48,512 nucleotides of DNA from Candidatus Shapirobacteria bacterium CG03_land_8_20_14_0_80_40_19 (GCA_002780305.1 PEVD01000028.1:1-48512), one strand, 5' to 3'. Positions 1 through 48,512 are shown, numbered from the stretch's first letter. Translations and numbers: made by a program. The notes: generated by a model not told the origin, from the sequence alone.

Positions 1-1
1 A

Positions 2-439
2 AGAATAGTTGTTATTAAGAACGGTAAAGTCTTGGTTCAATATCGGCAAAAACAAGATTACTATCATTATATTGGTGGCCATTTGGAATATGGTGAAACG
101 ATTATGGAAGGCTGTATCCGGGAAGTGGCCGAAGAGTGCAGTGGAGCCAAATTCGAATTTAAAAAAATTCTCTATATCCGGGATTTTATCCTTCCGGAAG
201 AAAATGAACATAGTGTGGAACTATTTATTTTAGGTGATATTGAAAAATTTGAAGAACTGGAACATCTTTTTGATCCCCAACATCCCGACGGTTCCGTTTG
301 GTGTACTTGGTTGGATATGAACAATCTGCCAGATAATCTTTACCCTCACGCGCTTTCACAAAAACTTCTGACTGATTTTAAAAACGGTTTCCCCAAAGAA
401 GGAGAATATGTCGGAAGGATGGACAAAAAAACAAATTAA
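2..439 (+). CDS. NUDIX hydrolase, 5'-partial (frame open from the window edge)
   Basis: Nudix box GGHLEYGETIMEGCIREVAEE. The frame reads RIVVIKNGKVLVQY from position 2 with no stop. Confidence 0.85.
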   Translation, partial: RIVVIKNGKVLVQYRQKQDYYHYIGGHLEYGETIMEGCIREVAEECSGAKFEFKKILYIRDFILPEENEHSVELFILGDIEKFEELEHLFDPQHPDGSVWCTWLDMNNLPDNLYPHALSQKLLTDFKNGFPKEGEYVGRMDKKTN

Positions 440-472
440 GGTAATTTTGTTTGATATGGTTGGGGTTTTAAT

Positions 473-2746
473 TTAAGACAATCCGGTAATCCGGTCAACG
501 ACCAACTGCCTGAATTCCGGAGAAAGACTGGCAAAATAGGCGCTGAAACCGGTTACCCTTACGATTAAGCCAGGGTATTTCCAAGGGTCCTTATTGGCTT
601 CCAGTATTTGTTCTTTATTTAAGACATTTAAATTGATTTGCGTCCCGCCGTCTTTAAAGTGAGTTCTAATTAAATTTTCAAGAATTATGACTAATTCATC
701 GCTGGGCATCAACCCCGGATCAACTTCCAATTGTAAAGGAGCGGTATTGCCCCAACCAAGCTGCTTGTTTACATTGGCAACGGCGTTGCTTAAGGCCGTT
801 AACGCTTCGTCGCGCCTGAATCCCGGATCCGGATTGGATCCGTGTGAGATTTTCTCTCCTGCCTTGCGGCCATTGGGAGTTGCCCCCAGGACTTTCCCCA
901 TCGGAATCGTATTGGCCCAACTAAAAACGCCCGGAAGCATATTGTAACCATGAGGGGTCTTTTTTTCTCTTATCAGTTCAGAGAATGTTTTGGCTACTTT
1001 TTCCGCCCAATTATCGGCATCCGTTCCACCGGTGCCGTAACGGGGAATACGATTCATCATCAGTCTGATTCTTTCTCCTTCGGGTCCTGCCCAATCATTT
1101 TTTAGGTACTCGGCAATTTGGTCCCAGGTAAGCTTTTTTTCTTTCTCTACTCTTTGGCTTAAGGCGGCAAAGGAATCGGCGACCGTCGCCAGAGCCGCCC
1201 CGTCAACTCCTAGGTTAATAAATTCAACTCCGCCTCCGGAAGCATCGATTCCTTTTTCAATCGGTCCGTCGCAAAGCAGGTCCAAAACCAGTTCCGGAAA
1301 GACCTTTTGCATATTTTCAATCTGGAAATCAATGCTTTGGGCGGTCGCGTCAACAGCAATCCGCAAATGGTCTTGAAAATAAGTCCACAATCTTTCCGTA
1401 CTCGGGGAAGCTTCTTTCTCCATCATGTCTTTAAAGGCGACCTCAAAAACTTTGCCGAAATTTATTTTTACACAGTCGTTTAGGGTATATTCTTTTCCCG
1501 GAATGGCGGACCAATGACAGCCGGAGTAAACTCTTTGCCGGCAGACTTCCAAAGGATAACCGTTCCTGGCAAATTCCCTTATCGTATTGTCGATGGCCAA
1601 GAATTTAGGCATAGCGGTTTTGTCCTCAACCATAATTTCAAGTCCTCTTTGAAGCAGTTTCGGATCAACGCTTTCCCCGACGCAAACTCCGATATTGGCC
1701 GGAATTTTCAGCCGGTGAGCCGCTTCCAAAACCATAAAAGAAACCTCATTGGTCGTGTCTTCGCCTTTTTCGTTTGGTCCGCCAAGCTGGATATAACCGG
1801 TGTCTTTTATCAAAAAACAGGTGATATGGAAAATGGCCTCTTCTTTATCAATTCTTCCTTCTATAAAATCCTTTTCATAAAAAGGCGTCAGTAGAGCGTC
1901 CAGTCTGCCCAGAGAACCGCTGCCGTTGTACATCCTGGCCGCCATTTGATACCAGGTCATCCATTGGCAGGCTTCGCGGAAAGTTTCCGGCGGTTGGTTG
2001 ACAAGTTTTTCATTCATCGTTGCCATTTGAAGTAAGTTTTCTCTGATTGCCGGATCGGTTTCTTTTTCCGCCATCGCTCTTGCCTCTGCTACATTGTGAG
2101 TGATCCAGGCCTGGATGCCAACCGCCACGTTTTCCAGGGCGGTTAAAAATTCAATTTTGTCGGGATTGGCTTCTTTTGAGATTCTGATTTTATGCAGAAT
2201 TCCCTGCCAGCCGATATCAAGACCGATGGCCAGGTCTTGGCAAAAATGCTGGGTGGCGCCGATGGCGCCGACCAGCTCATATTTTCTTCTGACATCAAGC
2301 AGGTCTTGGGGAATTTTGATATCGGGATTCCAGCCCGGTTCACGGTAAGAATTGAAATTGACCATATAACCGCCGAGAAGTGAACTTTGGGGATCAACAT
2401 AAGGAGGATGGTTTTCCAGTAAACGGCGGAAATTTTTTCCGACCATTTCCGCTCCGAAAAATCCGCCGGAGGAATGATTGCTTTCTATGCCCAAGTGTTC
2501 ATCATTCTTTATTCTTATGTCTGAAATTTCCACTCCGGAACCGCTTACCGCCTTAACTACTTCTCTTCTTTCCTCCGGAGGAGGGATAATGGCGAGATCA
2601 TCAGAATCCAAAAAACCCGATAATTCCCGTTTTTCCCGGTTATGTCTTAATTTTGTCTCAACCAGTCCTTGGAGCCTCTTCGCGTAGCTAAATTCTTCCG
2701 TTATCGGAGCTTCAGGGCCGGAGACCGTCAGTGTTTCCTTGGTCAT
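473..2746 (-). CDS. Glycyl radical enzyme (PFL-like superfamily), substrate unknown
   Basis: C-terminal glycyl loop LIVRVTGFSAYF, GATPNGRKAG motif, PPETFREACQ motif, catalytic Cys loop SGCHW. ATG at 2746 preferred over TTG at 2776. Confidence 0.9.
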   Translation of the reverse strand: MTKETLTVSGPEAPITEEFSYAKRLQGLVETKLRHNREKRELSGFLDSDDLAIIPPPEERREVVKAVSGSGVEISDIRIKNDEHLGIESNHSSGGFFGAEMVGKNFRRLLENHPPYVDPQSSLLGGYMVNFNSYREPGWNPDIKIPQDLLDVRRKYELVGAIGATQHFCQDLAIGLDIGWQGILHKIRISKEANPDKIEFLTALENVAVGIQAWITHNVAEARAMAEKETDPAIRENLLQMATMNEKLVNQPPETFREACQWMTWYQMAARMYNGSGSLGRLDALLTPFYEKDFIEGRIDKEEAIFHITCFLIKDTGYIQLGGPNEKGEDTTNEVSFMVLEAAHRLKIPANIGVCVGESVDPKLLQRGLEIMVEDKTAMPKFLAIDNTIREFARNGYPLEVCRQRVYSGCHWSAIPGKEYTLNDCVKINFGKVFEVAFKDMMEKEASPSTERLWTYFQDHLRIAVDATAQSIDFQIENMQKVFPELVLDLLCDGPIEKGIDASGGGVEFINLGVDGAALATVADSFAALSQRVEKEKKLTWDQIAEYLKNDWAGPEGERIRLMMNRIPRYGTGGTDADNWAEKVAKTFSELIREKKTPHGYNMLPGVFSWANTIPMGKVLGATPNGRKAGEKISHGSNPDPGFRRDEALTALSNAVANVNKQLGWGNTAPLQLEVDPGLMPSDELVIILENLIRTHFKDGGTQINLNVLNKEQILEANKDPWKYPGLIVRVTGFSAYFASLSPEFRQLVVDRITGLS

Positions 2747-3125
2747 CAAAGAAAGTTTAACACCTTTTTTAACCAAAAATCAAACGGTTAACCGGAAGCC
2801 AAAAAATTTGGAGGAAGGACTGAAGATGGCGATGGCGTATTCCGGGTCCGGCAGTATCTGTTATGCCGGTGTTTGCTTAATTCACCCAAGATTCGGCGAA
2901 GTGGTTGAAGTCTCAGAAACAAAAACTAAAATGCAGTCGTTTTTCGAGGAAGAATTGAAGAAATTGGTTGACGATAAATTTTTACTGCGGTCGGGGGCAT
3001 TGGGGATTTCCGAAGAAACCGCCGGTTTTACTTTAGTGGAATCCCTGTCCGGCTCTTATACCGGTCCTTTCGGTTTGCCGATGGAGATTGTCAGAAAATA
3101 TCTGAAAGAGTGGGAATTGGTTTAA
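2739..3125 (+). pseudogene. Maf-family nucleoside-triphosphate pyrophosphatase, N-terminally truncated
   Basis: The C-terminal part matches the Maf pattern (RKPKNLEEG..MAMAYSG, GALGI, VESLSGSYTGPFGLPM). The N-terminal LAS.SPRR segment is absent and there is an in-frame TAG at 2685-2687. Confidence 0.65.
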
Positions 3126-3166
3126 TTTTTTTTGGAAAAAAGACCTTTGGTAAATTGGCTTTTTAC

Positions 3167-3817
3167 TTAAGAAAGGGCATTTTTTAAGATTGAAAAAGCG
3201 CGGGAAATTTCTTGGCTTTCTAAAATAATTGTAAATTCCGAAAAAGTTGAAACCACTTCAACGACATTGATTCCCTCCCAGGCCAGAAATTTTAGAATCG
3301 TGTAGTAGACTCCGGGGGTCAAGACATTTTTTTCCGGCAAACGGATCGTAATTGAAGAGAGGTGGTCAGGCTGGTAAATAATTTTTTCTCTTTCTAAAAT
3401 CGCTTTAACTTTATCTTTTAACTCACGGCTGACAATTATTGTGGTTTCGAAAATTCCCTGCGTTATCGTTAAAAAGTTTCTATTTTGGTTTTCGACCGCC
3501 TCAATAATTTTTTTGTGTTTTTCCGGAGAAAAGCTTGAATTTAAAATCGTAAATTCCAACAGATTTGATCTTAAGATTAAATCATGGTTTTTTTCCAAAA
3601 CACTGTCAACTTGAAATTTGGAGGCTAATGTCTTTGGCCGTCTTTTTAGAGCCATAAGAACTGCTCCCTCCCGAACCTCTTTAAAGGTTTCTTTTCTTAC
3701 CTCCGGTAATATCTGTCTAGCTAAAGCAGAAAGATTAATAATTCCGCTGTTGATGGCCTCCTCTAAAAAAGATTTTTTTTTAATGATTTGGTCTACTGCA
3801 TTAGATACGGTTATCAT
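3167..3817 (-). CDS. ACT-domain protein with helical N-terminus (putative amino-acid-sensing regulator, no kinase domain)
   Basis: C-terminal ACT repeat (TPGVYYTILKFLAWEGINVVEVVSTFSEFTIIL) and N-terminal GIINLSALAR helix motif. Divergent from lysW. Confidence 0.7.
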   Translation of the reverse strand: MITVSNAVDQIIKKKSFLEEAINSGIINLSALARQILPEVRKETFKEVREGAVLMALKRRPKTLASKFQVDSVLEKNHDLILRSNLLEFTILNSSFSPEKHKKIIEAVENQNRNFLTITQGIFETTIIVSRELKDKVKAILEREKIIYQPDHLSSITIRLPEKNVLTPGVYYTILKFLAWEGINVVEVVSTFSEFTIILESQEISRAFSILKNALS

Positions 3818-3818
3818 T

Positions 3819-3896
3819 TGTTAAAAAATTAACATTTTTTATTAAATTTGTCAATTGTTATTAAAAATTTGACATAGCCTGACAGATGCTTATTAT
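3819..3896. promoter_or_regulatory. Divergent sigma70-type promoters and candidate operator
   Basis: + strand: TTGACA 3869-3874, N16, TATTAT 3891-3896. - strand: TTGACA 3854-3849, N17, TAATTT with upstream TG. Inverted repeat TGTTAA-N4-TTAACA at 3819-3834. Confidence 0.6.
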
Positions 3897-3927
3897 TAAA
3901 AAAGTTATTATTTATTTATTTAAATCT

Positions 3928-4110
3928 ATGTCAAAACTATTCTCTATTTGTCCGGTCTGTGATGCCCAGGTTGTTCTTGCCGAAGGAGTGGAAGAATCGG
4001 AAATTATCAGTTGTTCCGATTGCCGCTGCCGGCTGGTGGTGGAAAAAATAGAAAAAAATACGGCCGCTTTAACTAAAGCGCCCGAAGTTGAAGAGGATTG
4101 GGGGGAATAA
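3928..4110 (+). CDS. lysW: Amino-group carrier protein LysW
   Basis: 60 aa, two CxxC motifs (CPVC, CSDC) and the diagnostic C-terminal EDWGE. ATG at 3928. Confidence 0.95.
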   Translation: MSKLFSICPVCDAQVVLAEGVEESEIISCSDCRCRLVVEKIEKNTAALTKAPEVEEDWGE

Positions 4111-4115
4111 ACCTT

Positions 4116-4967
4116 ATGCCGACAATCGGACTATTTCATTCGACGGTTAGAGCCGAGGAAAAGCTGATTATCAGAGCCGCCCGGGAGAAAAAAGCGGGCA
4201 TAAAACTGATTGATATCAGAAATGAAGTTTTTAATCCGCTGCATTACCGCCCCGATTTTGACATTGCCCTGGAAAGGTCGGTTTCTACGGTTAAAGGGGG
4301 GTATGCAACAGAATTTTTGGAAGCGCTTGGGGCGGTGGTGATTAATCCGTCCGGGGTGGCGAGAATATGCGAGGATAAATTTTTGACTTCGTTGGCTCTT
4401 CAAAAAACCGGTGTTCCCACTCTAAAATTTGCCATGGCTTTTTCCTTGGAGCAGGCAATGGCGGCGGTTGCTGATTTAGGCGGATTTCCGGTAGTGGTTA
4501 AACCGCCTCTTGGTTCTTGGGGCAGAATGCTGGCAAAAGTTAACGATAGAGATTCTCTTGAGGCCATCATCGAACACAAAGACGTACTGGGCTCACCTCA
4601 ACAAAAGGCTTATTATTTGCAGGAATATATTCAAAAACCCGGCCGGGATATTAGGTCGTTTGTGGTCGGCGGTGAAACAATTTGTGCTATTTATCGTACT
4701 TCTTCTCATTGGATAACTAATACCGCGTTGGGTGGAAAAGCGACTAATTGTCCGGTAACTAAAGAGCTTTCGCAACTTTCCCTGCAGGCGGCCAAAGCAG
4801 TTAGGGGTGGAATTTTGGCGATAGACATTATTGAGACATCCGAAGGATTAAAAGTGAACGAAATAAACCATACCATGGAGTTTAAAAATTCTGAGGAGCC
4901 GACAGGCGTTAGTATTTCCGGAGCGATTGTCGATTACTGTTTGCAAAAAATTAATAGCAATGATTAA
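4116..4967 (+). CDS. lysX: ATP-grasp alpha-aminoadipate--LysW ligase
   Basis: RimK-like motifs VVKP..GSWGR, LQEYI.KPGRDIR, WITNTALGG and NEINHTMEFKN. Adjacent to lysW. Confidence 0.92.
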   Translation: MPTIGLFHSTVRAEEKLIIRAAREKKAGIKLIDIRNEVFNPLHYRPDFDIALERSVSTVKGGYATEFLEALGAVVINPSGVARICEDKFLTSLALQKTGVPTLKFAMAFSLEQAMAAVADLGGFPVVVKPPLGSWGRMLAKVNDRDSLEAIIEHKDVLGSPQQKAYYLQEYIQKPGRDIRSFVVGGETICAIYRTSSHWITNTALGGKATNCPVTKELSQLSLQAAKAVRGGILAIDIIETSEGLKVNEINHTMEFKNSEEPTGVSISGAIVDYCLQKINSND

Positions 4968-6003
4968 TGTTTCTATTATCGGCGGTTCAGGTTATGCAGG
5001 TGGAGAGCTTTTAAGACTGCTTGCTTTTCACCCGAAAGTAAAGGTTAAACAGGCAACCAGCATGCGCTTTGCCGGCCAACCGGTCAGTCTTGTTCACCCC
5101 AACTTAAGGGGCGTTTGTGATTTGGTTTTTTGCGGGTTGGAAGAGCTAAAGCCATGTGATCTGCTTTTTGTGGCTTTGCCCAACGGTGAATCAATGGATT
5201 TAATGGCGAATTTTATGAAATTATCGCCAAAAATTATTGATTTAGGCGCTGATTTTAGATTACAGGACGAAAAAATCTGGGAAAATTATTATCATACCCC
5301 TCATACAAAATCCGCGTTGCTAAAAAAATTCGTTTACGGTGTTCCCGAAATTTATGCCGAGCAAATAAAAAAGGCTGATTATGTGGCCGGACCGGGTTGT
5401 GAAGCAATAGTCTCAATTTTATGTCTTTACCCCCTTATTAAAAACAATTTGATAAAAGAAGAGCCGATTATTGTTGATGCCAAGATGGGGAGTTCTCAGT
5501 CGGGAAATAAACCCAGCTCGTCTTCTCATCATCCGGAAAGAGCCGGTGCCGTTAGATCATATCAACCTGTCGGTCATCGGCATGCGGCCGAGATAGAACA
5601 AGTTCTTAATCAATTTGGCCAAAAGGTGACCGTTAATATTTCGGCAACAGCGATCGAAATGGTCAGGGGGATTTTGGTTACCATTCACACTTTTTTAAAA
5701 AAAGAGGTTGAGGAGAAAGAAATTTGGAAAATTTTACGAACCGAATATGGTGAAAAACCTTTTGTGCGGATTGTTAAAAAAAAACAGGGGCTTTACCGTT
5801 TTCCCGAACCAAAAATTTTACAAGGCACAAATTATTGCGACATCGGTTTTGAAAAAGAATCGAAAGGCAGTCGCCTGGTTGTTTTAGGGGCGATTGACAA
5901 TTTAGTTAAAGGCACCGCCGGTAATGCGGTTCAATGTCTGAATTTAATGTTTGGTTTTGAAGAAAGTTTAGCCTTAGAGTTTCCGGGCTTGCACCCGATA
6001 TAA
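4960..6003 (+). CDS. lysY: [LysW]-aminoadipate-6-phosphate reductase (ArgC family)
   Basis: GGSGYAGGELLRLL, PGC catalytic Cys, SSHHPER, AIDNLVKGTAGNA and C-terminal FPGLHP. Confidence 0.92.
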   Translation: MINVSIIGGSGYAGGELLRLLAFHPKVKVKQATSMRFAGQPVSLVHPNLRGVCDLVFCGLEELKPCDLLFVALPNGESMDLMANFMKLSPKIIDLGADFRLQDEKIWENYYHTPHTKSALLKKFVYGVPEIYAEQIKKADYVAGPGCEAIVSILCLYPLIKNNLIKEEPIIVDAKMGSSQSGNKPSSSSHHPERAGAVRSYQPVGHRHAAEIEQVLNQFGQKVTVNISATAIEMVRGILVTIHTFLKKEVEEKEIWKILRTEYGEKPFVRIVKKKQGLYRFPEPKILQGTNYCDIGFEKESKGSRLVVLGAIDNLVKGTAGNAVQCLNLMFGFEESLALEFPGLHPI

Positions 6004-6004
6004 A

Positions 6005-7228
6005 ATGAGAATAAATTTTAAAGGTTTTATTGACACGACCTTAAGAGACGGTCAATCGTCACCCTTACTTTATGATACTTATAAATACCGGTTTTCTTTG
6101 GCAGAAAAGAAACAGATTGTTAATGCGCTGCTTAAGCTGGGCGTGCGTTTCTTTGAATTTTATTCGCCGGTGGTAAGCGAAGAAGAAAGGAAAAGTTTTC
6201 TGATCCTGAAAAAATACATTAAATCTTTAACCCCGGAAAAAACTTATCTCCTTGCTCACTGCCGTTGTCATCCGCTGGACATTCAGACTGCCCTAGGACT
6301 TGGCTTTGACGGTTTGAATTTATATATGGGACTTTCCGAGGAAGCGCAGGAAAACTATGGAAAAAGTTTACGGCAATTGTCGGATTTAATTGGAGAAATC
6401 GTCATATCGACCAGACAGAAAAATCCTTTGCTTTGGTTAAGATATAGCGGGGAAGACGCTTTCCGCACCTCCTTAAAAAATCTCTTTTTAGTCTATGATC
6501 GGATTGCGCAGTATGTTGATGCTTTTGGTTTTCCCGATACGACCGGAACAGCCACGCCGGAAAAAGTGGGGCAAAGAGTAAGAGCTTTTAAAAAACGGTA
6601 TCCAAAAGTTAATCTGGAATGCCATTTTCATAATGACCGAGGGTTATCTTTAATAAATACAATGGCCGCGGTTAAAAATGGGGCAGAATTTATTGACAGT
6701 TCTATTTGGGGCATGGCAGAACGGTCTGGAATTACTTCAGTCACTGGTGCTTTGCTTAATTTTTACGAGATAGATAAGAGTTTGGTGAAGAATTTTAATC
6801 TGCAATTTGCTTATCCCCTGAATGTTTTAATGGCTTCAATTTTGGGCTGGCAGGTGCCATGGACCGAACCGGTTTCTTTAACTAATCGGACCCACATTGC
6901 CGGTGTTCACCAGAAAGCGGTTTTGGGGCATAAAGGTTATGAAGCTCACCAGCTGGAAAAATTTGGTATTACTAGCCAGCAGCTGCTTTTAGGCCCTTTA
7001 AGCGGCTGGAACTTTATCTATTATTTCTTGAAAGAAATGGAAAATTATATTATTACTCCGGAGGAAGCGAAAATAATAACGGCTGATTTTAAAAAACAAA
7101 CCAAAAAATTAGGAAAGAAAATTAAACCGGAAGAGATTTTAAACCAGTTGGCAAAATCTCATTCCTTAACAAGAACTTCCATTCCAAAAAAATTTGCTGA
7201 CAAAAGAAAGGAGAATTTAGGGATATGA
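6005..7228 (+). CDS. Homocitrate synthase (fungal/Thermus-type DRE-TIM)
   Basis: DTTLRDG, HCRCH, RYSGEDAFR, ECHFHNDRG, ERSGIT, HIAGVHQKA and SGWN parallel the lysine-pathway HCS motifs. Operon context agrees. Confidence 0.82.
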   Translation: MRINFKGFIDTTLRDGQSSPLLYDTYKYRFSLAEKKQIVNALLKLGVRFFEFYSPVVSEEERKSFLILKKYIKSLTPEKTYLLAHCRCHPLDIQTALGLGFDGLNLYMGLSEEAQENYGKSLRQLSDLIGEIVISTRQKNPLLWLRYSGEDAFRTSLKNLFLVYDRIAQYVDAFGFPDTTGTATPEKVGQRVRAFKKRYPKVNLECHFHNDRGLSLINTMAAVKNGAEFIDSSIWGMAERSGITSVTGALLNFYEIDKSLVKNFNLQFAYPLNVLMASILGWQVPWTEPVSLTNRTHIAGVHQKAVLGHKGYEAHQLEKFGITSQQLLLGPLSGWNFIYYFLKEMENYIITPEEAKIITADFKKQTKKLGKKIKPEEILNQLAKSHSLTRTSIPKKFADKRKENLGI

Positions 7229-8025
7229 TTATTGTCAAAGCCGGCGGCGGCAGTAATATTAATTGGGATTTTATTGCCGAAGATTTAGCCAATCTGGTAA
7301 AAAAACGAAAATTCGTGGTTGTCCATGGAGCTAGCCGGCGGCGAGATGAAATTGCCGAAAAACTAAGTTGCCCGACAAAAACAATTATTTCTCCTTCCGG
7401 CGTCAGCAGTGTTTATACGGACAATGAAGCTCTGGCTATTTTTTTGATGGTTTATAGCGGGCTGGTTAATAAACAGATCGTGGCAAAAATGCGGTCGTTT
7501 GGTCTTGATGCGGTCGGTTTATCCGGGGTGGATGGAGGACTTTGGAAGGCAAAGGCCAAAAAGGAAATTTTTGTTAAAGACGGGGATAAAACCAAGCTGA
7601 TAAAAAATAACTTAACTGGCAGGGTGGAGGAAATTAATACCAAATTAATAAATCTTCTTTTGGGAAGTGGTTACTTACCGGTTATTTGCCCGCCGGCAAT
7701 CAGTTTTGAGAATGAAATTGTCAATACCGACAATGATTGGGCGGCGGCGGTGATGGCCGGTCAGCTGGAGGTAAAAGAGATTGTCGTTCTTTTTGAAGCG
7801 CCGGGTTTGTTAAGAGATCCGAAAGATGAAAAAACCAAAATTAGCCGGATAGAAAAAGAAAAACTGGCAGATTTTTTGGTTTATGCGCAAGGCCGGATGA
7901 AGAAAAAGATATTAGGAGCGAAAAAAGCCTTTGAATTAGGGGTGGAAAAAATTTATTGGGGTGACGGCCGGATTAAAAATCCGATCATTAATGCTCTTGC
8001 CGGAAAAGGGACAGTTATCGAATAA
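7225..8025 (+). CDS. lysZ: [LysW]-aminoadipate kinase (ArgB family)
   Basis: MIIVKAGG, VVVHGAS, SPSGVSSVYTD, GLSGVDG and GRMKKK. Confidence 0.9.
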   Translation: MIIVKAGGGSNINWDFIAEDLANLVKKRKFVVVHGASRRRDEIAEKLSCPTKTIISPSGVSSVYTDNEALAIFLMVYSGLVNKQIVAKMRSFGLDAVGLSGVDGGLWKAKAKKEIFVKDGDKTKLIKNNLTGRVEEINTKLINLLLGSGYLPVICPPAISFENEIVNTDNDWAAAVMAGQLEVKEIVVLFEAPGLLRDPKDEKTKISRIEKEKLADFLVYAQGRMKKKILGAKKAFELGVEKIYWGDGRIKNPIINALAGKGTVIE

Positions 8026-8027
8026 AA

Positions 8028-9188
8028 ATGAAAGACTATCAGTATTTACAACAGAAATATTTAGTCAACACTTATCCTAACCGCGGGCTTGTTTTGACAA
8101 GAGGAAAAGGGGTCTATCTTTATGACCAAAACGAAGAAAAATATTTAGATATGATGAGCAATTACGGCGTAAATATTTTTGGTTATAATCATCCGTATTT
8201 GTTGGAAAAACTATCAGATCAGTTAAAAAAACTTATCACCCTTCATTGCAGTTTTAACAATGATACCCGCGCCATGTCAGCTGAAGCCTTGGTAAAAAGA
8301 TGCGCTGGTGGTTTAACTCAGGTGTATTTTTCTAATTCAGGAACGGAAGCGATTGAGGCAGCTTTGAAATTTGCGGTTTTGGCAACAGGTAAAAAGAAGT
8401 TTATTGCTTGTAATAATGCTTATCATGGTAAAACACTGGGAGCTTTGTCCGCAACCTCGGGAGAAAAATATCGGGCGCCTTTTGAGCCGTTGTTTTGGAA
8501 CTTTAAGCACATTGCTTACAACAATCTTTTAGAATTAGAAAAGGCAATTGATGATCAAACGGCGGCATTTATAGTTGAACCGGTTCAAGGTGAAGGGGGA
8601 ATAATTTTACCCGATGATAACTACTTGACTAATGTGAGGAAAATTTGTGATCGAGCAAGAATATTACTCATACTGGATGAGATTCAAACCGGGGTTGGTC
8701 GAACAGGATATTTTCTTGCCTCCGAAAAAGAAAAAATTAGCTACGACATAGTTTGTCTGGGAAAAGGATTGGCAGGCGGGATTCCGATCGGGGCGAGCTT
8801 GGTTTCTCAAAAAGTTGCTTTAAAAATTCCCAAACTGATACACAGTTCGACTCTTGGCGGTAATCCCCTTGCCTGCGGGGGAATATTAGCGATTTTGGAA
8901 TTGCTTGATGAAAAAACGTTAAAAAAAGTTGGCCGGTTAGGAGATTATTTTATTCAACAATTAAAGACAGTTAAGTTGCCATTGGTCAAAGAAATCAGGG
9001 GTAAGGGTTTAATGATTGGTGTCGAGCTGGACGACAAAAGAAATGAAATTTTAAGACAGTTGCAAATTAATAAAATTTTAGCAATACCGGCAGGGGAAAA
9101 TGTCGTCCGTTTTCTCCCTCCCTATACTATAGAGAAAGAAAATATTGATCTGGTGATAAAAAAGTTAAAAGAAATACTAAATGTGTAG
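8028..9188 (+). CDS. lysJ: [LysW]-aminoadipate semialdehyde transaminase (class III PLP)
   Basis: NSGTEAIEAALK, YHGKTLGALS, EPVQGEGG, DEIQTG.GRTG and GKGLAGG. Confidence 0.88.
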   Translation: MKDYQYLQQKYLVNTYPNRGLVLTRGKGVYLYDQNEEKYLDMMSNYGVNIFGYNHPYLLEKLSDQLKKLITLHCSFNNDTRAMSAEALVKRCAGGLTQVYFSNSGTEAIEAALKFAVLATGKKKFIACNNAYHGKTLGALSATSGEKYRAPFEPLFWNFKHIAYNNLLELEKAIDDQTAAFIVEPVQGEGGIILPDDNYLTNVRKICDRARILLILDEIQTGVGRTGYFLASEKEKISYDIVCLGKGLAGGIPIGASLVSQKVALKIPKLIHSSTLGGNPLACGGILAILELLDEKTLKKVGRLGDYFIQQLKTVKLPLVKEIRGKGLMIGVELDDKRNEILRQLQINKILAIPAGENVVRFLPPYTIEKENIDLVIKKLKEILNV

Positions 9189-9846
9189 ATTTTTACTCGC
9201 TAAATTTGAAAATCCAACAAAACCGGAAGAATTATTGAAAGAATTTTCTTCGATGGCAAAAAAGTCTAAAGCTTATGATGGAGATTGGCAGGGAGACGGT
9301 TGGGGAATTTCCTGGGTTGACGAAAAAGGTCTTTGGCAAACAAGAAAATCTTTACTCCCGGTTTGGGAAGAGGGAAATACTTTTGAGAGTTTCCCTAAAA
9401 CATTAATTTTGGCGGCTCATGCCAGAAGCGCTTCTTTTCCGAATCAAAAAGGTGTCATTGAATACAATCAACCCTTCGTGGACGAACCTTACGTTTTTGT
9501 TTTTAACGGTTTGTTGAAAAAAGTTTCTCTTTCTTCGCGAATACCCGGAGAAATCGGCAGTCAAAAAATCTGGTTTTTGTTAAGAAAGCTGTTGAAAAGA
9601 TTACCGCCGTTAGAAGCTTTAAAAAAAGTTAAAAATGTTTTGCGTGAAGGCGCGGTTGATCTTCAGGCTCTTAATATCGGTTTGTGTGACAAAAAAAATC
9701 TTTATCTTTTAAATTATTATTCCCAATATCCGGATTATTACCGGCTGTACCTTTTGGATCACCTTGGCAAAAAAATAATTTGTTCAGAAAAACTGGTAGG
9801 GTTTGATGATTTTAAACCATCACCACTGATTGTCCTAAAGTTGTAA
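9181..9846 (+). CDS. Class II glutamine amidotransferase-like Ntn hydrolase (YafJ/EgtC/Dug3-like)
   Basis: N-terminal MCR (Cys nucleophile), DGWGI, AHARSAS, NQPF and FVFNG. Overlaps the lysJ stop by 8 nt. Confidence 0.85.
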   Translation: MCRFLLAKFENPTKPEELLKEFSSMAKKSKAYDGDWQGDGWGISWVDEKGLWQTRKSLLPVWEEGNTFESFPKTLILAAHARSASFPNQKGVIEYNQPFVDEPYVFVFNGLLKKVSLSSRIPGEIGSQKIWFLLRKLLKRLPPLEALKKVKNVLREGAVDLQALNIGLCDKKNLYLLNYYSQYPDYYRLYLLDHLGKKIICSEKLVGFDDFKPSPLIVLKL

Positions 9847-9865
9847 CCCGCTTTGAAAAATTGGT

Positions 9866-9899
9866 ACAAATTCCCAGTGCATATGCACTATTAATTTGT
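9866..9899. repeat. Palindromic element
   Basis: Perfect 14-bp palindrome AGTGCATATGCACT (9876-9889) enclosed by ACAAATT/AATTTGT arms. Confidence 0.7.
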
Positions 9900-10206
9900 C
9901 GTAGTTTTAATTTGACAAATTCTTATCGTACGTACAATTAAAATCTGTCACCTTTTTTGTACCAATAGTATAGAGGACTTTTGGCGGCCTACATAACTTT
10001 TGGCAATTGGTGGTTGGATTTATTTTTGGTTTGTGTTAATCTGGGAATACGTTTAAAATAAATCGCTTGCAGGTAAAACCGTAAAGCAGACCGGCAAGAA
10101 ACGTGATGATTTCGAAGAAAATGTAAATTATCTTGCGAGGCGATATGTTTGAAGATCTCGCAAGATACAAATTTGGAAAGTAGTTGGAAGGAGGGAGGTG
10201 AAGTAA

Positions 10207-10479
10207 ATGTTTAAAGTACAGAAAAAAGACGGAACAATAGAAGATTTTGACCGCAGTAAAATTGTCAATGGTGTGGTTAAGGCCGGATGTACTCCGGAAG
10301 AGGCGGAAAGAGTTGCCGCGGAAATTGAAGTTTGGTTGCCGACGGTTGCCGTTGACGGAGTGGTTCAATCAACCGACCTTCGGACGAAAGGGCTGGAAGT
10401 AATGAGAGTAGTGAATCCAACATGCGCGGCGACTTATGAGTCATATCAGAAGCCGGTAGAAACGCCGCCGGCTCAATAA
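10207..10479 (+). CDS. Stand-alone ATP-cone domain protein
   Basis: MFKVQKKDGTIEDFDRSKI is the ATP-cone signature. Strong SD GGAGGTG upstream. Confidence 0.85.
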   Translation: MFKVQKKDGTIEDFDRSKIVNGVVKAGCTPEEAERVAAEIEVWLPTVAVDGVVQSTDLRTKGLEVMRVVNPTCAATYESYQKPVETPPAQ

Positions 10480-10488
10480 ATTTGTGGA

Positions 10489-10517
10489 TTGATTTAACCT
10501 ATGGGTTTTGTTAAAAT
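10489..10517 (+). promoter_or_regulatory. Promoter of fusA-tuf
   Basis: TTGATT, N17, TAAAAT with extended -10 TG. Confidence 0.55.
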
Positions 10518-10521
10518 AGGG

Positions 10522-10553
10522 ATCTCCGCTTGAAAATTGGCGGAGATTTCTTT
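10522..10553 (+). terminator. Hairpin followed by T-rich tract (terminator of the ATP-cone gene or fusA leader hairpin)
   Basis: ATCTCCGC/GCGGAGAT stem followed by TTCTTT. Confidence 0.45.
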
Positions 10554-10565
10554 AATGACAAAATT

Positions 10566-12662
10566 ATGGCGCAAATAACCAAAACAACACAAAGAGACGT
10601 CCCTCTGGATAAAGTCCGGAATATCGGCATTATCGCCCATATTGACGCCGGTAAGACTACGACTACCGAGCGGATCTTGTTTTATACCGGCAAGACTTAC
10701 AAGTTGGGTAATATTGATGACGGAACCACGGTGACTGACTGGATGGATCAGGAAAGGGAAAGAGGCATCACCATTGTTTCGGCGGCAATTACCACTTTTT
10801 GGAAAGAATGCCGTATCAATATCATCGATACCCCCGGCCACGTTGATTTTACCGCCGAAGTGGAGCGGTCGCTGCGGGTTTTAGACGGCGGGATTACCGT
10901 TTTTGACGCCGAAGAAGGCGTCCAGTCCCAATCAGAAACAGTTTGGCGCCAAGCGGACAAGTATCATGTCCCCCGGTTAATCTTTTTGAATAAAATGGAT
11001 AAGCTTGGGGCCAACTTCAAAGGAACTTTGGAAATGATTAAAGACCGGTTGGGGGTAAAATTGGCAGTTTTGGCTTATCCGATCGGGGCGGAACAAAACT
11101 TTAAGGGGCTAATTTTACTTTTGGAGAAAAAAGCTCTCTATTGGGACCAGGATGCCACCGGCATTAATTTCGAGGAAAAAGAAATCCCCGCCGAGATGCA
11201 GGCAGAGATTGCCCAAGCCCGGCATGAGCTGATTGAACAGATTTGCGCCGAAGATGAAACCTTACTGGAAAAATATTTGAAAGGAGAAGAGCCAACCCTG
11301 CCGGAATTAAAAGCTTCTTTAAGGCAGTCCGTCATTGCTTATAAATTGGTCCCCGTTTACAGCGGTTCTTCCCTGCGTAATAAAGGAGTCCAGCCGCTTC
11401 TTGACGGAGTAATCGATTTTCTTCCCTCTCCTTTAGATGTCCCCCCGGTTTTAGGCATTAATCCTAAAACAGGAGAACAGGAATCCAGAGGGCCAACAAA
11501 AGAAGAACCGCTTTCCGCCCTGGCTTTCAAAATCCAGGTTGACCCGCACGTAGGAAAATTAACTTATTTGCGGATTTATTCCGGAGTATTGAAAGCCGGT
11601 TCCACTGTTTACAATTCAATCAAAAAAGATGAGGAAAGAATCGGCCGTTTGCTTTTAATGCATGCTGATAAAAAGGAAGAAATTATGGAAGGATACGCCG
11701 GTGAAATTGTGGCGGCCATTGGGTTGACCAAAACCGGTACCGGCGATACGCTTTGCGACCATACCAAACCAATAATACTGGAGTCAATTAAGTTCCCCGA
11801 GCCGGTGATTTCTCTGGCAATTGAGCCGAAAACAAAGGCGGATCAGGAAAAATTAGGCCTTGCTCTCAACCGTCTTGCCGAAGAAGACCCGACTTTTAAA
11901 GTAAAAATTAATCATGAAACCGGCCAGACGATTATTGCCGGAATGGGTGAGTTGCATTTGGAAATTTTGACGGAAAGAATGAGGCGTGAGTTTGGCGTTG
12001 ACGCCACCACCGGCGCCCCCCAAGTTGCCTACAAAGAAACCATTACCAAAATTGCCGAGGGTGAGGGTAAATATATTCATCAATCGGGAGGCCATGGCCA
12101 GTATGGTCATTGTTGGCTGAGGGTTGAACCAAAACCGAGGGGCGAAGGCTATGAATTTGTTTCAGAAGTTAAAGGCGGGGCGATCCCGGCCAACTTTATT
12201 CCGCCGATTGAAAAAGGAGCCAAAGAAGCGATGGAAAACGGAGTTTTAGCCGGTTTTCCCGTAGTTGATGTGAAGGTAGTTGTTTATGACGGGTCATTTC
12301 ATGAGGTCGATTCTTCGGAAATTGCTTTTAAAATTGCCGGGTCGCAGGCGCTCCGGACGGCGGTGCGAAATGCCGGTTTGACCCTGCTTGAGCCGATCAT
12401 GAAGGTGGAAGTGACCACCCCGGAAGAATTTATGGGTCCGGTAATCGGCGATCTTTCCAGCCGGAGAGCGCAAATAATGGGGACGGAAATCCGGGGGAAT
12501 GCCAGAATTGTTATCGCTTTAGTCCCGTTGGCGGAGATTTCCGGATACTCAACTACACTGCGCAGTTTGAGCCAGGGAAGGGCCAATTATTATATGGAAC
12601 CTTCGCATTACCAGGAGGTTCCCAAAAGCGTTATTGAAACGATTGTTGCAAAAAGAGCCTGA
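10566..12662 (+). CDS. fusA: Elongation factor G
   Basis: RNIGIIAHIDAGKTTTTERIL, DTPGHVDF, GMGELHL. ATG at 10566. Confidence 0.98.
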   Translation: MAQITKTTQRDVPLDKVRNIGIIAHIDAGKTTTTERILFYTGKTYKLGNIDDGTTVTDWMDQERERGITIVSAAITTFWKECRINIIDTPGHVDFTAEVERSLRVLDGGITVFDAEEGVQSQSETVWRQADKYHVPRLIFLNKMDKLGANFKGTLEMIKDRLGVKLAVLAYPIGAEQNFKGLILLLEKKALYWDQDATGINFEEKEIPAEMQAEIAQARHELIEQICAEDETLLEKYLKGEEPTLPELKASLRQSVIAYKLVPVYSGSSLRNKGVQPLLDGVIDFLPSPLDVPPVLGINPKTGEQESRGPTKEEPLSALAFKIQVDPHVGKLTYLRIYSGVLKAGSTVYNSIKKDEERIGRLLLMHADKKEEIMEGYAGEIVAAIGLTKTGTGDTLCDHTKPIILESIKFPEPVISLAIEPKTKADQEKLGLALNRLAEEDPTFKVKINHETGQTIIAGMGELHLEILTERMRREFGVDATTGAPQVAYKETITKIAEGEGKYIHQSGGHGQYGHCWLRVEPKPRGEGYEFVSEVKGGAIPANFIPPIEKGAKEAMENGVLAGFPVVDVKVVVYDGSFHEVDSSEIAFKIAGSQALRTAVRNAGLTLLEPIMKVEVTTPEEFMGPVIGDLSSRRAQIMGTEIRGNARIVIALVPLAEISGYSTTLRSLSQGRANYYMEPSHYQEVPKSVIETIVAKRA

Positions 12663-12703
12663 ATTTGGTATATTGGTAAAGATATTGACTTTGAAGGTGG
12701 ACA

Positions 12704-12808
12704 GTAGAAAATAGAAGCTGGATTTTTGAAACTGGAAGATAGAAGGTGGAAGTCTACCTTCTGATTTCTAACTTCAAGATCTAACTTCAAGTTTCTGTAG
12801 TCTATCGT
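12704..12808. repeat. Inverted array of degenerate heptamer repeats
   Basis: GTAGAAA ATAGAAG CTGGATT...GTGGAAG followed by complementary TCTACCT TCTGATT TCTAACT units. Confidence 0.7.
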
Positions 12809-12842
12809 CAAAAATTATTTATATTATTTATAGGAGGAACAA

Positions 12843-14039
12843 ATGGCAGAAGCATCAAAAACATTCGTGCGGAACAAACCGCATTTAAATATCGGTACCA
12901 TCGGTCACGTTGACCATGGAAAAACCACTCTTTCGGCCGCGATCAGCACGGTTTTAGCCAAACAACCGGGTAGCACGACTAAAGCTTACGGATTTTTCGA
13001 TATTGACAATGCTCCGGAAGAAAAAGAAAGAGGAGTGACCATCAATATTTCCCACATTGAGTACGAAACTGAAAAGAGACACTACGCTCATATCGACTGT
13101 CCCGGCCATGCCGACTATATTAAGAATATGATTACCGGGGCAGCCCAAATGGATGGAGCGATTTTGGTCGTTTCCGCCCCTGACGGCCCGATGCCGCAAA
13201 CCAAAGAGCATTTGTTGCTGGCCAAACAAGTCAATGTGCCGGCCTTGGTTGTTTTTTTGAATAAATGCGATATGGTTGACGATCCGGAACTGCTGGATTT
13301 GGTGGAAATGGAAATAAGGGAGCTTTTAACCAAATATCAATTCCCCGGAGATAAGACTCCGATTATCCGCGGATCGGCGCTGAAAGCGCTTGAGGGAGAT
13401 GCCGAGGCAGAAAAAGGGATTTTAGAGTTAATGAAACAGGTAGATGAATTTATTCCGGAGCCGGCAAGGGAACTTGATAAGCCTTTCTTAATGCCGGTGG
13501 AGGATGTTTTTTCTATCAAGGGCCGGGGTACGGTGGTTACCGGAAGAATTGGCCGCGGCGTGGTCAAAGTCAATGAAGAAGTTGAAATTGTCGGCATCCG
13601 CCCGACCAAAAAGTCAGTGGTGACAGGGGTGGAAATGTTCCGCAAAACCTTAGACCAGGGCCAGGCGGGCGACAATGTCGGACTTCTTCTTAGGGGAATA
13701 GAAAAAGAGGATGTTGAAAGAGGCCAAGTTGTGGCTAAACCGGGTTCGGTTACTCCTCATACTAAATTTGAGGCGGAAGTCTATATTTTAACCAAGGAAG
13801 AAGGAGGAAGGCATACGCCGTTCTTTTCCGGATACCGGCCTCAATTCTATGTTCGGACAACCGATGTGACCGGAACCGTGGCTCTTCCCACCGGAGTTGA
13901 GATGGTTATGCCCGGAGACAATGCCAAGATGACCATTGAACTGATTGTTCCGGTGGCAATGGAAGAAGGCTTGCGATTTGCTATCAGGGAAGGCGGTCAT
14001 ACGGTCGGAGCCGGCGCAATCTCGAAAATATTGGCATAA
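12843..14039 (+). CDS. tuf: Elongation factor Tu
   Basis: [32 protein letters not shown]. Confidence 0.99.
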
Positions 14040-14053
14040 TTAATTTAGAAAAA

Positions 14054-14088
14054 CAAGGAGTCTCCTTAAGTATTCAAGGAGACTCCCT
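14054..14088. repeat. REP-like doublet hairpin (AAGGAG-T-CTCCTT family)
   Basis: GGAGTCTCCTT 14057-14067 pairs with AAGGAGACTCC 14076-14086. The same core recurs at 32154-32172. Confidence 0.7.
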
Positions 14089-14114
14089 AAAGAAAATAAA
14101 AAGAACTTTAAAAA

Positions 14115-14423
14115 ATGGATAAAGGTCGAATAAGGATAAGACTAAAATCATATGATCATCGGGTGGTTGATGAAGCGGCAGCAAAAATTGTTGAAACTGC
14201 CATGCTTAGTGGGGCTAAAGTAACCGGCCCTATTCCTTTGCCGACCGGAAGAAAGCTGATAGTTGTCCTTACCAGTCCGCATACCGACAAGGACGCCAGA
14301 GATCAGTATGAAATGCTGACCCACAAAAGGCTTATTGATATTACTTCTCCGACGCAAAAAACAATCGAAAGCCTTCAGCACATGGAATTGCCTGCCGGGG
14401 TTGATATCGAGATCAAAATGTAA
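14115..14423 (+). CDS. rpsJ: 30S ribosomal protein S10
   Basis: [25 protein letters not shown]. Confidence 0.98.
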
Positions 14424-14512
14424 TATAATCTTAATGATGTTGGAGGAAAAAATCTTTTAACTTTATTTTTTTAGGGTTAGTAAAAAGAGCGTTTCCAACG
14501 CTCTTTATTTTT
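14401..14512 (+). promoter_or_regulatory. Internal promoter plus terminator/antiterminator-like leader of rplC
   Basis: TTGATA 14401-14406, N17, TATAAT 14424-14429. Stem AAAGAGCGTT/AACGCTCTTT 14484-14506 plus T tract. GTTGGA 14439-14444 is complementary to TCCAAC 14494-14499. Confidence 0.55.
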
Positions 14513-14519
14513 GGAAAAA

Positions 14520-14945
14520 ATGAAATCAGTAATTGTGGCCAAATCAGAAATGCAAACCGTCTTTGATAAAGACGGGCAGGCTTTTGCCGCGACCGGTCTT
14601 ATCGCCCGGCCTTGGGTGGAGGATTTTAATCTTGGGGATATGGTTTCCGTAACCGGTATTTCCAAAGGAAAAGGCTTTGCCGGGGTGGTTAAAAGATGGC
14701 ATTTTAAAGGCGGACCGAGGACTCATGGCCAGTCGGATCGGGAAAGAGCCCCGGGTTCCAGCGGTCCAACCACGACTCCGGGGAAGGTTCATAAGGGAAG
14801 CCGCCGGCCGGGAAGAATGGGGAGTGAAAAAGTTACCGTTAAAAATCTTGAAATTTTGAAAGTTGATTCGGAGGCTAATTTTATATGGGTAAAAGGAGCT
14901 GTTCCGGGGAGAAAGGGCGCCTTTTTGGTTATTAGTAAAATCTAG
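14520..14945 (+). CDS. rplC: 50S ribosomal protein L3 (internally shortened, 141 aa)
   Basis: [41 protein letters not shown]. Confidence 0.95.
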
Positions 14946-15581
14946 ATGAAAAGCGTTAAATTAGTGTCCATTAATCAGCAGGCGGAGAAAGCCGGCGAGA
15001 AAACCGTCGGGGTGGATTTTTTTGGCATCCGGTCCAATCCGGTTTTAGTTTCCCAGTCGGTAAGGAAATTTTTGAGTAATCAAAGAAAGGGTTACGGGAA
15101 GGCCAAAACCCGTGGGCAAGTTAACGGCAGCGGAGTGAAAATTTGGAATCAAAAGGGGACGGGACGAGCCAGGCACGGTGATAGACAGGCGCCAATCTTT
15201 GTCGGCGGAGGCAAGGCCCATGGACCGACCGGGAGGCAAAAATACAGCCTGCGGCTTAACCAAAAAATGAATCAAAAAGCGATCTATTCCGTTTTAAGCT
15301 CAAAACTTGAAGAGAAAAATCTCTATTTATTGGAAAATTTTAAGATTACTAAAACAAAAGAAGCCTCTTCTTTTTTGGAAAAGGCGAGAAAAAATCTGAA
15401 ATTAGAAGGGAAAGTGATGATATTGCATGGCCCAAAAGAAGAAATAGTTAAATATTTTCGTAATTTGGTACGAACAGAAGTGCTTAACGCGGCGAATATT
15501 AATGTTTATCGGCTTCTTAAGGCGGGGTCGCTTTTAATTACTCAGGGTGGGCTGGCGGAGATTGTTAAAGAAAATGATTAA
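14946..15581 (+). CDS. rplD: 50S ribosomal protein L4
   Basis: KTRGQV.GSG.KIWNQKGTGRARHG. Confidence 0.97.
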   Translation: MKSVKLVSINQQAEKAGEKTVGVDFFGIRSNPVLVSQSVRKFLSNQRKGYGKAKTRGQVNGSGVKIWNQKGTGRARHGDRQAPIFVGGGKAHGPTGRQKYSLRLNQKMNQKAIYSVLSSKLEEKNLYLLENFKITKTKEASSFLEKARKNLKLEGKVMILHGPKEEIVKYFRNLVRTEVLNAANINVYRLLKAGSLLITQGGLAEIVKEND

Positions 15582-15858
15582 ATTTGAACCCATTATCACC
15601 GAAACAACCATTGCCAATGCTCAAAAAAATTGGTTCACCTTCCGGGCCTTACCCTTGGAAAACAAAAATAGTCTAAAAGAAAAAATTGAAAAAACGTTTA
15701 AAGTTGATGTTTTGGCGGTAAAAACAATGGTTATGAAAGGGAAAAACAAAAGATCGCTGAAAAGCAGGAAAATCATCAAGCAGGGCGACTGGAAAAAAGT
15801 TCTGGTCAGATTAAAAGACGGCCAAAAAATTGATTTGTTTGAACTGGGGGGGAAGTGA
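15574..15858 (+). CDS. rplW: 50S ribosomal protein L23
   Basis: PIITE, WKKVLVRL, and operon position. Confidence 0.93.
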   Translation: MIKFEPIITETTIANAQKNWFTFRALPLENKNSLKEKIEKTFKVDVLAVKTMVMKGKNKRSLKSRKIIKQGDWKKVLVRLKDGQKIDLFELGGK

Positions 15859-15863
15859 AATAA

Positions 15864-16607
15864 ATGGCAAACAAGCTGAAAAAAATATTAAAAAAGAAGG
15901 GCGGCCGGGATAATGCGGGGCGTGTTTCCGTCCAGCACCAAGGCGGAGGCAGTAAGAATTTTTTGCGGAAAATTGATTTTAAAAGGGAAAAAGAAAACAT
16001 TGTCGGGACTGTCCGGGCCATAGAGTATGATCCTAACCGCAATGTTCAAATCGGCTTAATTTACTATTCGGACGGCGAAAAAAGATATATCCTTTTGCCG
16101 CTCGGGTTAAATATCGGTGACCAGATTGTTTCCGGAAGTGACGTGGAAGTAAAACTGGGCAATTGTCTGCCCCTTTCCGGTATTCCCATTGGAACACCGT
16201 TTCATAATTTGGAATTGTCTCCGGGAAGGGGCGGCCAGATGTTGAGAAGTGCCGGGACAATGGCCTTGATTTTATCCAAAGAAGCGGGGATGGCTCAAAT
16301 TAAGCTTCCTTCGGGGGAAACAAGGTTTTTTTCTTTATTGTGCAAAGCAACTATCGGTCAGCTGGCCAATACTGACCAAAAACTTAAAAAATTAAGAAAA
16401 GCGGGAGATAGCCGGCATCGGGGGATCAGACCAACAGTTAGGGGTGTCGCGAAAAATCCCCATTCCCATCCGCACGGAGGAGGAGAAGGCCGCAGTGGAA
16501 TAGGAATGCCCGGACCGAAAACTCCTTGGGGTAAACCGGCCCGGGGTAAAAAAACCAGAAAAAGAGTAAAATACAGCGACAAATTTATTATTAAAAGAAG
16601 AAATTAA
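15864..16607 (+). CDS. rplB: 50S ribosomal protein L2 (N-terminally short)
   Basis: [25 protein letters not shown]. Confidence 0.98.
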
Positions 16608-16615
16608 TAAAAAAT

Positions 16616-16900
16616 ATGGGAAGATCAAGCAAAAAAGGACCGTATTTGGATGAAAATTTGGTTAAAAAAGTCGCGGCCCAGAAAGCGGCTGGGAAAAAAG
16701 AGCCGATTAAAACTTGGGCGAGATCGTCACAACTTTCCCCCGAGTTTGTCGGCTACACTTTTTTGGTCCATAACGGGCGTGCCTTTATTAGTGTTTTTGT
16801 GACCGAAGACATGGTTGGACACCGGTTGGGTGAATTTTCACCCACTAGGACTTTTAGGGGCCATGGCCAAGTGGTAAAGAGAACTATGGACAAAACATAG
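16616..16900 (+). CDS. rpsS: 30S ribosomal protein S19
   Basis: [21 protein letters not shown]. Confidence 0.98.
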
Positions 16901-16922
16901 TAAATAATCCCTTGCAAATAAT

Positions 16923-17321
16923 ATGGAAATAAAAGCGAATGTTAGTTTTATCAGAATGAGCGCTCAGAAATTGAGACTGCTGACTGACGGTTTAAGAAAT
17001 TTAAGCCCCAAAGCGGCAATGCAAAAATTGCAGTTTCATCCTCAAAAAGGAAAGATTTTTTTTGAGAAATTGATAAAACAAGCAGTTGCCAATGCCGTCA
17101 ATAATTTTAAATTGTCTGAAGAAAATTTATTTATTAAACGGCTTGAAGTTAACGATGGTCCGGGCTTGAAAAGAATGGATAAATCTCACGGAGCGAGGTT
17201 TGACCGAGGGATGATTAAGAAAAGAAGCTCAAAACTGCTTTTGGTTTTAGACGAAAGAGAAGCAAAAAAAGTAGAAGTTATTAAGAAAAAAGAAGGAAAA
17301 ATCCATGGGACAAAAAATTAA
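16923..17321 (+). CDS. rplV: 50S ribosomal protein L22
   Basis: IRMSAQKLR, AVANAVNN, VNDGPGLKR, and operon position. Confidence 0.93.
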   Translation: MEIKANVSFIRMSAQKLRLLTDGLRNLSPKAAMQKLQFHPQKGKIFFEKLIKQAVANAVNNFKLSEENLFIKRLEVNDGPGLKRMDKSHGARFDRGMIKKRSSKLLLVLDEREAKKVEVIKKKEGKIHGTKN

Positions 17322-17955
17322 CCCTATCATTTTTAGGATCGGTAGTAAATATTCTTGGAGTTCTATTTGGTTTGCCGATCATAAGGCTTTCAAAAAGACC
17401 CTGCTTGAAGATATTGCTTTAAGGAAATTCTTGATGGATAGGCTTAAATTGGCCGGAATCATTGGGGTAAAGATTGAAAGATCAATAAATAAAATAAAAA
17501 TTACCCCCCAAGTTACCCGTCCTGGGGTAGTTATCGGCCGGGGAGGAAGTGGATTGGAAGAGCTTAAAAAACAGCTCTGCAAAATGGTTTTTCTGCCCGA
17601 TCCGGAGAAAAATTTAGAAATTTCACCCCAAGAGATAAAGAATCCTGATATTTCGGCCTATTTTGTGGCCCAGAAAATTTCGGAACAGATTGCCAAGAGA
17701 ATGCCCTATAGACAAGCGGTAAGAAGAGCAAGGGAAAGGACGATGACCGCCGGGGCAAAAGGGATTAAAATTGCCTTGTCCGGCCGGATTGCCGGAGCGG
17801 AGATTGCCCGCACGCAGAAATATACAAATGGTTCAATTCCCCTTCAAACCCTGCGGGCAAAAATAGATTTTGCCGATGTGCCCTCACTTACCCGGTCCGG
17901 TTATGTCGGGGTTAAAGTTTGGATAAACCAAGGAGAAAAAGATGTTATCGCCTAA
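17305..17955 (+). CDS. rpsC: 30S ribosomal protein S3
   Basis: MGQKINP, RPGVVIGRGG, IPLQTLRA.ID. Confidence 0.98.
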   Translation: MGQKINPIIFRIGSKYSWSSIWFADHKAFKKTLLEDIALRKFLMDRLKLAGIIGVKIERSINKIKITPQVTRPGVVIGRGGSGLEELKKQLCKMVFLPDPEKNLEISPQEIKNPDISAYFVAQKISEQIAKRMPYRQAVRRARERTMTAGAKGIKIALSGRIAGAEIARTQKYTNGSIPLQTLRAKIDFADVPSLTRSGYVGVKVWINQGEKDVIA

Positions 17956-18346
17956 AAGACAAAAATTTCGAAAAGTGTTTCGGGGAAAGAATAAAGGGTT
18001 TTCAACCCGGGGCTCAAGTTTAGCCTTTGGTGAGTTTGGACTGAAAGCTATTGGAAGAGCACTCATTTCTGCCAACCAGATAGAGGCTTCCCGAAAAGCA
18101 ATTAGCCATTATACCAAAAGAGAAGGAAAAGTCTGGATTAGGATTTTTCCCCACCGGCCAATTACCGCCAAAGGAGCCGGTGTGGGCATGGGGGCCGGTA
18201 AGGGAGACGTGACCGGGTATGTTGCGGTAGTCCCGCCGGGAAAAATGTTATTTGAGCTTTCCGGTATTTCGGAAGAAGTCGCCAGGGAAGCTTTTACCAG
18301 AGCGAGTTCAAAATTGCCCATTCCCACAAAATTTATGAAGAAATAA
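17942..18346 (+). CDS. rplP: 50S ribosomal protein L16
   Basis: MLSPKRQKFRK, WIRIFP, MGAGKG. Confidence 0.98.
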   Translation: MLSPKRQKFRKVFRGKNKGFSTRGSSLAFGEFGLKAIGRALISANQIEASRKAISHYTKREGKVWIRIFPHRPITAKGAGVGMGAGKGDVTGYVAVVPPGKMLFELSGISEEVAREAFTRASSKLPIPTKFMKK

Positions 18347-18350
18347 TAAA

Positions 18351-18557
18351 ATGAAAAAGAAAATAAAAGAAGAATTAAGAAACAAATCTGTTCCCGAACT
18401 GGAAAAAGAAATTTCGGGAAAGGAGGAGGAATTAGCCAGAGGAAAGATGGATTTGAGGGTGGGCAAGGTCAAAAATACCAGCGCCTTTCGGTTTATGTCG
18501 GATTATTTAGCTGTTGCCAAAACAATTTTAAAAGAAAAACAATTAAAAGATATTTAA
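18351..18557 (+). CDS. rpmC: 50S ribosomal protein L29
   Basis: ELR.KS..EL pattern, and position between rplP and rpsQ. Confidence 0.88.
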   Translation: MKKKIKEELRNKSVPELEKEISGKEEELARGKMDLRVGKVKNTSAFRFMSDYLAVAKTILKEKQLKDI

Positions 18558-18561
18558 AAAA

Positions 18562-18852
18562 ATGAAAAATTTAACCGGACGGGTTATTTCAACCAAAATG
18601 CAAAAAGTAGCGACTGTTTCGATTGAGCAGTCCCGTAAACACCCGCTCTATGGAAAAATCATAAAAAGAAATTATAAAATTCATGCGGTTAACAAAATCG
18701 GGGCGAAGAAGGGAGACAAAGTTATAATTACCGAAATCAGACCGGTAGCGAAGACAGTTAACTTTGTCATTAAAGAAATTTTAGGCAAAGAAACCAAAAC
18801 AGAAAAAAAGGCAAAGCCGGCCAAGAAAACGGCGGTTAAGGAGAAAAAATAA
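18562..18852 (+). CDS. rpsQ: 30S ribosomal protein S17
   Basis: GRVISTKMQK, HPLYGK, GDKVII.E.RP. Confidence 0.97.
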   Translation: MKNLTGRVISTKMQKVATVSIEQSRKHPLYGKIIKRNYKIHAVNKIGAKKGDKVIITEIRPVAKTVNFVIKEILGKETKTEKKAKPAKKTAVKEKK

Positions 18853-19221
18853 ATGGTTCAATTAAGAACGATATTAACACCTGCCGATAATTGCGGCGCC
18901 CGCAGACTGCGGGTGATCCATATTTACACCGGTTTTCAGAGAACCAAGGCCACGATGGGAGAAACAGTTTTGGCAGTGGTTGACGGCGCCGATCCGAATG
19001 GAGTGGTTAAAGACAGCGAGAAAGTCAGAGTGGTAATTGTGAGGGCTAAGAAAGGAATCCGCCGGACCGACGGAACTCATATCCGGTTTGACGACAATGC
19101 GGGAGTGATTATTGACAAAGAGGGCAATCCGATAGGAACCCGGGTTTTTGGTCCGGTTGCCCGCGAAGTTAAAGAAAAGGGATTTAATAAAATAGCCTCA
19201 CTGGCAAAGGAAATGTATTAA
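18853..19221 (+). CDS. rplN: 50S ribosomal protein L14
   Basis: ADNCGA, IRFDDNA, GTRVFGPVARE. Confidence 0.98.
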   Translation: MVQLRTILTPADNCGARRLRVIHIYTGFQRTKATMGETVLAVVDGADPNGVVKDSEKVRVVIVRAKKGIRRTDGTHIRFDDNAGVIIDKEGNPIGTRVFGPVAREVKEKGFNKIASLAKEMY

Positions 19222-19223
19222 AA

Positions 19224-19529
19224 ATGAAGATAAAAAAAGGCGATAAAGTTAAAATGTTATCCGGAAAAGATAAAGGCCAGACAGGTACAGTTGAGCGGGT
19301 TTTTATCAAAAAAGGGAAAGTTTTAGTCGCCGGACTCAATCTTTATAAAAAACATCAAAAGCCCAGGGGTGAAGGGAAACCGGGGGGCATTGTCAGCTTG
19401 GCTCGGCCGGTCTTGGTCTGTCGGGTTGCGCTTCTTTGCCCGAAGTGCGGAAAAGTAACGAGAGTCGGCTATCAGATATCCGGAAAAGAAAAATTTAGAA
19501 TTTGTAAAAAATGCAAAGAAAAAATATGA
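19224..19529 (+). CDS. rplX: 50S ribosomal protein L24
   Basis: KIKKGDKV..LSGKDKG KOW motif and C-terminal CxxC pairs. Confidence 0.97.
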   Translation: MKIKKGDKVKMLSGKDKGQTGTVERVFIKKGKVLVAGLNLYKKHQKPRGEGKPGGIVSLARPVLVCRVALLCPKCGKVTRVGYQISGKEKFRICKKCKEKI

Positions 19530-20095
19530 ATTTATTAGAAAAATACCATCAAGAGATTATTCCTCAACTTCAGAAAGAAATGGGAGTTAGTTCTGTTATG
19601 GCGGTGCCGAGAGTGGTTAAGGTAGTCATTAATGTCGGTCTTAAAGAAGCGAAAGATGACAAGAAAGTTTTGGAAACGGTCGGAGCATGGTTAGCCGTGA
19701 TTAGCGGACAAAAAGCAAAAATCTGTCGGGCCAAGAAGTCGATTGCCGGATTCAAATTGGGGAAAGGCCAACCGATTGGTATGGCCGTTACTTTAAGAGG
19801 CAAAAGAGCCTTTGCCTTTTTGGAAAAACTTTTTTCAATTGTGTTGCCGAGGGTTAGAGATTTTTCCGGTTTAAGCCTTAGCGGATTTGACGGTCAAGGA
19901 AATTATTCTTTGGGAATAAGCGAGCAAACAGTTTTTTCGGAAATTGATTTTTCAAAAATTGATAAAGTCAGGGGGTTGCAGGTAACGATTGTCAGCAGCG
20001 CGAAAGATGACCAAAAAGCAAAATTGTTATTAACAAAATTAGGAATGCCGTTTGTAAAGGAGTTGAAGGATGGCCAGCAGAGCAAAAATAATTAG
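19526..20095 (+). CDS. rplE: 50S ribosomal protein L5
   Basis: [28 protein letters not shown]. Confidence 0.98.
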
Positions 20096-20261
20096 AGAAA
20101 GCAACAAAAAAATGTTAAAATATGAAACCCGCCATCGCAACCGGTGTTTACTATGCGGGCGACCCAGGGGTTATCTGCGGATGTTCGGTTTGTGCCGCCT
20201 CTGTTTTCGCAAGTTTGCCAACAGAGGGGAAATACCGGGCGTCAGGAAAGCGAGTTGGTAA
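20070..20261 (+). CDS. rpsN: 30S ribosomal protein S14 (zinc type)
   Basis: [28 protein letters not shown]. Confidence 0.97.
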
Positions 20262-20266
20262 AAAAT

Positions 20267-20656
20267 ATGGATACTGTTGCCAATTTTTTGATCAGAATTA
20301 AAAATAGCAGTTTAGCGGGTAAACAAAACCTGGCTGTTCCTTTTTCTAAATTTAACCACCAGATGGCCATAATCTTGGAAAAAGAGGGTTTTCTGGAGAA
20401 GACTTCTTTAGTTGAAGAAAAAGGGAGAAAGAAACTGGTGCTTGCCTTGACCAAGAAAGACAAGAAAATTTCCAAGATAGAAGTTAGGCGAATTTCGAAG
20501 CCCGGAAGAAGAGTTTATGCGAAAGCAAGTGATTTAAAAAGGCTGCGCGGATCTTGGATTACCGTTGTTTCCACCCCAGAGGGTTTGTTTAATGCCAAAG
20601 AAGCGTTAAACCAGAATTTAGGGGGAGAAATTATTTGTAAAATTGCCAAAATTTAA
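20267..20656 (+). CDS. rpsH: 30S ribosomal protein S8
   Basis: D.VANFLIRIKN, RISKPGRRVY, STPEG, GGEIIC. Confidence 0.97.
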   Translation: MDTVANFLIRIKNSSLAGKQNLAVPFSKFNHQMAIILEKEGFLEKTSLVEEKGRKKLVLALTKKDKKISKIEVRRISKPGRRVYAKASDLKRLRGSWITVVSTPEGLFNAKEALNQNLGGEIICKIAKI

Positions 20657-20657
20657 T

Positions 20658-21215
20658 ATGTCAAAAATCGGTAAGAAACCAATTAAAATTGCTGAAGGAG
20701 TGAAGGTTAGTTTGGAGGGTAAAACACTGAATGTAAATGGACCCCTGGGAGGAAGGACAGTAGTTTTACCGGAAGGAATTGAAGCGGTGGTGGGGGAGAA
20801 AGAGATCAGCTTGACCAGGAAATCAGACGGTAAGAATTTTAAAGCCCTGCACGGGACATACGCCCGGCTGGTTCGGAATGCTATTACCGGGGTCAGAGAA
20901 GGGTTTGAAAAGGTTTTGGAAATTGTGGGAACCGGGTACCGGGGACAAATGGAAGGCAATACTTTAATTCTTTCGCTGGGCTATTCACACCAAATAAAAT
21001 TTCCTGCCCCGGAAGGAATAAAGCTTTCGGTTGAAGAAAACAGCCGCCTAAAAATTTTTGGAATTGATAAGAACTTGGTAGGAACGGTAACTCACAATAT
21101 TAAAATTCTGCGGAAACCTGACTCCTATAAAGGGAAAGGGATCCGTTACTTGGGTGAAAAACTGCGCCTTAAACCGGGTAAGGCAGCGGCCAAAGCCGGA
21201 CCGGCGGCAAAATAA
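20658..21215 (+). CDS. rplF: 50S ribosomal protein L6
   Basis: MSKIGKKPI, LGYSH, PDSYKGKGIRY. Confidence 0.98.
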   Translation: MSKIGKKPIKIAEGVKVSLEGKTLNVNGPLGGRTVVLPEGIEAVVGEKEISLTRKSDGKNFKALHGTYARLVRNAITGVREGFEKVLEIVGTGYRGQMEGNTLILSLGYSHQIKFPAPEGIKLSVEENSRLKIFGIDKNLVGTVTHNIKILRKPDSYKGKGIRYLGEKLRLKPGKAAAKAGPAAK

Positions 21216-21216
21216 T

Positions 21217-21567
21217 ATGGAAGATAAATTTAAAAAGCGATCAAGGAGGATGGCGAGAACTAAAAGCCGTTTACCGCAAACAGGCAACCGTCTTTTGGTT
21301 ACCCGCTCTTGTAAATATATTTTTGCCCAGGTTATCGATATTAAGACCGGTAAAACCCTTATTGGGTTGTCTGATAGAATTTTTACGGCTGAAAAAAAAG
21401 AAAAAATGACTAAAACCGAAAACGCAAAGGTTTTTGGGGAGAAGTTCGCCAAGGAAGCAATTGGCTTAAAAATTAAAGAGGTTATTTTTGACCGCGGCGG
21501 TAATCTTTACCACGGCCGGGTGAAAGCCTTTGCAGAAGGGGCGAGAGAAGGAGGATTAGAGTTCTAA
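21217..21567 (+). CDS. rplR: 50S ribosomal protein L18
   Basis: RLLVTRS, FDRGG.LYHGRVKA.AEGAREGGLEF. Confidence 0.97.
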   Translation: MEDKFKKRSRRMARTKSRLPQTGNRLLVTRSCKYIFAQVIDIKTGKTLIGLSDRIFTAEKKEKMTKTENAKVFGEKFAKEAIGLKIKEVIFDRGGNLYHGRVKAFAEGAREGGLEF

Positions 21568-21580
21568 TGATGGAGATTTT

Positions 21581-21722
21581 CTAAAATCCTAAACTCAAAA
21601 CTCTAAATCCTAAACAATATCAAATGTACAAATTACCAAAATCAAAAACAAATGTTTTGAAAATTTGTGTTTATAAAATTTGGATTTATTTAGAATTTAG
21701 TGCTTAGTATTTAGAATTTTTC
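21581..21722. repeat. Inverted array of degenerate heptamer repeats
   Basis: CTAAAAT CCTAAAC TCAAAAC TCTAAAT CCTAAAC mirrored by TTTAGAA TTTAGTG CTTAGTA TTTAGAA. Confidence 0.75.
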
Positions 21723-21728
21723 AAAATT

Positions 21729-22181
21729 ATGGCAAGATACGAAGAACCAAGAGTAGAAAAAGAATTTGAAGAAAAAGTTGTTCAGGTTAACCGGGTTTCC
21801 AAGAAAACCAAAGGCGGGAACCGGATTTCTTTTTCTGTTTTGGTGGTGGTCGGTGATAAAAAAGGCAGGGTCGGTGTAGGCTTGGGAAAATCCAAAGAAG
21901 TTGCCAGCGGAGTGGCAAAAGCGGTTTCATACGCCAAAAAACACTTGATTACCGTTCCTCTTAAGGGCACGACTATTCCCCATGATGTCCGGGTTAAATT
22001 GGGGGCGGCTGAAGTATTACTGAAGCCGGCGCCGACAGGATCGGGCCTTATTGCCGGAGGTGCAGTCCGGGTGGTGGTGGAGGCGGTAGGAGTCAGAGAC
22101 ATTTCTTCTAAAGTATTGGGAACCAATAATAAAGCCTCTAACGTTTATGCTTGTCTAGAGGCGCTGAAGAAATTAAGATGA
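21729..22181 (+). CDS. rpsE: 30S ribosomal protein S5
   Basis: VNRVSKKTKGG, VVVGD.KGRVG, LIAGGAVR. Confidence 0.98.
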   Translation: MARYEEPRVEKEFEEKVVQVNRVSKKTKGGNRISFSVLVVVGDKKGRVGVGLGKSKEVASGVAKAVSYAKKHLITVPLKGTTIPHDVRVKLGAAEVLLKPAPTGSGLIAGGAVRVVVEAVGVRDISSKVLGTNNKASNVYACLEALKKLR

Positions 22182-22639
22182 ACCTATCAACATTAACTAA
22201 ATTAACAACTAAATCGAAAAAGCGGATTGGCCGCGGTTATGGGAGTGGTCGCGGCGGTCACGCTTCAACCCGCGGTTCTAAGGGCCAGAAAGCCAGACGA
22301 AGCATCAGTTTGATTTTTGAAGGTTCAAAACTTAAAAAATCATGGGTCAAACGGTTGCCTCTGCTTCGGGGAAAAGCCAAATTTAAATCTCACAATTCGG
22401 GTTCATATCTGGTTAATTTGGACCAGTTGGCGGTTTTTAAAGATAAAGATGAAATAACACTGGCTTCTTTAAAACAAAAATCGATTTTGCCAAAACGCCT
22501 CAAAAGTAATATTCCGGTAAAGATTTTAAGCCGGGGCGAATTAAAGGCCGGCTTAACGGTCTTACTTCCCTGTTCAAAGGCAGCGGCGGAAAAAATTAAA
22601 AAAGCCGGCGGAACAATAGGAGAGGAGAACATAAAGTGA
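22178..22639 (+). CDS. rplO: 50S ribosomal protein L15
   Basis: [25 protein letters not shown]. Confidence 0.97.
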
Positions 22640-23931
22640 TTGAAAGAATTTTTACTGATCTAAAAACAGCGGTAAAGATTCCCGAACTGAAAAAAAAGAT
22701 TCTCTTTACCGCCCTTATTTTGTTTATCTTCCGTTTATTGGCGCATATTCCGGTGGCGGGGGTTGATCTGGTTTCTCTTAAACAGCTTTTTTTAAACAAC
22801 CAATTTTTAGGGTTGTTGGATGTTTTTTCCGGAGGAACATTGGCCAATTTTTCCGTTATGGCTCTGGGTTTGAATCCCTATATCAACACCTCAATTATTT
22901 TTCAGTTGCTGACAATGGTTTTTCCTAAATTGGAAGCGCTTTCCAAAGAAGGTGAATACGGCCGGGAGAAAATTAATCAGTATACACGGATGGTAACTGT
23001 CCCCTTAGCGGCTTTGCAGGGTTTTGGCATGTACGCCCTGCTTCACGGTCAAAAAATAATCGGCAATCTCTCCCCTTTGTCTCTCGTTGCCATGATTGCG
23101 ACGATGGTGGCGGGAACAGTTTTTTTGATGTGGTTGGGAGAGTTGGTTACCGAAAAAGGGATCGGCAATGGGATTTCCATGATTATTTTTGCCGGTATTG
23201 TCGGCCGACTGCCGGTTTCTTTTATGCAGACAACTTCAGTGCTTGAAGCAACCAACATTTTTAACCTGGTGGTTTTTTTGGTCATGGCGGTGGCGGTGAT
23301 CGCCTCGGTGGTTTTTATGGAAGAAGCGGTCCGTAAGGTAAAAATCGAGTATGCCCGCCGGATATCCGGCGGCAAAATGTATGGAGGGCAATCAACTTAT
23401 TTACCCTTAAAAATTAATCAGGCGGGGGTAATTCCGATAATCTTTGCCGTTTCTTTTGTTCTTATCCCTTCAATGTTGGGTCGGTTTCTTTCCCAAGTCC
23501 CCCAAAAAACACTGGCTTCGTTTGCCGCCGGTTTGGCCAATTTTATGAGTCCCGGCGGTATTGCCTACAACTTGATTTATTTTTTCTTAGTAGTGGGTTT
23601 TACCTATTTTTATACGGCGGTTATTTTTAATCCGGTTAAAATTGCCGATGAAATAAAAAAACACGGCGGTTTTATTCCGGGAATCAGGCCGGGTAAACCG
23701 ACCGCTGATTTTTTAAGCGGGATTTTGACTAAAATTACCCTGGCGGGAGCGCTTTTTTTGGGAACCGTGGCAATACTGCCCTCAATCATGCAAAAAGCGA
23801 CGGGAATTTCAACCTTGGCGATTGGCGGAACGGGAATATTAATTGTGGTTTCGGTAATTTTAGAAACCTTCCGGGTGATTGAAAATATGATTCAAATGCA
23901 CGGATACGAGAAATTCCTAGATAAACACTAA
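22636..23931 (+). CDS. secY: Preprotein translocase subunit SecY
   Basis: [39 protein letters not shown]. Confidence 0.98.
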
Positions 23932-24000
23932 TAATTAACGGATTAACGGATTACGAATTAACGAATTCGTTAATCTTTTAATCTTTTAATTTTTTAATAA
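23932..24000. repeat. Inverted array of about 8-bp repeats with central palindrome
   Basis: ATTAACGG-type units, perfect palindrome ATTAACGAATTCGTTAAT 23957-23974, then TTTTAATC units. Confidence 0.75.
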
Positions 24001-24004
24001 ATAT

Positions 24005-24661
24005 ATGAATCTTTTAATAGTCGGACCCCAGGCTTCAGGTAAAGGGACACAGGCGGAAAAGCTGGTCGATAAGTTTAATCTTGCCCATATTGAGATGGGA
24101 GGCTTGCTTAGAAACATGGCCAAAGAAGATTCTTCTTTTGGGAAGCAGGTAGCCGAGTTGATAAACAGTGGTCAATTGGTACCCGACGAAATGATTATTG
24201 AGGTTATTAATAAATATTTGGCTAATATTGGAAAGCTTGACGGAATTCTTTTTGATGGATTTCCCCGGATTGTTTCCCAGGCGGAGTATTTCGATAATTT
24301 TTTAAGCCAAAAAGGGCAAAAGCTGGACTTGGTAGTTTATTTGACTCTCCCCCGTGAGGAAGTTTTTAAAAGACTAATCAATCGAAGGATTTGCAGTCAG
24401 TGCGGAAAGGTTTTTAATATTTTGACTAACCCGCCCAAGGTCGAGGGGATTTGTGATTTTTGCGGGGGAGCGCTGGTTATCAGGGAAGATGACACTCCGG
24501 AAAAGATAAATAAAAGGCTTGACGGATTTGAAAACAAAACCGTACCGATGATTGAATATTATAAGCAAAAAGGGATAGTTGAAAAACTTGACGGTAATCG
24601 GCCGATTGAAGTTATTTTTGATGATGTTGTTGAAAGAATGAAAAAGCGGGGACTGCTTTAA
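24005..24661 (+). CDS. adk: Adenylate kinase
   Basis: GPQASGKGTQA, DGFPR, zinc lid CSQC/CDFC. Confidence 0.97.
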   Translation: MNLLIVGPQASGKGTQAEKLVDKFNLAHIEMGGLLRNMAKEDSSFGKQVAELINSGQLVPDEMIIEVINKYLANIGKLDGILFDGFPRIVSQAEYFDNFLSQKGQKLDLVVYLTLPREEVFKRLINRRICSQCGKVFNILTNPPKVEGICDFCGGALVIREDDTPEKINKRLDGFENKTVPMIEYYKQKGIVEKLDGNRPIEVIFDDVVERMKKRGLL

Positions 24662-24662
24662 A

Positions 24663-25445
24663 ATGGCTAAAATTAATTTGAAGACTCCGCAGGAAATTGC
24701 CATCGCTGCCGAAAGCGGGGAAATATTGGGCAGGATAATGGGCGAGGTTTTTAAAAAAATTAAGCCAAGACTTAATACTCTGGAAATTAATGATTGGATA
24801 GAAGAAAAGATTATTCGGAACAAAGCCAAACCTTCTTTTAAGCTTGTCCCCGGTTATCACTGGGCGGCCTGTGTCGGGGTGAACAATGAAGTGGTTCACA
24901 GTATCCCTCGTAAGGACAAGATTATTAAAGAAGGAGACTTATTAAAAATTGATGCCGGGGTTTATTGGCGGGGGTTTCACAGCGATGCGTCGTGGACAAC
25001 GATAGTGGGAAATCAGAAATTAGATATTAGAAATCTAAAATTTTTGGAAGCGGGAAAAGAAGCTTTAAAAAAGGCGATTGAGGCGGCGAAGCCGGGGAAT
25101 CGTGTTGGTCATATCAGCCAGGCGATACAGCAAACGATACAAAAAGCGGGCTACAGTCCGGTGGAAGTGCTGACCGGACACGGGATCGGCCGTAAACTGC
25201 ATGAGGAGCCGTTTATTCCCGGAGTTCTTAAGGGTGACATTGGGAAAACAGAACTAATACGGCCAGGAATGTTGCTGGCAATTGAGGTCATTTATAATCA
25301 AGGAAAGCCGGAGGTGGTTATGGAAGATGATGGCTGGACTATTTCTACGAAAGATGGTAAAATGTCGGGGCTGTTTGAAGAGACGGTCGCGGTTGGCGAA
25401 AACGGGCCCCTAACTTTAACAAGGGTGGGGGATTTTTTATGTTGA
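24663..25445 (+). CDS. map: Methionine aminopeptidase type I
   Basis: VNNEVVHSIP, IDAG, HSDAS, GHGIG..LHEEP, FEETV. Confidence 0.96.
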   Translation: MAKINLKTPQEIAIAAESGEILGRIMGEVFKKIKPRLNTLEINDWIEEKIIRNKAKPSFKLVPGYHWAACVGVNNEVVHSIPRKDKIIKEGDLLKIDAGVYWRGFHSDASWTTIVGNQKLDIRNLKFLEAGKEALKKAIEAAKPGNRVGHISQAIQQTIQKAGYSPVEVLTGHGIGRKLHEEPFIPGVLKGDIGKTELIRPGMLLAIEVIYNQGKPEVVMEDDGWTISTKDGKMSGLFEETVAVGENGPLTLTRVGDFLC

Positions 25446-25657
25446 AAAAGGACGAAATTGAAATAGAAGGAACGATAACCGAAAATCTGCCTAATACTAC
25501 TTTCAGAGTGGAAACAGCCGACGGCAGGCAAATATTGTGCGTCATGTCCGGGAGGATGAGACTGCACCATATCCGGGTTTTACCGGGTGACCGGGTGAGG
25601 GTTGTTATTACTCCCTACGATCAGGGAAAAGGGAGGATAACTTATAAACTTAAGTAA
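25439..25657 (+). CDS. infA: Translation initiation factor IF-1
   Basis: [22 protein letters not shown]. Confidence 0.97.
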
Positions 25658-25671
25658 TTAGTAATAAAAAG

Positions 25672-25785
25672 ATGAAAGTACAAGCGTCAGTCAAAAAAAG
25701 GTGCCGTTCATGCAAAGTAGTCTGCCGTCGGGGGGCAATTCACATTGTTTGTAAAAATCCGAAACATAAGCAGAGACAGGGGTAA
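25672..25785 (+). CDS. rpmJ: 50S ribosomal protein L36 (below the ORF-track size cutoff)
   Basis: Manual translation [37 protein letters not shown]. Confidence 0.97.
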
Positions 25786-25789
25786 AAAA

Positions 25790-25868
25790 TAAGAAGCACA
25801 GAAGTAAAGTTTCAAAGATGCAAAGAAAAACAACTCTGAAACTTTGAAGCTTTGTGTCTTTGAAGCTT
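25790..25868. repeat. Inverted about 8-bp periodic repeat array
   Basis: TTCAAAGATGCAAAG 25811-25825 pairs with CTTTGTGTCTTTGAA 25850-25864 (two G-U pairs). Confidence 0.6.
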
Positions 25869-25875
25869 AAAAAAT

Positions 25876-26295
25876 ATGCCGAGAATTATTGGAATAAATT
25901 TACCGGAAGCAAAAAGAATTGATATTGCCCTAACCCATATTTTCGGGGTTGGCCGAAAAAATGTGGTCCGGATTTTAAGTGAAGCTAAGGTTGACGGAGC
26001 GAAAAAAGCCGGCAGTTTGTCGGATGAAGAAACTACCAGATTGCAAAAATCAATTGAAGGCAACACAAAAGTTGAGGGAGATTTACGGCGGGAAATTCAA
26101 GAAAATGTTAAAAGACTTAAACAAATTGGTTCTTACCGCGGAAGAAGGCATATTGCTAACTTGCCGGTGCGCGGGCAAAGAACCCGGAGCAATGCCCGGA
26201 CCAAAAGAGGCAAAAGGGTGACCATCGGGGCGCTTAAAAAAGATGATTTGGCAAAAAAACAGCAACCGGAACCGATAAAAACCAAATCAGCTTAA
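25876..26295 (+). CDS. rpsM: 30S ribosomal protein S13
   Basis: ALTHIFGVG, YRGRRH...LPVRGQRTRSNART. Confidence 0.98.
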   Translation: MPRIIGINLPEAKRIDIALTHIFGVGRKNVVRILSEAKVDGAKKAGSLSDEETTRLQKSIEGNTKVEGDLRREIQENVKRLKQIGSYRGRRHIANLPVRGQRTRSNARTKRGKRVTIGALKKDDLAKKQQPEPIKTKSA

Positions 26296-26319
26296 GATAT
26301 CAAAATTATTTAAAAAAAC

Positions 26320-26685
26320 ATGGCGGAAAAACAAAAAACGCTGTCAGTTGCAAAAATTAATGTTTTGGCGACTTTTAACAATACGATTATTTCAATTGCC
26401 GACACGGAGGGAAATGTTTTTTTCCAGGAATCGGCTGGATCAAGCGGATTTAAAGGGGCGAGAAAAGCTACCCCTTATGCGGCAACAGTGGCAACGGAAA
26501 AAGCTTTAGTTAAAGCAAAACAAATCGGTTTAAAAGAGGTTGATGTTTATATAAAGGGCCCTGGTGTCGGCCGGGATGCGGCCTTGCGCGCGGTTAGGGC
26601 GGCAAATCTTAAACTGCGCTTGATTGCGGATATAACCCCGATTCCTCACGATGGAGTCAAGCCGAGAAAGAAGAGGAGGGTTTAA
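26320..26685 (+). CDS. rpsK: 30S ribosomal protein S11
   Basis: TFNNTII, GFKGARKATPYAA, GPGVGR, DITPIPHDG. Confidence 0.98.
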   Translation: MAEKQKTLSVAKINVLATFNNTIISIADTEGNVFFQESAGSSGFKGARKATPYAATVATEKALVKAKQIGLKEVDVYIKGPGVGRDAALRAVRAANLKLRLIADITPIPHDGVKPRKKRRV

Positions 26686-26686
26686 G

Positions 26687-27310
26687 ATGACAGCCATAAG
26701 AGAAAGGAAGTGCCGGCTTTGCCGGCAGTCGGGGAAAAAACTTTTCTTAAAAGGAGAAAGATGTCTTTCCAAGTGTCCGATTGACCGCCGGGGGGCAGTT
26801 CCTCCGGGTCAGCACGGGAATAAACGGAAAAGGAAGCCTTCCGAGTATGGAATTCACCTGTCGGAAACAATGAAAGTTAAGCGGATTTTTGGGATTAATG
26901 AGCGCCAGTTGCGCAATTGCTTCAGGCAGGCAAGAAAGGTGAGAGAAGCAACAGGAGAGTCGCTTTTACAAATATTGGAATCAAGGCTTGATAATTTGGT
27001 TTACCGTTTGGGCTTTGCTTCTTCAAGGCGCCTGGCTCGCCAACTGGTTGATCACGGCCATGTTTTAGTTGATGGGAAAAAAGTGAATATTCCCTCTTTC
27101 CTGGTCAAAGAAAACCAGTTGGTTTCACTGGGAGGGAAAGCTCTTAATTTAACTGAAGTAAAAAAGAAACTGGAAGAAAAAGATTATAAACTTCCGGTTT
27201 GGTTAGAGCGAAAAGTTTCTGTCGGTAAACTGTCCCGGTTGCCTAAAAAAGAGGAAATGGAAACGGAAATTGACGAGCAATTGCTGGTTGAATATTATTC
27301 CAGAAAGTAA
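26687..27310 (+). CDS. rpsD: 30S ribosomal protein S4
   Basis: CRLCR, PPGQHG, LESRLDNLVYRLG, VEYYSR. Confidence 0.98.
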   Translation: MTAIRERKCRLCRQSGKKLFLKGERCLSKCPIDRRGAVPPGQHGNKRKRKPSEYGIHLSETMKVKRIFGINERQLRNCFRQARKVREATGESLLQILESRLDNLVYRLGFASSRRLARQLVDHGHVLVDGKKVNIPSFLVKENQLVSLGGKALNLTEVKKKLEEKDYKLPVWLERKVSVGKLSRLPKKEEMETEIDEQLLVEYYSRK

Positions 27311-27358
27311 AATTTATTATTTTAGCAATTATTTATTTTTTTAAATTAAAGGAGTTTT

Positions 27359-28276
27359 ATGATTGAACCAAATTTTCAGATGAAGGTCGAAAAAGAAAGC
27401 CGGGATTTCGGAGTTTTTACTCTTGAGCCGTTACAGCGGGGTTACGGCCAGACTTTGGGCAATGCCCTGAGAAGGGTGTTGCTTTCCAGCCTGCCGGGAG
27501 CCGCGATTACCAAAGCCAAAATTTCCGGGACCAAACATCTTTTTTCTACCTTGAAAGGTTTGAAGGAAGATATTGTCGAATTCACCCTGAACGTTAAAAA
27601 AATCCGCCTCGCTTACAGCGGAGATAAACCGGTTAAAATTTCTCTTTTTAAAACCGGACCGGGACCGATTCTTGCCGGTGATTTTGAAGTTCCTGTCGAG
27701 GTGGAAATTATTAATAAGGATTTGGTTTTAGGCAACCTTTCCGACAATTCCTCTCATTTTAAAGGAGATTTTTGGGTTTCCTCCGGATATGGTTATGTTC
27801 CCTTTGAAGAAGCGCCGTCTGAAGAAATAGGAATTATTCCGCTTGACGCAGTTTTTACACCGGTAAAGAGGGTGAATTACAAAGTCAGTGCTACCCGCGT
27901 CGGCCGGGTGACTGATTTTGATAAACTGACGCTGGAGATTATCACCGACGGGACGGTTAAACCAAAAGATGCTTTAATTTTCGCCGCCAAAAAATTGTCA
28001 ACTTTTTTTACCCAGATTTATAATCCCAAAGGAGTGCCGGTTGACGAGGAACTTCCCGAAAGACAGCTCGACGACCAGGAAGAAAGTCTGACGGTTGAAG
28101 AATTGGGTTTACCGACCCGCATTGTCAATGCTCTTTTGAAGGTCGGAGTAAAGAATGTGGCCGATTTAAGAGAGACCGGTTTCAAAAAACTTTCCAAGGT
28201 TAAAAATCTGGGCGGGAAGTCGCTGAAAATAATTGAAGCCGCGCTGGTAGAAAAAGATATCAAGATGGAAGAATAA
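27359..28276 (+). CDS. rpoA: RNA polymerase subunit alpha
   Basis: EPLQRGYGQTLGNALRRVLLSSLPG, alpha-CTD NLGGKS. Confidence 0.98.
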   Translation: MIEPNFQMKVEKESRDFGVFTLEPLQRGYGQTLGNALRRVLLSSLPGAAITKAKISGTKHLFSTLKGLKEDIVEFTLNVKKIRLAYSGDKPVKISLFKTGPGPILAGDFEVPVEVEIINKDLVLGNLSDNSSHFKGDFWVSSGYGYVPFEEAPSEEIGIIPLDAVFTPVKRVNYKVSATRVGRVTDFDKLTLEIITDGTVKPKDALIFAAKKLSTFFTQIYNPKGVPVDEELPERQLDDQEESLTVEELGLPTRIVNALLKVGVKNVADLRETGFKKLSKVKNLGGKSLKIIEAALVEKDIKMEE

Positions 28277-28277
28277 A

Positions 28278-28709
28278 ATGAGAAAAAAAGTTTTTGGTTA
28301 TCAGCTGAATAGAGATAAAAATGAGAGAAAAGCCCTTTTCCGTTCTTTGGTTTCGTCTTTAATCGAAAAAAACGAAATTCAGACTACTTTGGCTAAAGCG
28401 AAGGCGATTCAATCTCAAACGGAAAAACTGATAACAAAAGCTAAAAAAGGAACCTTATCCGACAGGAGAGTGGCACGGCGGTTTTTAGTAAAAAAGGACT
28501 TGGTTAACCGCCTTTTCGAAGTGATTGCACCTATTTTTAAAGATAGAAATGGCGGATATACCCGCATAATCAAAACCCAGATTCGGCGGGGAGATGGGGC
28601 GACTCTGGTAAAGATTTCATTTACGGAGGAAATCCCGGTGGTCGAAAGAGAAAAAAAGAAGCCGGCGCCGGAAGTCAAGACCAAAAAAACACATGATAAA
28701 ACCAACTAA
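28278..28709 (+). CDS. rplQ: 50S ribosomal protein L17
   Basis: I.TTLAKAK, RNGGYTRI, RRGDGA. Confidence 0.97.
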   Translation: MRKKVFGYQLNRDKNERKALFRSLVSSLIEKNEIQTTLAKAKAIQSQTEKLITKAKKGTLSDRRVARRFLVKKDLVNRLFEVIAPIFKDRNGGYTRIIKTQIRRGDGATLVKISFTEEIPVVEREKKKPAPEVKTKKTHDKTN

Positions 28710-29112
28710 AAAAACACAAATAAAATCTGCCTGGCACATCTTTGACGCCAAAGATCAAATTTTGGGTCGCCTGGCCTCAAAAATTGCCCCAGTCTTGTTT
28801 GGCAAGAGTAAGCCTTATTTTGTCCGCAATTTGGATTGCGGGGACCACGTGGTCGTTGTTAATGCTTCTTTAGTTAAAGTGACGGGTAAAAAAGAAACGG
28901 AAAAAAAGTATACTTCTTTTTCCGGTTATCCGGGAGGGCTAAAAACACTATCGCTTTCTCAGCTTCGGGAGAAGAAACCGGAGAGGATAATTGAAAAAGC
29001 GGTTTTGAATATGTTGCCAAAGAACAAGCTCCGCGATCAGTGGATGAAACGCCTGCATGTTTTTGCCGGCGAAAAACATCCCTATGAAGAAAAATTTAAG
29101 GAGAAAAAATGA
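28693..29112 (+). CDS. rplM: 50S ribosomal protein L13
   Basis: DAKDQILGRLAS, DCGD.VVVVNA, SGYPGG, MLPKN. Confidence 0.98.
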   Translation: MIKPTKKTQIKSAWHIFDAKDQILGRLASKIAPVLFGKSKPYFVRNLDCGDHVVVVNASLVKVTGKKETEKKYTSFSGYPGGLKTLSLSQLREKKPERIIEKAVLNMLPKNKLRDQWMKRLHVFAGEKHPYEEKFKEKK

Positions 29113-29513
29113 AAAAAGAAACAAAGAAATACACTTATGCCATTGGGAGAAGGAAAAGAAGCACGGCTCGAGTGAGGCTTTTTGCCGGGAAAGGGCAAAT
29201 AGTGGTTAACGATAAGCCGGCCGACGAATATTTTAAAGATGTTCCCAAGGTGGTCTATTTAAAGCCTTTTGCTGTTGCCGGTCTTGAGGGAAAATATTTT
29301 GCCACGGCCAGAATTATCGGTGGTGGGACAACCGGCCAGGTAGGGGCTTTCGTTCATGGGGTAAGCCGTGCTTTGATAAAAGTTGAAGAAGAGAAGTACA
29401 AAAAAGTTCTTAAATCGGCTGGCTTGTTGACTCGTGATCCTCGGGAGAAGGAAAGAAGAAAGTTCGGTTTAGCCCAAAAAGCCCGCGCCAAAAAACAATC
29501 CCCAAAGAGGTAA
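29109..29513 (+). CDS. rpsI: 30S ribosomal protein S9
   Basis: GRRKRSTARV, LTRDPREKERRK, QSPKR. Confidence 0.98.
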   Translation: MKKETKKYTYAIGRRKRSTARVRLFAGKGQIVVNDKPADEYFKDVPKVVYLKPFAVAGLEGKYFATARIIGGGTTGQVGAFVHGVSRALIKVEEEKYKKVLKSAGLLTRDPREKERRKFGLAQKARAKKQSPKR

Positions 29514-29522
29514 TAAAAATAA

Positions 29523-29996
29523 TGTCATTGCGAACGCAGTGAAGCAATCCCGTACGGAGTTGCACCGTTTCATATAAGACAAAGGTTAATTGGTATAGCT
29601 TCTGAAAAGAAAGACGACCTTTTTAGTACTGATATAGAAACTAAAGGAAGATCAAGGTGGGAGGTAGCTCGACTTGCATTTGTTTCTTATGCTAGGAGTT
29701 CACTCCCTGATTATGATCAAGTAAAAGAGTGTATTTTTTATCGACATTTTTCGCCATTTTTAGAAAAAGTAGTAAATGGGATAGGGTTAGATGATTACAA
29801 CTCCCATTCAATAGACCAGATAGCCAATACCTGGGTAGAAGCATGTTTTAGGAGTATGGCGACTGCAGATTTCAACCAAAAGAATGATCCTGCGGCTGAA
29901 GATGTAACAATTACTTACAAAGAGTGGGCTATCATTTTTGGTGACATAGTATTGGGTGAAGTAGTTGTACCTTTGCAGAGACATTCATTATCCTAG
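29523..29996 (+). pseudogene. Start-less open frame of unknown function preceded by a REP-like GTCATTGCGA...GAAGCAATC element
   Basis: The frame is open for 157 codons between TAA 29520-29522 and TAG 29994-29996. The first in-frame ATG is at 29856. Confidence 0.5.
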
Positions 29997-30044
29997 TCCT
30001 TCTGTCCTCTCTTGTTCTTCTTTTCCTTATGTTAAAATTAACCG

Positions 30045-31079
30045 ATGAAAACAGTACGAATACTTCTTATCTTTCTTTTTTTCTGTCTTTCTGCCGCGGC
30101 CATAATTTTTTATCTTAACTTTCGCGGTTTTGGCAAGAATCTTCCCAAAGAAAGATATATCGTTAAATTCAATGCGGCTGATGAACAAGTTATCGACGAT
30201 TTATATTCAAAAGGTTTTATCAGGAACAAAAAAATCTTCTTTTTTGTCTTGGATTTGCTTTGCCGACAAAGGACTTGTTCTGAGTCCACCGAATCGGCGG
30301 ATCGAAGGATAGAGCCGGGAGCTTATATGATTTCTAAATCCCAAAATGCATATCAGTTGTCAGGCGTTTTTCTTTTCGGGCCTTTTCAAAAATGGGTTAC
30401 TATTCCTCCGGGAAAAAGGAAAGAACAGGTGGGGTTAATTTTGAAAAAATCCTTGGGTTGGCCGGATGATATGGTTTTGAATTTTATTACTATTGCCAAG
30501 GAAGGTTATCTTTGGCCGGATACTTATTTATTTAATACTGATTCAGACCCCAGTCAGATAGCAGACAGGCTAAAAAATGAATTTAATTCCCGTTTGGATA
30601 CTCTGTTTAGCGATTTATTGGCCAAAAATATAAAAACCGACACGGCAGTGAAATTTGCGTCTTTAATTGAAAGAGAAAGCGGCAGTTTGGAAGACAAGCC
30701 GGTAATTTCAGCGGTCATCTGGAACCGTTTGGCTAAAAAGATGAAGCTGGAAATTGATGCAACGGTCCAGTACGCAATTGCTGACGAAGAATTTAATTCC
30801 CTGATTACTAATTACCAATTACTAATTACTGACGATTTCTCTTTTTGGCCAAAACTTGGCGCCGGAGTGGTTAGAACGATTGATTCTCCTTATAATACTT
30901 ATAGAGTTGCCGCCTTGCCGCTTGGCCCGATCTGTACTCCGTCTTTGGAATCGCTGCAGGCAGTGTTAAATCCAGCTAATACCGATGCTTTGTATTATCT
31001 GCACTCATCCGATAAACAAATCCACACCGCCAAAACCTATAAAGAACACCAGGAGAATATTAAGGAATACTTACAATAA
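30045..31079 (+). CDS. mltG: Endolytic transglycosylase MltG/YceG family
   Basis: N-terminal TM, EGYLWPDTY, ASLIERE, V.WNRL, DATVQY, SPYNTY, LPLGPI. Confidence 0.92.
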   Translation: MKTVRILLIFLFFCLSAAAIIFYLNFRGFGKNLPKERYIVKFNAADEQVIDDLYSKGFIRNKKIFFFVLDLLCRQRTCSESTESADRRIEPGAYMISKSQNAYQLSGVFLFGPFQKWVTIPPGKRKEQVGLILKKSLGWPDDMVLNFITIAKEGYLWPDTYLFNTDSDPSQIADRLKNEFNSRLDTLFSDLLAKNIKTDTAVKFASLIERESGSLEDKPVISAVIWNRLAKKMKLEIDATVQYAIADEEFNSLITNYQLLITDDFSFWPKLGAGVVRTIDSPYNTYRVAALPLGPICTPSLESLQAVLNPANTDALYYLHSSDKQIHTAKTYKEHQENIKEYLQ

Positions 31080-31121
31080 TTTTTCTTTATTTTTTTATCA
31101 CGTTTTGCCTTTTGTTAATAA

Positions 31122-31160
31122 AAATTTATTACGCTAGCGTAATGAATTTCCTAAGGCTAA
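31122..31160. repeat. Palindromic element, copy 1 (ATTACGC-N2-GCGTAAT family)
   Basis: AAATTTATTACGC-TA-GCGTAATGAATTT then AGGCTAAAA. Near-identical copy at 46104-46144. Confidence 0.8.
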
Positions 31161-31198
31161 AAAACAAAAATTTAAAGCTAAAATTGTTTAGTAAATTT

Positions 31199-31858
31199 TT
31201 ATCTTTCCGGGCAGTTTTTGGCACGGGAGAAACCGGCGGCCTGCGCTTCTTTTTCCGTGCAAAACCAGTCTTCGCCTAGATCTTTTTCTACAATGGTGAA
31301 TTCATACTGGGGACAGCCCGGAAAGTAATATTTGCGCAAATTTGAGTTTTTGTCGGTATTGCCTTTAATCACACATTTCGGATTGTCGGTATTTTCTGTC
31401 TGGTAACAAAGAGAACTGAAAATACCGATTTTTTCCGCCTTTGCCCGATCAGAGGTAGTTTTCAATTCTTTGGTAACCGAAGTCTGATCAGAGTGATATC
31501 TGGCCCAGCCGGATTTAAGCATTTCTTTGTTGATTAGTTTGTTTCCCAGATAAACCAGGGCCATCGCCCGGCCTTGGGTATCAAGAAGTTTTTCGGTGAA
31601 AAGAATTTCTTTGTTTAGAACCAGTTTCTCCAAAGTTTCTTTCGCTTGGTTCCCCCCGCAGTACTCCAGTTCCGGTGCGTCAACGTGCCTTAATCGCAGT
31701 CTGACTTTTCCTTCCAAAACAATTGTATCCCCGTCAATCACCCCGATTACCAAAGTCCCCTGGGACAGAGATTTATTTTGAAAGAATTGATAAATGTTCA
31801 AAATTAAAGAAGAAACCAAAACCATCAAAACAGGAATTAAAAGATTTTTTAGCTTCAC
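31199..31858 (-). CDS. Membrane-anchored or secreted thermonuclease (SNase) with C-terminal Cys-rich domain
   Basis: VIDGDTI, RLRHVDAPE, GRAMALVY, INKEMLKSGWA, and C-terminal CVIKGN...WFCTEKEAQAAGF. Start uncertain (GTG 31858 or TTG 31882). Confidence 0.88.
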   Translation of the reverse strand: MKLKNLLIPVLMVLVSSLILNIYQFFQNKSLSQGTLVIGVIDGDTIVLEGKVRLRLRHVDAPELEYCGGNQAKETLEKLVLNKEILFTEKLLDTQGRAMALVYLGNKLINKEMLKSGWARYHSDQTSVTKELKTTSDRAKAEKIGIFSSLCYQTENTDNPKCVIKGNTDKNSNLRKYYFPGCPQYEFTIVEKDLGEDWFCTEKEAQAAGFSRAKNCPER

Positions 31859-31895
31859 ATCTAATGTTACACTAAAAGGCAAAAATTTTAAAATC

Positions 31896-31930
31896 AGCTT
31901 CGCAAGGCCTCCCCTTTTGGCCTCGGATTA
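31896..31930. repeat. 35-bp direct repeat, copy 1
   Basis: AGCTTCGCAAGGCCTCCCCTTTTGGCCTCGGATTA. Three mismatches to 33885-33919. Confidence 0.85.
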
Positions 31931-32659
31931 AATATCTTCAATAACCGTTCTTAGGTGAGAATATTGCAAAACACCTTTGACGAACTTTTCTGTTTCTTTT
32001 GTACAGATAATTTTATTTACATTTCTGGAAAGTGGACGCAAAAGCAATTTGCTTAAAAAAATGGGATATTTTTTATTGATTTTCCAATCAATTTCCTTTT
32101 TTTGTAAAGATAAAATAATCGTTTTAAAAATTAAATGTAATATGTTGTCTTCTTGCAAGGAGTCTCCTTGCATGCGTGCGGGGAGACTTCTTGCGGAATA
32201 TCCTTCAATTAGAATATTGGTGTCAACTTTTTTTATGTCGTCAATTTTTATGCCGGCTTTTTGGCAAGCCTCCTTAATTAATAAAGGGGTGTATCCGTAT
32301 TTATGAAGACTGTTGATTTTACCTTGTGAGGTGTCGCCGTAAAGATAAAGCATTACCAAATCGTCCTGGCTTTTAAATTTTTTTAGTATGGCGGGGATAT
32401 TGGGAACCCTGATGGTAATTTTGCCGCTGCTTATCAGAACTCGCCCGCATTCTTTGAGGAGCCTTGCCCCTTCTTCTTTAGTCAGATGCTCCAAAACATC
32501 CTGCATGATTATTTCCGAAACGCTGTTATCGGAGTAAGGAAGTTTCTGGGTTAAATTAAGAACAAAGTCTGGTTTGGTCTTTGGATCGGCATCAATATCA
32601 ATATAACCGTTTCTCTTATCTTTTCCACAGCCAAGATTTAGCTTAATTGGTTTATTCAT
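31928..32659 (-). CDS. Class I SAM-dependent methyltransferase with extra C-terminal segment
   Basis: LNLGCG, LPYSDNSV, DVLEHL, RVLISSG.ITIRVP. Confidence 0.85.
   Translation of the reverse strand: MNKPIKLNLGCGKDKRNGYIDIDADPKTKPDFVLNLTQKLPYSDNSVSEIIMQDVLEHLTKEEGARLLKECGRVLISSGKITIRVPNIPAILKKFKSQDDLVMLYLYGDTSQGKINSLHKYGYTPLLIKEACQKAGIKIDDIKKVDTNILIEGYSARSLPARMQGDSLQEDNILHLIFKTIILSLQKKEIDWKINKKYPIFLSKLLLRPLSRNVNKIICTKETEKFVKGVLQYSHLRTVIEDI
32154..32194. repeat. REP-like doublet inserted in-frame in the methyltransferase gene
   Basis: TGCAAGGAG-T-CTCCTTGCA palindrome plus degenerate second unit GCGGGGAGACTTCTTGC. Confidence 0.7.
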
Positions 32660-33096
32660 AACAATTTTTGCAGGATTTTTTCTTCATGTTCCCAGAGTTT
32701 AAAGTCCGCCAGTAATTTTTTGGCCAGACTTATTTCAACCCATTTTATTTCATCATGCTCGATTATTTCTTTTGTTTTTCTTTTAGCTGGCCGGCAAAGA
32801 TAATAATGAGTGATTTTATGAGCGACGGTGTCATCGTTAAGATTATAATCTGACTTTAAACTGCCGATTTTACGAAGGACTTTTACTTCGTAGCCTGTCT
32901 CTTCCAAACATTCTCTTTCAACCGTTTGTTTGTTGGTTTCACCCACCAGCTTGGTTCCTTTGGGTAAATGCCAGCTGTCATACGGCCATTTTTCTGTTAT
33001 AAATCGGTGAAGAAGCAGGATTTTGCCTTTTTTAATAATTACTCCTCCGCACGAGGTATGAAAGGGGTATTTTGGGGTTGCTCGATACTCTTTCAT
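32656..33096 (-). CDS. NUDIX hydrolase
   Basis: WHLPKGTKLVGETNKQTVERECLEETG. Confidence 0.9.
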   Translation of the reverse strand: MKEYRATPKYPFHTSCGGVIIKKGKILLLHRFITEKWPYDSWHLPKGTKLVGETNKQTVERECLEETGYEVKVLRKIGSLKSDYNLNDDTVAHKITHYYLCRPAKRKTKEIIEHDEIKWVEISLAKKLLADFKLWEHEEKILQKLL

Positions 33097-33878
33097 AAGA
33101 TAATCTGCTGTAAATCATCGGGAATAATTAAGTTCCCGGGAAAACTTTTTCCAACCTCACTCTCAATTTCGCTTTTTTGGCTGATATCATAGAAGTGAAA
33201 TAAAACCAGAGTTTTTACTTTGGCTTTTTGGGCGATTTTTCCCGCTTCGAAAGGCGAAAGATGAGTTAGAAAAGGTCCGTGTTTCCGGAAGCTTTCAACC
33301 GGAACCGAACCGTCAAGCAGCAGTAGGTCGGAATTTTCCGCCAAAATAATAATATTTTCGTTGTAATTGCAGTCGCCCGAGTAAGCAAAACTTTTACCTT
33401 CGCTGTTAATTCGATAAGCAACCGAAGGAAAATATTGGGGAACGTGAGTGACTTCTTTTGTTTCGATCTCTAAATTGTTAGTTTTTTCTTTATCATTGGT
33501 ATGTTCTCTGATAATTATCCGGTAAGTTTCTTGTTTTTCCGGAAACATGATTTTTCGAAGTGACTGGTAGTCTTTTTCAAAGCCTTTATATCCATGAATA
33601 ATTAAATCTTTTTTTCTGGCTTTTTGAGGAAAATACACACCGGTAACCAGTATTGATTGTAGAAGGGGAATAAGATTGGCTAAATGATCGGCGTGGGAAT
33701 GGCTGATAAATATTTGGTCAATTTCATTTAAGTTAATCCCGATTTCCATTAATCCGCTCAAACACCCCCAACCGCAGTCAAAAAGAAGTTTTTGGTTTTT
33801 TGTTTCAAGTAGAAAACAAGGAGCCCTTCTTTCCTTTTTAATTATTGCCGTTCCGGAGCCGATTATAGTCAGTTTCAT
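33093..33878 (-). CDS. MBL-fold hydrolase (RNase Z/AtsA-like)
   Basis: IIGSGT, FDCG, SHSHADH, YSGDC, HLS, LVLFHF. Confidence 0.88.
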   Translation of the reverse strand: MKLTIIGSGTAIIKKERRAPCFLLETKNQKLLFDCGWGCLSGLMEIGINLNEIDQIFISHSHADHLANLIPLLQSILVTGVYFPQKARKKDLIIHGYKGFEKDYQSLRKIMFPEKQETYRIIIREHTNDKEKTNNLEIETKEVTHVPQYFPSVAYRINSEGKSFAYSGDCNYNENIIILAENSDLLLLDGSVPVESFRKHGPFLTHLSPFEAGKIAQKAKVKTLVLFHFYDISQKSEIESEVGKSFPGNLIIPDDLQQIIL

Positions 33879-33884
33879 TTTTTT

Positions 33885-33919
33885 AGCCTCGTAAGGCCTC
33901 CCCTTTTGGCCTCGAATTA
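33885..33919. repeat. 35-bp direct repeat, copy 2
   Basis: AGCCTCGTAAGGCCTCCCCTTTTGGCCTCGAATTA. Confidence 0.85.
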
Positions 33920-33926
33920 TTTTTTG

Positions 33927-33999
33927 TCGGGGGCAGCAGTACTGCCCTGCTCACCTCACGCACCCCATGCGTGCGTTCTACTATCTGAACTAGCCCCCG
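33927..33999 (-). tRNA. tRNA-Pro(GGG) with non-canonical D and T loops, CCA not encoded
   Basis: Cloverleaf by hand: CGGGGGC/GCCCCCG acceptor with A73, GTTC/GAAC D-stem, CACGC/GCGTG anticodon stem with loop ATGGGGT, AGCAG/CTGCT T-stem with loop GGCAGTA. Confidence 0.9.
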
Positions 34000-34097
34000 A
34001 AATATCGTTATTTTATCAATTTTAGATATAAAAAGAAAGGAAACAGGGTTTATTGATTCTTGAAAAATATCTTATATTATGTTTAAATCCAGTTACT

Positions 34098-35162
34098 ATG
34101 AGCAAAGACGATAAGGTTGAAGAGAATAAAATTTCCCCAAAACTTCAGGCAATTAATGTTGCCATGGAGCAAATAGAAAAACAATACGGGAAAGGTTCGA
34201 TTATGCGTCTTGGTGAAACCCCGGCCGGCAAAGCCGGAGCGGAGGCAATTTCGACCGGGGCGATTGCCCTGGACATTGCTTTGGGCATTGGCGGGGTGCC
34301 AAGAGGCAGAATCGTCGAAATTTACGGCCCTGAGGCCTCTGGAAAGACCACCATTGCCCTTTCTATTATTGCCCAGGCCCAGAAGCTGGGTGGGGCGGCG
34401 GCGTTCATCGACGCGGAGCATGCGCTTGATCCGATTTGGTCGGCGGAAATCGGCGTAAATTTGGATGATTTGCTTGTTTCTCAGCCCGATACGGGTGAAC
34501 AAGCGCTGGAAATTGTCGAAACTTTAGTTAGGAGTGGTGCCTTGGACGTGGTTGTCATTGATTCGGTGGCGGCTTTGGTTCCGCGGGCGGAGATTGAGGG
34601 TGAGATGGGCGATGCAATGGTTGGTGTTCAGGCCCGGTTAATGTCGCAGGCCTTGCGTAAACTTACCGGTGCGATTTCCCGTTCAAAAACGGTGGTTATT
34701 TTTACCAATCAGCTGCGCCAAAAAATTGGGGTAATGTTCGGTAATCCGGAAACAACCACGGGTGGCTTGGCCTTAAAGTTTTATGCCTCAGTTCGGATGG
34801 ACAGCCGTAAAATCGAAACCTTAAAAGAAGGGGAAGAAGTTACCGGTTCACGCCATCGGGTCAGAGTGGTAAAAAATAAAGTGGCTCCTCCTTTTAAAAT
34901 GGCGGAGTTTGATATTTTGGCCAAAGGCGGGGTGTCTAAGTTCGGCGGGATTTTTGATGTTGCCCTGGATTTGGATATTTTGTCTAAATCGGGCGCCTTT
35001 TACCGCTATGGAGAAATAATGTTAGGCCAGGGAAAAATCGCCGGAATTGAATATTTAAAAGAAAACCCAAAAGTTATAAAGGAAGTTGAGGAAAAAATTT
35101 GGAAAGCGGTCAAAAGCGGCAAGGTGGTGGAAGAAAAAGTGATCGGCGCCGAGGCGGAATAA
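34098..35162 (+). CDS. recA: Recombinase RecA
   Basis: [40 protein letters not shown]. Confidence 0.99.
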
Positions 35163-35171
35163 CCAACCAAA

Positions 35172-35639
35172 ATGGAAGACATCTCCGAATATTTTGATAA
35201 AGTACTAAGCTTTTTATCTTATCGGGCCAGGAGTGAATACGAAATTGATTTTTATATGCTCCGCAAGGGCTGGTCGGAGGAAACAAAGAAAGCTGTTAAA
35301 GACAAATTAAAACAGTTAAAACTGATTGATGATGAGGATTTTGCCCGCCAGTGGATTTCTTCAAGAAGTAATTCCCGGCCGGCGGGAAAATCACAGATAA
35401 AGTTTGAGCTAACCAAAAAGGGAATTGATAAGGAAATAATAAGTAGACTTTTGGCTGAAGAAAGAACCTCAACCGCTGAAGGATTAATGGCGGAAAAACT
35501 TTGCCAAAAAAGGCTGGAAAGATTAAAAGGTCTTCCTTTAAGAGAGAAGAGAGAAAAATTGTTCGGACTTTTGGCCCGGCGGGGTTTTTCTTCCCAAACG
35601 GCGATCGGTATAATTGATAAATTGATTAAAAAGGAGTAA
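35172..35639 (+). CDS. recX: Regulatory protein RecX
   Basis: LSYRARSEYE, IDDEDFA, EL.KKGI, LARRGF. Follows recA. Confidence 0.92.
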   Translation: MEDISEYFDKVLSFLSYRARSEYEIDFYMLRKGWSEETKKAVKDKLKQLKLIDDEDFARQWISSRSNSRPAGKSQIKFELTKKGIDKEIISRLLAEERTSTAEGLMAEKLCQKRLERLKGLPLREKREKLFGLLARRGFSSQTAIGIIDKLIKKE

Positions 35640-35796
35640 AATAGTTGCCAACTGAGGAAAAAATAGCAGAAAGATATTAGTTATGAAAAAACAGCATAAA
35701 ACTATTTCTTGCTTCAAAGAACAAGCGTCCTGAAAAAAGGGCGGTTTTTCTGCATATTTACCCCAGATTTACTTTTAGTGATTTATTGGAGGAGTT
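35614..35796 (+). promoter_or_regulatory. rny promoter and long structured 5' leader
   Basis: TTGATA 35614-35619, N17, TAAAAT 35637-35642. Nested stems as described in the findings. SD GGAGG. Confidence 0.5.
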
Positions 35797-37275
35797 ATGT
35801 CAATAATCGATAAGATTTCCGAACTGATACGGAAACAACAGCAGTTGGAAGAAAAAATTGACCGCATTGTTCAGGAGAAAGCGCCGGCGGAAACCGCTCA
35901 AAAATCTTCAGTTTCGCCAAGTCCAAGAGTCGATTTGTCGGTTTATGAGGCTCAGGCGAGAGAGATTTTGGCTTCGGCACGCGAGGAAGCCGCTAAAATC
36001 AAAATGGAAGCGGTGCGGAAGGAAGCGGAGGCTGACCGGAAAGTGGGGTCGGTTGAAGAAAGAGAAAAATTGGTTGCCCAGCAGAGGGTCGAGATTGAAA
36101 AAAAATTGGCCGATTTGGACCAGTTGCGTAAAGACCAACTGCAAAAGTTGGAAAAAATTGCTTCCCTATCCCGGGAAGAAGCTAAAAATTTAATCATTCA
36201 AGCGGTTGAAAAAAGTCTTTCCGATGAAGTGGCCCGCAAGATTAAGGATGCAGAAATCGAGACGAGGGCGACCGCTGAAGAAAAAGCCAAAGAAATTTTG
36301 GTTGATGCCATGAGACACGGAGCGGTAGATATTGTTCCCGAGTATTCGGTTTCCACCCTTAAACTTCCCGACGAAGAAATCAAAGGCAGAATTATCGGTA
36401 AAGAAGGCCGGAATATCAGGGCGATCGAAGTGGCGACAAAAGTTGAAGTCGAGCTTGACGAAACTCTCGATATCCGTCTTTCTTCTTTTGATCCGATTAG
36501 AAGGGAGGTCGCCAGAAGATCCTTGGAAAAATTAATTAAAGACGGTCGGATACAACCCCAAAGAATCGAAGAGATTGTCCAAAAAACCCAAACTGAGGTG
36601 GACCGGGTTTTATTTGAAGAGGGAGAAAAACTTTGCCATTCACTGCAGGTTTATAACCTTCATCCTGACTTAGTTAAAATGTTGGGCCGTTACAAATTCC
36701 GGTTTTCCTACGGGCAAAACATGATTGTCCATACGCTTGAGGAAACAAAAATCGGAGTGGCGATTGCCAGTGAGTTGAAAGCAGATATTCCGATCGTTAG
36801 ATTGGCCTGTTTACTGCACGATATCGGTAAGATTGTGACTGAAGAAGAAGGCAACCATATTCAGCTGGGAGTTGATTTACTTCGGAAATACCGGATACCG
36901 GAGAGGGTGGTCAATTGTGTGGCCGAACATCATGAAGACAAGCCTTTTTCTTCGATTGAATCAACGATCGTTTGGATTGCCGATGCGATTTCCGGCTCCC
37001 GTCCCGGAGCGCGGTATGAACCGCATGAGGATTACATTAAAAGAATGACCGATATTGAAGATACGGCAAGATCTTTTCCGGGAGTCGAAGAAGCGGTTGC
37101 TTATCAGGCTGGTCGGGAAGTAAGGGTAATTGTGAAGCCGGACAAAGTCAGTGATAATGAACTGACGGTTTTGGTTGATAAGATTGCCAAAAAGCTGGAG
37201 GAAGAAGCCAAATGGGCCGGCCAGATAAAAGTTACCGGTATCCGGGAGATAAGGGCTATCGGTACGGCCAGGTAA
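35797..37275 (+). CDS. rny: Ribonuclease Y (no N-terminal TM segment)
   Basis: Coiled coil, KH motif KGRIIGKEGRNIR, HD motif LLHDIGK, ADAISGSRPGAR. Confidence 0.96.
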   Translation: MSIIDKISELIRKQQQLEEKIDRIVQEKAPAETAQKSSVSPSPRVDLSVYEAQAREILASAREEAAKIKMEAVRKEAEADRKVGSVEEREKLVAQQRVEIEKKLADLDQLRKDQLQKLEKIASLSREEAKNLIIQAVEKSLSDEVARKIKDAEIETRATAEEKAKEILVDAMRHGAVDIVPEYSVSTLKLPDEEIKGRIIGKEGRNIRAIEVATKVEVELDETLDIRLSSFDPIRREVARRSLEKLIKDGRIQPQRIEEIVQKTQTEVDRVLFEEGEKLCHSLQVYNLHPDLVKMLGRYKFRFSYGQNMIVHTLEETKIGVAIASELKADIPIVRLACLLHDIGKIVTEEEGNHIQLGVDLLRKYRIPERVVNCVAEHHEDKPFSSIESTIVWIADAISGSRPGARYEPHEDYIKRMTDIEDTARSFPGVEEAVAYQAGREVRVIVKPDKVSDNELTVLVDKIAKKLEEEAKWAGQIKVTGIREIRAIGTAR

Positions 37276-37312
37276 CTTGACTTTGTCTTTGTTTTTGGTA
37301 AACTGGTTATGC

Positions 37313-37585
37313 ATGAAGAAAATTGATTTGATTGCGGTTGTTTCCAATAAAGCCCATTTAACTAAAAAAGCCTCAAAGGAAGCGGTGGAGACTTTTATAA
37401 ACGAAGTGGAAAAGGCTTTATCTAAAGGAGAAAAGGTAGTTTTGTCGGGTTTTGGAACATTTAAAAGCGTTTTGGTTAAAGATAAGGCGGTTATTAATCC
37501 CAAAACAAAATTAAAACAGATTGTCAAATCCCACCGCGCCGCCCGTTTTACTCCCGGCAGAAGTCTGCGAAAATCAGTAAAATGA
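37313..37585 (+). CDS. hup: HU family DNA-binding protein
   Basis: MKKIDLI, LSGFGTF, INPKT, FTPGRSL. TTGACT...TGGTAAACT promoter immediately upstream. Confidence 0.93.
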   Translation: MKKIDLIAVVSNKAHLTKKASKEAVETFINEVEKALSKGEKVVLSGFGTFKSVLVKDKAVINPKTKLKQIVKSHRAARFTPGRSLRKSVK

Positions 37586-37601
37586 TTTTTCTTCGGTATA
37601 A

Positions 37602-38738
37602 ATGAAAAAATATTTTATCAAGGTCTTTGGTTGTGCCATGAATGTAGCGGATACGGAAAGAATTGCCGGATGGTATGAGGCGAGAGGATATCGGAGAACA
37701 GAAAAACCAAGAGAAGCCAATGAGGTAGTTATTGTTACTTGTTCGGTTAGGCAAACGGCAGAAGACCGCGTTTATGGTCTAATTAATAATTTAGCAAAAT
37801 ACAAAATACCTGCCTTGCCGGCAGGCAGGCAAAATACTAAATACAAAATAATATTGACCGGTTGCATGCTTCGTTACCCGTTAAAATATTTAAAAGAAAA
37901 ACTGCCAAACGTTGATGAATTTGTAAAAATTTCAAATTTCAAATTTCAAAATTCAAATTTGCACGAACATTCTTCAAAAGTTTGTGCGTTGGTCCCCATT
38001 ATGGAGGGTTGCAATAATTTTTGCTCTTACTGTGTTGTTCCTTATGCCAGAGGTCGGGAAGTTTCAAGACCATTTGAGGAGATTGTGTGTGAGGTGGAGG
38101 GGTTAGCAAGAAGAGGATATAAAGAGATTACACTACTGGGTCAAAATGTGAATTCCTACGGTAAAGATTTTCCTCCGGAAGAAAAAAGGCGTTTTCTTAA
38201 TTGCTTCAATGATTTAAATCATTGTATCAAAAATTTGTTTGCAACTTTGTTAAGAACTCTTCATAAAATTGGAGGATTAGAAAAAATATCATTTTTAACT
38301 TCCAACCCCTGGGATTTGGATGATAACATTATTGAGGCAATGGCCTTGCCGAAAATTGACCGCTATCTGCATTTGCCGGTGCAGTCGGGAGATGATGAAA
38401 TTCTTCGCAAAATGAACCGCCACTATACAGCCGAAGATTATTTAAAATTGGTGAAAAAAATCAGAACTAAAATTCCCGATATTAAAATTGGGACCGACAT
38501 TATTGTTGGTTTCCCCGGGGAGACGGAAGAACAATTTCAAAACACGGTTCAGCTTTGCAAAAAAGTTGGTTTTGTCAAAGCATATGTTGCGATGTATTCG
38601 CCCAGATTGCAAACAGCGGCATATAAATTGGTTGATGAAATTTCTCATAAAGAAAAAAGAAGGAGGTGGAAAATTTTGGATGATTTGATTAATAAGAATC
38701 CGGCTCAAAATGACAAATTTTTATCGTATGTACGATAA
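37602..38738 (+). CDS. miaB: tRNA methylthiotransferase MiaB (no TRAM domain)
   Basis: GCAMN, TCSVR, CNNFCSYC.VPYARGRE.SR, LLGQNVNSYG, HLPVQSG, DIIVGFPGET. Confidence 0.9.
   Translation: MKKYFIKVFGCAMNVADTERIAGWYEARGYRRTEKPREANEVVIVTCSVRQTAEDRVYGLINNLAKYKIPALPAGRQNTKYKIILTGCMLRYPLKYLKEKLPNVDEFVKISNFKFQNSNLHEHSSKVCALVPIMEGCNNFCSYCVVPYARGREVSRPFEEIVCEVEGLARRGYKEITLLGQNVNSYGKDFPPEEKRRFLNCFNDLNHCIKNLFATLLRTLHKIGGLEKISFLTSNPWDLDDNIIEAMALPKIDRYLHLPVQSGDDEILRKMNRHYTAEDYLKLVKKIRTKIPDIKIGTDIIVGFPGETEEQFQNTVQLCKKVGFVKAYVAMYSPRLQTAAYKLVDEISHKEKRRRWKILDDLINKNPAQNDKFLSYVR
37795..37850. repeat. 21-bp GC palindrome within CAAAATA heptamers, in-frame in miaB
   Basis: CAAAATA CAAAATA CCTGCCTTGCCGGCAGGCAGG CAAAATA CTAAATA CAAAATA. 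Confidence 0.85.
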
Positions 38739-38811
38739 AAAACTGTATGCCAGAATAATGTTATATAATACATTTTAAAGAGAAGATAAATAAAATTTAG
38801 GAAATAACAGT

Positions 38812-39774
38812 ATGTTTCTTTATGATAGGGTCTACGGAAAATTTGAGATTAACGAACCGGTTTTGAAAGCATTTCTGAAAACTCCGGCCTTACTGCGCTT
38901 GAAAAATATTTCTCAATTTGGCGTTCCCAACAAGTATTATCATTGGAAAGGTTTTAGCCGTTATGAACACAGTGTTGGTGTAATGCTCCTTTTAAGAAAA
39001 CTTGGAACTTCTTTGGAAGAGCAACTGGCGGGCTTGCTTCATGATGTTTCTACCCTTGCGTTTTCTCATGTTGCCGATTGGGTTTTTGCGGAAGGGACGA
39101 AAGGGAAAGAAAGCTACCATGACCAAATCCACGAAAGTTTTATTAAAAGGACTGAAGTACCTAAACTTCTCGAAAAGTATGGTTTTTCTTTGGAGAGAAT
39201 TTTGCAGCAAAACAATTTTACTTTATTGGAACAGGAAGTGCCGGAATTATGTGCTGACAGAATTGATTACTCAGCCAGACAGTGGAAAGATTATTTGAGT
39301 AATCAAGAAATAACTTTTTGTTTAGGAAGTCTGACAAACTTTAATGGAGAAATAGTATTTTTGGACAAAAACGCCGCTTTTAAATTTGCCCATACCTTTT
39401 TAATGTTGCAAACGGAGTTTTGGGGAGGAGAAGAAGCTGTCAAGAGATATTATTTATTTTTTCAAACACTGAAAAGGGCCCTAAAAATTAAGATTTTAAA
39501 GAGAAAAGATTTTTTTAAAGATGAAAAATATGTTATGAAGATAATTAGTCAGTGTGAGGATGCCGAAATTATTAAATCTTTAAAAATGTTGTCTAAAAAA
39601 AGTGTCCCTAATTTGGAAACTAAAAAATCATCAAAAATTTTTAAAAAATTCAGATATATTGACCCGAAAGTCTTGGAGAACGGGAAATTATTAAGACTAA
39701 GCAGACTAATGCCAAAGTTTGGCAAGATTATCAATGAACACAGGAGAATAAATAAAGTTGGTGTTAAAATATAA
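38812..39774 (+). CDS. HD-domain phosphohydrolase
   Basis: RLKNISQFG, SRYEHSVG, AGLLHDV...FSH, ADRIDY. Confidence 0.88.
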   Translation: MFLYDRVYGKFEINEPVLKAFLKTPALLRLKNISQFGVPNKYYHWKGFSRYEHSVGVMLLLRKLGTSLEEQLAGLLHDVSTLAFSHVADWVFAEGTKGKESYHDQIHESFIKRTEVPKLLEKYGFSLERILQQNNFTLLEQEVPELCADRIDYSARQWKDYLSNQEITFCLGSLTNFNGEIVFLDKNAAFKFAHTFLMLQTEFWGGEEAVKRYYLFFQTLKRALKIKILKRKDFFKDEKYVMKIISQCEDAEIIKSLKMLSKKSVPNLETKKSSKIFKKFRYIDPKVLENGKLLRLSRLMPKFGKIINEHRRINKVGVKI

Positions 39775-39777
39775 TAT

Positions 39778-41169
39778 ATGAGTGGATTGTTTGGGGTGGT
39801 TAGTAACAGAGATTGTGTCGAGACGCTTTTTTACGGCACCGATTATCATTCTCATTTGGGAACACAGAAAGCAGGCTTGGCGGTTTTTAACCATAAACTT
39901 CAAAGAAGTATCCACGATATTACCGTTTCTCAATTCAAATCAAAATTTGCCGAAGAATTGGCAAGCTTTAAAGGAAAAATGGGGATTGGGGTGATCAGTG
40001 ATCATGATCCTCAGCCGATAATTATTTCTTCTTCTTTTGGTAATTTTGCTTTGGTGATGAATGGTCTTTTGGCGAACAGGGATAAACTGATAAAAGAAAT
40101 TATGAACCGGGGGAGCAGTTTTTCGGAATTGAGCAGTGGTGAAATTAATGCGGTGGAAGTAATCGGTAAATTGATTGCCCAAAAAAGCGGAATCCTCCAG
40201 GGAATTGAAAATGTTTTGGATAAGGTGAAAGGGTCGGCTTCATTTCTGGTTTTGACAAAAGAAGGAATATACGCTGTTAGAGATAAATTTGGCCGAACTC
40301 CGCTTACGATAGGGAAAAACGAAGGAGTTTTGGCGGTTGCTTCGGAATCATGCGCCTTTCCAAATTTAGGTTTTAGAACAGAGAAAGAGCTTGGACCCGG
40401 AGAAATTGTTTTGATCAACGAAAAGGGCTTGCAAAAAATAAAGGCGCCGTCTAATAAAGAAAAAATCTGCGCCTTTTTATGGATTTATACCGGTTATCCG
40501 GCTTCGGTATATGATGGCATTTCAGTAGAGACAGTAAGAGAGCGTTGCGGTGCTAATTTGGCAAAAGATGATAAAATCAAAGCCGATTTGGTTACCGGAG
40601 TTCCGGATTCGGGTATTGCCCATGCGATTGGTTATGCGGCGGCGGCCAAAATTCCCTATCGTCGGTCATTGGTGAAATATACGTCCGGTTATGGCCGTAG
40701 CTATACTCCTCCGTCACAAAAAATCAGAGATAAAGTGGCCAAAATGAAGTTAATTCCAATTAAAGAAGTAGTCGGCGGAAAAAGTATTGTCATTTGTGAT
40801 GACTCGATTGTACGGGGAACACAGCTGAAAAATCAGGCGATTCAAAAACTTTGGCGTTGCGGAGCGAAAGAGATTCATGTCCGAATTGCTTGTCCGCCGT
40901 TAATGTTTCCCTGTTCGTATTGTCTTTCCACCAGGACAAACAAGGAATTGGCGGCCAGAAGGGCGATCAAAAAAGCTTTTGGGGAAAAAACCCTGCCGCT
41001 TGAGGATTTTTTAGATTATAAAAACTGCCGGTATCAGAAAATGGTTGAAGCCATTTGTAAAGAATTAGGGGTGAACTCTCTTAGGTATCAAAGCGTGGAA
41101 GATATGATTGAAGCGATCGGTTTACCAAAAGAAAGACTTTGCCTTTACTGCTGGACCGGCAAGGATTAG
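39778..41169 (+). CDS. purF: Amidophosphoribosyltransferase (Ser at the N-terminal nucleophile position)
   Basis: RDKFGRTPL, ASESCAF, GVPDSG, DDSIVRGT, and Cys residues at Fe-S ligand positions (CAF, CSY, CLYC). Confidence 0.9.
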   Translation: MSGLFGVVSNRDCVETLFYGTDYHSHLGTQKAGLAVFNHKLQRSIHDITVSQFKSKFAEELASFKGKMGIGVISDHDPQPIIISSSFGNFALVMNGLLANRDKLIKEIMNRGSSFSELSSGEINAVEVIGKLIAQKSGILQGIENVLDKVKGSASFLVLTKEGIYAVRDKFGRTPLTIGKNEGVLAVASESCAFPNLGFRTEKELGPGEIVLINEKGLQKIKAPSNKEKICAFLWIYTGYPASVYDGISVETVRERCGANLAKDDKIKADLVTGVPDSGIAHAIGYAAAAKIPYRRSLVKYTSGYGRSYTPPSQKIRDKVAKMKLIPIKEVVGGKSIVICDDSIVRGTQLKNQAIQKLWRCGAKEIHVRIACPPLMFPCSYCLSTRTNKELAARRAIKKAFGEKTLPLEDFLDYKNCRYQKMVEAICKELGVNSLRYQSVEDMIEAIGLPKERLCLYCWTGKD

Positions 41170-41181
41170 CTTATTTCATTG

Positions 41182-42699
41182 ATGTCTGGAAATAAAGCCT
41201 TTATTATTACGTTTTCCATTTTCTTTTTGTCAACAGTTGCAGTAATATTTGGATTAAAGTATTTCATTAATAAAAAAGTTAAAGCCGATATTGTCCCCGA
41301 AAAAAAAATGATTATCAGAAAACCAGCCGTTGCCGGCAGTTTTTATCCGGCCGATTCGGAAGAATTAAATTCTCAAATTAGTGGATTTTTTGATCAGGCA
41401 AAAATGTTGGACACCGAAAGTAATTTGAGAATATTAATTGTGCCCCATGCCGGACTGGAGTATTCCGGTCAGACCGCTGCTTGGGGATTTAGGCAGGTTG
41501 AGGATAAAAAATATACTCGAGTAATTTTATTGGGCGTTTCCCATAAGAACTGGTTTGATTATGCCGCCGTTTATAATGAGGGAAAATGGGAAACGCCGTT
41601 GGGGGAGACACCAATAGATGAGGAGCTGGCAACGGCGCTGTTGGGAAACAAAACTGTCGCAGATACGGTTTCCCATAAAGAAGAACACAGTCTTGAGGTT
41701 GAACTGGTTTTGTTACAAAAGATTTTAAGTAATTTTAAAATTGTACCGATTTTACTCGGTCAAGTATCGGATAAAGTTATTGATGATTTGGCGGGAAAAA
41801 TCAGCCAAAATATGGATGAAAATACTTTGCTCGTTGTCAGCTCGGATTTGTCCCATTACCCTTCATGGTCAGTTGCCAACGAGGTTGACGGGGAAACAAT
41901 AAAAGCGATAGTTAGCGGAAATAAAAGCACTTTTGAGAGAAAAATTGGTGATTTGGAATCAAAAAATTATCCCGGTTTAGATACTTGTGCCTGCGGGCAG
42001 CAGGCGATTAGTGTTGCCTTAAAAATAGCGGAGATTTTGTCAATAGAAGACTTTAGGAAAATACATTACGAAAATTCCGGAGATATCAGCGGTGATAAAA
42101 GCCGTGTCGTGGGTTATGCGGCCATCGGGGCATGGCAGGAGAGCGGCCAGGATATTTTGGGGGAACAAGCAAAGAAAGAAGCCCTATCAATCGCCCGAAG
42201 AACATTGGAGGAATACTTAAAAACTAATAAAGTTTTGAAAATTATTCCAAGAGAGAAAGTCCTGGAAAAATTTTTAGGTGCTTTTGTTACCTTACAAAAG
42301 GCCGGTCAACTGCGGGGATGTATCGGCTTATTTGAGCCGGAAATGCCGCTTTATAAAGTCATACAGGAGATGGCAATTGCCGCCGCTACGGAGGACGGCC
42401 GGTTTTTGCCGGTTGCCGAAAAAGAACTTAAAGAGGTAAATATCGAGATTTCCATCATGACACCAAAAAAGAAAATTAATGATTGGCGGGAAATTCAACC
42501 GGGAAAACAGGGGGTGGTAATTCAGAAAGGCCCAAATTCCGGCACCTTTTTGCCTCAAGTGGCAACCGAAACAGGATGGTCAAAGGAGGAGTTTTTAGGC
42601 CAGCTTTGTACACAAAAGGCTGGATTGCCAAACGATTGCTATAAAGATCCCTTGGTTAGTCTTTTTGTCTTCGAAGCCCAGGTTTTTGCAGAAGATTAG
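41182..42699 (+). CDS. Memo (AmmeMemoRadiSam B)-AMMECR1 (A) fusion with N-terminal TM helix
   Basis: RKPAVAGSFYP, PHAGLEYSG, EHSLEV, SSDLSHY, VVGYAA, then GAFVTL, LRGCIG, GTFLPQVA. Confidence 0.9.
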   Translation: MSGNKAFIITFSIFFLSTVAVIFGLKYFINKKVKADIVPEKKMIIRKPAVAGSFYPADSEELNSQISGFFDQAKMLDTESNLRILIVPHAGLEYSGQTAAWGFRQVEDKKYTRVILLGVSHKNWFDYAAVYNEGKWETPLGETPIDEELATALLGNKTVADTVSHKEEHSLEVELVLLQKILSNFKIVPILLGQVSDKVIDDLAGKISQNMDENTLLVVSSDLSHYPSWSVANEVDGETIKAIVSGNKSTFERKIGDLESKNYPGLDTCACGQQAISVALKIAEILSIEDFRKIHYENSGDISGDKSRVVGYAAIGAWQESGQDILGEQAKKEALSIARRTLEEYLKTNKVLKIIPREKVLEKFLGAFVTLQKAGQLRGCIGLFEPEMPLYKVIQEMAIAAATEDGRFLPVAEKELKEVNIEISIMTPKKKINDWREIQPGKQGVVIQKGPNSGTFLPQVATETGWSKEEFLGQLCTQKAGLPNDCYKDPLVSLFVFEAQVFAED

Positions 42700-42723
42700 G
42701 CTTTTTAAGGGAATATGAATAAC

Positions 42724-43656
42724 ATGAATAAGCTTTTAATCATTTGTGGACCGACGGCGACCGGAAAAACTAAGTTAGGGATTGATCTGGCCAAAAAATT
42801 TAACGGGGAGATTATTTCGGCGGATTCGAGACAGGTGTATCGGGGGATGGATATCGGAACGGGGAAAGACGATTTAAAAACCTGGCTGATAGATGTGGCT
42901 AAACCTGACTTTCGGTTTAATGTGGCGGATTATAAAAAGTATGCAGATATAGCGATAGAAGATATTCTTAGTAGGAACAAATTACCAATTATTGTTGGGG
43001 GAACTGGTTTTTATATTAAGGCGGTTACGGAAGGGATTGAGACGATTGGGGTAGAACCGGATTGGGAACTGAGAGCAAAATTAGCGAATTATCGGATTAA
43101 CGAATTAAGAATTGTTCTTGAAAAAATAGACCCGAAGCGTTGGCAAAAAATGAACGAAAGCGATCGGCAAAACCCAAGGAGACTGGTAAGGGCGATAGAA
43201 ATAGCGCAAAACAAAAAACAAAATACAAAATACCTGCCTTGCTCGCCCCGCGGCGTAGCCGGCCGGCCGGCAGGCAAAATACAAAATACAAAAAAGGACA
43301 CACTTTTTATTGGACTTACCTCACCGTACAAATTTTTATATCAAAGAATTGACCGAAGAGTGGAGGCTCGAGTAGAAGCAGGGCTTGAGGAAGAAATAAG
43401 AAGTTTATTAAAAAAGGGCTATACTTGGGAAAATTCTGCCTTGGGAACAACTTTGGCATACAATGAGTGGCGCCCCTATTTTGAAAATCAAAAAAACAAG
43501 GAAGAAGTAATTAAAAAATGGAAATTTGACGAGCATGGCTATGCCCGGAGGCAAATGACTTGGTTCAGAAAGCAACCAAAAATAAACTGGTTTGATATAA
43601 ACAAACAAAATTTTCAGGAAGAAGTGGAAAAAAAAGTGGGAAATTGGTATAGTTAG
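42724..43656 (+). CDS. miaA: tRNA dimethylallyltransferase
   Basis: GPTATGKT, ADSRQVYRGMDIGTGK, VGGTGFY, YARRQMTWF. Confidence 0.95.
   Translation: MNKLLIICGPTATGKTKLGIDLAKKFNGEIISADSRQVYRGMDIGTGKDDLKTWLIDVAKPDFRFNVADYKKYADIAIEDILSRNKLPIIVGGTGFYIKAVTEGIETIGVEPDWELRAKLANYRINELRIVLEKIDPKRWQKMNESDRQNPRRLVRAIEIAQNKKQNTKYLPCSPRGVAGRPAGKIQNTKKDTLFIGLTSPYKFLYQRIDRRVEARVEAGLEEEIRSLLKKGYTWENSALGTTLAYNEWRPYFENQKNKEEVIKKWKFDEHGYARRQMTWFRKQPKINWFDINKQNFQEEVEKKVGNWYS
43207..43290. repeat. 42-bp GC-rich element within CAAAATA heptamers, in-frame in miaA
   Basis: Shares CAAAATACAAAATACCTGCCTTGC and GGCAGGCAAAATAC ends with the miaB element. Confidence 0.85.
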
Positions 43657-43659
43657 TAG

Positions 43660-44640
43660 ATGGCCAGAAAGATTGAAATTTCTCATCGGACGATAATTTT
43701 TATTGCTGTTTTCGGTGTCTTTTTGTGGCTTTTGTTTCAAATCAGGCAAATTATTCTGGCGCTTTTTGTTGCCGTTATTCTGATGTCTTCTTTAAATCCT
43801 TCGATTGAAAGGCTTGAGAAGAAAAAAATCCCCCGCTGGTTGGCGATTACCTTAATTTATTTACTGGTTTTCTTATTTTTGTGTTTTGCCGTCGGCGGGC
43901 TGATTCCGCCTTTGCTTGAACAAACCTCGAATTTAATAAATCGGATTCCCGAGTTTTTTCGCCAGTTTAGCTTTTTGGGTATCGACGAAAAAATTATTGC
44001 CGGACAACTTAGCGGTTTAACTTTGGTGCCGGCTAATATTTTTAAATTTGTGGCGGGAATCTTTTCCAATATTGTGGGGATTTTTGCCTTGGGAATTATC
44101 ACTTTTTATTTGCTTTTGGAGAGAAAAAGTTTAGACCGTTATTTGACGGTTTTATTCGGGGGAGACAAAGAAAAACAGATTGAAAAAGTAATTGACAGGA
44201 TTGAGAATCGGCTTGGTAACTGGGTTAGAGGACAGTTTTTTTTAATGGTGATTGTTGGTGTTTTAAATTACATCGGCTTTCGAATAATCGGCATAAGTTT
44301 TGCCCTGCCTTTGGCAATTTTGGCTTTTTTGTTTGAAATAATTCCCAATATCGGTCCTACCGCCGCCGCTTTCCCGGCTATTCTTATTGGTTTGACTGTC
44401 TCTCCGTATCACGCCTTGGCTACGGCCGGCTGGTGTTTTCTTGTTCAGCAAGTAGAAAATTCAATTTTAGTGCCGAGAATTATGAAACAAGTCGCCGGAG
44501 TAAATCCACTGGTTTCGATTTTATCCTTGGCGGTAGGTTTTAAAATTGCCGGGATAGGCGGGGCGATTTTGGCTATCCCGACTTTTATTGTTCTTGAGAT
44601 GGTAGTCGGGATAATTTATTCTTCAAAGAAAAATGGTTGA
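43660..44640 (+). CDS. AI-2E family (PerM) transporter
   Basis: Multi-TM protein with WVRGQ, IIPNIGP, QQVENSILVPRIM and GAILAIP. Confidence 0.9.
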   Translation: MARKIEISHRTIIFIAVFGVFLWLLFQIRQIILALFVAVILMSSLNPSIERLEKKKIPRWLAITLIYLLVFLFLCFAVGGLIPPLLEQTSNLINRIPEFFRQFSFLGIDEKIIAGQLSGLTLVPANIFKFVAGIFSNIVGIFALGIITFYLLLERKSLDRYLTVLFGGDKEKQIEKVIDRIENRLGNWVRGQFFLMVIVGVLNYIGFRIIGISFALPLAILAFLFEIIPNIGPTAAAFPAILIGLTVSPYHALATAGWCFLVQQVENSILVPRIMKQVAGVNPLVSILSLAVGFKIAGIGGAILAIPTFIVLEMVVGIIYSSKKNG

Positions 44641-44966
44641 AAGCTCATAAGCCGGATTCTGTTTAAGAAATATCTATCTAATGCTCTTGACTTCGGTTCT
44701 CGGGAAAGCATCCTGATAACGAACCTTTCGAAGATTGCAGCAGGGAGGATTGCCCGTTTCACCCGAGCATTACCTCGGTTCGTCACTGTTGCTCTAACTG
44801 TCTCCTCGCCCGCCGAATCGGCGGGCGGGATCTCCACCTTTCGGTAGACACCTTGCTTTCTGCTGTCCGGACTTTCCTCCCACCTAAAATCGCTCCTTGA
44901 GCCGTGTACGAATAGTACAAGAAGGCTAAAGGTAAGATTTGGTGGGTTATTTCCCGGCTTTCAACC
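44635..44966 (-). ncRNA. rnpB: RNase P RNA (reduced form)
   Basis: Minus strand has GAGGAAAGTCCGGAC (P4 5'), GAGCAACAG, GGGTGAAACGGGC and ACAGAATCCGGCTTAT (P4 3'). P1 is GGTTGAAAGC/GCTTTCAACC. Confidence 0.95.
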
Positions 44967-45023
44967 AAGCTTGATTGTAGCATTTTTTAAGCGTAAAATC
45001 AATTTCAAGAATTTTAAGGAAAA

Positions 45024-45803
45024 ATGTCTTTATCTCAATCATTATTATTAGCGATAGTTCAGGGATTAACTGAATTTCTGCCGGTTTCTTCTTCCGGCCA
45101 TTTAGTTTTGTTGCAAAAATTGTTTGGAATTGAAAAGCCGCCGGTTTTTTTTGATACCCTGCTTCATCTTGGAACCCTGGGGGCAGTTTTACTTTTTTTT
45201 AAAGAAGAAATATTTTCTTTGTTTGATAATTGGAAGAAAAAAATTAAACTCTGGCGGCTGATTTTTTTTGGGACAATACCAGCGGCGGTTTTTGGTTTAA
45301 TTTTAAGCCCCAAGATTGAATTGATTTTTAACTCTTTAAAATTAGTCGGTTTAATGTGGATCGTTTTTGGGATTTTATTATTATCAACCAAAAAACTTAT
45401 TAATAAAAAGTCAGGAAAAATAGAAAAACTGGAAGAAATCAAGTTGTCGGACTCATTGGTGGTTGGTTTTTTTCAGGCGTTTGCTTTATTTCCCGGAATT
45501 TCCCGTTCCGGCTCTACTATTTTTGGAGGTTTAAGCCGCAATTTTTCGCCGAAGCTTGCTTTATTGTTTTCTTTTTTACTTTCAGTTCCGGCAATTATCG
45601 GGGCAGTAATTTTAGAACTAAAAAAAGTTGAGTTAGGCGAAATTAATATTGGCATAAGTCTTACTTCGATGTTAATTGCCGGCTTTGTCGGTTATTTTTC
45701 TCTGAAAATGTTAAAAAAAGTTCTAGAGTCGGAAAAATTATTTTATTTTGGTTTTTACTGTTTGTTTTTGGGGCTAATTGTTTTAATCTTTAACTTAAAA
45801 TGA
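45024..45803 (+). CDS. uppP: Undecaprenyl-diphosphate phosphatase
   Basis: QGLTEFLPVSSSGH, PGISRSGST, FSFLLSVP. Confidence 0.96.
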   Translation: MSLSQSLLLAIVQGLTEFLPVSSSGHLVLLQKLFGIEKPPVFFDTLLHLGTLGAVLLFFKEEIFSLFDNWKKKIKLWRLIFFGTIPAAVFGLILSPKIELIFNSLKLVGLMWIVFGILLLSTKKLINKKSGKIEKLEEIKLSDSLVVGFFQAFALFPGISRSGSTIFGGLSRNFSPKLALLFSFLLSVPAIIGAVILELKKVELGEINIGISLTSMLIAGFVGYFSLKMLKKVLESEKLFYFGFYCLFLGLIVLIFNLK

Positions 45804-46103
45804 AGATAAAAAGTCTTTTTTTTCATTGACGGTGGGGTAAATAAAATTGTCAGTGATAAAAGCAGTTTGCAAAATGAACTCAAATTATGAAAAAACGTTG
45901 TTCTGTTGATGATTTAATTGCCCAGGCCTTGAAGTACTTGGCTGATAAAAATTATGTTTTTTGCCCCAGTACCTATCCGCAATGCGCTGATAAGAAAAAT
46001 TTGTTTGACACGCTTTTGATGAATAAAAATAAGGTTTATTTTAATGTGGTTTTTATAAGTTTCTGCACTTCTGTTCTTTACTTTTTCTAGTTTTGTGTCT
46101 GTA

Positions 46104-46144
46104 ATATTCATTACGCTGGCGTAATGAATATATTGAGGCTAAAA
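46104..46144. repeat. Palindromic element, copy 2 (ATTACGC-N2-GCGTAAT family)
   Basis: ATATTCATTACGC-TG-GCGTAATGAATAT then AGGCTAAAA. Confidence 0.8.
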
Positions 46145-46188
46145 GTTAAATTTACATGGCTGAAAACTAATATAAATAGAGACATAGC

Positions 46189-47382
46189 CTATTTTTCCTG
46201 CAAAATCATTGGCCTGAATAGTTCGTCCTGCCAATAATTCACACCTTCGATATCAGCCCCAATTAATTGTCTTAATAGTGGTTCCAAAGAGATAATTTTG
46301 ATGTTTTTAGCGATATTGATATTGCCGATGGGCTGGCGGGAGTTGGTACCCATGATGATGGAAAAAAGAGGATGTTTGATTTTTGTTTCCCATCCGGGAG
46401 TAAATTTACAATGGACCAGGCAAACAGCCAGTGATTTCGCTCCGTACCCGGATAGTGCCTCGGCCAGAGTATAAACTGTTCCCATTGTCGAAGCTTCATC
46501 ATCATAGATAAGACAATGTTTACCTTTTACAATCGATTTTTCCCCTTCGGACAATTCATAAACGGTTACTGCTTGACCGGACAGTCGGATTTTATCAAAA
46601 GAGACGGAGGGTATTTGTAAGTACTGACCAATTCTTGTTGCGGCCAAATTTCGCCCTTTGTCCGGTTGGACGACAACAAACTTTTCCGGGATAATTTCAA
46701 CTCTTTTTTTTAATTCGTCCATTATTAATTTCCAGGGAGAAATTGGCGCCAGCGGGATGCCGAACATGGCAGCACAGGCCTGGGTGGCGCTGGAATGGGG
46801 TTCAATTACGATCATTCGATCAACAAACGCCTTAAGTCCGCCTATTGCCGCCCTAATGTTGGTGGTGCTTGGAACATAACAGCCGTCTTTATTGATGTTT
46901 TTATCTTCTCTGGTATAACCGAAGAATGGGCATACCAAAGTTATAAACTGCGCCCCGAGAGTATTTACGAAGTGATCGGCCACTCTCTTTACTCTTTCTA
47001 GGTCTTTTTCCGTAAGAATGGAAGAGACAATATAAATTGATTGAGCCTCAAGGTTTTCTTTGTCTATAATTGTTTGTGTTTCTCCATCTGGAAAAGCTTG
47101 TTCAATTGTCGTGGCAACAGGAGAAATCCCGAAATAGCCGTGTTTCTGAGTTTTATAAAACTCTCCGGCGACATCGCCTTGATACGGGGTAAGCACCACA
47201 ATTTGAAAATTTTTTCGATCGATAAGATGATGTATTTCTTTATTTTTGGCTTGCCAAAATTTTGCCGCAGAATCAAAAGTGATTTCCGGTGCTCTTATAT
47301 AAACAGTCCGTCCTTTTGAATCTGTGACCGGCTCTTTTCCGGGGGTAAAGGAAAATTTCTGAGGGTTTATTCTTTCAACCAT
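46189..47382 (-). CDS. prs: Ribose-phosphate pyrophosphokinase-like protein (divergent, N-terminal extension)
   Basis: FPDGE, PFFGYTREDK, EPHS, VVVQPDKG, PRPP loop LIYDDEASTMGT. Confidence 0.8.
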   Translation of the reverse strand: MVERINPQKFSFTPGKEPVTDSKGRTVYIRAPEITFDSAAKFWQAKNKEIHHLIDRKNFQIVVLTPYQGDVAGEFYKTQKHGYFGISPVATTIEQAFPDGETQTIIDKENLEAQSIYIVSSILTEKDLERVKRVADHFVNTLGAQFITLVCPFFGYTREDKNINKDGCYVPSTTNIRAAIGGLKAFVDRMIVIEPHSSATQACAAMFGIPLAPISPWKLIMDELKKRVEIIPEKFVVVQPDKGRNLAATRIGQYLQIPSVSFDKIRLSGQAVTVYELSEGEKSIVKGKHCLIYDDEASTMGTVYTLAEALSGYGAKSLAVCLVHCKFTPGWETKIKHPLFSIIMGTNSRQPIGNINIAKNIKIISLEPLLRQLIGADIEGVNYWQDELFRPMILQEK

Positions 47383-47434
47383 GGTATTTGGTTGGGCAAT
47401 CTTGTTATAGCACCAAAAAGTTTATTGGTCAAAT

Positions 47435-48199
47435 TTAGTTTAGATATGGAATTTGATCCGGATCGAGATCAAGAAGCGGGGCGCAGAAGCGGTCAACGGC
47501 TAGATTATCAAATCCGGCAATAAGTTTATTAACCGGGGGAAGACAGGGTTGCCCGTGAATTTCATTGCCGAGCTGTCCGATACTGGCGTCAACTAAAACA
47601 AAGTCGGACGGACGGTATAGATTTAGGTCGAAGACGGATTGTTGTACTCCGTATTTAAAATGCAGTTCACTTTTATTCCACCAATTAGGCATAAATTTTT
47701 TTATCAATCCTTCGTTTAAATAAAGGCCGAATAAGTTTTTAGTGGCACAAGTTAGTATTCCTTCATCATGCTGTTTTAACACCGGAATATTAATAAAAAA
47801 GGAGTCGAAGATAATTTTCGGCAGTTTTACTTTTTTCAGCGCCCGGGCTCGGGGATTTTCTTTTATGATTCTCTCTTCCCGATTTAAATCAATTAATTTA
47901 ATTTTGTATTTTTCAACCAACTTTTCATATTCCAATTCCTTAAAAGCTTTAAGGGTGTCACACCCTCCGGAACCTTCGGCTACAATTATCTCCGCTTTAG
48001 AGTAATTTTGGCAGAATTTGACTGTCTCTTCAATCAGCTCGACCGGAGTGGTGCAGGGCGGCTTCATAACGGTGGTCAAATTTGGCTTAAGTAAAATTCT
48101 TGCCCGATTTTTTATCAGTCCGGCCAGATTTGATTTTTGCAGGATTTCCGGCACGGATTTTTTAAAAGAAACAAAATCGAGCTCAAAAATATCCTTCAT
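47435..48199 (-). CDS. DUF362 domain protein
   Basis: ILLKPNL, AEGSG, INIPVLKQH, TCATKNLFG, D.LAVD. Confidence 0.82.
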   Translation of the reverse strand: MKDIFELDFVSFKKSVPEILQKSNLAGLIKNRARILLKPNLTTVMKPPCTTPVELIEETVKFCQNYSKAEIIVAEGSGGCDTLKAFKELEYEKLVEKYKIKLIDLNREERIIKENPRARALKKVKLPKIIFDSFFINIPVLKQHDEGILTCATKNLFGLYLNEGLIKKFMPNWWNKSELHFKYGVQQSVFDLNLYRPSDFVLVDASIGQLGNEIHGQPCLPPVNKLIAGFDNLAVDRFCAPLLDLDPDQIPYLN

Positions 48200-48235
48200 G
48201 AGATTATTTTACCAAAAAAATGTATAATTCGGGAG

Positions 48236-48512
48236 ATGAAAAATGCGAATTTATTGGATCAGTTTTTTTTGGTTGACCCTAAAGTTGTGGACGGTCTTAT
48301 TTCCGCCTCCGAACTGAAAAAAAAAGATGTTGTTCTGGAAATCGGGGCGGGACGTGGCGTTTTGACTAAAATTATTGCCGCCAAAGCGGGCAAGGTTATC
48401 GCCGTTGAAATCGATAAAAAGTTTAGAAAAGATCTGGCTGGTTTGGGGAGTTCCGTCAGGATTATTTTTGCCGACGCGCTGAGCGTTCTTAAAAACAAAG
48501 AAAAATATAATC
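48236..48512 (+). CDS. rsmA: rRNA adenine dimethylase (RsmA/KsgA family), 3'-partial
   Basis: Manual translation MKNANLLDQFFLVD...DVVLEIGAGRGVLT...VIAVEID. TATAAT at 48223-48228. Confidence 0.8.
   Translation, partial: MKNANLLDQFFLVDPKVVDGLISASELKKKDVVLEIGAGRGVLTKIIAAKAGKVIAVEIDKKFRKDLAGLGSSVRIIFADALSVLKNKEKYN

What the first reader, a model, noticed from the sequence alone, without database searches (positions are those of the whole stretch)
3928..9846. LysW carrier operon with an Ntn hydrolase in the place of LysK: candidate non-orthologous release enzyme
Seen: lysW-lysX-lysY-HCS-lysZ-lysJ are tightly coupled and followed, with an 8-nt overlap, by a Cys-Ntn hydrolase (MCR, DGWG, HARSAS, NQPF, FNG). 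There is no M20 peptidase (lysK) anywhere in the window. Established: LysK cleaves the amide between the gamma-carboxyl of LysW's C-terminal Glu and lysine, and the EgtC/Dug3 branch of class II amidotransferase-like proteins hydrolyses gamma-glutamyl amides. Inference: this protein has the right chemistry to unload LysW-gamma-Lys (or -Orn), giving a different solution to the last step of amino-group-carrier pathways.
Basis: partly seen in the sequence, partly recalled or inferred. Interest (0 to 1): 0.88.

Follow-up and report, generated by a model that had tools for sequence, protein, structure and literature searches.

The report
Cys-hydrolase replaces LysK in lysine operon
A small cysteine amidohydrolase sits in carrier-protein (LysW) lysine operons exactly where the usual product-releasing enzyme LysK is missing, and in those operons alone the carrier is often encoded with a terminal glutamine that such an enzyme could convert to the working glutamate.

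Summary
Window 3928-9846 encodes lysW-lysX-lysY-HCS-like-lysZ-lysJ, then a 221-aa Cys1 Ntn protein that overlaps lysJ by 8 nt. Its AF2 model has pLDDT 97 and the nearest solved fold is EgtC. The 716-kb, 96%-complete genome has no M20 peptidase.

- In 301 genomes of a second phylum, 33 carry LysX: 17 have the Ntn protein only, 16 have LysK only, none has both or neither.
- In 20 of 22 fetched loci the Ntn gene lies inside the LysW gene run, in three different gene orders.
- LysW ends in Gln (EDWGQ) in 12 of 21 Ntn-only genomes and in 0 of 14 LysK-only genomes.
- Of 80 metagenome loci picked only by an EEDWGQ-stop DNA pattern, 15 were informative. All 15 carry the Ntn gene and none carries an M20.

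Best reading (about 0.7): the enzyme hydrolyses the gamma-amide on LysW's last residue. It releases lysine and also deamidates Gln-ended LysW, much as Dop does for Pup.

Caveats: no biochemistry; few independent evolutionary contrasts; one locus has an ArgE/DapE-type M20 beside the operon; one genome has both enzymes; complex prediction gave only weak support. No paper describing this was found.

The parts
3167..3817 (-). Divergently transcribed 216-aa ACT-domain protein (aspartate-kinase-regulatory-domain-like / DUF7523-like); probable amino-acid-sensing regulator of the operon (inference)
   Evidence: Weak ACT_9/ACT_7 hits. Atlas neighbours are 'Aspartate kinase family protein' and DUF7523 clusters. 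It is found divergent from lysW in L002-L006 and L065, L066, L069-L072, and in the metagenome loci L081, L088, L098, L117, L124, L127, L128, L141, L150. It was not seen beside the LysK-type operons L074 and L075.
3869..3896 (+). Promoter-like site upstream of lysW (TTGACA-16-TATTAT, 11 of 12 matches)
   Evidence: This is a consensus match only; 19 sites were found against 14.9 expected in shuffles.
3928..4110 (+). lysW: amino-group carrier protein, 60 aa, zinc ribbon with 4 Cys, ends EDWGE
   Evidence: PF21344 32.9 bits (cut-off 27), NF041070 51 bits; alignments A2 and A3.
4116..4967 (+). lysX: ATP-grasp ligase that loads alpha-aminoadipate on LysW. It has the GSWGR motif and the aminoadipate-type signature F182-I192-T203-N258-S259
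   Evidence: TIGR02144 313.8 bits (cut-off 275.6). Alignment to Thermus LysX 3vpd/1uc8, read against the motif table of PMC12998189.
4960..6003 (+). lysY: [LysW]-aminoadipyl-phosphate reductase (ArgC family)
   Evidence: TIGR01850 385.6 bits (cut-off 233.6).
6005..7228 (+). HMGL-like / homocitrate-synthase-like gene, divergent
   Evidence: PF00682 134 bits and HCS_D2 38.5 bits. The best NCBIfam match is TIGR02146 at 180 bits, below its cut-off of 413.6. It is only about 31% identical to the in-operon HCS of L002-L005.
7225..8025 (+). lysZ: [LysW]-aminoadipate kinase
   Evidence: NF010659 289.4 bits (cut-off 223).
8028..9188 (+). lysJ: class-III aminotransferase
   Evidence: PF00202 345 bits. 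TIGR00707 scores 389 bits, just under its cut-off of 410.
9181..9846 (+). Cys1 Ntn amidohydrolase of the class-II-GATase-like fold: proposed [LysW]-gamma-glutamyl amidohydrolase (lysine release and LysW-Gln deamidation)
   Evidence: AF2 model with pLDDT 97.3. Foldseek top hits are EgtC chains, TM 0.75-0.80. Profile against PDB: 3mdn E 2.2e-11, EgtC E 1.3e-6. Synteny, exclusion with LysK and the link to Gln-ended LysW.

Best explanation
The 221-aa protein is a stand-alone Cys1 N-terminal-nucleophile amidohydrolase with the class-II glutamine-amidotransferase fold. It has taken over the LysK step of LysW-mediated (alpha-aminoadipate) lysine biosynthesis. Proposed mechanism (inferred): after the initiator Met is removed, Cys attacks the gamma-carbonyl of LysW's C-terminal residue. 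The amine leaves, which is lysine from LysW-gamma-Lys, or ammonia from a Gln-ended nascent LysW. The gamma-glutamyl thioester is then hydrolysed, regenerating LysW-Glu for LysX. One active site would therefore both prime Gln-encoded carriers and release the product, as Dop does for Pup (recalled knowledge). Shown here: fold and catalytic motifs; operon membership in three gene orders; absence of any M20 in this genome; complementary distribution with LysK; restriction of Gln-ended LysW to Ntn-type operons. Inferred: the substrate, both activities, and the reading of the Asp-to-Gly change.
For: (1) Fold and catalytic residues. The AF2 model has pLDDT 97.3 and pTM 0.92. The top 10 Foldseek PDB hits are EgtC chains (TM 0.75-0.80, about 18% identity), followed by 3mdn, GlmS and PurF glutaminase domains. 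M1-C2-R3, H80-A-R82 and N109-G110 are conserved in at least 90% of the 74 aligned family members. They align with EgtC's 'VRSA' and 'HNG'.
(2) In the alignment to 3mdn, the class-II 'T-D-S-E-V' segment lines up with the family's 'i-G126-a-q-K129'. From recall, that Asp binds the free alpha-amino group of glutamine. Its loss fits a substrate whose alpha-nitrogen is in a peptide bond.
(3) Own genome (96.3% complete). No PF01546 and no TIGR01902 match. No tblastn hit better than E 1.6 with three M20 queries. No lysA or DHDPS, so this operon is the only lysine module seen.
(4) Synteny. In 20 of 22 fetched Ntn loci the gene lies within the run of LysW-pathway genes, in three orders: W-X-Y-(HCS)-Z-J-Ntn; W-(HCS)-X-Y-Ntn-Z-J; and HCS-aconitase-aconitase_C-Iso_dh-Ntn-W-X-X-J-Y-Z. 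In LysK-type operons, LysK follows LysJ in the slot the Ntn gene holds in the window.
(5) Exclusion. In 301 genomes of the phylum of G404, 33 have LysX. Of these, 17 have the Ntn protein only, 16 have LysK over its cut-off only, 0 have both and 0 have neither. One of the 17 is the unpublished G556.
(6) In the window's own phylum (401 genomes), 6 have LysX over its cut-off: 4 with Ntn and no LysK, 1 with LysK only (G273), and 1 with both (G072).
(7) Five further Ntn genomes (G401-G405) have no LysK over cut-off; the best score is 50 bits against 163.
(8) The LysW terminus is Gln in 12 and Glu in 9 of 21 Ntn-only genomes, and Glu in 14 of 14 LysK-only genomes. On a LysX tree, E/Q changes 7 times among the 21 Ntn rows.
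(9) Independent sampling. A metagenome scan for the DNA pattern of EEDWGQ plus stop returned 80 loci. Fifty encode a LysW-like ORF. Fifteen of those reach both lysY and lysZ/J, and all 15 carry the Ntn gene. None of the 80 has an M20 hit.
(10) The Ntn gene is kept where LysW ends in Glu (window, L002, L008 and six others), so priming alone does not explain it.
(11) Complex prediction of Ntn(2-221) with LysW gave the verdict 'weak support'. The score was 0.49 (runs 0.49, 0.45, 0.61) and the best of 3 controls was 0.02. That mark was reached by 58 of 80 solved complexes and 2 of 110 mismatched pairs. At 0.60 or under, however, it was reached by only 7 of those 80 and by both mismatches that passed. 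The runs agree in at least 95% of contacts and the partner's pLDDT is at least 73.
Against: - No enzymatic or genetic data exist.
- The Ntn/LysK contrast rests on few evolutionary events. On the LysX tree, starred branches force only 2 changes, and only 1-3 independent pairs exist, so a sign test has no power. The naive Fisher p of 6e-4 ignores relatedness.
- The Ntn-type operons also differ from the LysK type in other ways (in-operon HCS, divergent ACT gene). Exclusion could therefore partly reflect two operon lineages rather than one swapped step.
- L006 (Roizmanbacteria) has a 369-aa ArgE/DapE-family M20 and a GNAT-like gene directly upstream of lysW. The M20 scores 133.7 bits on TIGR01910, and 71.5 bits on TIGR01902 against a cut-off of 163.
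- L071 (G508) has an M20 beside ArgD/ArgB paralogues about 3 kb from the operon.
- G072 has the Ntn protein plus two LysK-class genes.
- The other four Ntn-bearing genomes of the window's phylum, and G401-G405, have generic M20s elsewhere that cannot be excluded as release enzymes.
- G107's Ntn gene stands away from pathway genes and has an in-frame TAG.
- The own genome lacks aconitase, Iso_dh and OTCase, so the source of aminoadipate is unexplained.
- The complex score is only 'weak support' and no contacts were returned.
- The Asp-to-Gly reading rests on one profile alignment plus recalled roles of residues.
Confidence: 0.72

Rival explanations
1. The Ntn protein only primes the carrier, deamidating nascent Gln-ended LysW to LysW-Glu. 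Lysine release is done by a generic ArgE/DapE-type M20 or an unrecognised hydrolase elsewhere.
For: Gln-ended LysW occurs only with the Ntn gene. Most Ntn-bearing genomes other than the window's have some M20. L006 has an ArgE/DapE-type M20 beside the operon.
Against: The window genome has Glu-ended LysW, keeps the Ntn gene translationally coupled to lysJ, and has no M20 at all. Nine of 21 Ntn-only genomes have Glu-ended LysW yet keep the gene. None of the 17 Ntn-type genomes in the sampled phylum has a LysK-class gene.
Confidence: 0.1
2. It is a small-molecule amidase. It could be a free-glutamine glutaminase feeding glutamate to LysJ or LysN, or a hydrolase of some gamma-glutamyl metabolite. 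On this view it is linked to the operon only metabolically.
For: The class-II GATase fold and catalytic set are present. EgtC and 3mdn-type relatives act, or are presumed to act, on small molecules.
Against: This does not explain the exclusion with LysK, nor why Gln-ended LysW is confined to Ntn operons. By alignment, the Asp of the class-II 'DSE' segment is Gly126 in this family. From recall, that Asp holds the free alpha-amine of glutamine.
Confidence: 0.07
3. It is an editing or recycling hydrolase that strips mis-loaded or stalled adducts (for example LysW-Glu) from the carrier. It is not the main release enzyme.
For: The predicted chemistry is the same. Thermus LysX mis-loads glutamate at under 10% of its aminoadipate rate (PMC12998189, passages seen).
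Against: LysK-type systems do without such a factor. The window genome would still lack any release enzyme.
Confidence: 0.05
4. The association has no functional meaning: a hitch-hiking gene in one or two successful, horizontally spread operon lineages.
For: Few independent Ntn/LysK contrasts exist. The operon is patchy, occurring in 6 of 401 genomes of the window's phylum.
Against: The link survives three different gene orders and roughly 30-50% protein divergence. The gene overlaps its neighbours. The catalytic residues are conserved.
Confidence: 0.04

Closest known systems
LysK, [LysW]-lysine hydrolase (M20 metallopeptidase, ArgE/DapE family; TIGR01902 / NF003367)
   Same: The proposed reaction is the same: hydrolysis of the amide between the gamma-carboxyl of LysW's C-terminal Glu and the alpha-amino group of lysine. 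It holds the same operon slot (after lysJ) and is found in the alternative set of LysX-bearing genomes.
   Different: The fold and chemistry are unrelated: a Cys1 Ntn thioester mechanism against a di-metal M20. There is no detectable sequence relation. An M20 is not expected to deamidate a terminal Gln (inference), and Gln-ended LysW was not seen with LysK (0 of 14).
EgtC, gamma-glutamyl-hercynylcysteine sulfoxide hydrolase (PDB 4zfj/4zfk/4zfl)
   Same: It is the best structural match (TM 0.75-0.80). It is a stand-alone class-II-GATase-like Cys1 hydrolase of similar size that cleaves a gamma-glutamyl amide. It shares the DGWG, (V/A)RSA and NG motifs.
   Different: Identity is only about 18%. 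The EgtC NCBIfam model scores 26.9 bits against a cut-off of 218.65. The genomic context differs, and the proposed substrate is a protein C-terminus rather than a free gamma-glutamyl compound.
SPO2029-type class-II GATase-domain proteins (PDB 3mdn) / Pfam GATase_4 (YafJ-like), function unknown
   Same: This is the closest solved sequence relative by profile (E 2.2e-11, aligned over residues 24-219). Some family members carry a precomputed PF13230 hit.
   Different: The window protein is below the Pfam threshold (12.9 bits against 23). 3mdn keeps 'TDSEV' where this family has 'iGaqK'.
Dop, deamidase of Pup and depupylase in the Pup-proteasome system (recalled knowledge; only the listing of PMC2588565 was seen)
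   Same: The logic is the same. A small protein works through the gamma-carboxyl of its C-terminal Glu and is encoded with either Gln or Glu at the end. One enzyme both deamidates the Gln form and cleaves the gamma-glutamyl-amine bond.
   Different: Dop is a glutamine-synthetase-fold, nucleotide-dependent enzyme that acts on isopeptides to protein lysines. Here the enzyme would be an Ntn hydrolase and the leaving group a free amino acid. This is an analogy, not homology.

Membership tests
Class-II glutamine-amidotransferase-like Ntn hydrolases | Cys directly after the initiator Met (N-terminal nucleophile) | tested here: met
   M1-C2-R3 in the window protein. M1, C2 and R3 are each conserved in at least 90% of the 74 aligned members.
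Class-II glutamine-amidotransferase-like Ntn hydrolases | Four-layer alpha-beta-beta-alpha Ntn fold | tested here: met
   AF2 pLDDT 97.3. Foldseek probability is 1.00 to EgtC, 3mdn, GlmS and PurF glutaminase domains, TM up to 0.80.
Class-II glutamine-amidotransferase-like Ntn hydrolases | Oxyanion-hole Asn-Gly and the Arg that binds the substrate alpha-carboxylate (residue roles recalled) | tested here: met
   N109-G110 and R82 are conserved. They align with EgtC 'HNG' and 'VRSA'.
Class-II glutamine-amidotransferase-like Ntn hydrolases | Asp of the 'DSE' segment that binds the free alpha-amino group of glutamine (role recalled) | tested here: not met
   3mdn 'TDSEV' aligns with the family's 'iG126aqK129'. 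G126 and K129 are conserved in at least 90% of members. This was read from a profile alignment, not from a superposition.
Pfam GATase_4 (PF13230) | Score at or above the gathering threshold (23 bits) | tested here: not met
   12.9 bits, E 0.052. Some relatives carry the precomputed hit.
EgtC (TIGR03442 equivalog) | Score at or above 218.65 bits; ergothioneine gene context | tested here: not met
   26.9 bits. The context is lysW-X-Y-Z-J, not egt genes.
LysK / [LysW]-lysine hydrolase (M20) | M20 fold with metal ligands; match to TIGR01902 or NF003367 | tested here: not met
   The Ntn protein has no M20 hit. It is an analogue at most, not a member.
LysK / [LysW]-lysine hydrolase (function) | Hydrolysis of LysW-gamma-Lys to LysW and lysine | not testable with these tools
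   Only comparative support is available, plus a weak complex prediction.
LysW/AmCP-mediated aminoadipate lysine pathway (the operon) | Carrier with a zinc ribbon and a C-terminal EDWGE motif (motif as given in PMC10433800, passages seen) | tested here: met
   There are 4 Cys and a terminal EDWGE. PF21344 is over its cut-off. The NCBIfam LysW models are below theirs.
LysW/AmCP-mediated aminoadipate lysine pathway (the operon) | LysX with the GSWGR motif and the aminoadipate-type signature F-I-T-NS | tested here: met
   TIGR02144 is over its cut-off. GSWGR and F182, I192, T203, N258, S259 were read from the alignment to Thermus LysX against the table in PMC12998189.
LysW/AmCP-mediated aminoadipate lysine pathway (the operon) | Aminoadipate supply: homocitrate synthase, homoaconitase and homoisocitrate dehydrogenase | tested here: not met
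   The own genome has only a divergent HCS-like gene. It has no Aconitase and no Iso_dh. The full set is present in the G047 cluster, which also holds the Ntn gene.

The most novel reading that the evidence does not exclude
LysW in these lineages is made as a pro-carrier ending in glutamine that cannot be loaded until a dedicated Cys-Ntn amidohydrolase deamidates it. The same enzyme later cleaves lysine off the carrier. This would be a convergent re-invention of the Pup/Dop logic inside primary amino-acid biosynthesis. The covalent LysW-gamma-glutamyl-thioester intermediate could even allow ATP-independent transfer of the carrier to amines.
Probability: 0.6. Interest if true: 0.9.

Novelty: new variant of a known kind. 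Interest (0 to 1): 0.85.

Why it matters
- It would fill the apparent 'missing last step' of lysine biosynthesis in the genomes carrying this operon. These include genomes whose record titles read Aminicenantes, Acidobacteriota and Roizmanbacteria. Pathway-reconstruction tools would otherwise score them as lysine auxotrophs.
- It would be a clear case of non-orthologous displacement of a metallopeptidase by a thiol Ntn hydrolase on a protein-bound substrate.
- It would show that amino-group carrier proteins can be encoded in an inactive Gln form. That adds a priming step, and a possible control point, that is unknown for LysW/AmCP systems in the literature I could search.
- It would give a function to a branch of the poorly understood GATase_4/EgtC-like family.
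- It would offer a metal-free release enzyme for engineering carrier-protein pathways.

Tried and rejected
- Ornithine or arginine as the product is judged less likely. LysX has the aminoadipate-type F-I-T-NS signature. LysZ best matches the [LysW]-aminoadipate kinase model. The own genome has no OTCase. In G484 and G508, separate ArgC/ArgD/ArgB-like paralogues lie beside the operon.
- A Rosetta-stone fusion was rejected. P0248 (477 aa) joins an Ntn N-terminus to an AA_kinase domain. Its sequence shows Arg-rich out-of-frame stretches between and after the two parts, so I read it as a frameshifted gene call. It is further evidence of Ntn-lysZ adjacency only.
- The long 'open frames' of 548-562 aa reported for the Ntn gene in G630, G484 and G508 are not fusions with lysY. 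The tblastn coordinates put the two genes in different frames.
- G072 as a within-genome control was uninformative, because its lysK genes lie alone on their contigs.
- lysA survey: it is over its cut-off in G403 and G404 but was not found in G417, G630 or G415. Some Ntn-type hosts may therefore also have the diaminopimelate route. This does not bear on the release step.
- RNA evidence: no RNA holder was listed for window 3800-9900, and read laying was not used. Rfam and tRNA scans of the window found nothing, so no lysine riboswitch is present.
- I looked for a canonical GlmS/PurF start in the own genome to align the 'DSE' segment and found none.
- The Protein Atlas returned only 'class II glutamine amidotransferase' clusters.
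- Literature: seven searches found no paper linking LysW/AmCP with a class-II GATase or Ntn hydrolase, or describing Gln-ended LysW. GapMind 2026 (PMC13759103) was searched with terms and names LysK only as a diverged enzyme of Nitrosopumilus. The EgtC structure paper is not held. Supplementary files were not consulted. The GapMind supplements in particular could bear on the novelty claim.

Full report
WHAT IS THERE. The window is contig C4 of a 715,774-base genome in 62 contigs, 96.3% complete. Close relatives of its proteins are named Roizmanbacteria in public records. Between 3928 and 9846 lie seven tightly packed genes on the + strand.
- lysW: 60 aa, four Cys, ends EDWGE.
- lysX: TIGR02144, 313.8 bits, over its cut-off.
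- lysY: overlaps lysX by 8 nt.
- An HMGL/homocitrate-synthase-like gene that stays below every curated cut-off.
- lysZ: NF010659, 289.4 bits, over its cut-off.
- lysJ.
- A 221-aa gene overlapping lysJ by 8 nt and starting M-C-R.

A strong promoter-like site precedes lysW. A 216-aa ACT-domain gene is transcribed divergently. EF-G follows downstream and a glycyl-radical enzyme lies upstream, so the operon boundaries are clear.

THE LAST GENE. Sequence models barely see it: Pfam GATase_4 gives E 0.052 and NCBIfam EgtC gives 26.9 bits against a cut-off of 218.65. It nevertheless belongs to a compact family. There are 774 proteins at E<=1e-3 in the 90% clusters. An exhaustive search of 1.84 billion representatives found only 284 clusters at E<=1e-3.

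An AF2 model built on 74 relatives has pLDDT 97.3. Its best PDB matches are EgtC chains (TM 0.75-0.80, about 18% identity), then 3mdn, GlmS and PurF glutaminase domains. The nucleophile Cys2, H80-A-R82 and N109-G110 are conserved and align with EgtC's VRSA and HNG.

Where 3mdn has T-D-S-E-V, this family has i-G126-a-q-K129. From recall, that Asp holds the free alpha-amino group of glutamine in class-II amidotransferases. Its replacement by Gly fits a substrate whose alpha-nitrogen is in a peptide bond. This last point is inference from one alignment.

IS LysK REALLY MISSING? In the own genome, PF01546 and TIGR01902 found nothing, while both 'ring' in 14 and 12 of 14 control genomes. tblastn with three M20 proteins from related loci found nothing better than E 1.6. 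There is also no lysA and no DHDPS. This operon is therefore the only lysine-related module seen.

SYNTENY. I fetched 22 loci holding a family member:
- the window;
- L001-L008 from named genomes, with record titles Aminicenantes, Acidobacteriota, 'uncultured Clostridia' and Roizmanbacteria;
- L026-L028 and L030 from the window's phylum;
- L065-L072 and L076 from a second phylum.

In 20 of them the gene lies inside the run of LysW-pathway genes. Three orders occur:
- ACT<-|W-X-Y-(HCS)-Z-J-Ntn;
- ACT<-|W-(HCS)-X-Y-Ntn-Z-J;
- in G047, X-?-HCS-aconitase-aconitase_C-Iso_dh-Ntn-W-X-X-J-Y-Z, a complete aminoadipate cluster.

The two exceptions are G072, where the gene sits beside HCS and about 4 kb from a lysX on the other strand, and G107, where it is isolated and has an in-frame TAG. 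In LysK-type operons (L073-L075) the order is W-X-Y-Z-J-LysK, so LysK holds the slot that the Ntn gene holds in the window.

COMPLEMENTARY DISTRIBUTION. I took the phylum of G404 (an Aminicenantes-titled genome; 301 genomes sampled) and searched the same set three times.
- LysX at E<=1e-60: 33 genomes.
- The Ntn profile at E<=1e-49: 18 genomes. Six more genomes had only weak hits of 43-54 bits, and none of those six has LysX.
- LysK over its cut-off: 17 genomes.

Cross-tabulating the 33 LysX genomes gives 17 with Ntn only, 16 with LysK only, 0 with both and 0 with neither. One Ntn genome (G432, a partial gene) and one LysK genome (G638) lacked a LysX hit. One of the 17 (G556) is flagged unpublished; without it the table is 16 and 16 of 32.

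In the window's own phylum (401 genomes), LysX is over its cut-off in 6. Four have Ntn and no LysK-class gene (G000, G047, G084, G107). One has LysK only (G273). One has both (G072, with three lysX genes). G401-G405 have no LysK-class gene; the best score is 50 bits.

THE UNEXPECTED PART: LysW ENDING IN GLUTAMINE. Aligning LysW from Ntn-type loci showed EDWGQ followed by a stop codon in many of them. The published motif is EDWGE, with the terminal Glu carrying the substrate (PMC10433800, passages seen).

Tallies:
- Ntn-only genomes: 12 Gln and 9 Glu. LysW was not found in the fetched DNA of G508, G566, G401, G084, G107 and L007.
- LysK-only genomes: 0 Gln and 14 Glu. LysW was not found for G273, and no locus was fetched for G536 or G608.

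On a LysX tree (quick IQ-TREE, 45 rows), the Ntn-type operons form at least two starred clades of 12 and 11 rows. E/Q changes 7 times among the 21 Ntn rows.

As an independent sample I scanned metagenome contigs for the DNA pattern of EEDWGQ plus stop, with no reference to the Ntn gene.
- 30 have no LysW-like ORF; these are chance matches.
- 50 do have one.
- 35 of those 50 are too short to reach the relevant genes.
- In all 15 that hold both lysY and lysZ or lysJ, the Ntn gene is present.
- No M20 homologue was found in any of the 80 loci.

A terminal Gln cannot be activated by the ATP-grasp ligase LysX, which needs a carboxylate (established chemistry of the family). Such carriers must therefore be deamidated. 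A glutamine-amidohydrolase-fold enzyme encoded in the same operon is the obvious agent.

MECHANISM PROPOSED. Cys1 attacks the gamma-carbonyl of LysW's last residue. The leaving group is lysine (product release) or ammonia (priming of Gln-ended LysW). Water then resolves the thioester to LysW-Glu.

That one enzyme does both jobs is the most economical reading. The Ntn gene is kept in the 9 genomes with Glu-ended LysW, including the window's, which has no M20 at all. The terminal codon drifts between Glu and Gln only where this enzyme is present. This is the logic of Pup and Dop (recalled). All steps of the mechanism are inferred.

A complex prediction of Ntn(2-221) with LysW gave 'weak support'. 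The score was 0.49 (runs 0.49, 0.45, 0.61) against a best control of 0.02. That mark was reached by 58 of 80 solved complexes and 2 of 110 mismatches. At 0.60 or under it was reached by only 7 of those 80 and by both mismatches that passed. The runs agree in at least 95% of contacts and the partner's pLDDT is at least 73. No contacts were returned.

WHICH PRODUCT? LysX aligns to Thermus LysX without gaps over the relevant stretch and carries F182, I192, T203, N258 and S259. This is the aminoadipate-specific 'LysX type' of PMC12998189 (table seen). LysZ matches the aminoadipate-kinase model. G047 embeds the Ntn gene in a full aminoadipate cluster. Lysine is therefore the likely product.

Unexplained: the window genome has the HCS-like gene but no aconitase-family or Iso_dh gene. 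The source of aminoadipate there is unknown. It could be uptake, or the missing roughly 4% of the genome.

AGAINST.
- There are no experiments.
- The Ntn/LysK contrast traces to few events. Starred branches force 2 changes, and only 1-3 independent pairs exist, so there is no power for a sign test. The Fisher p of 6e-4 for Gln against Glu ignores relatedness.
- Ntn-type operons also differ from LysK-type ones by the in-operon HCS and the divergent ACT gene.
- L006 has an ArgE/DapE-family M20 (TIGR01910 133.7 bits; LysK models about 72 bits, far below their cut-offs) and a GNAT-like gene just upstream of lysW.
- G508 has an M20 beside arginine-gene paralogues near the operon.
- G072 has both enzymes.
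- Most Ntn genomes other than the window's have some M20 elsewhere.

KNOWN OR NEW? Seven full-text searches found nothing that links LysW or amino-group carrier proteins with a class-II amidotransferase-like or Ntn hydrolase, or that reports Gln-ended LysW. GapMind 2026 lists only a diverged LysK. Subscription journals and supplementary files were not searchable.

I file this as a new variant of a known kind: the LysW pathway with a non-homologous release enzyme and a Gln-encoded pro-carrier. It is not a member of the EgtC or LysK families. It resembles EgtC in fold and chemistry, LysK in role, and Dop in logic.

VERDICT. My confidence in the proposed function is about 0.7, and interest is high.

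Noticed in passing
window 3167-3817 (-): A 216-aa protein with weak ACT_9/ACT_7 hits. Its Atlas neighbours are 'aspartate kinase family' and DUF7523 clusters. It is conserved divergently upstream of lysW in Ntn-type operons of two phyla and in nine of the metagenome loci. It was not seen beside the LysK-type operons L074 and L075. It could be a lysine-sensing regulator or a regulatory subunit for LysZ or HCS.
   Followed up: partly
window 6005-7228 (+); own genome: The in-operon HCS-like gene is below all curated cut-offs. It is only about 31% identical to the HCS of otherwise 57-68% identical operons. The genome has no aconitase-family, Iso_dh, OTCase, lysA or DHDPS gene, so the origin of aminoadipate is unexplained.
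   Followed up: partly
L006:3463-5790: In a Roizmanbacteria locus, three genes lie between the ACT gene and lysW: a GNAT-like gene, an overlapping ArgE/DapE-family M20 (369 aa), and on the other strand a second LysW-like zinc-ribbon ORF. That ORF ends EEED and lacks the WG(E/Q) tail.
   Followed up: partly
L026 (G047:C63) 3423-14934 (-): One 11.5-kb cluster holds three LysX paralogues, HCS, homoaconitase-like large and small subunits, an Iso_dh gene whose ORF is only 230 aa (possibly truncated), the Ntn gene, Gln-ended LysW, and LysJ, LysY, LysZ. A 240-aa ORF in it has no Pfam hit.
   Followed up: partly
L030 (G107:C18) 6571-7239: This Ntn homologue has an in-frame TAG and no LysW-pathway gene within the 17 kb fetched. 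It may be a decaying copy.
   Followed up: no
P0248 (protein): A 477-aa database protein joins an Ntn N-terminus to a LysZ-like kinase through Arg-rich out-of-frame stretches. It is most likely a frameshifted gene call on a GC-rich contig, not a true fusion.
   Followed up: yes
L003 / G403: A genome whose record title says 'uncultured Clostridia' was drawn by the genome tool as a member of the same phylum as the Aminicenantes-titled G404. The title's taxonomy may be wrong.
   Followed up: no
window 473-2776 (-): A 767-aa pyruvate-formate-lyase-like glycyl-radical enzyme (PFL-like plus Gly_radical domains) lies upstream of the operon region. EF-G lies at 10530-12662 downstream.
   Followed up: no
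L004:111-19882: In an Aminicenantes-titled genome the Ntn-type operon sits in an amino-acid biosynthesis supercluster: trpF, trpB, trpA, a PALP enzyme, the operon, aspartate kinase, HcyBio, asd, a second PALP enzyme and pheA. That genome also has lysA over its cut-off.
   Followed up: partly
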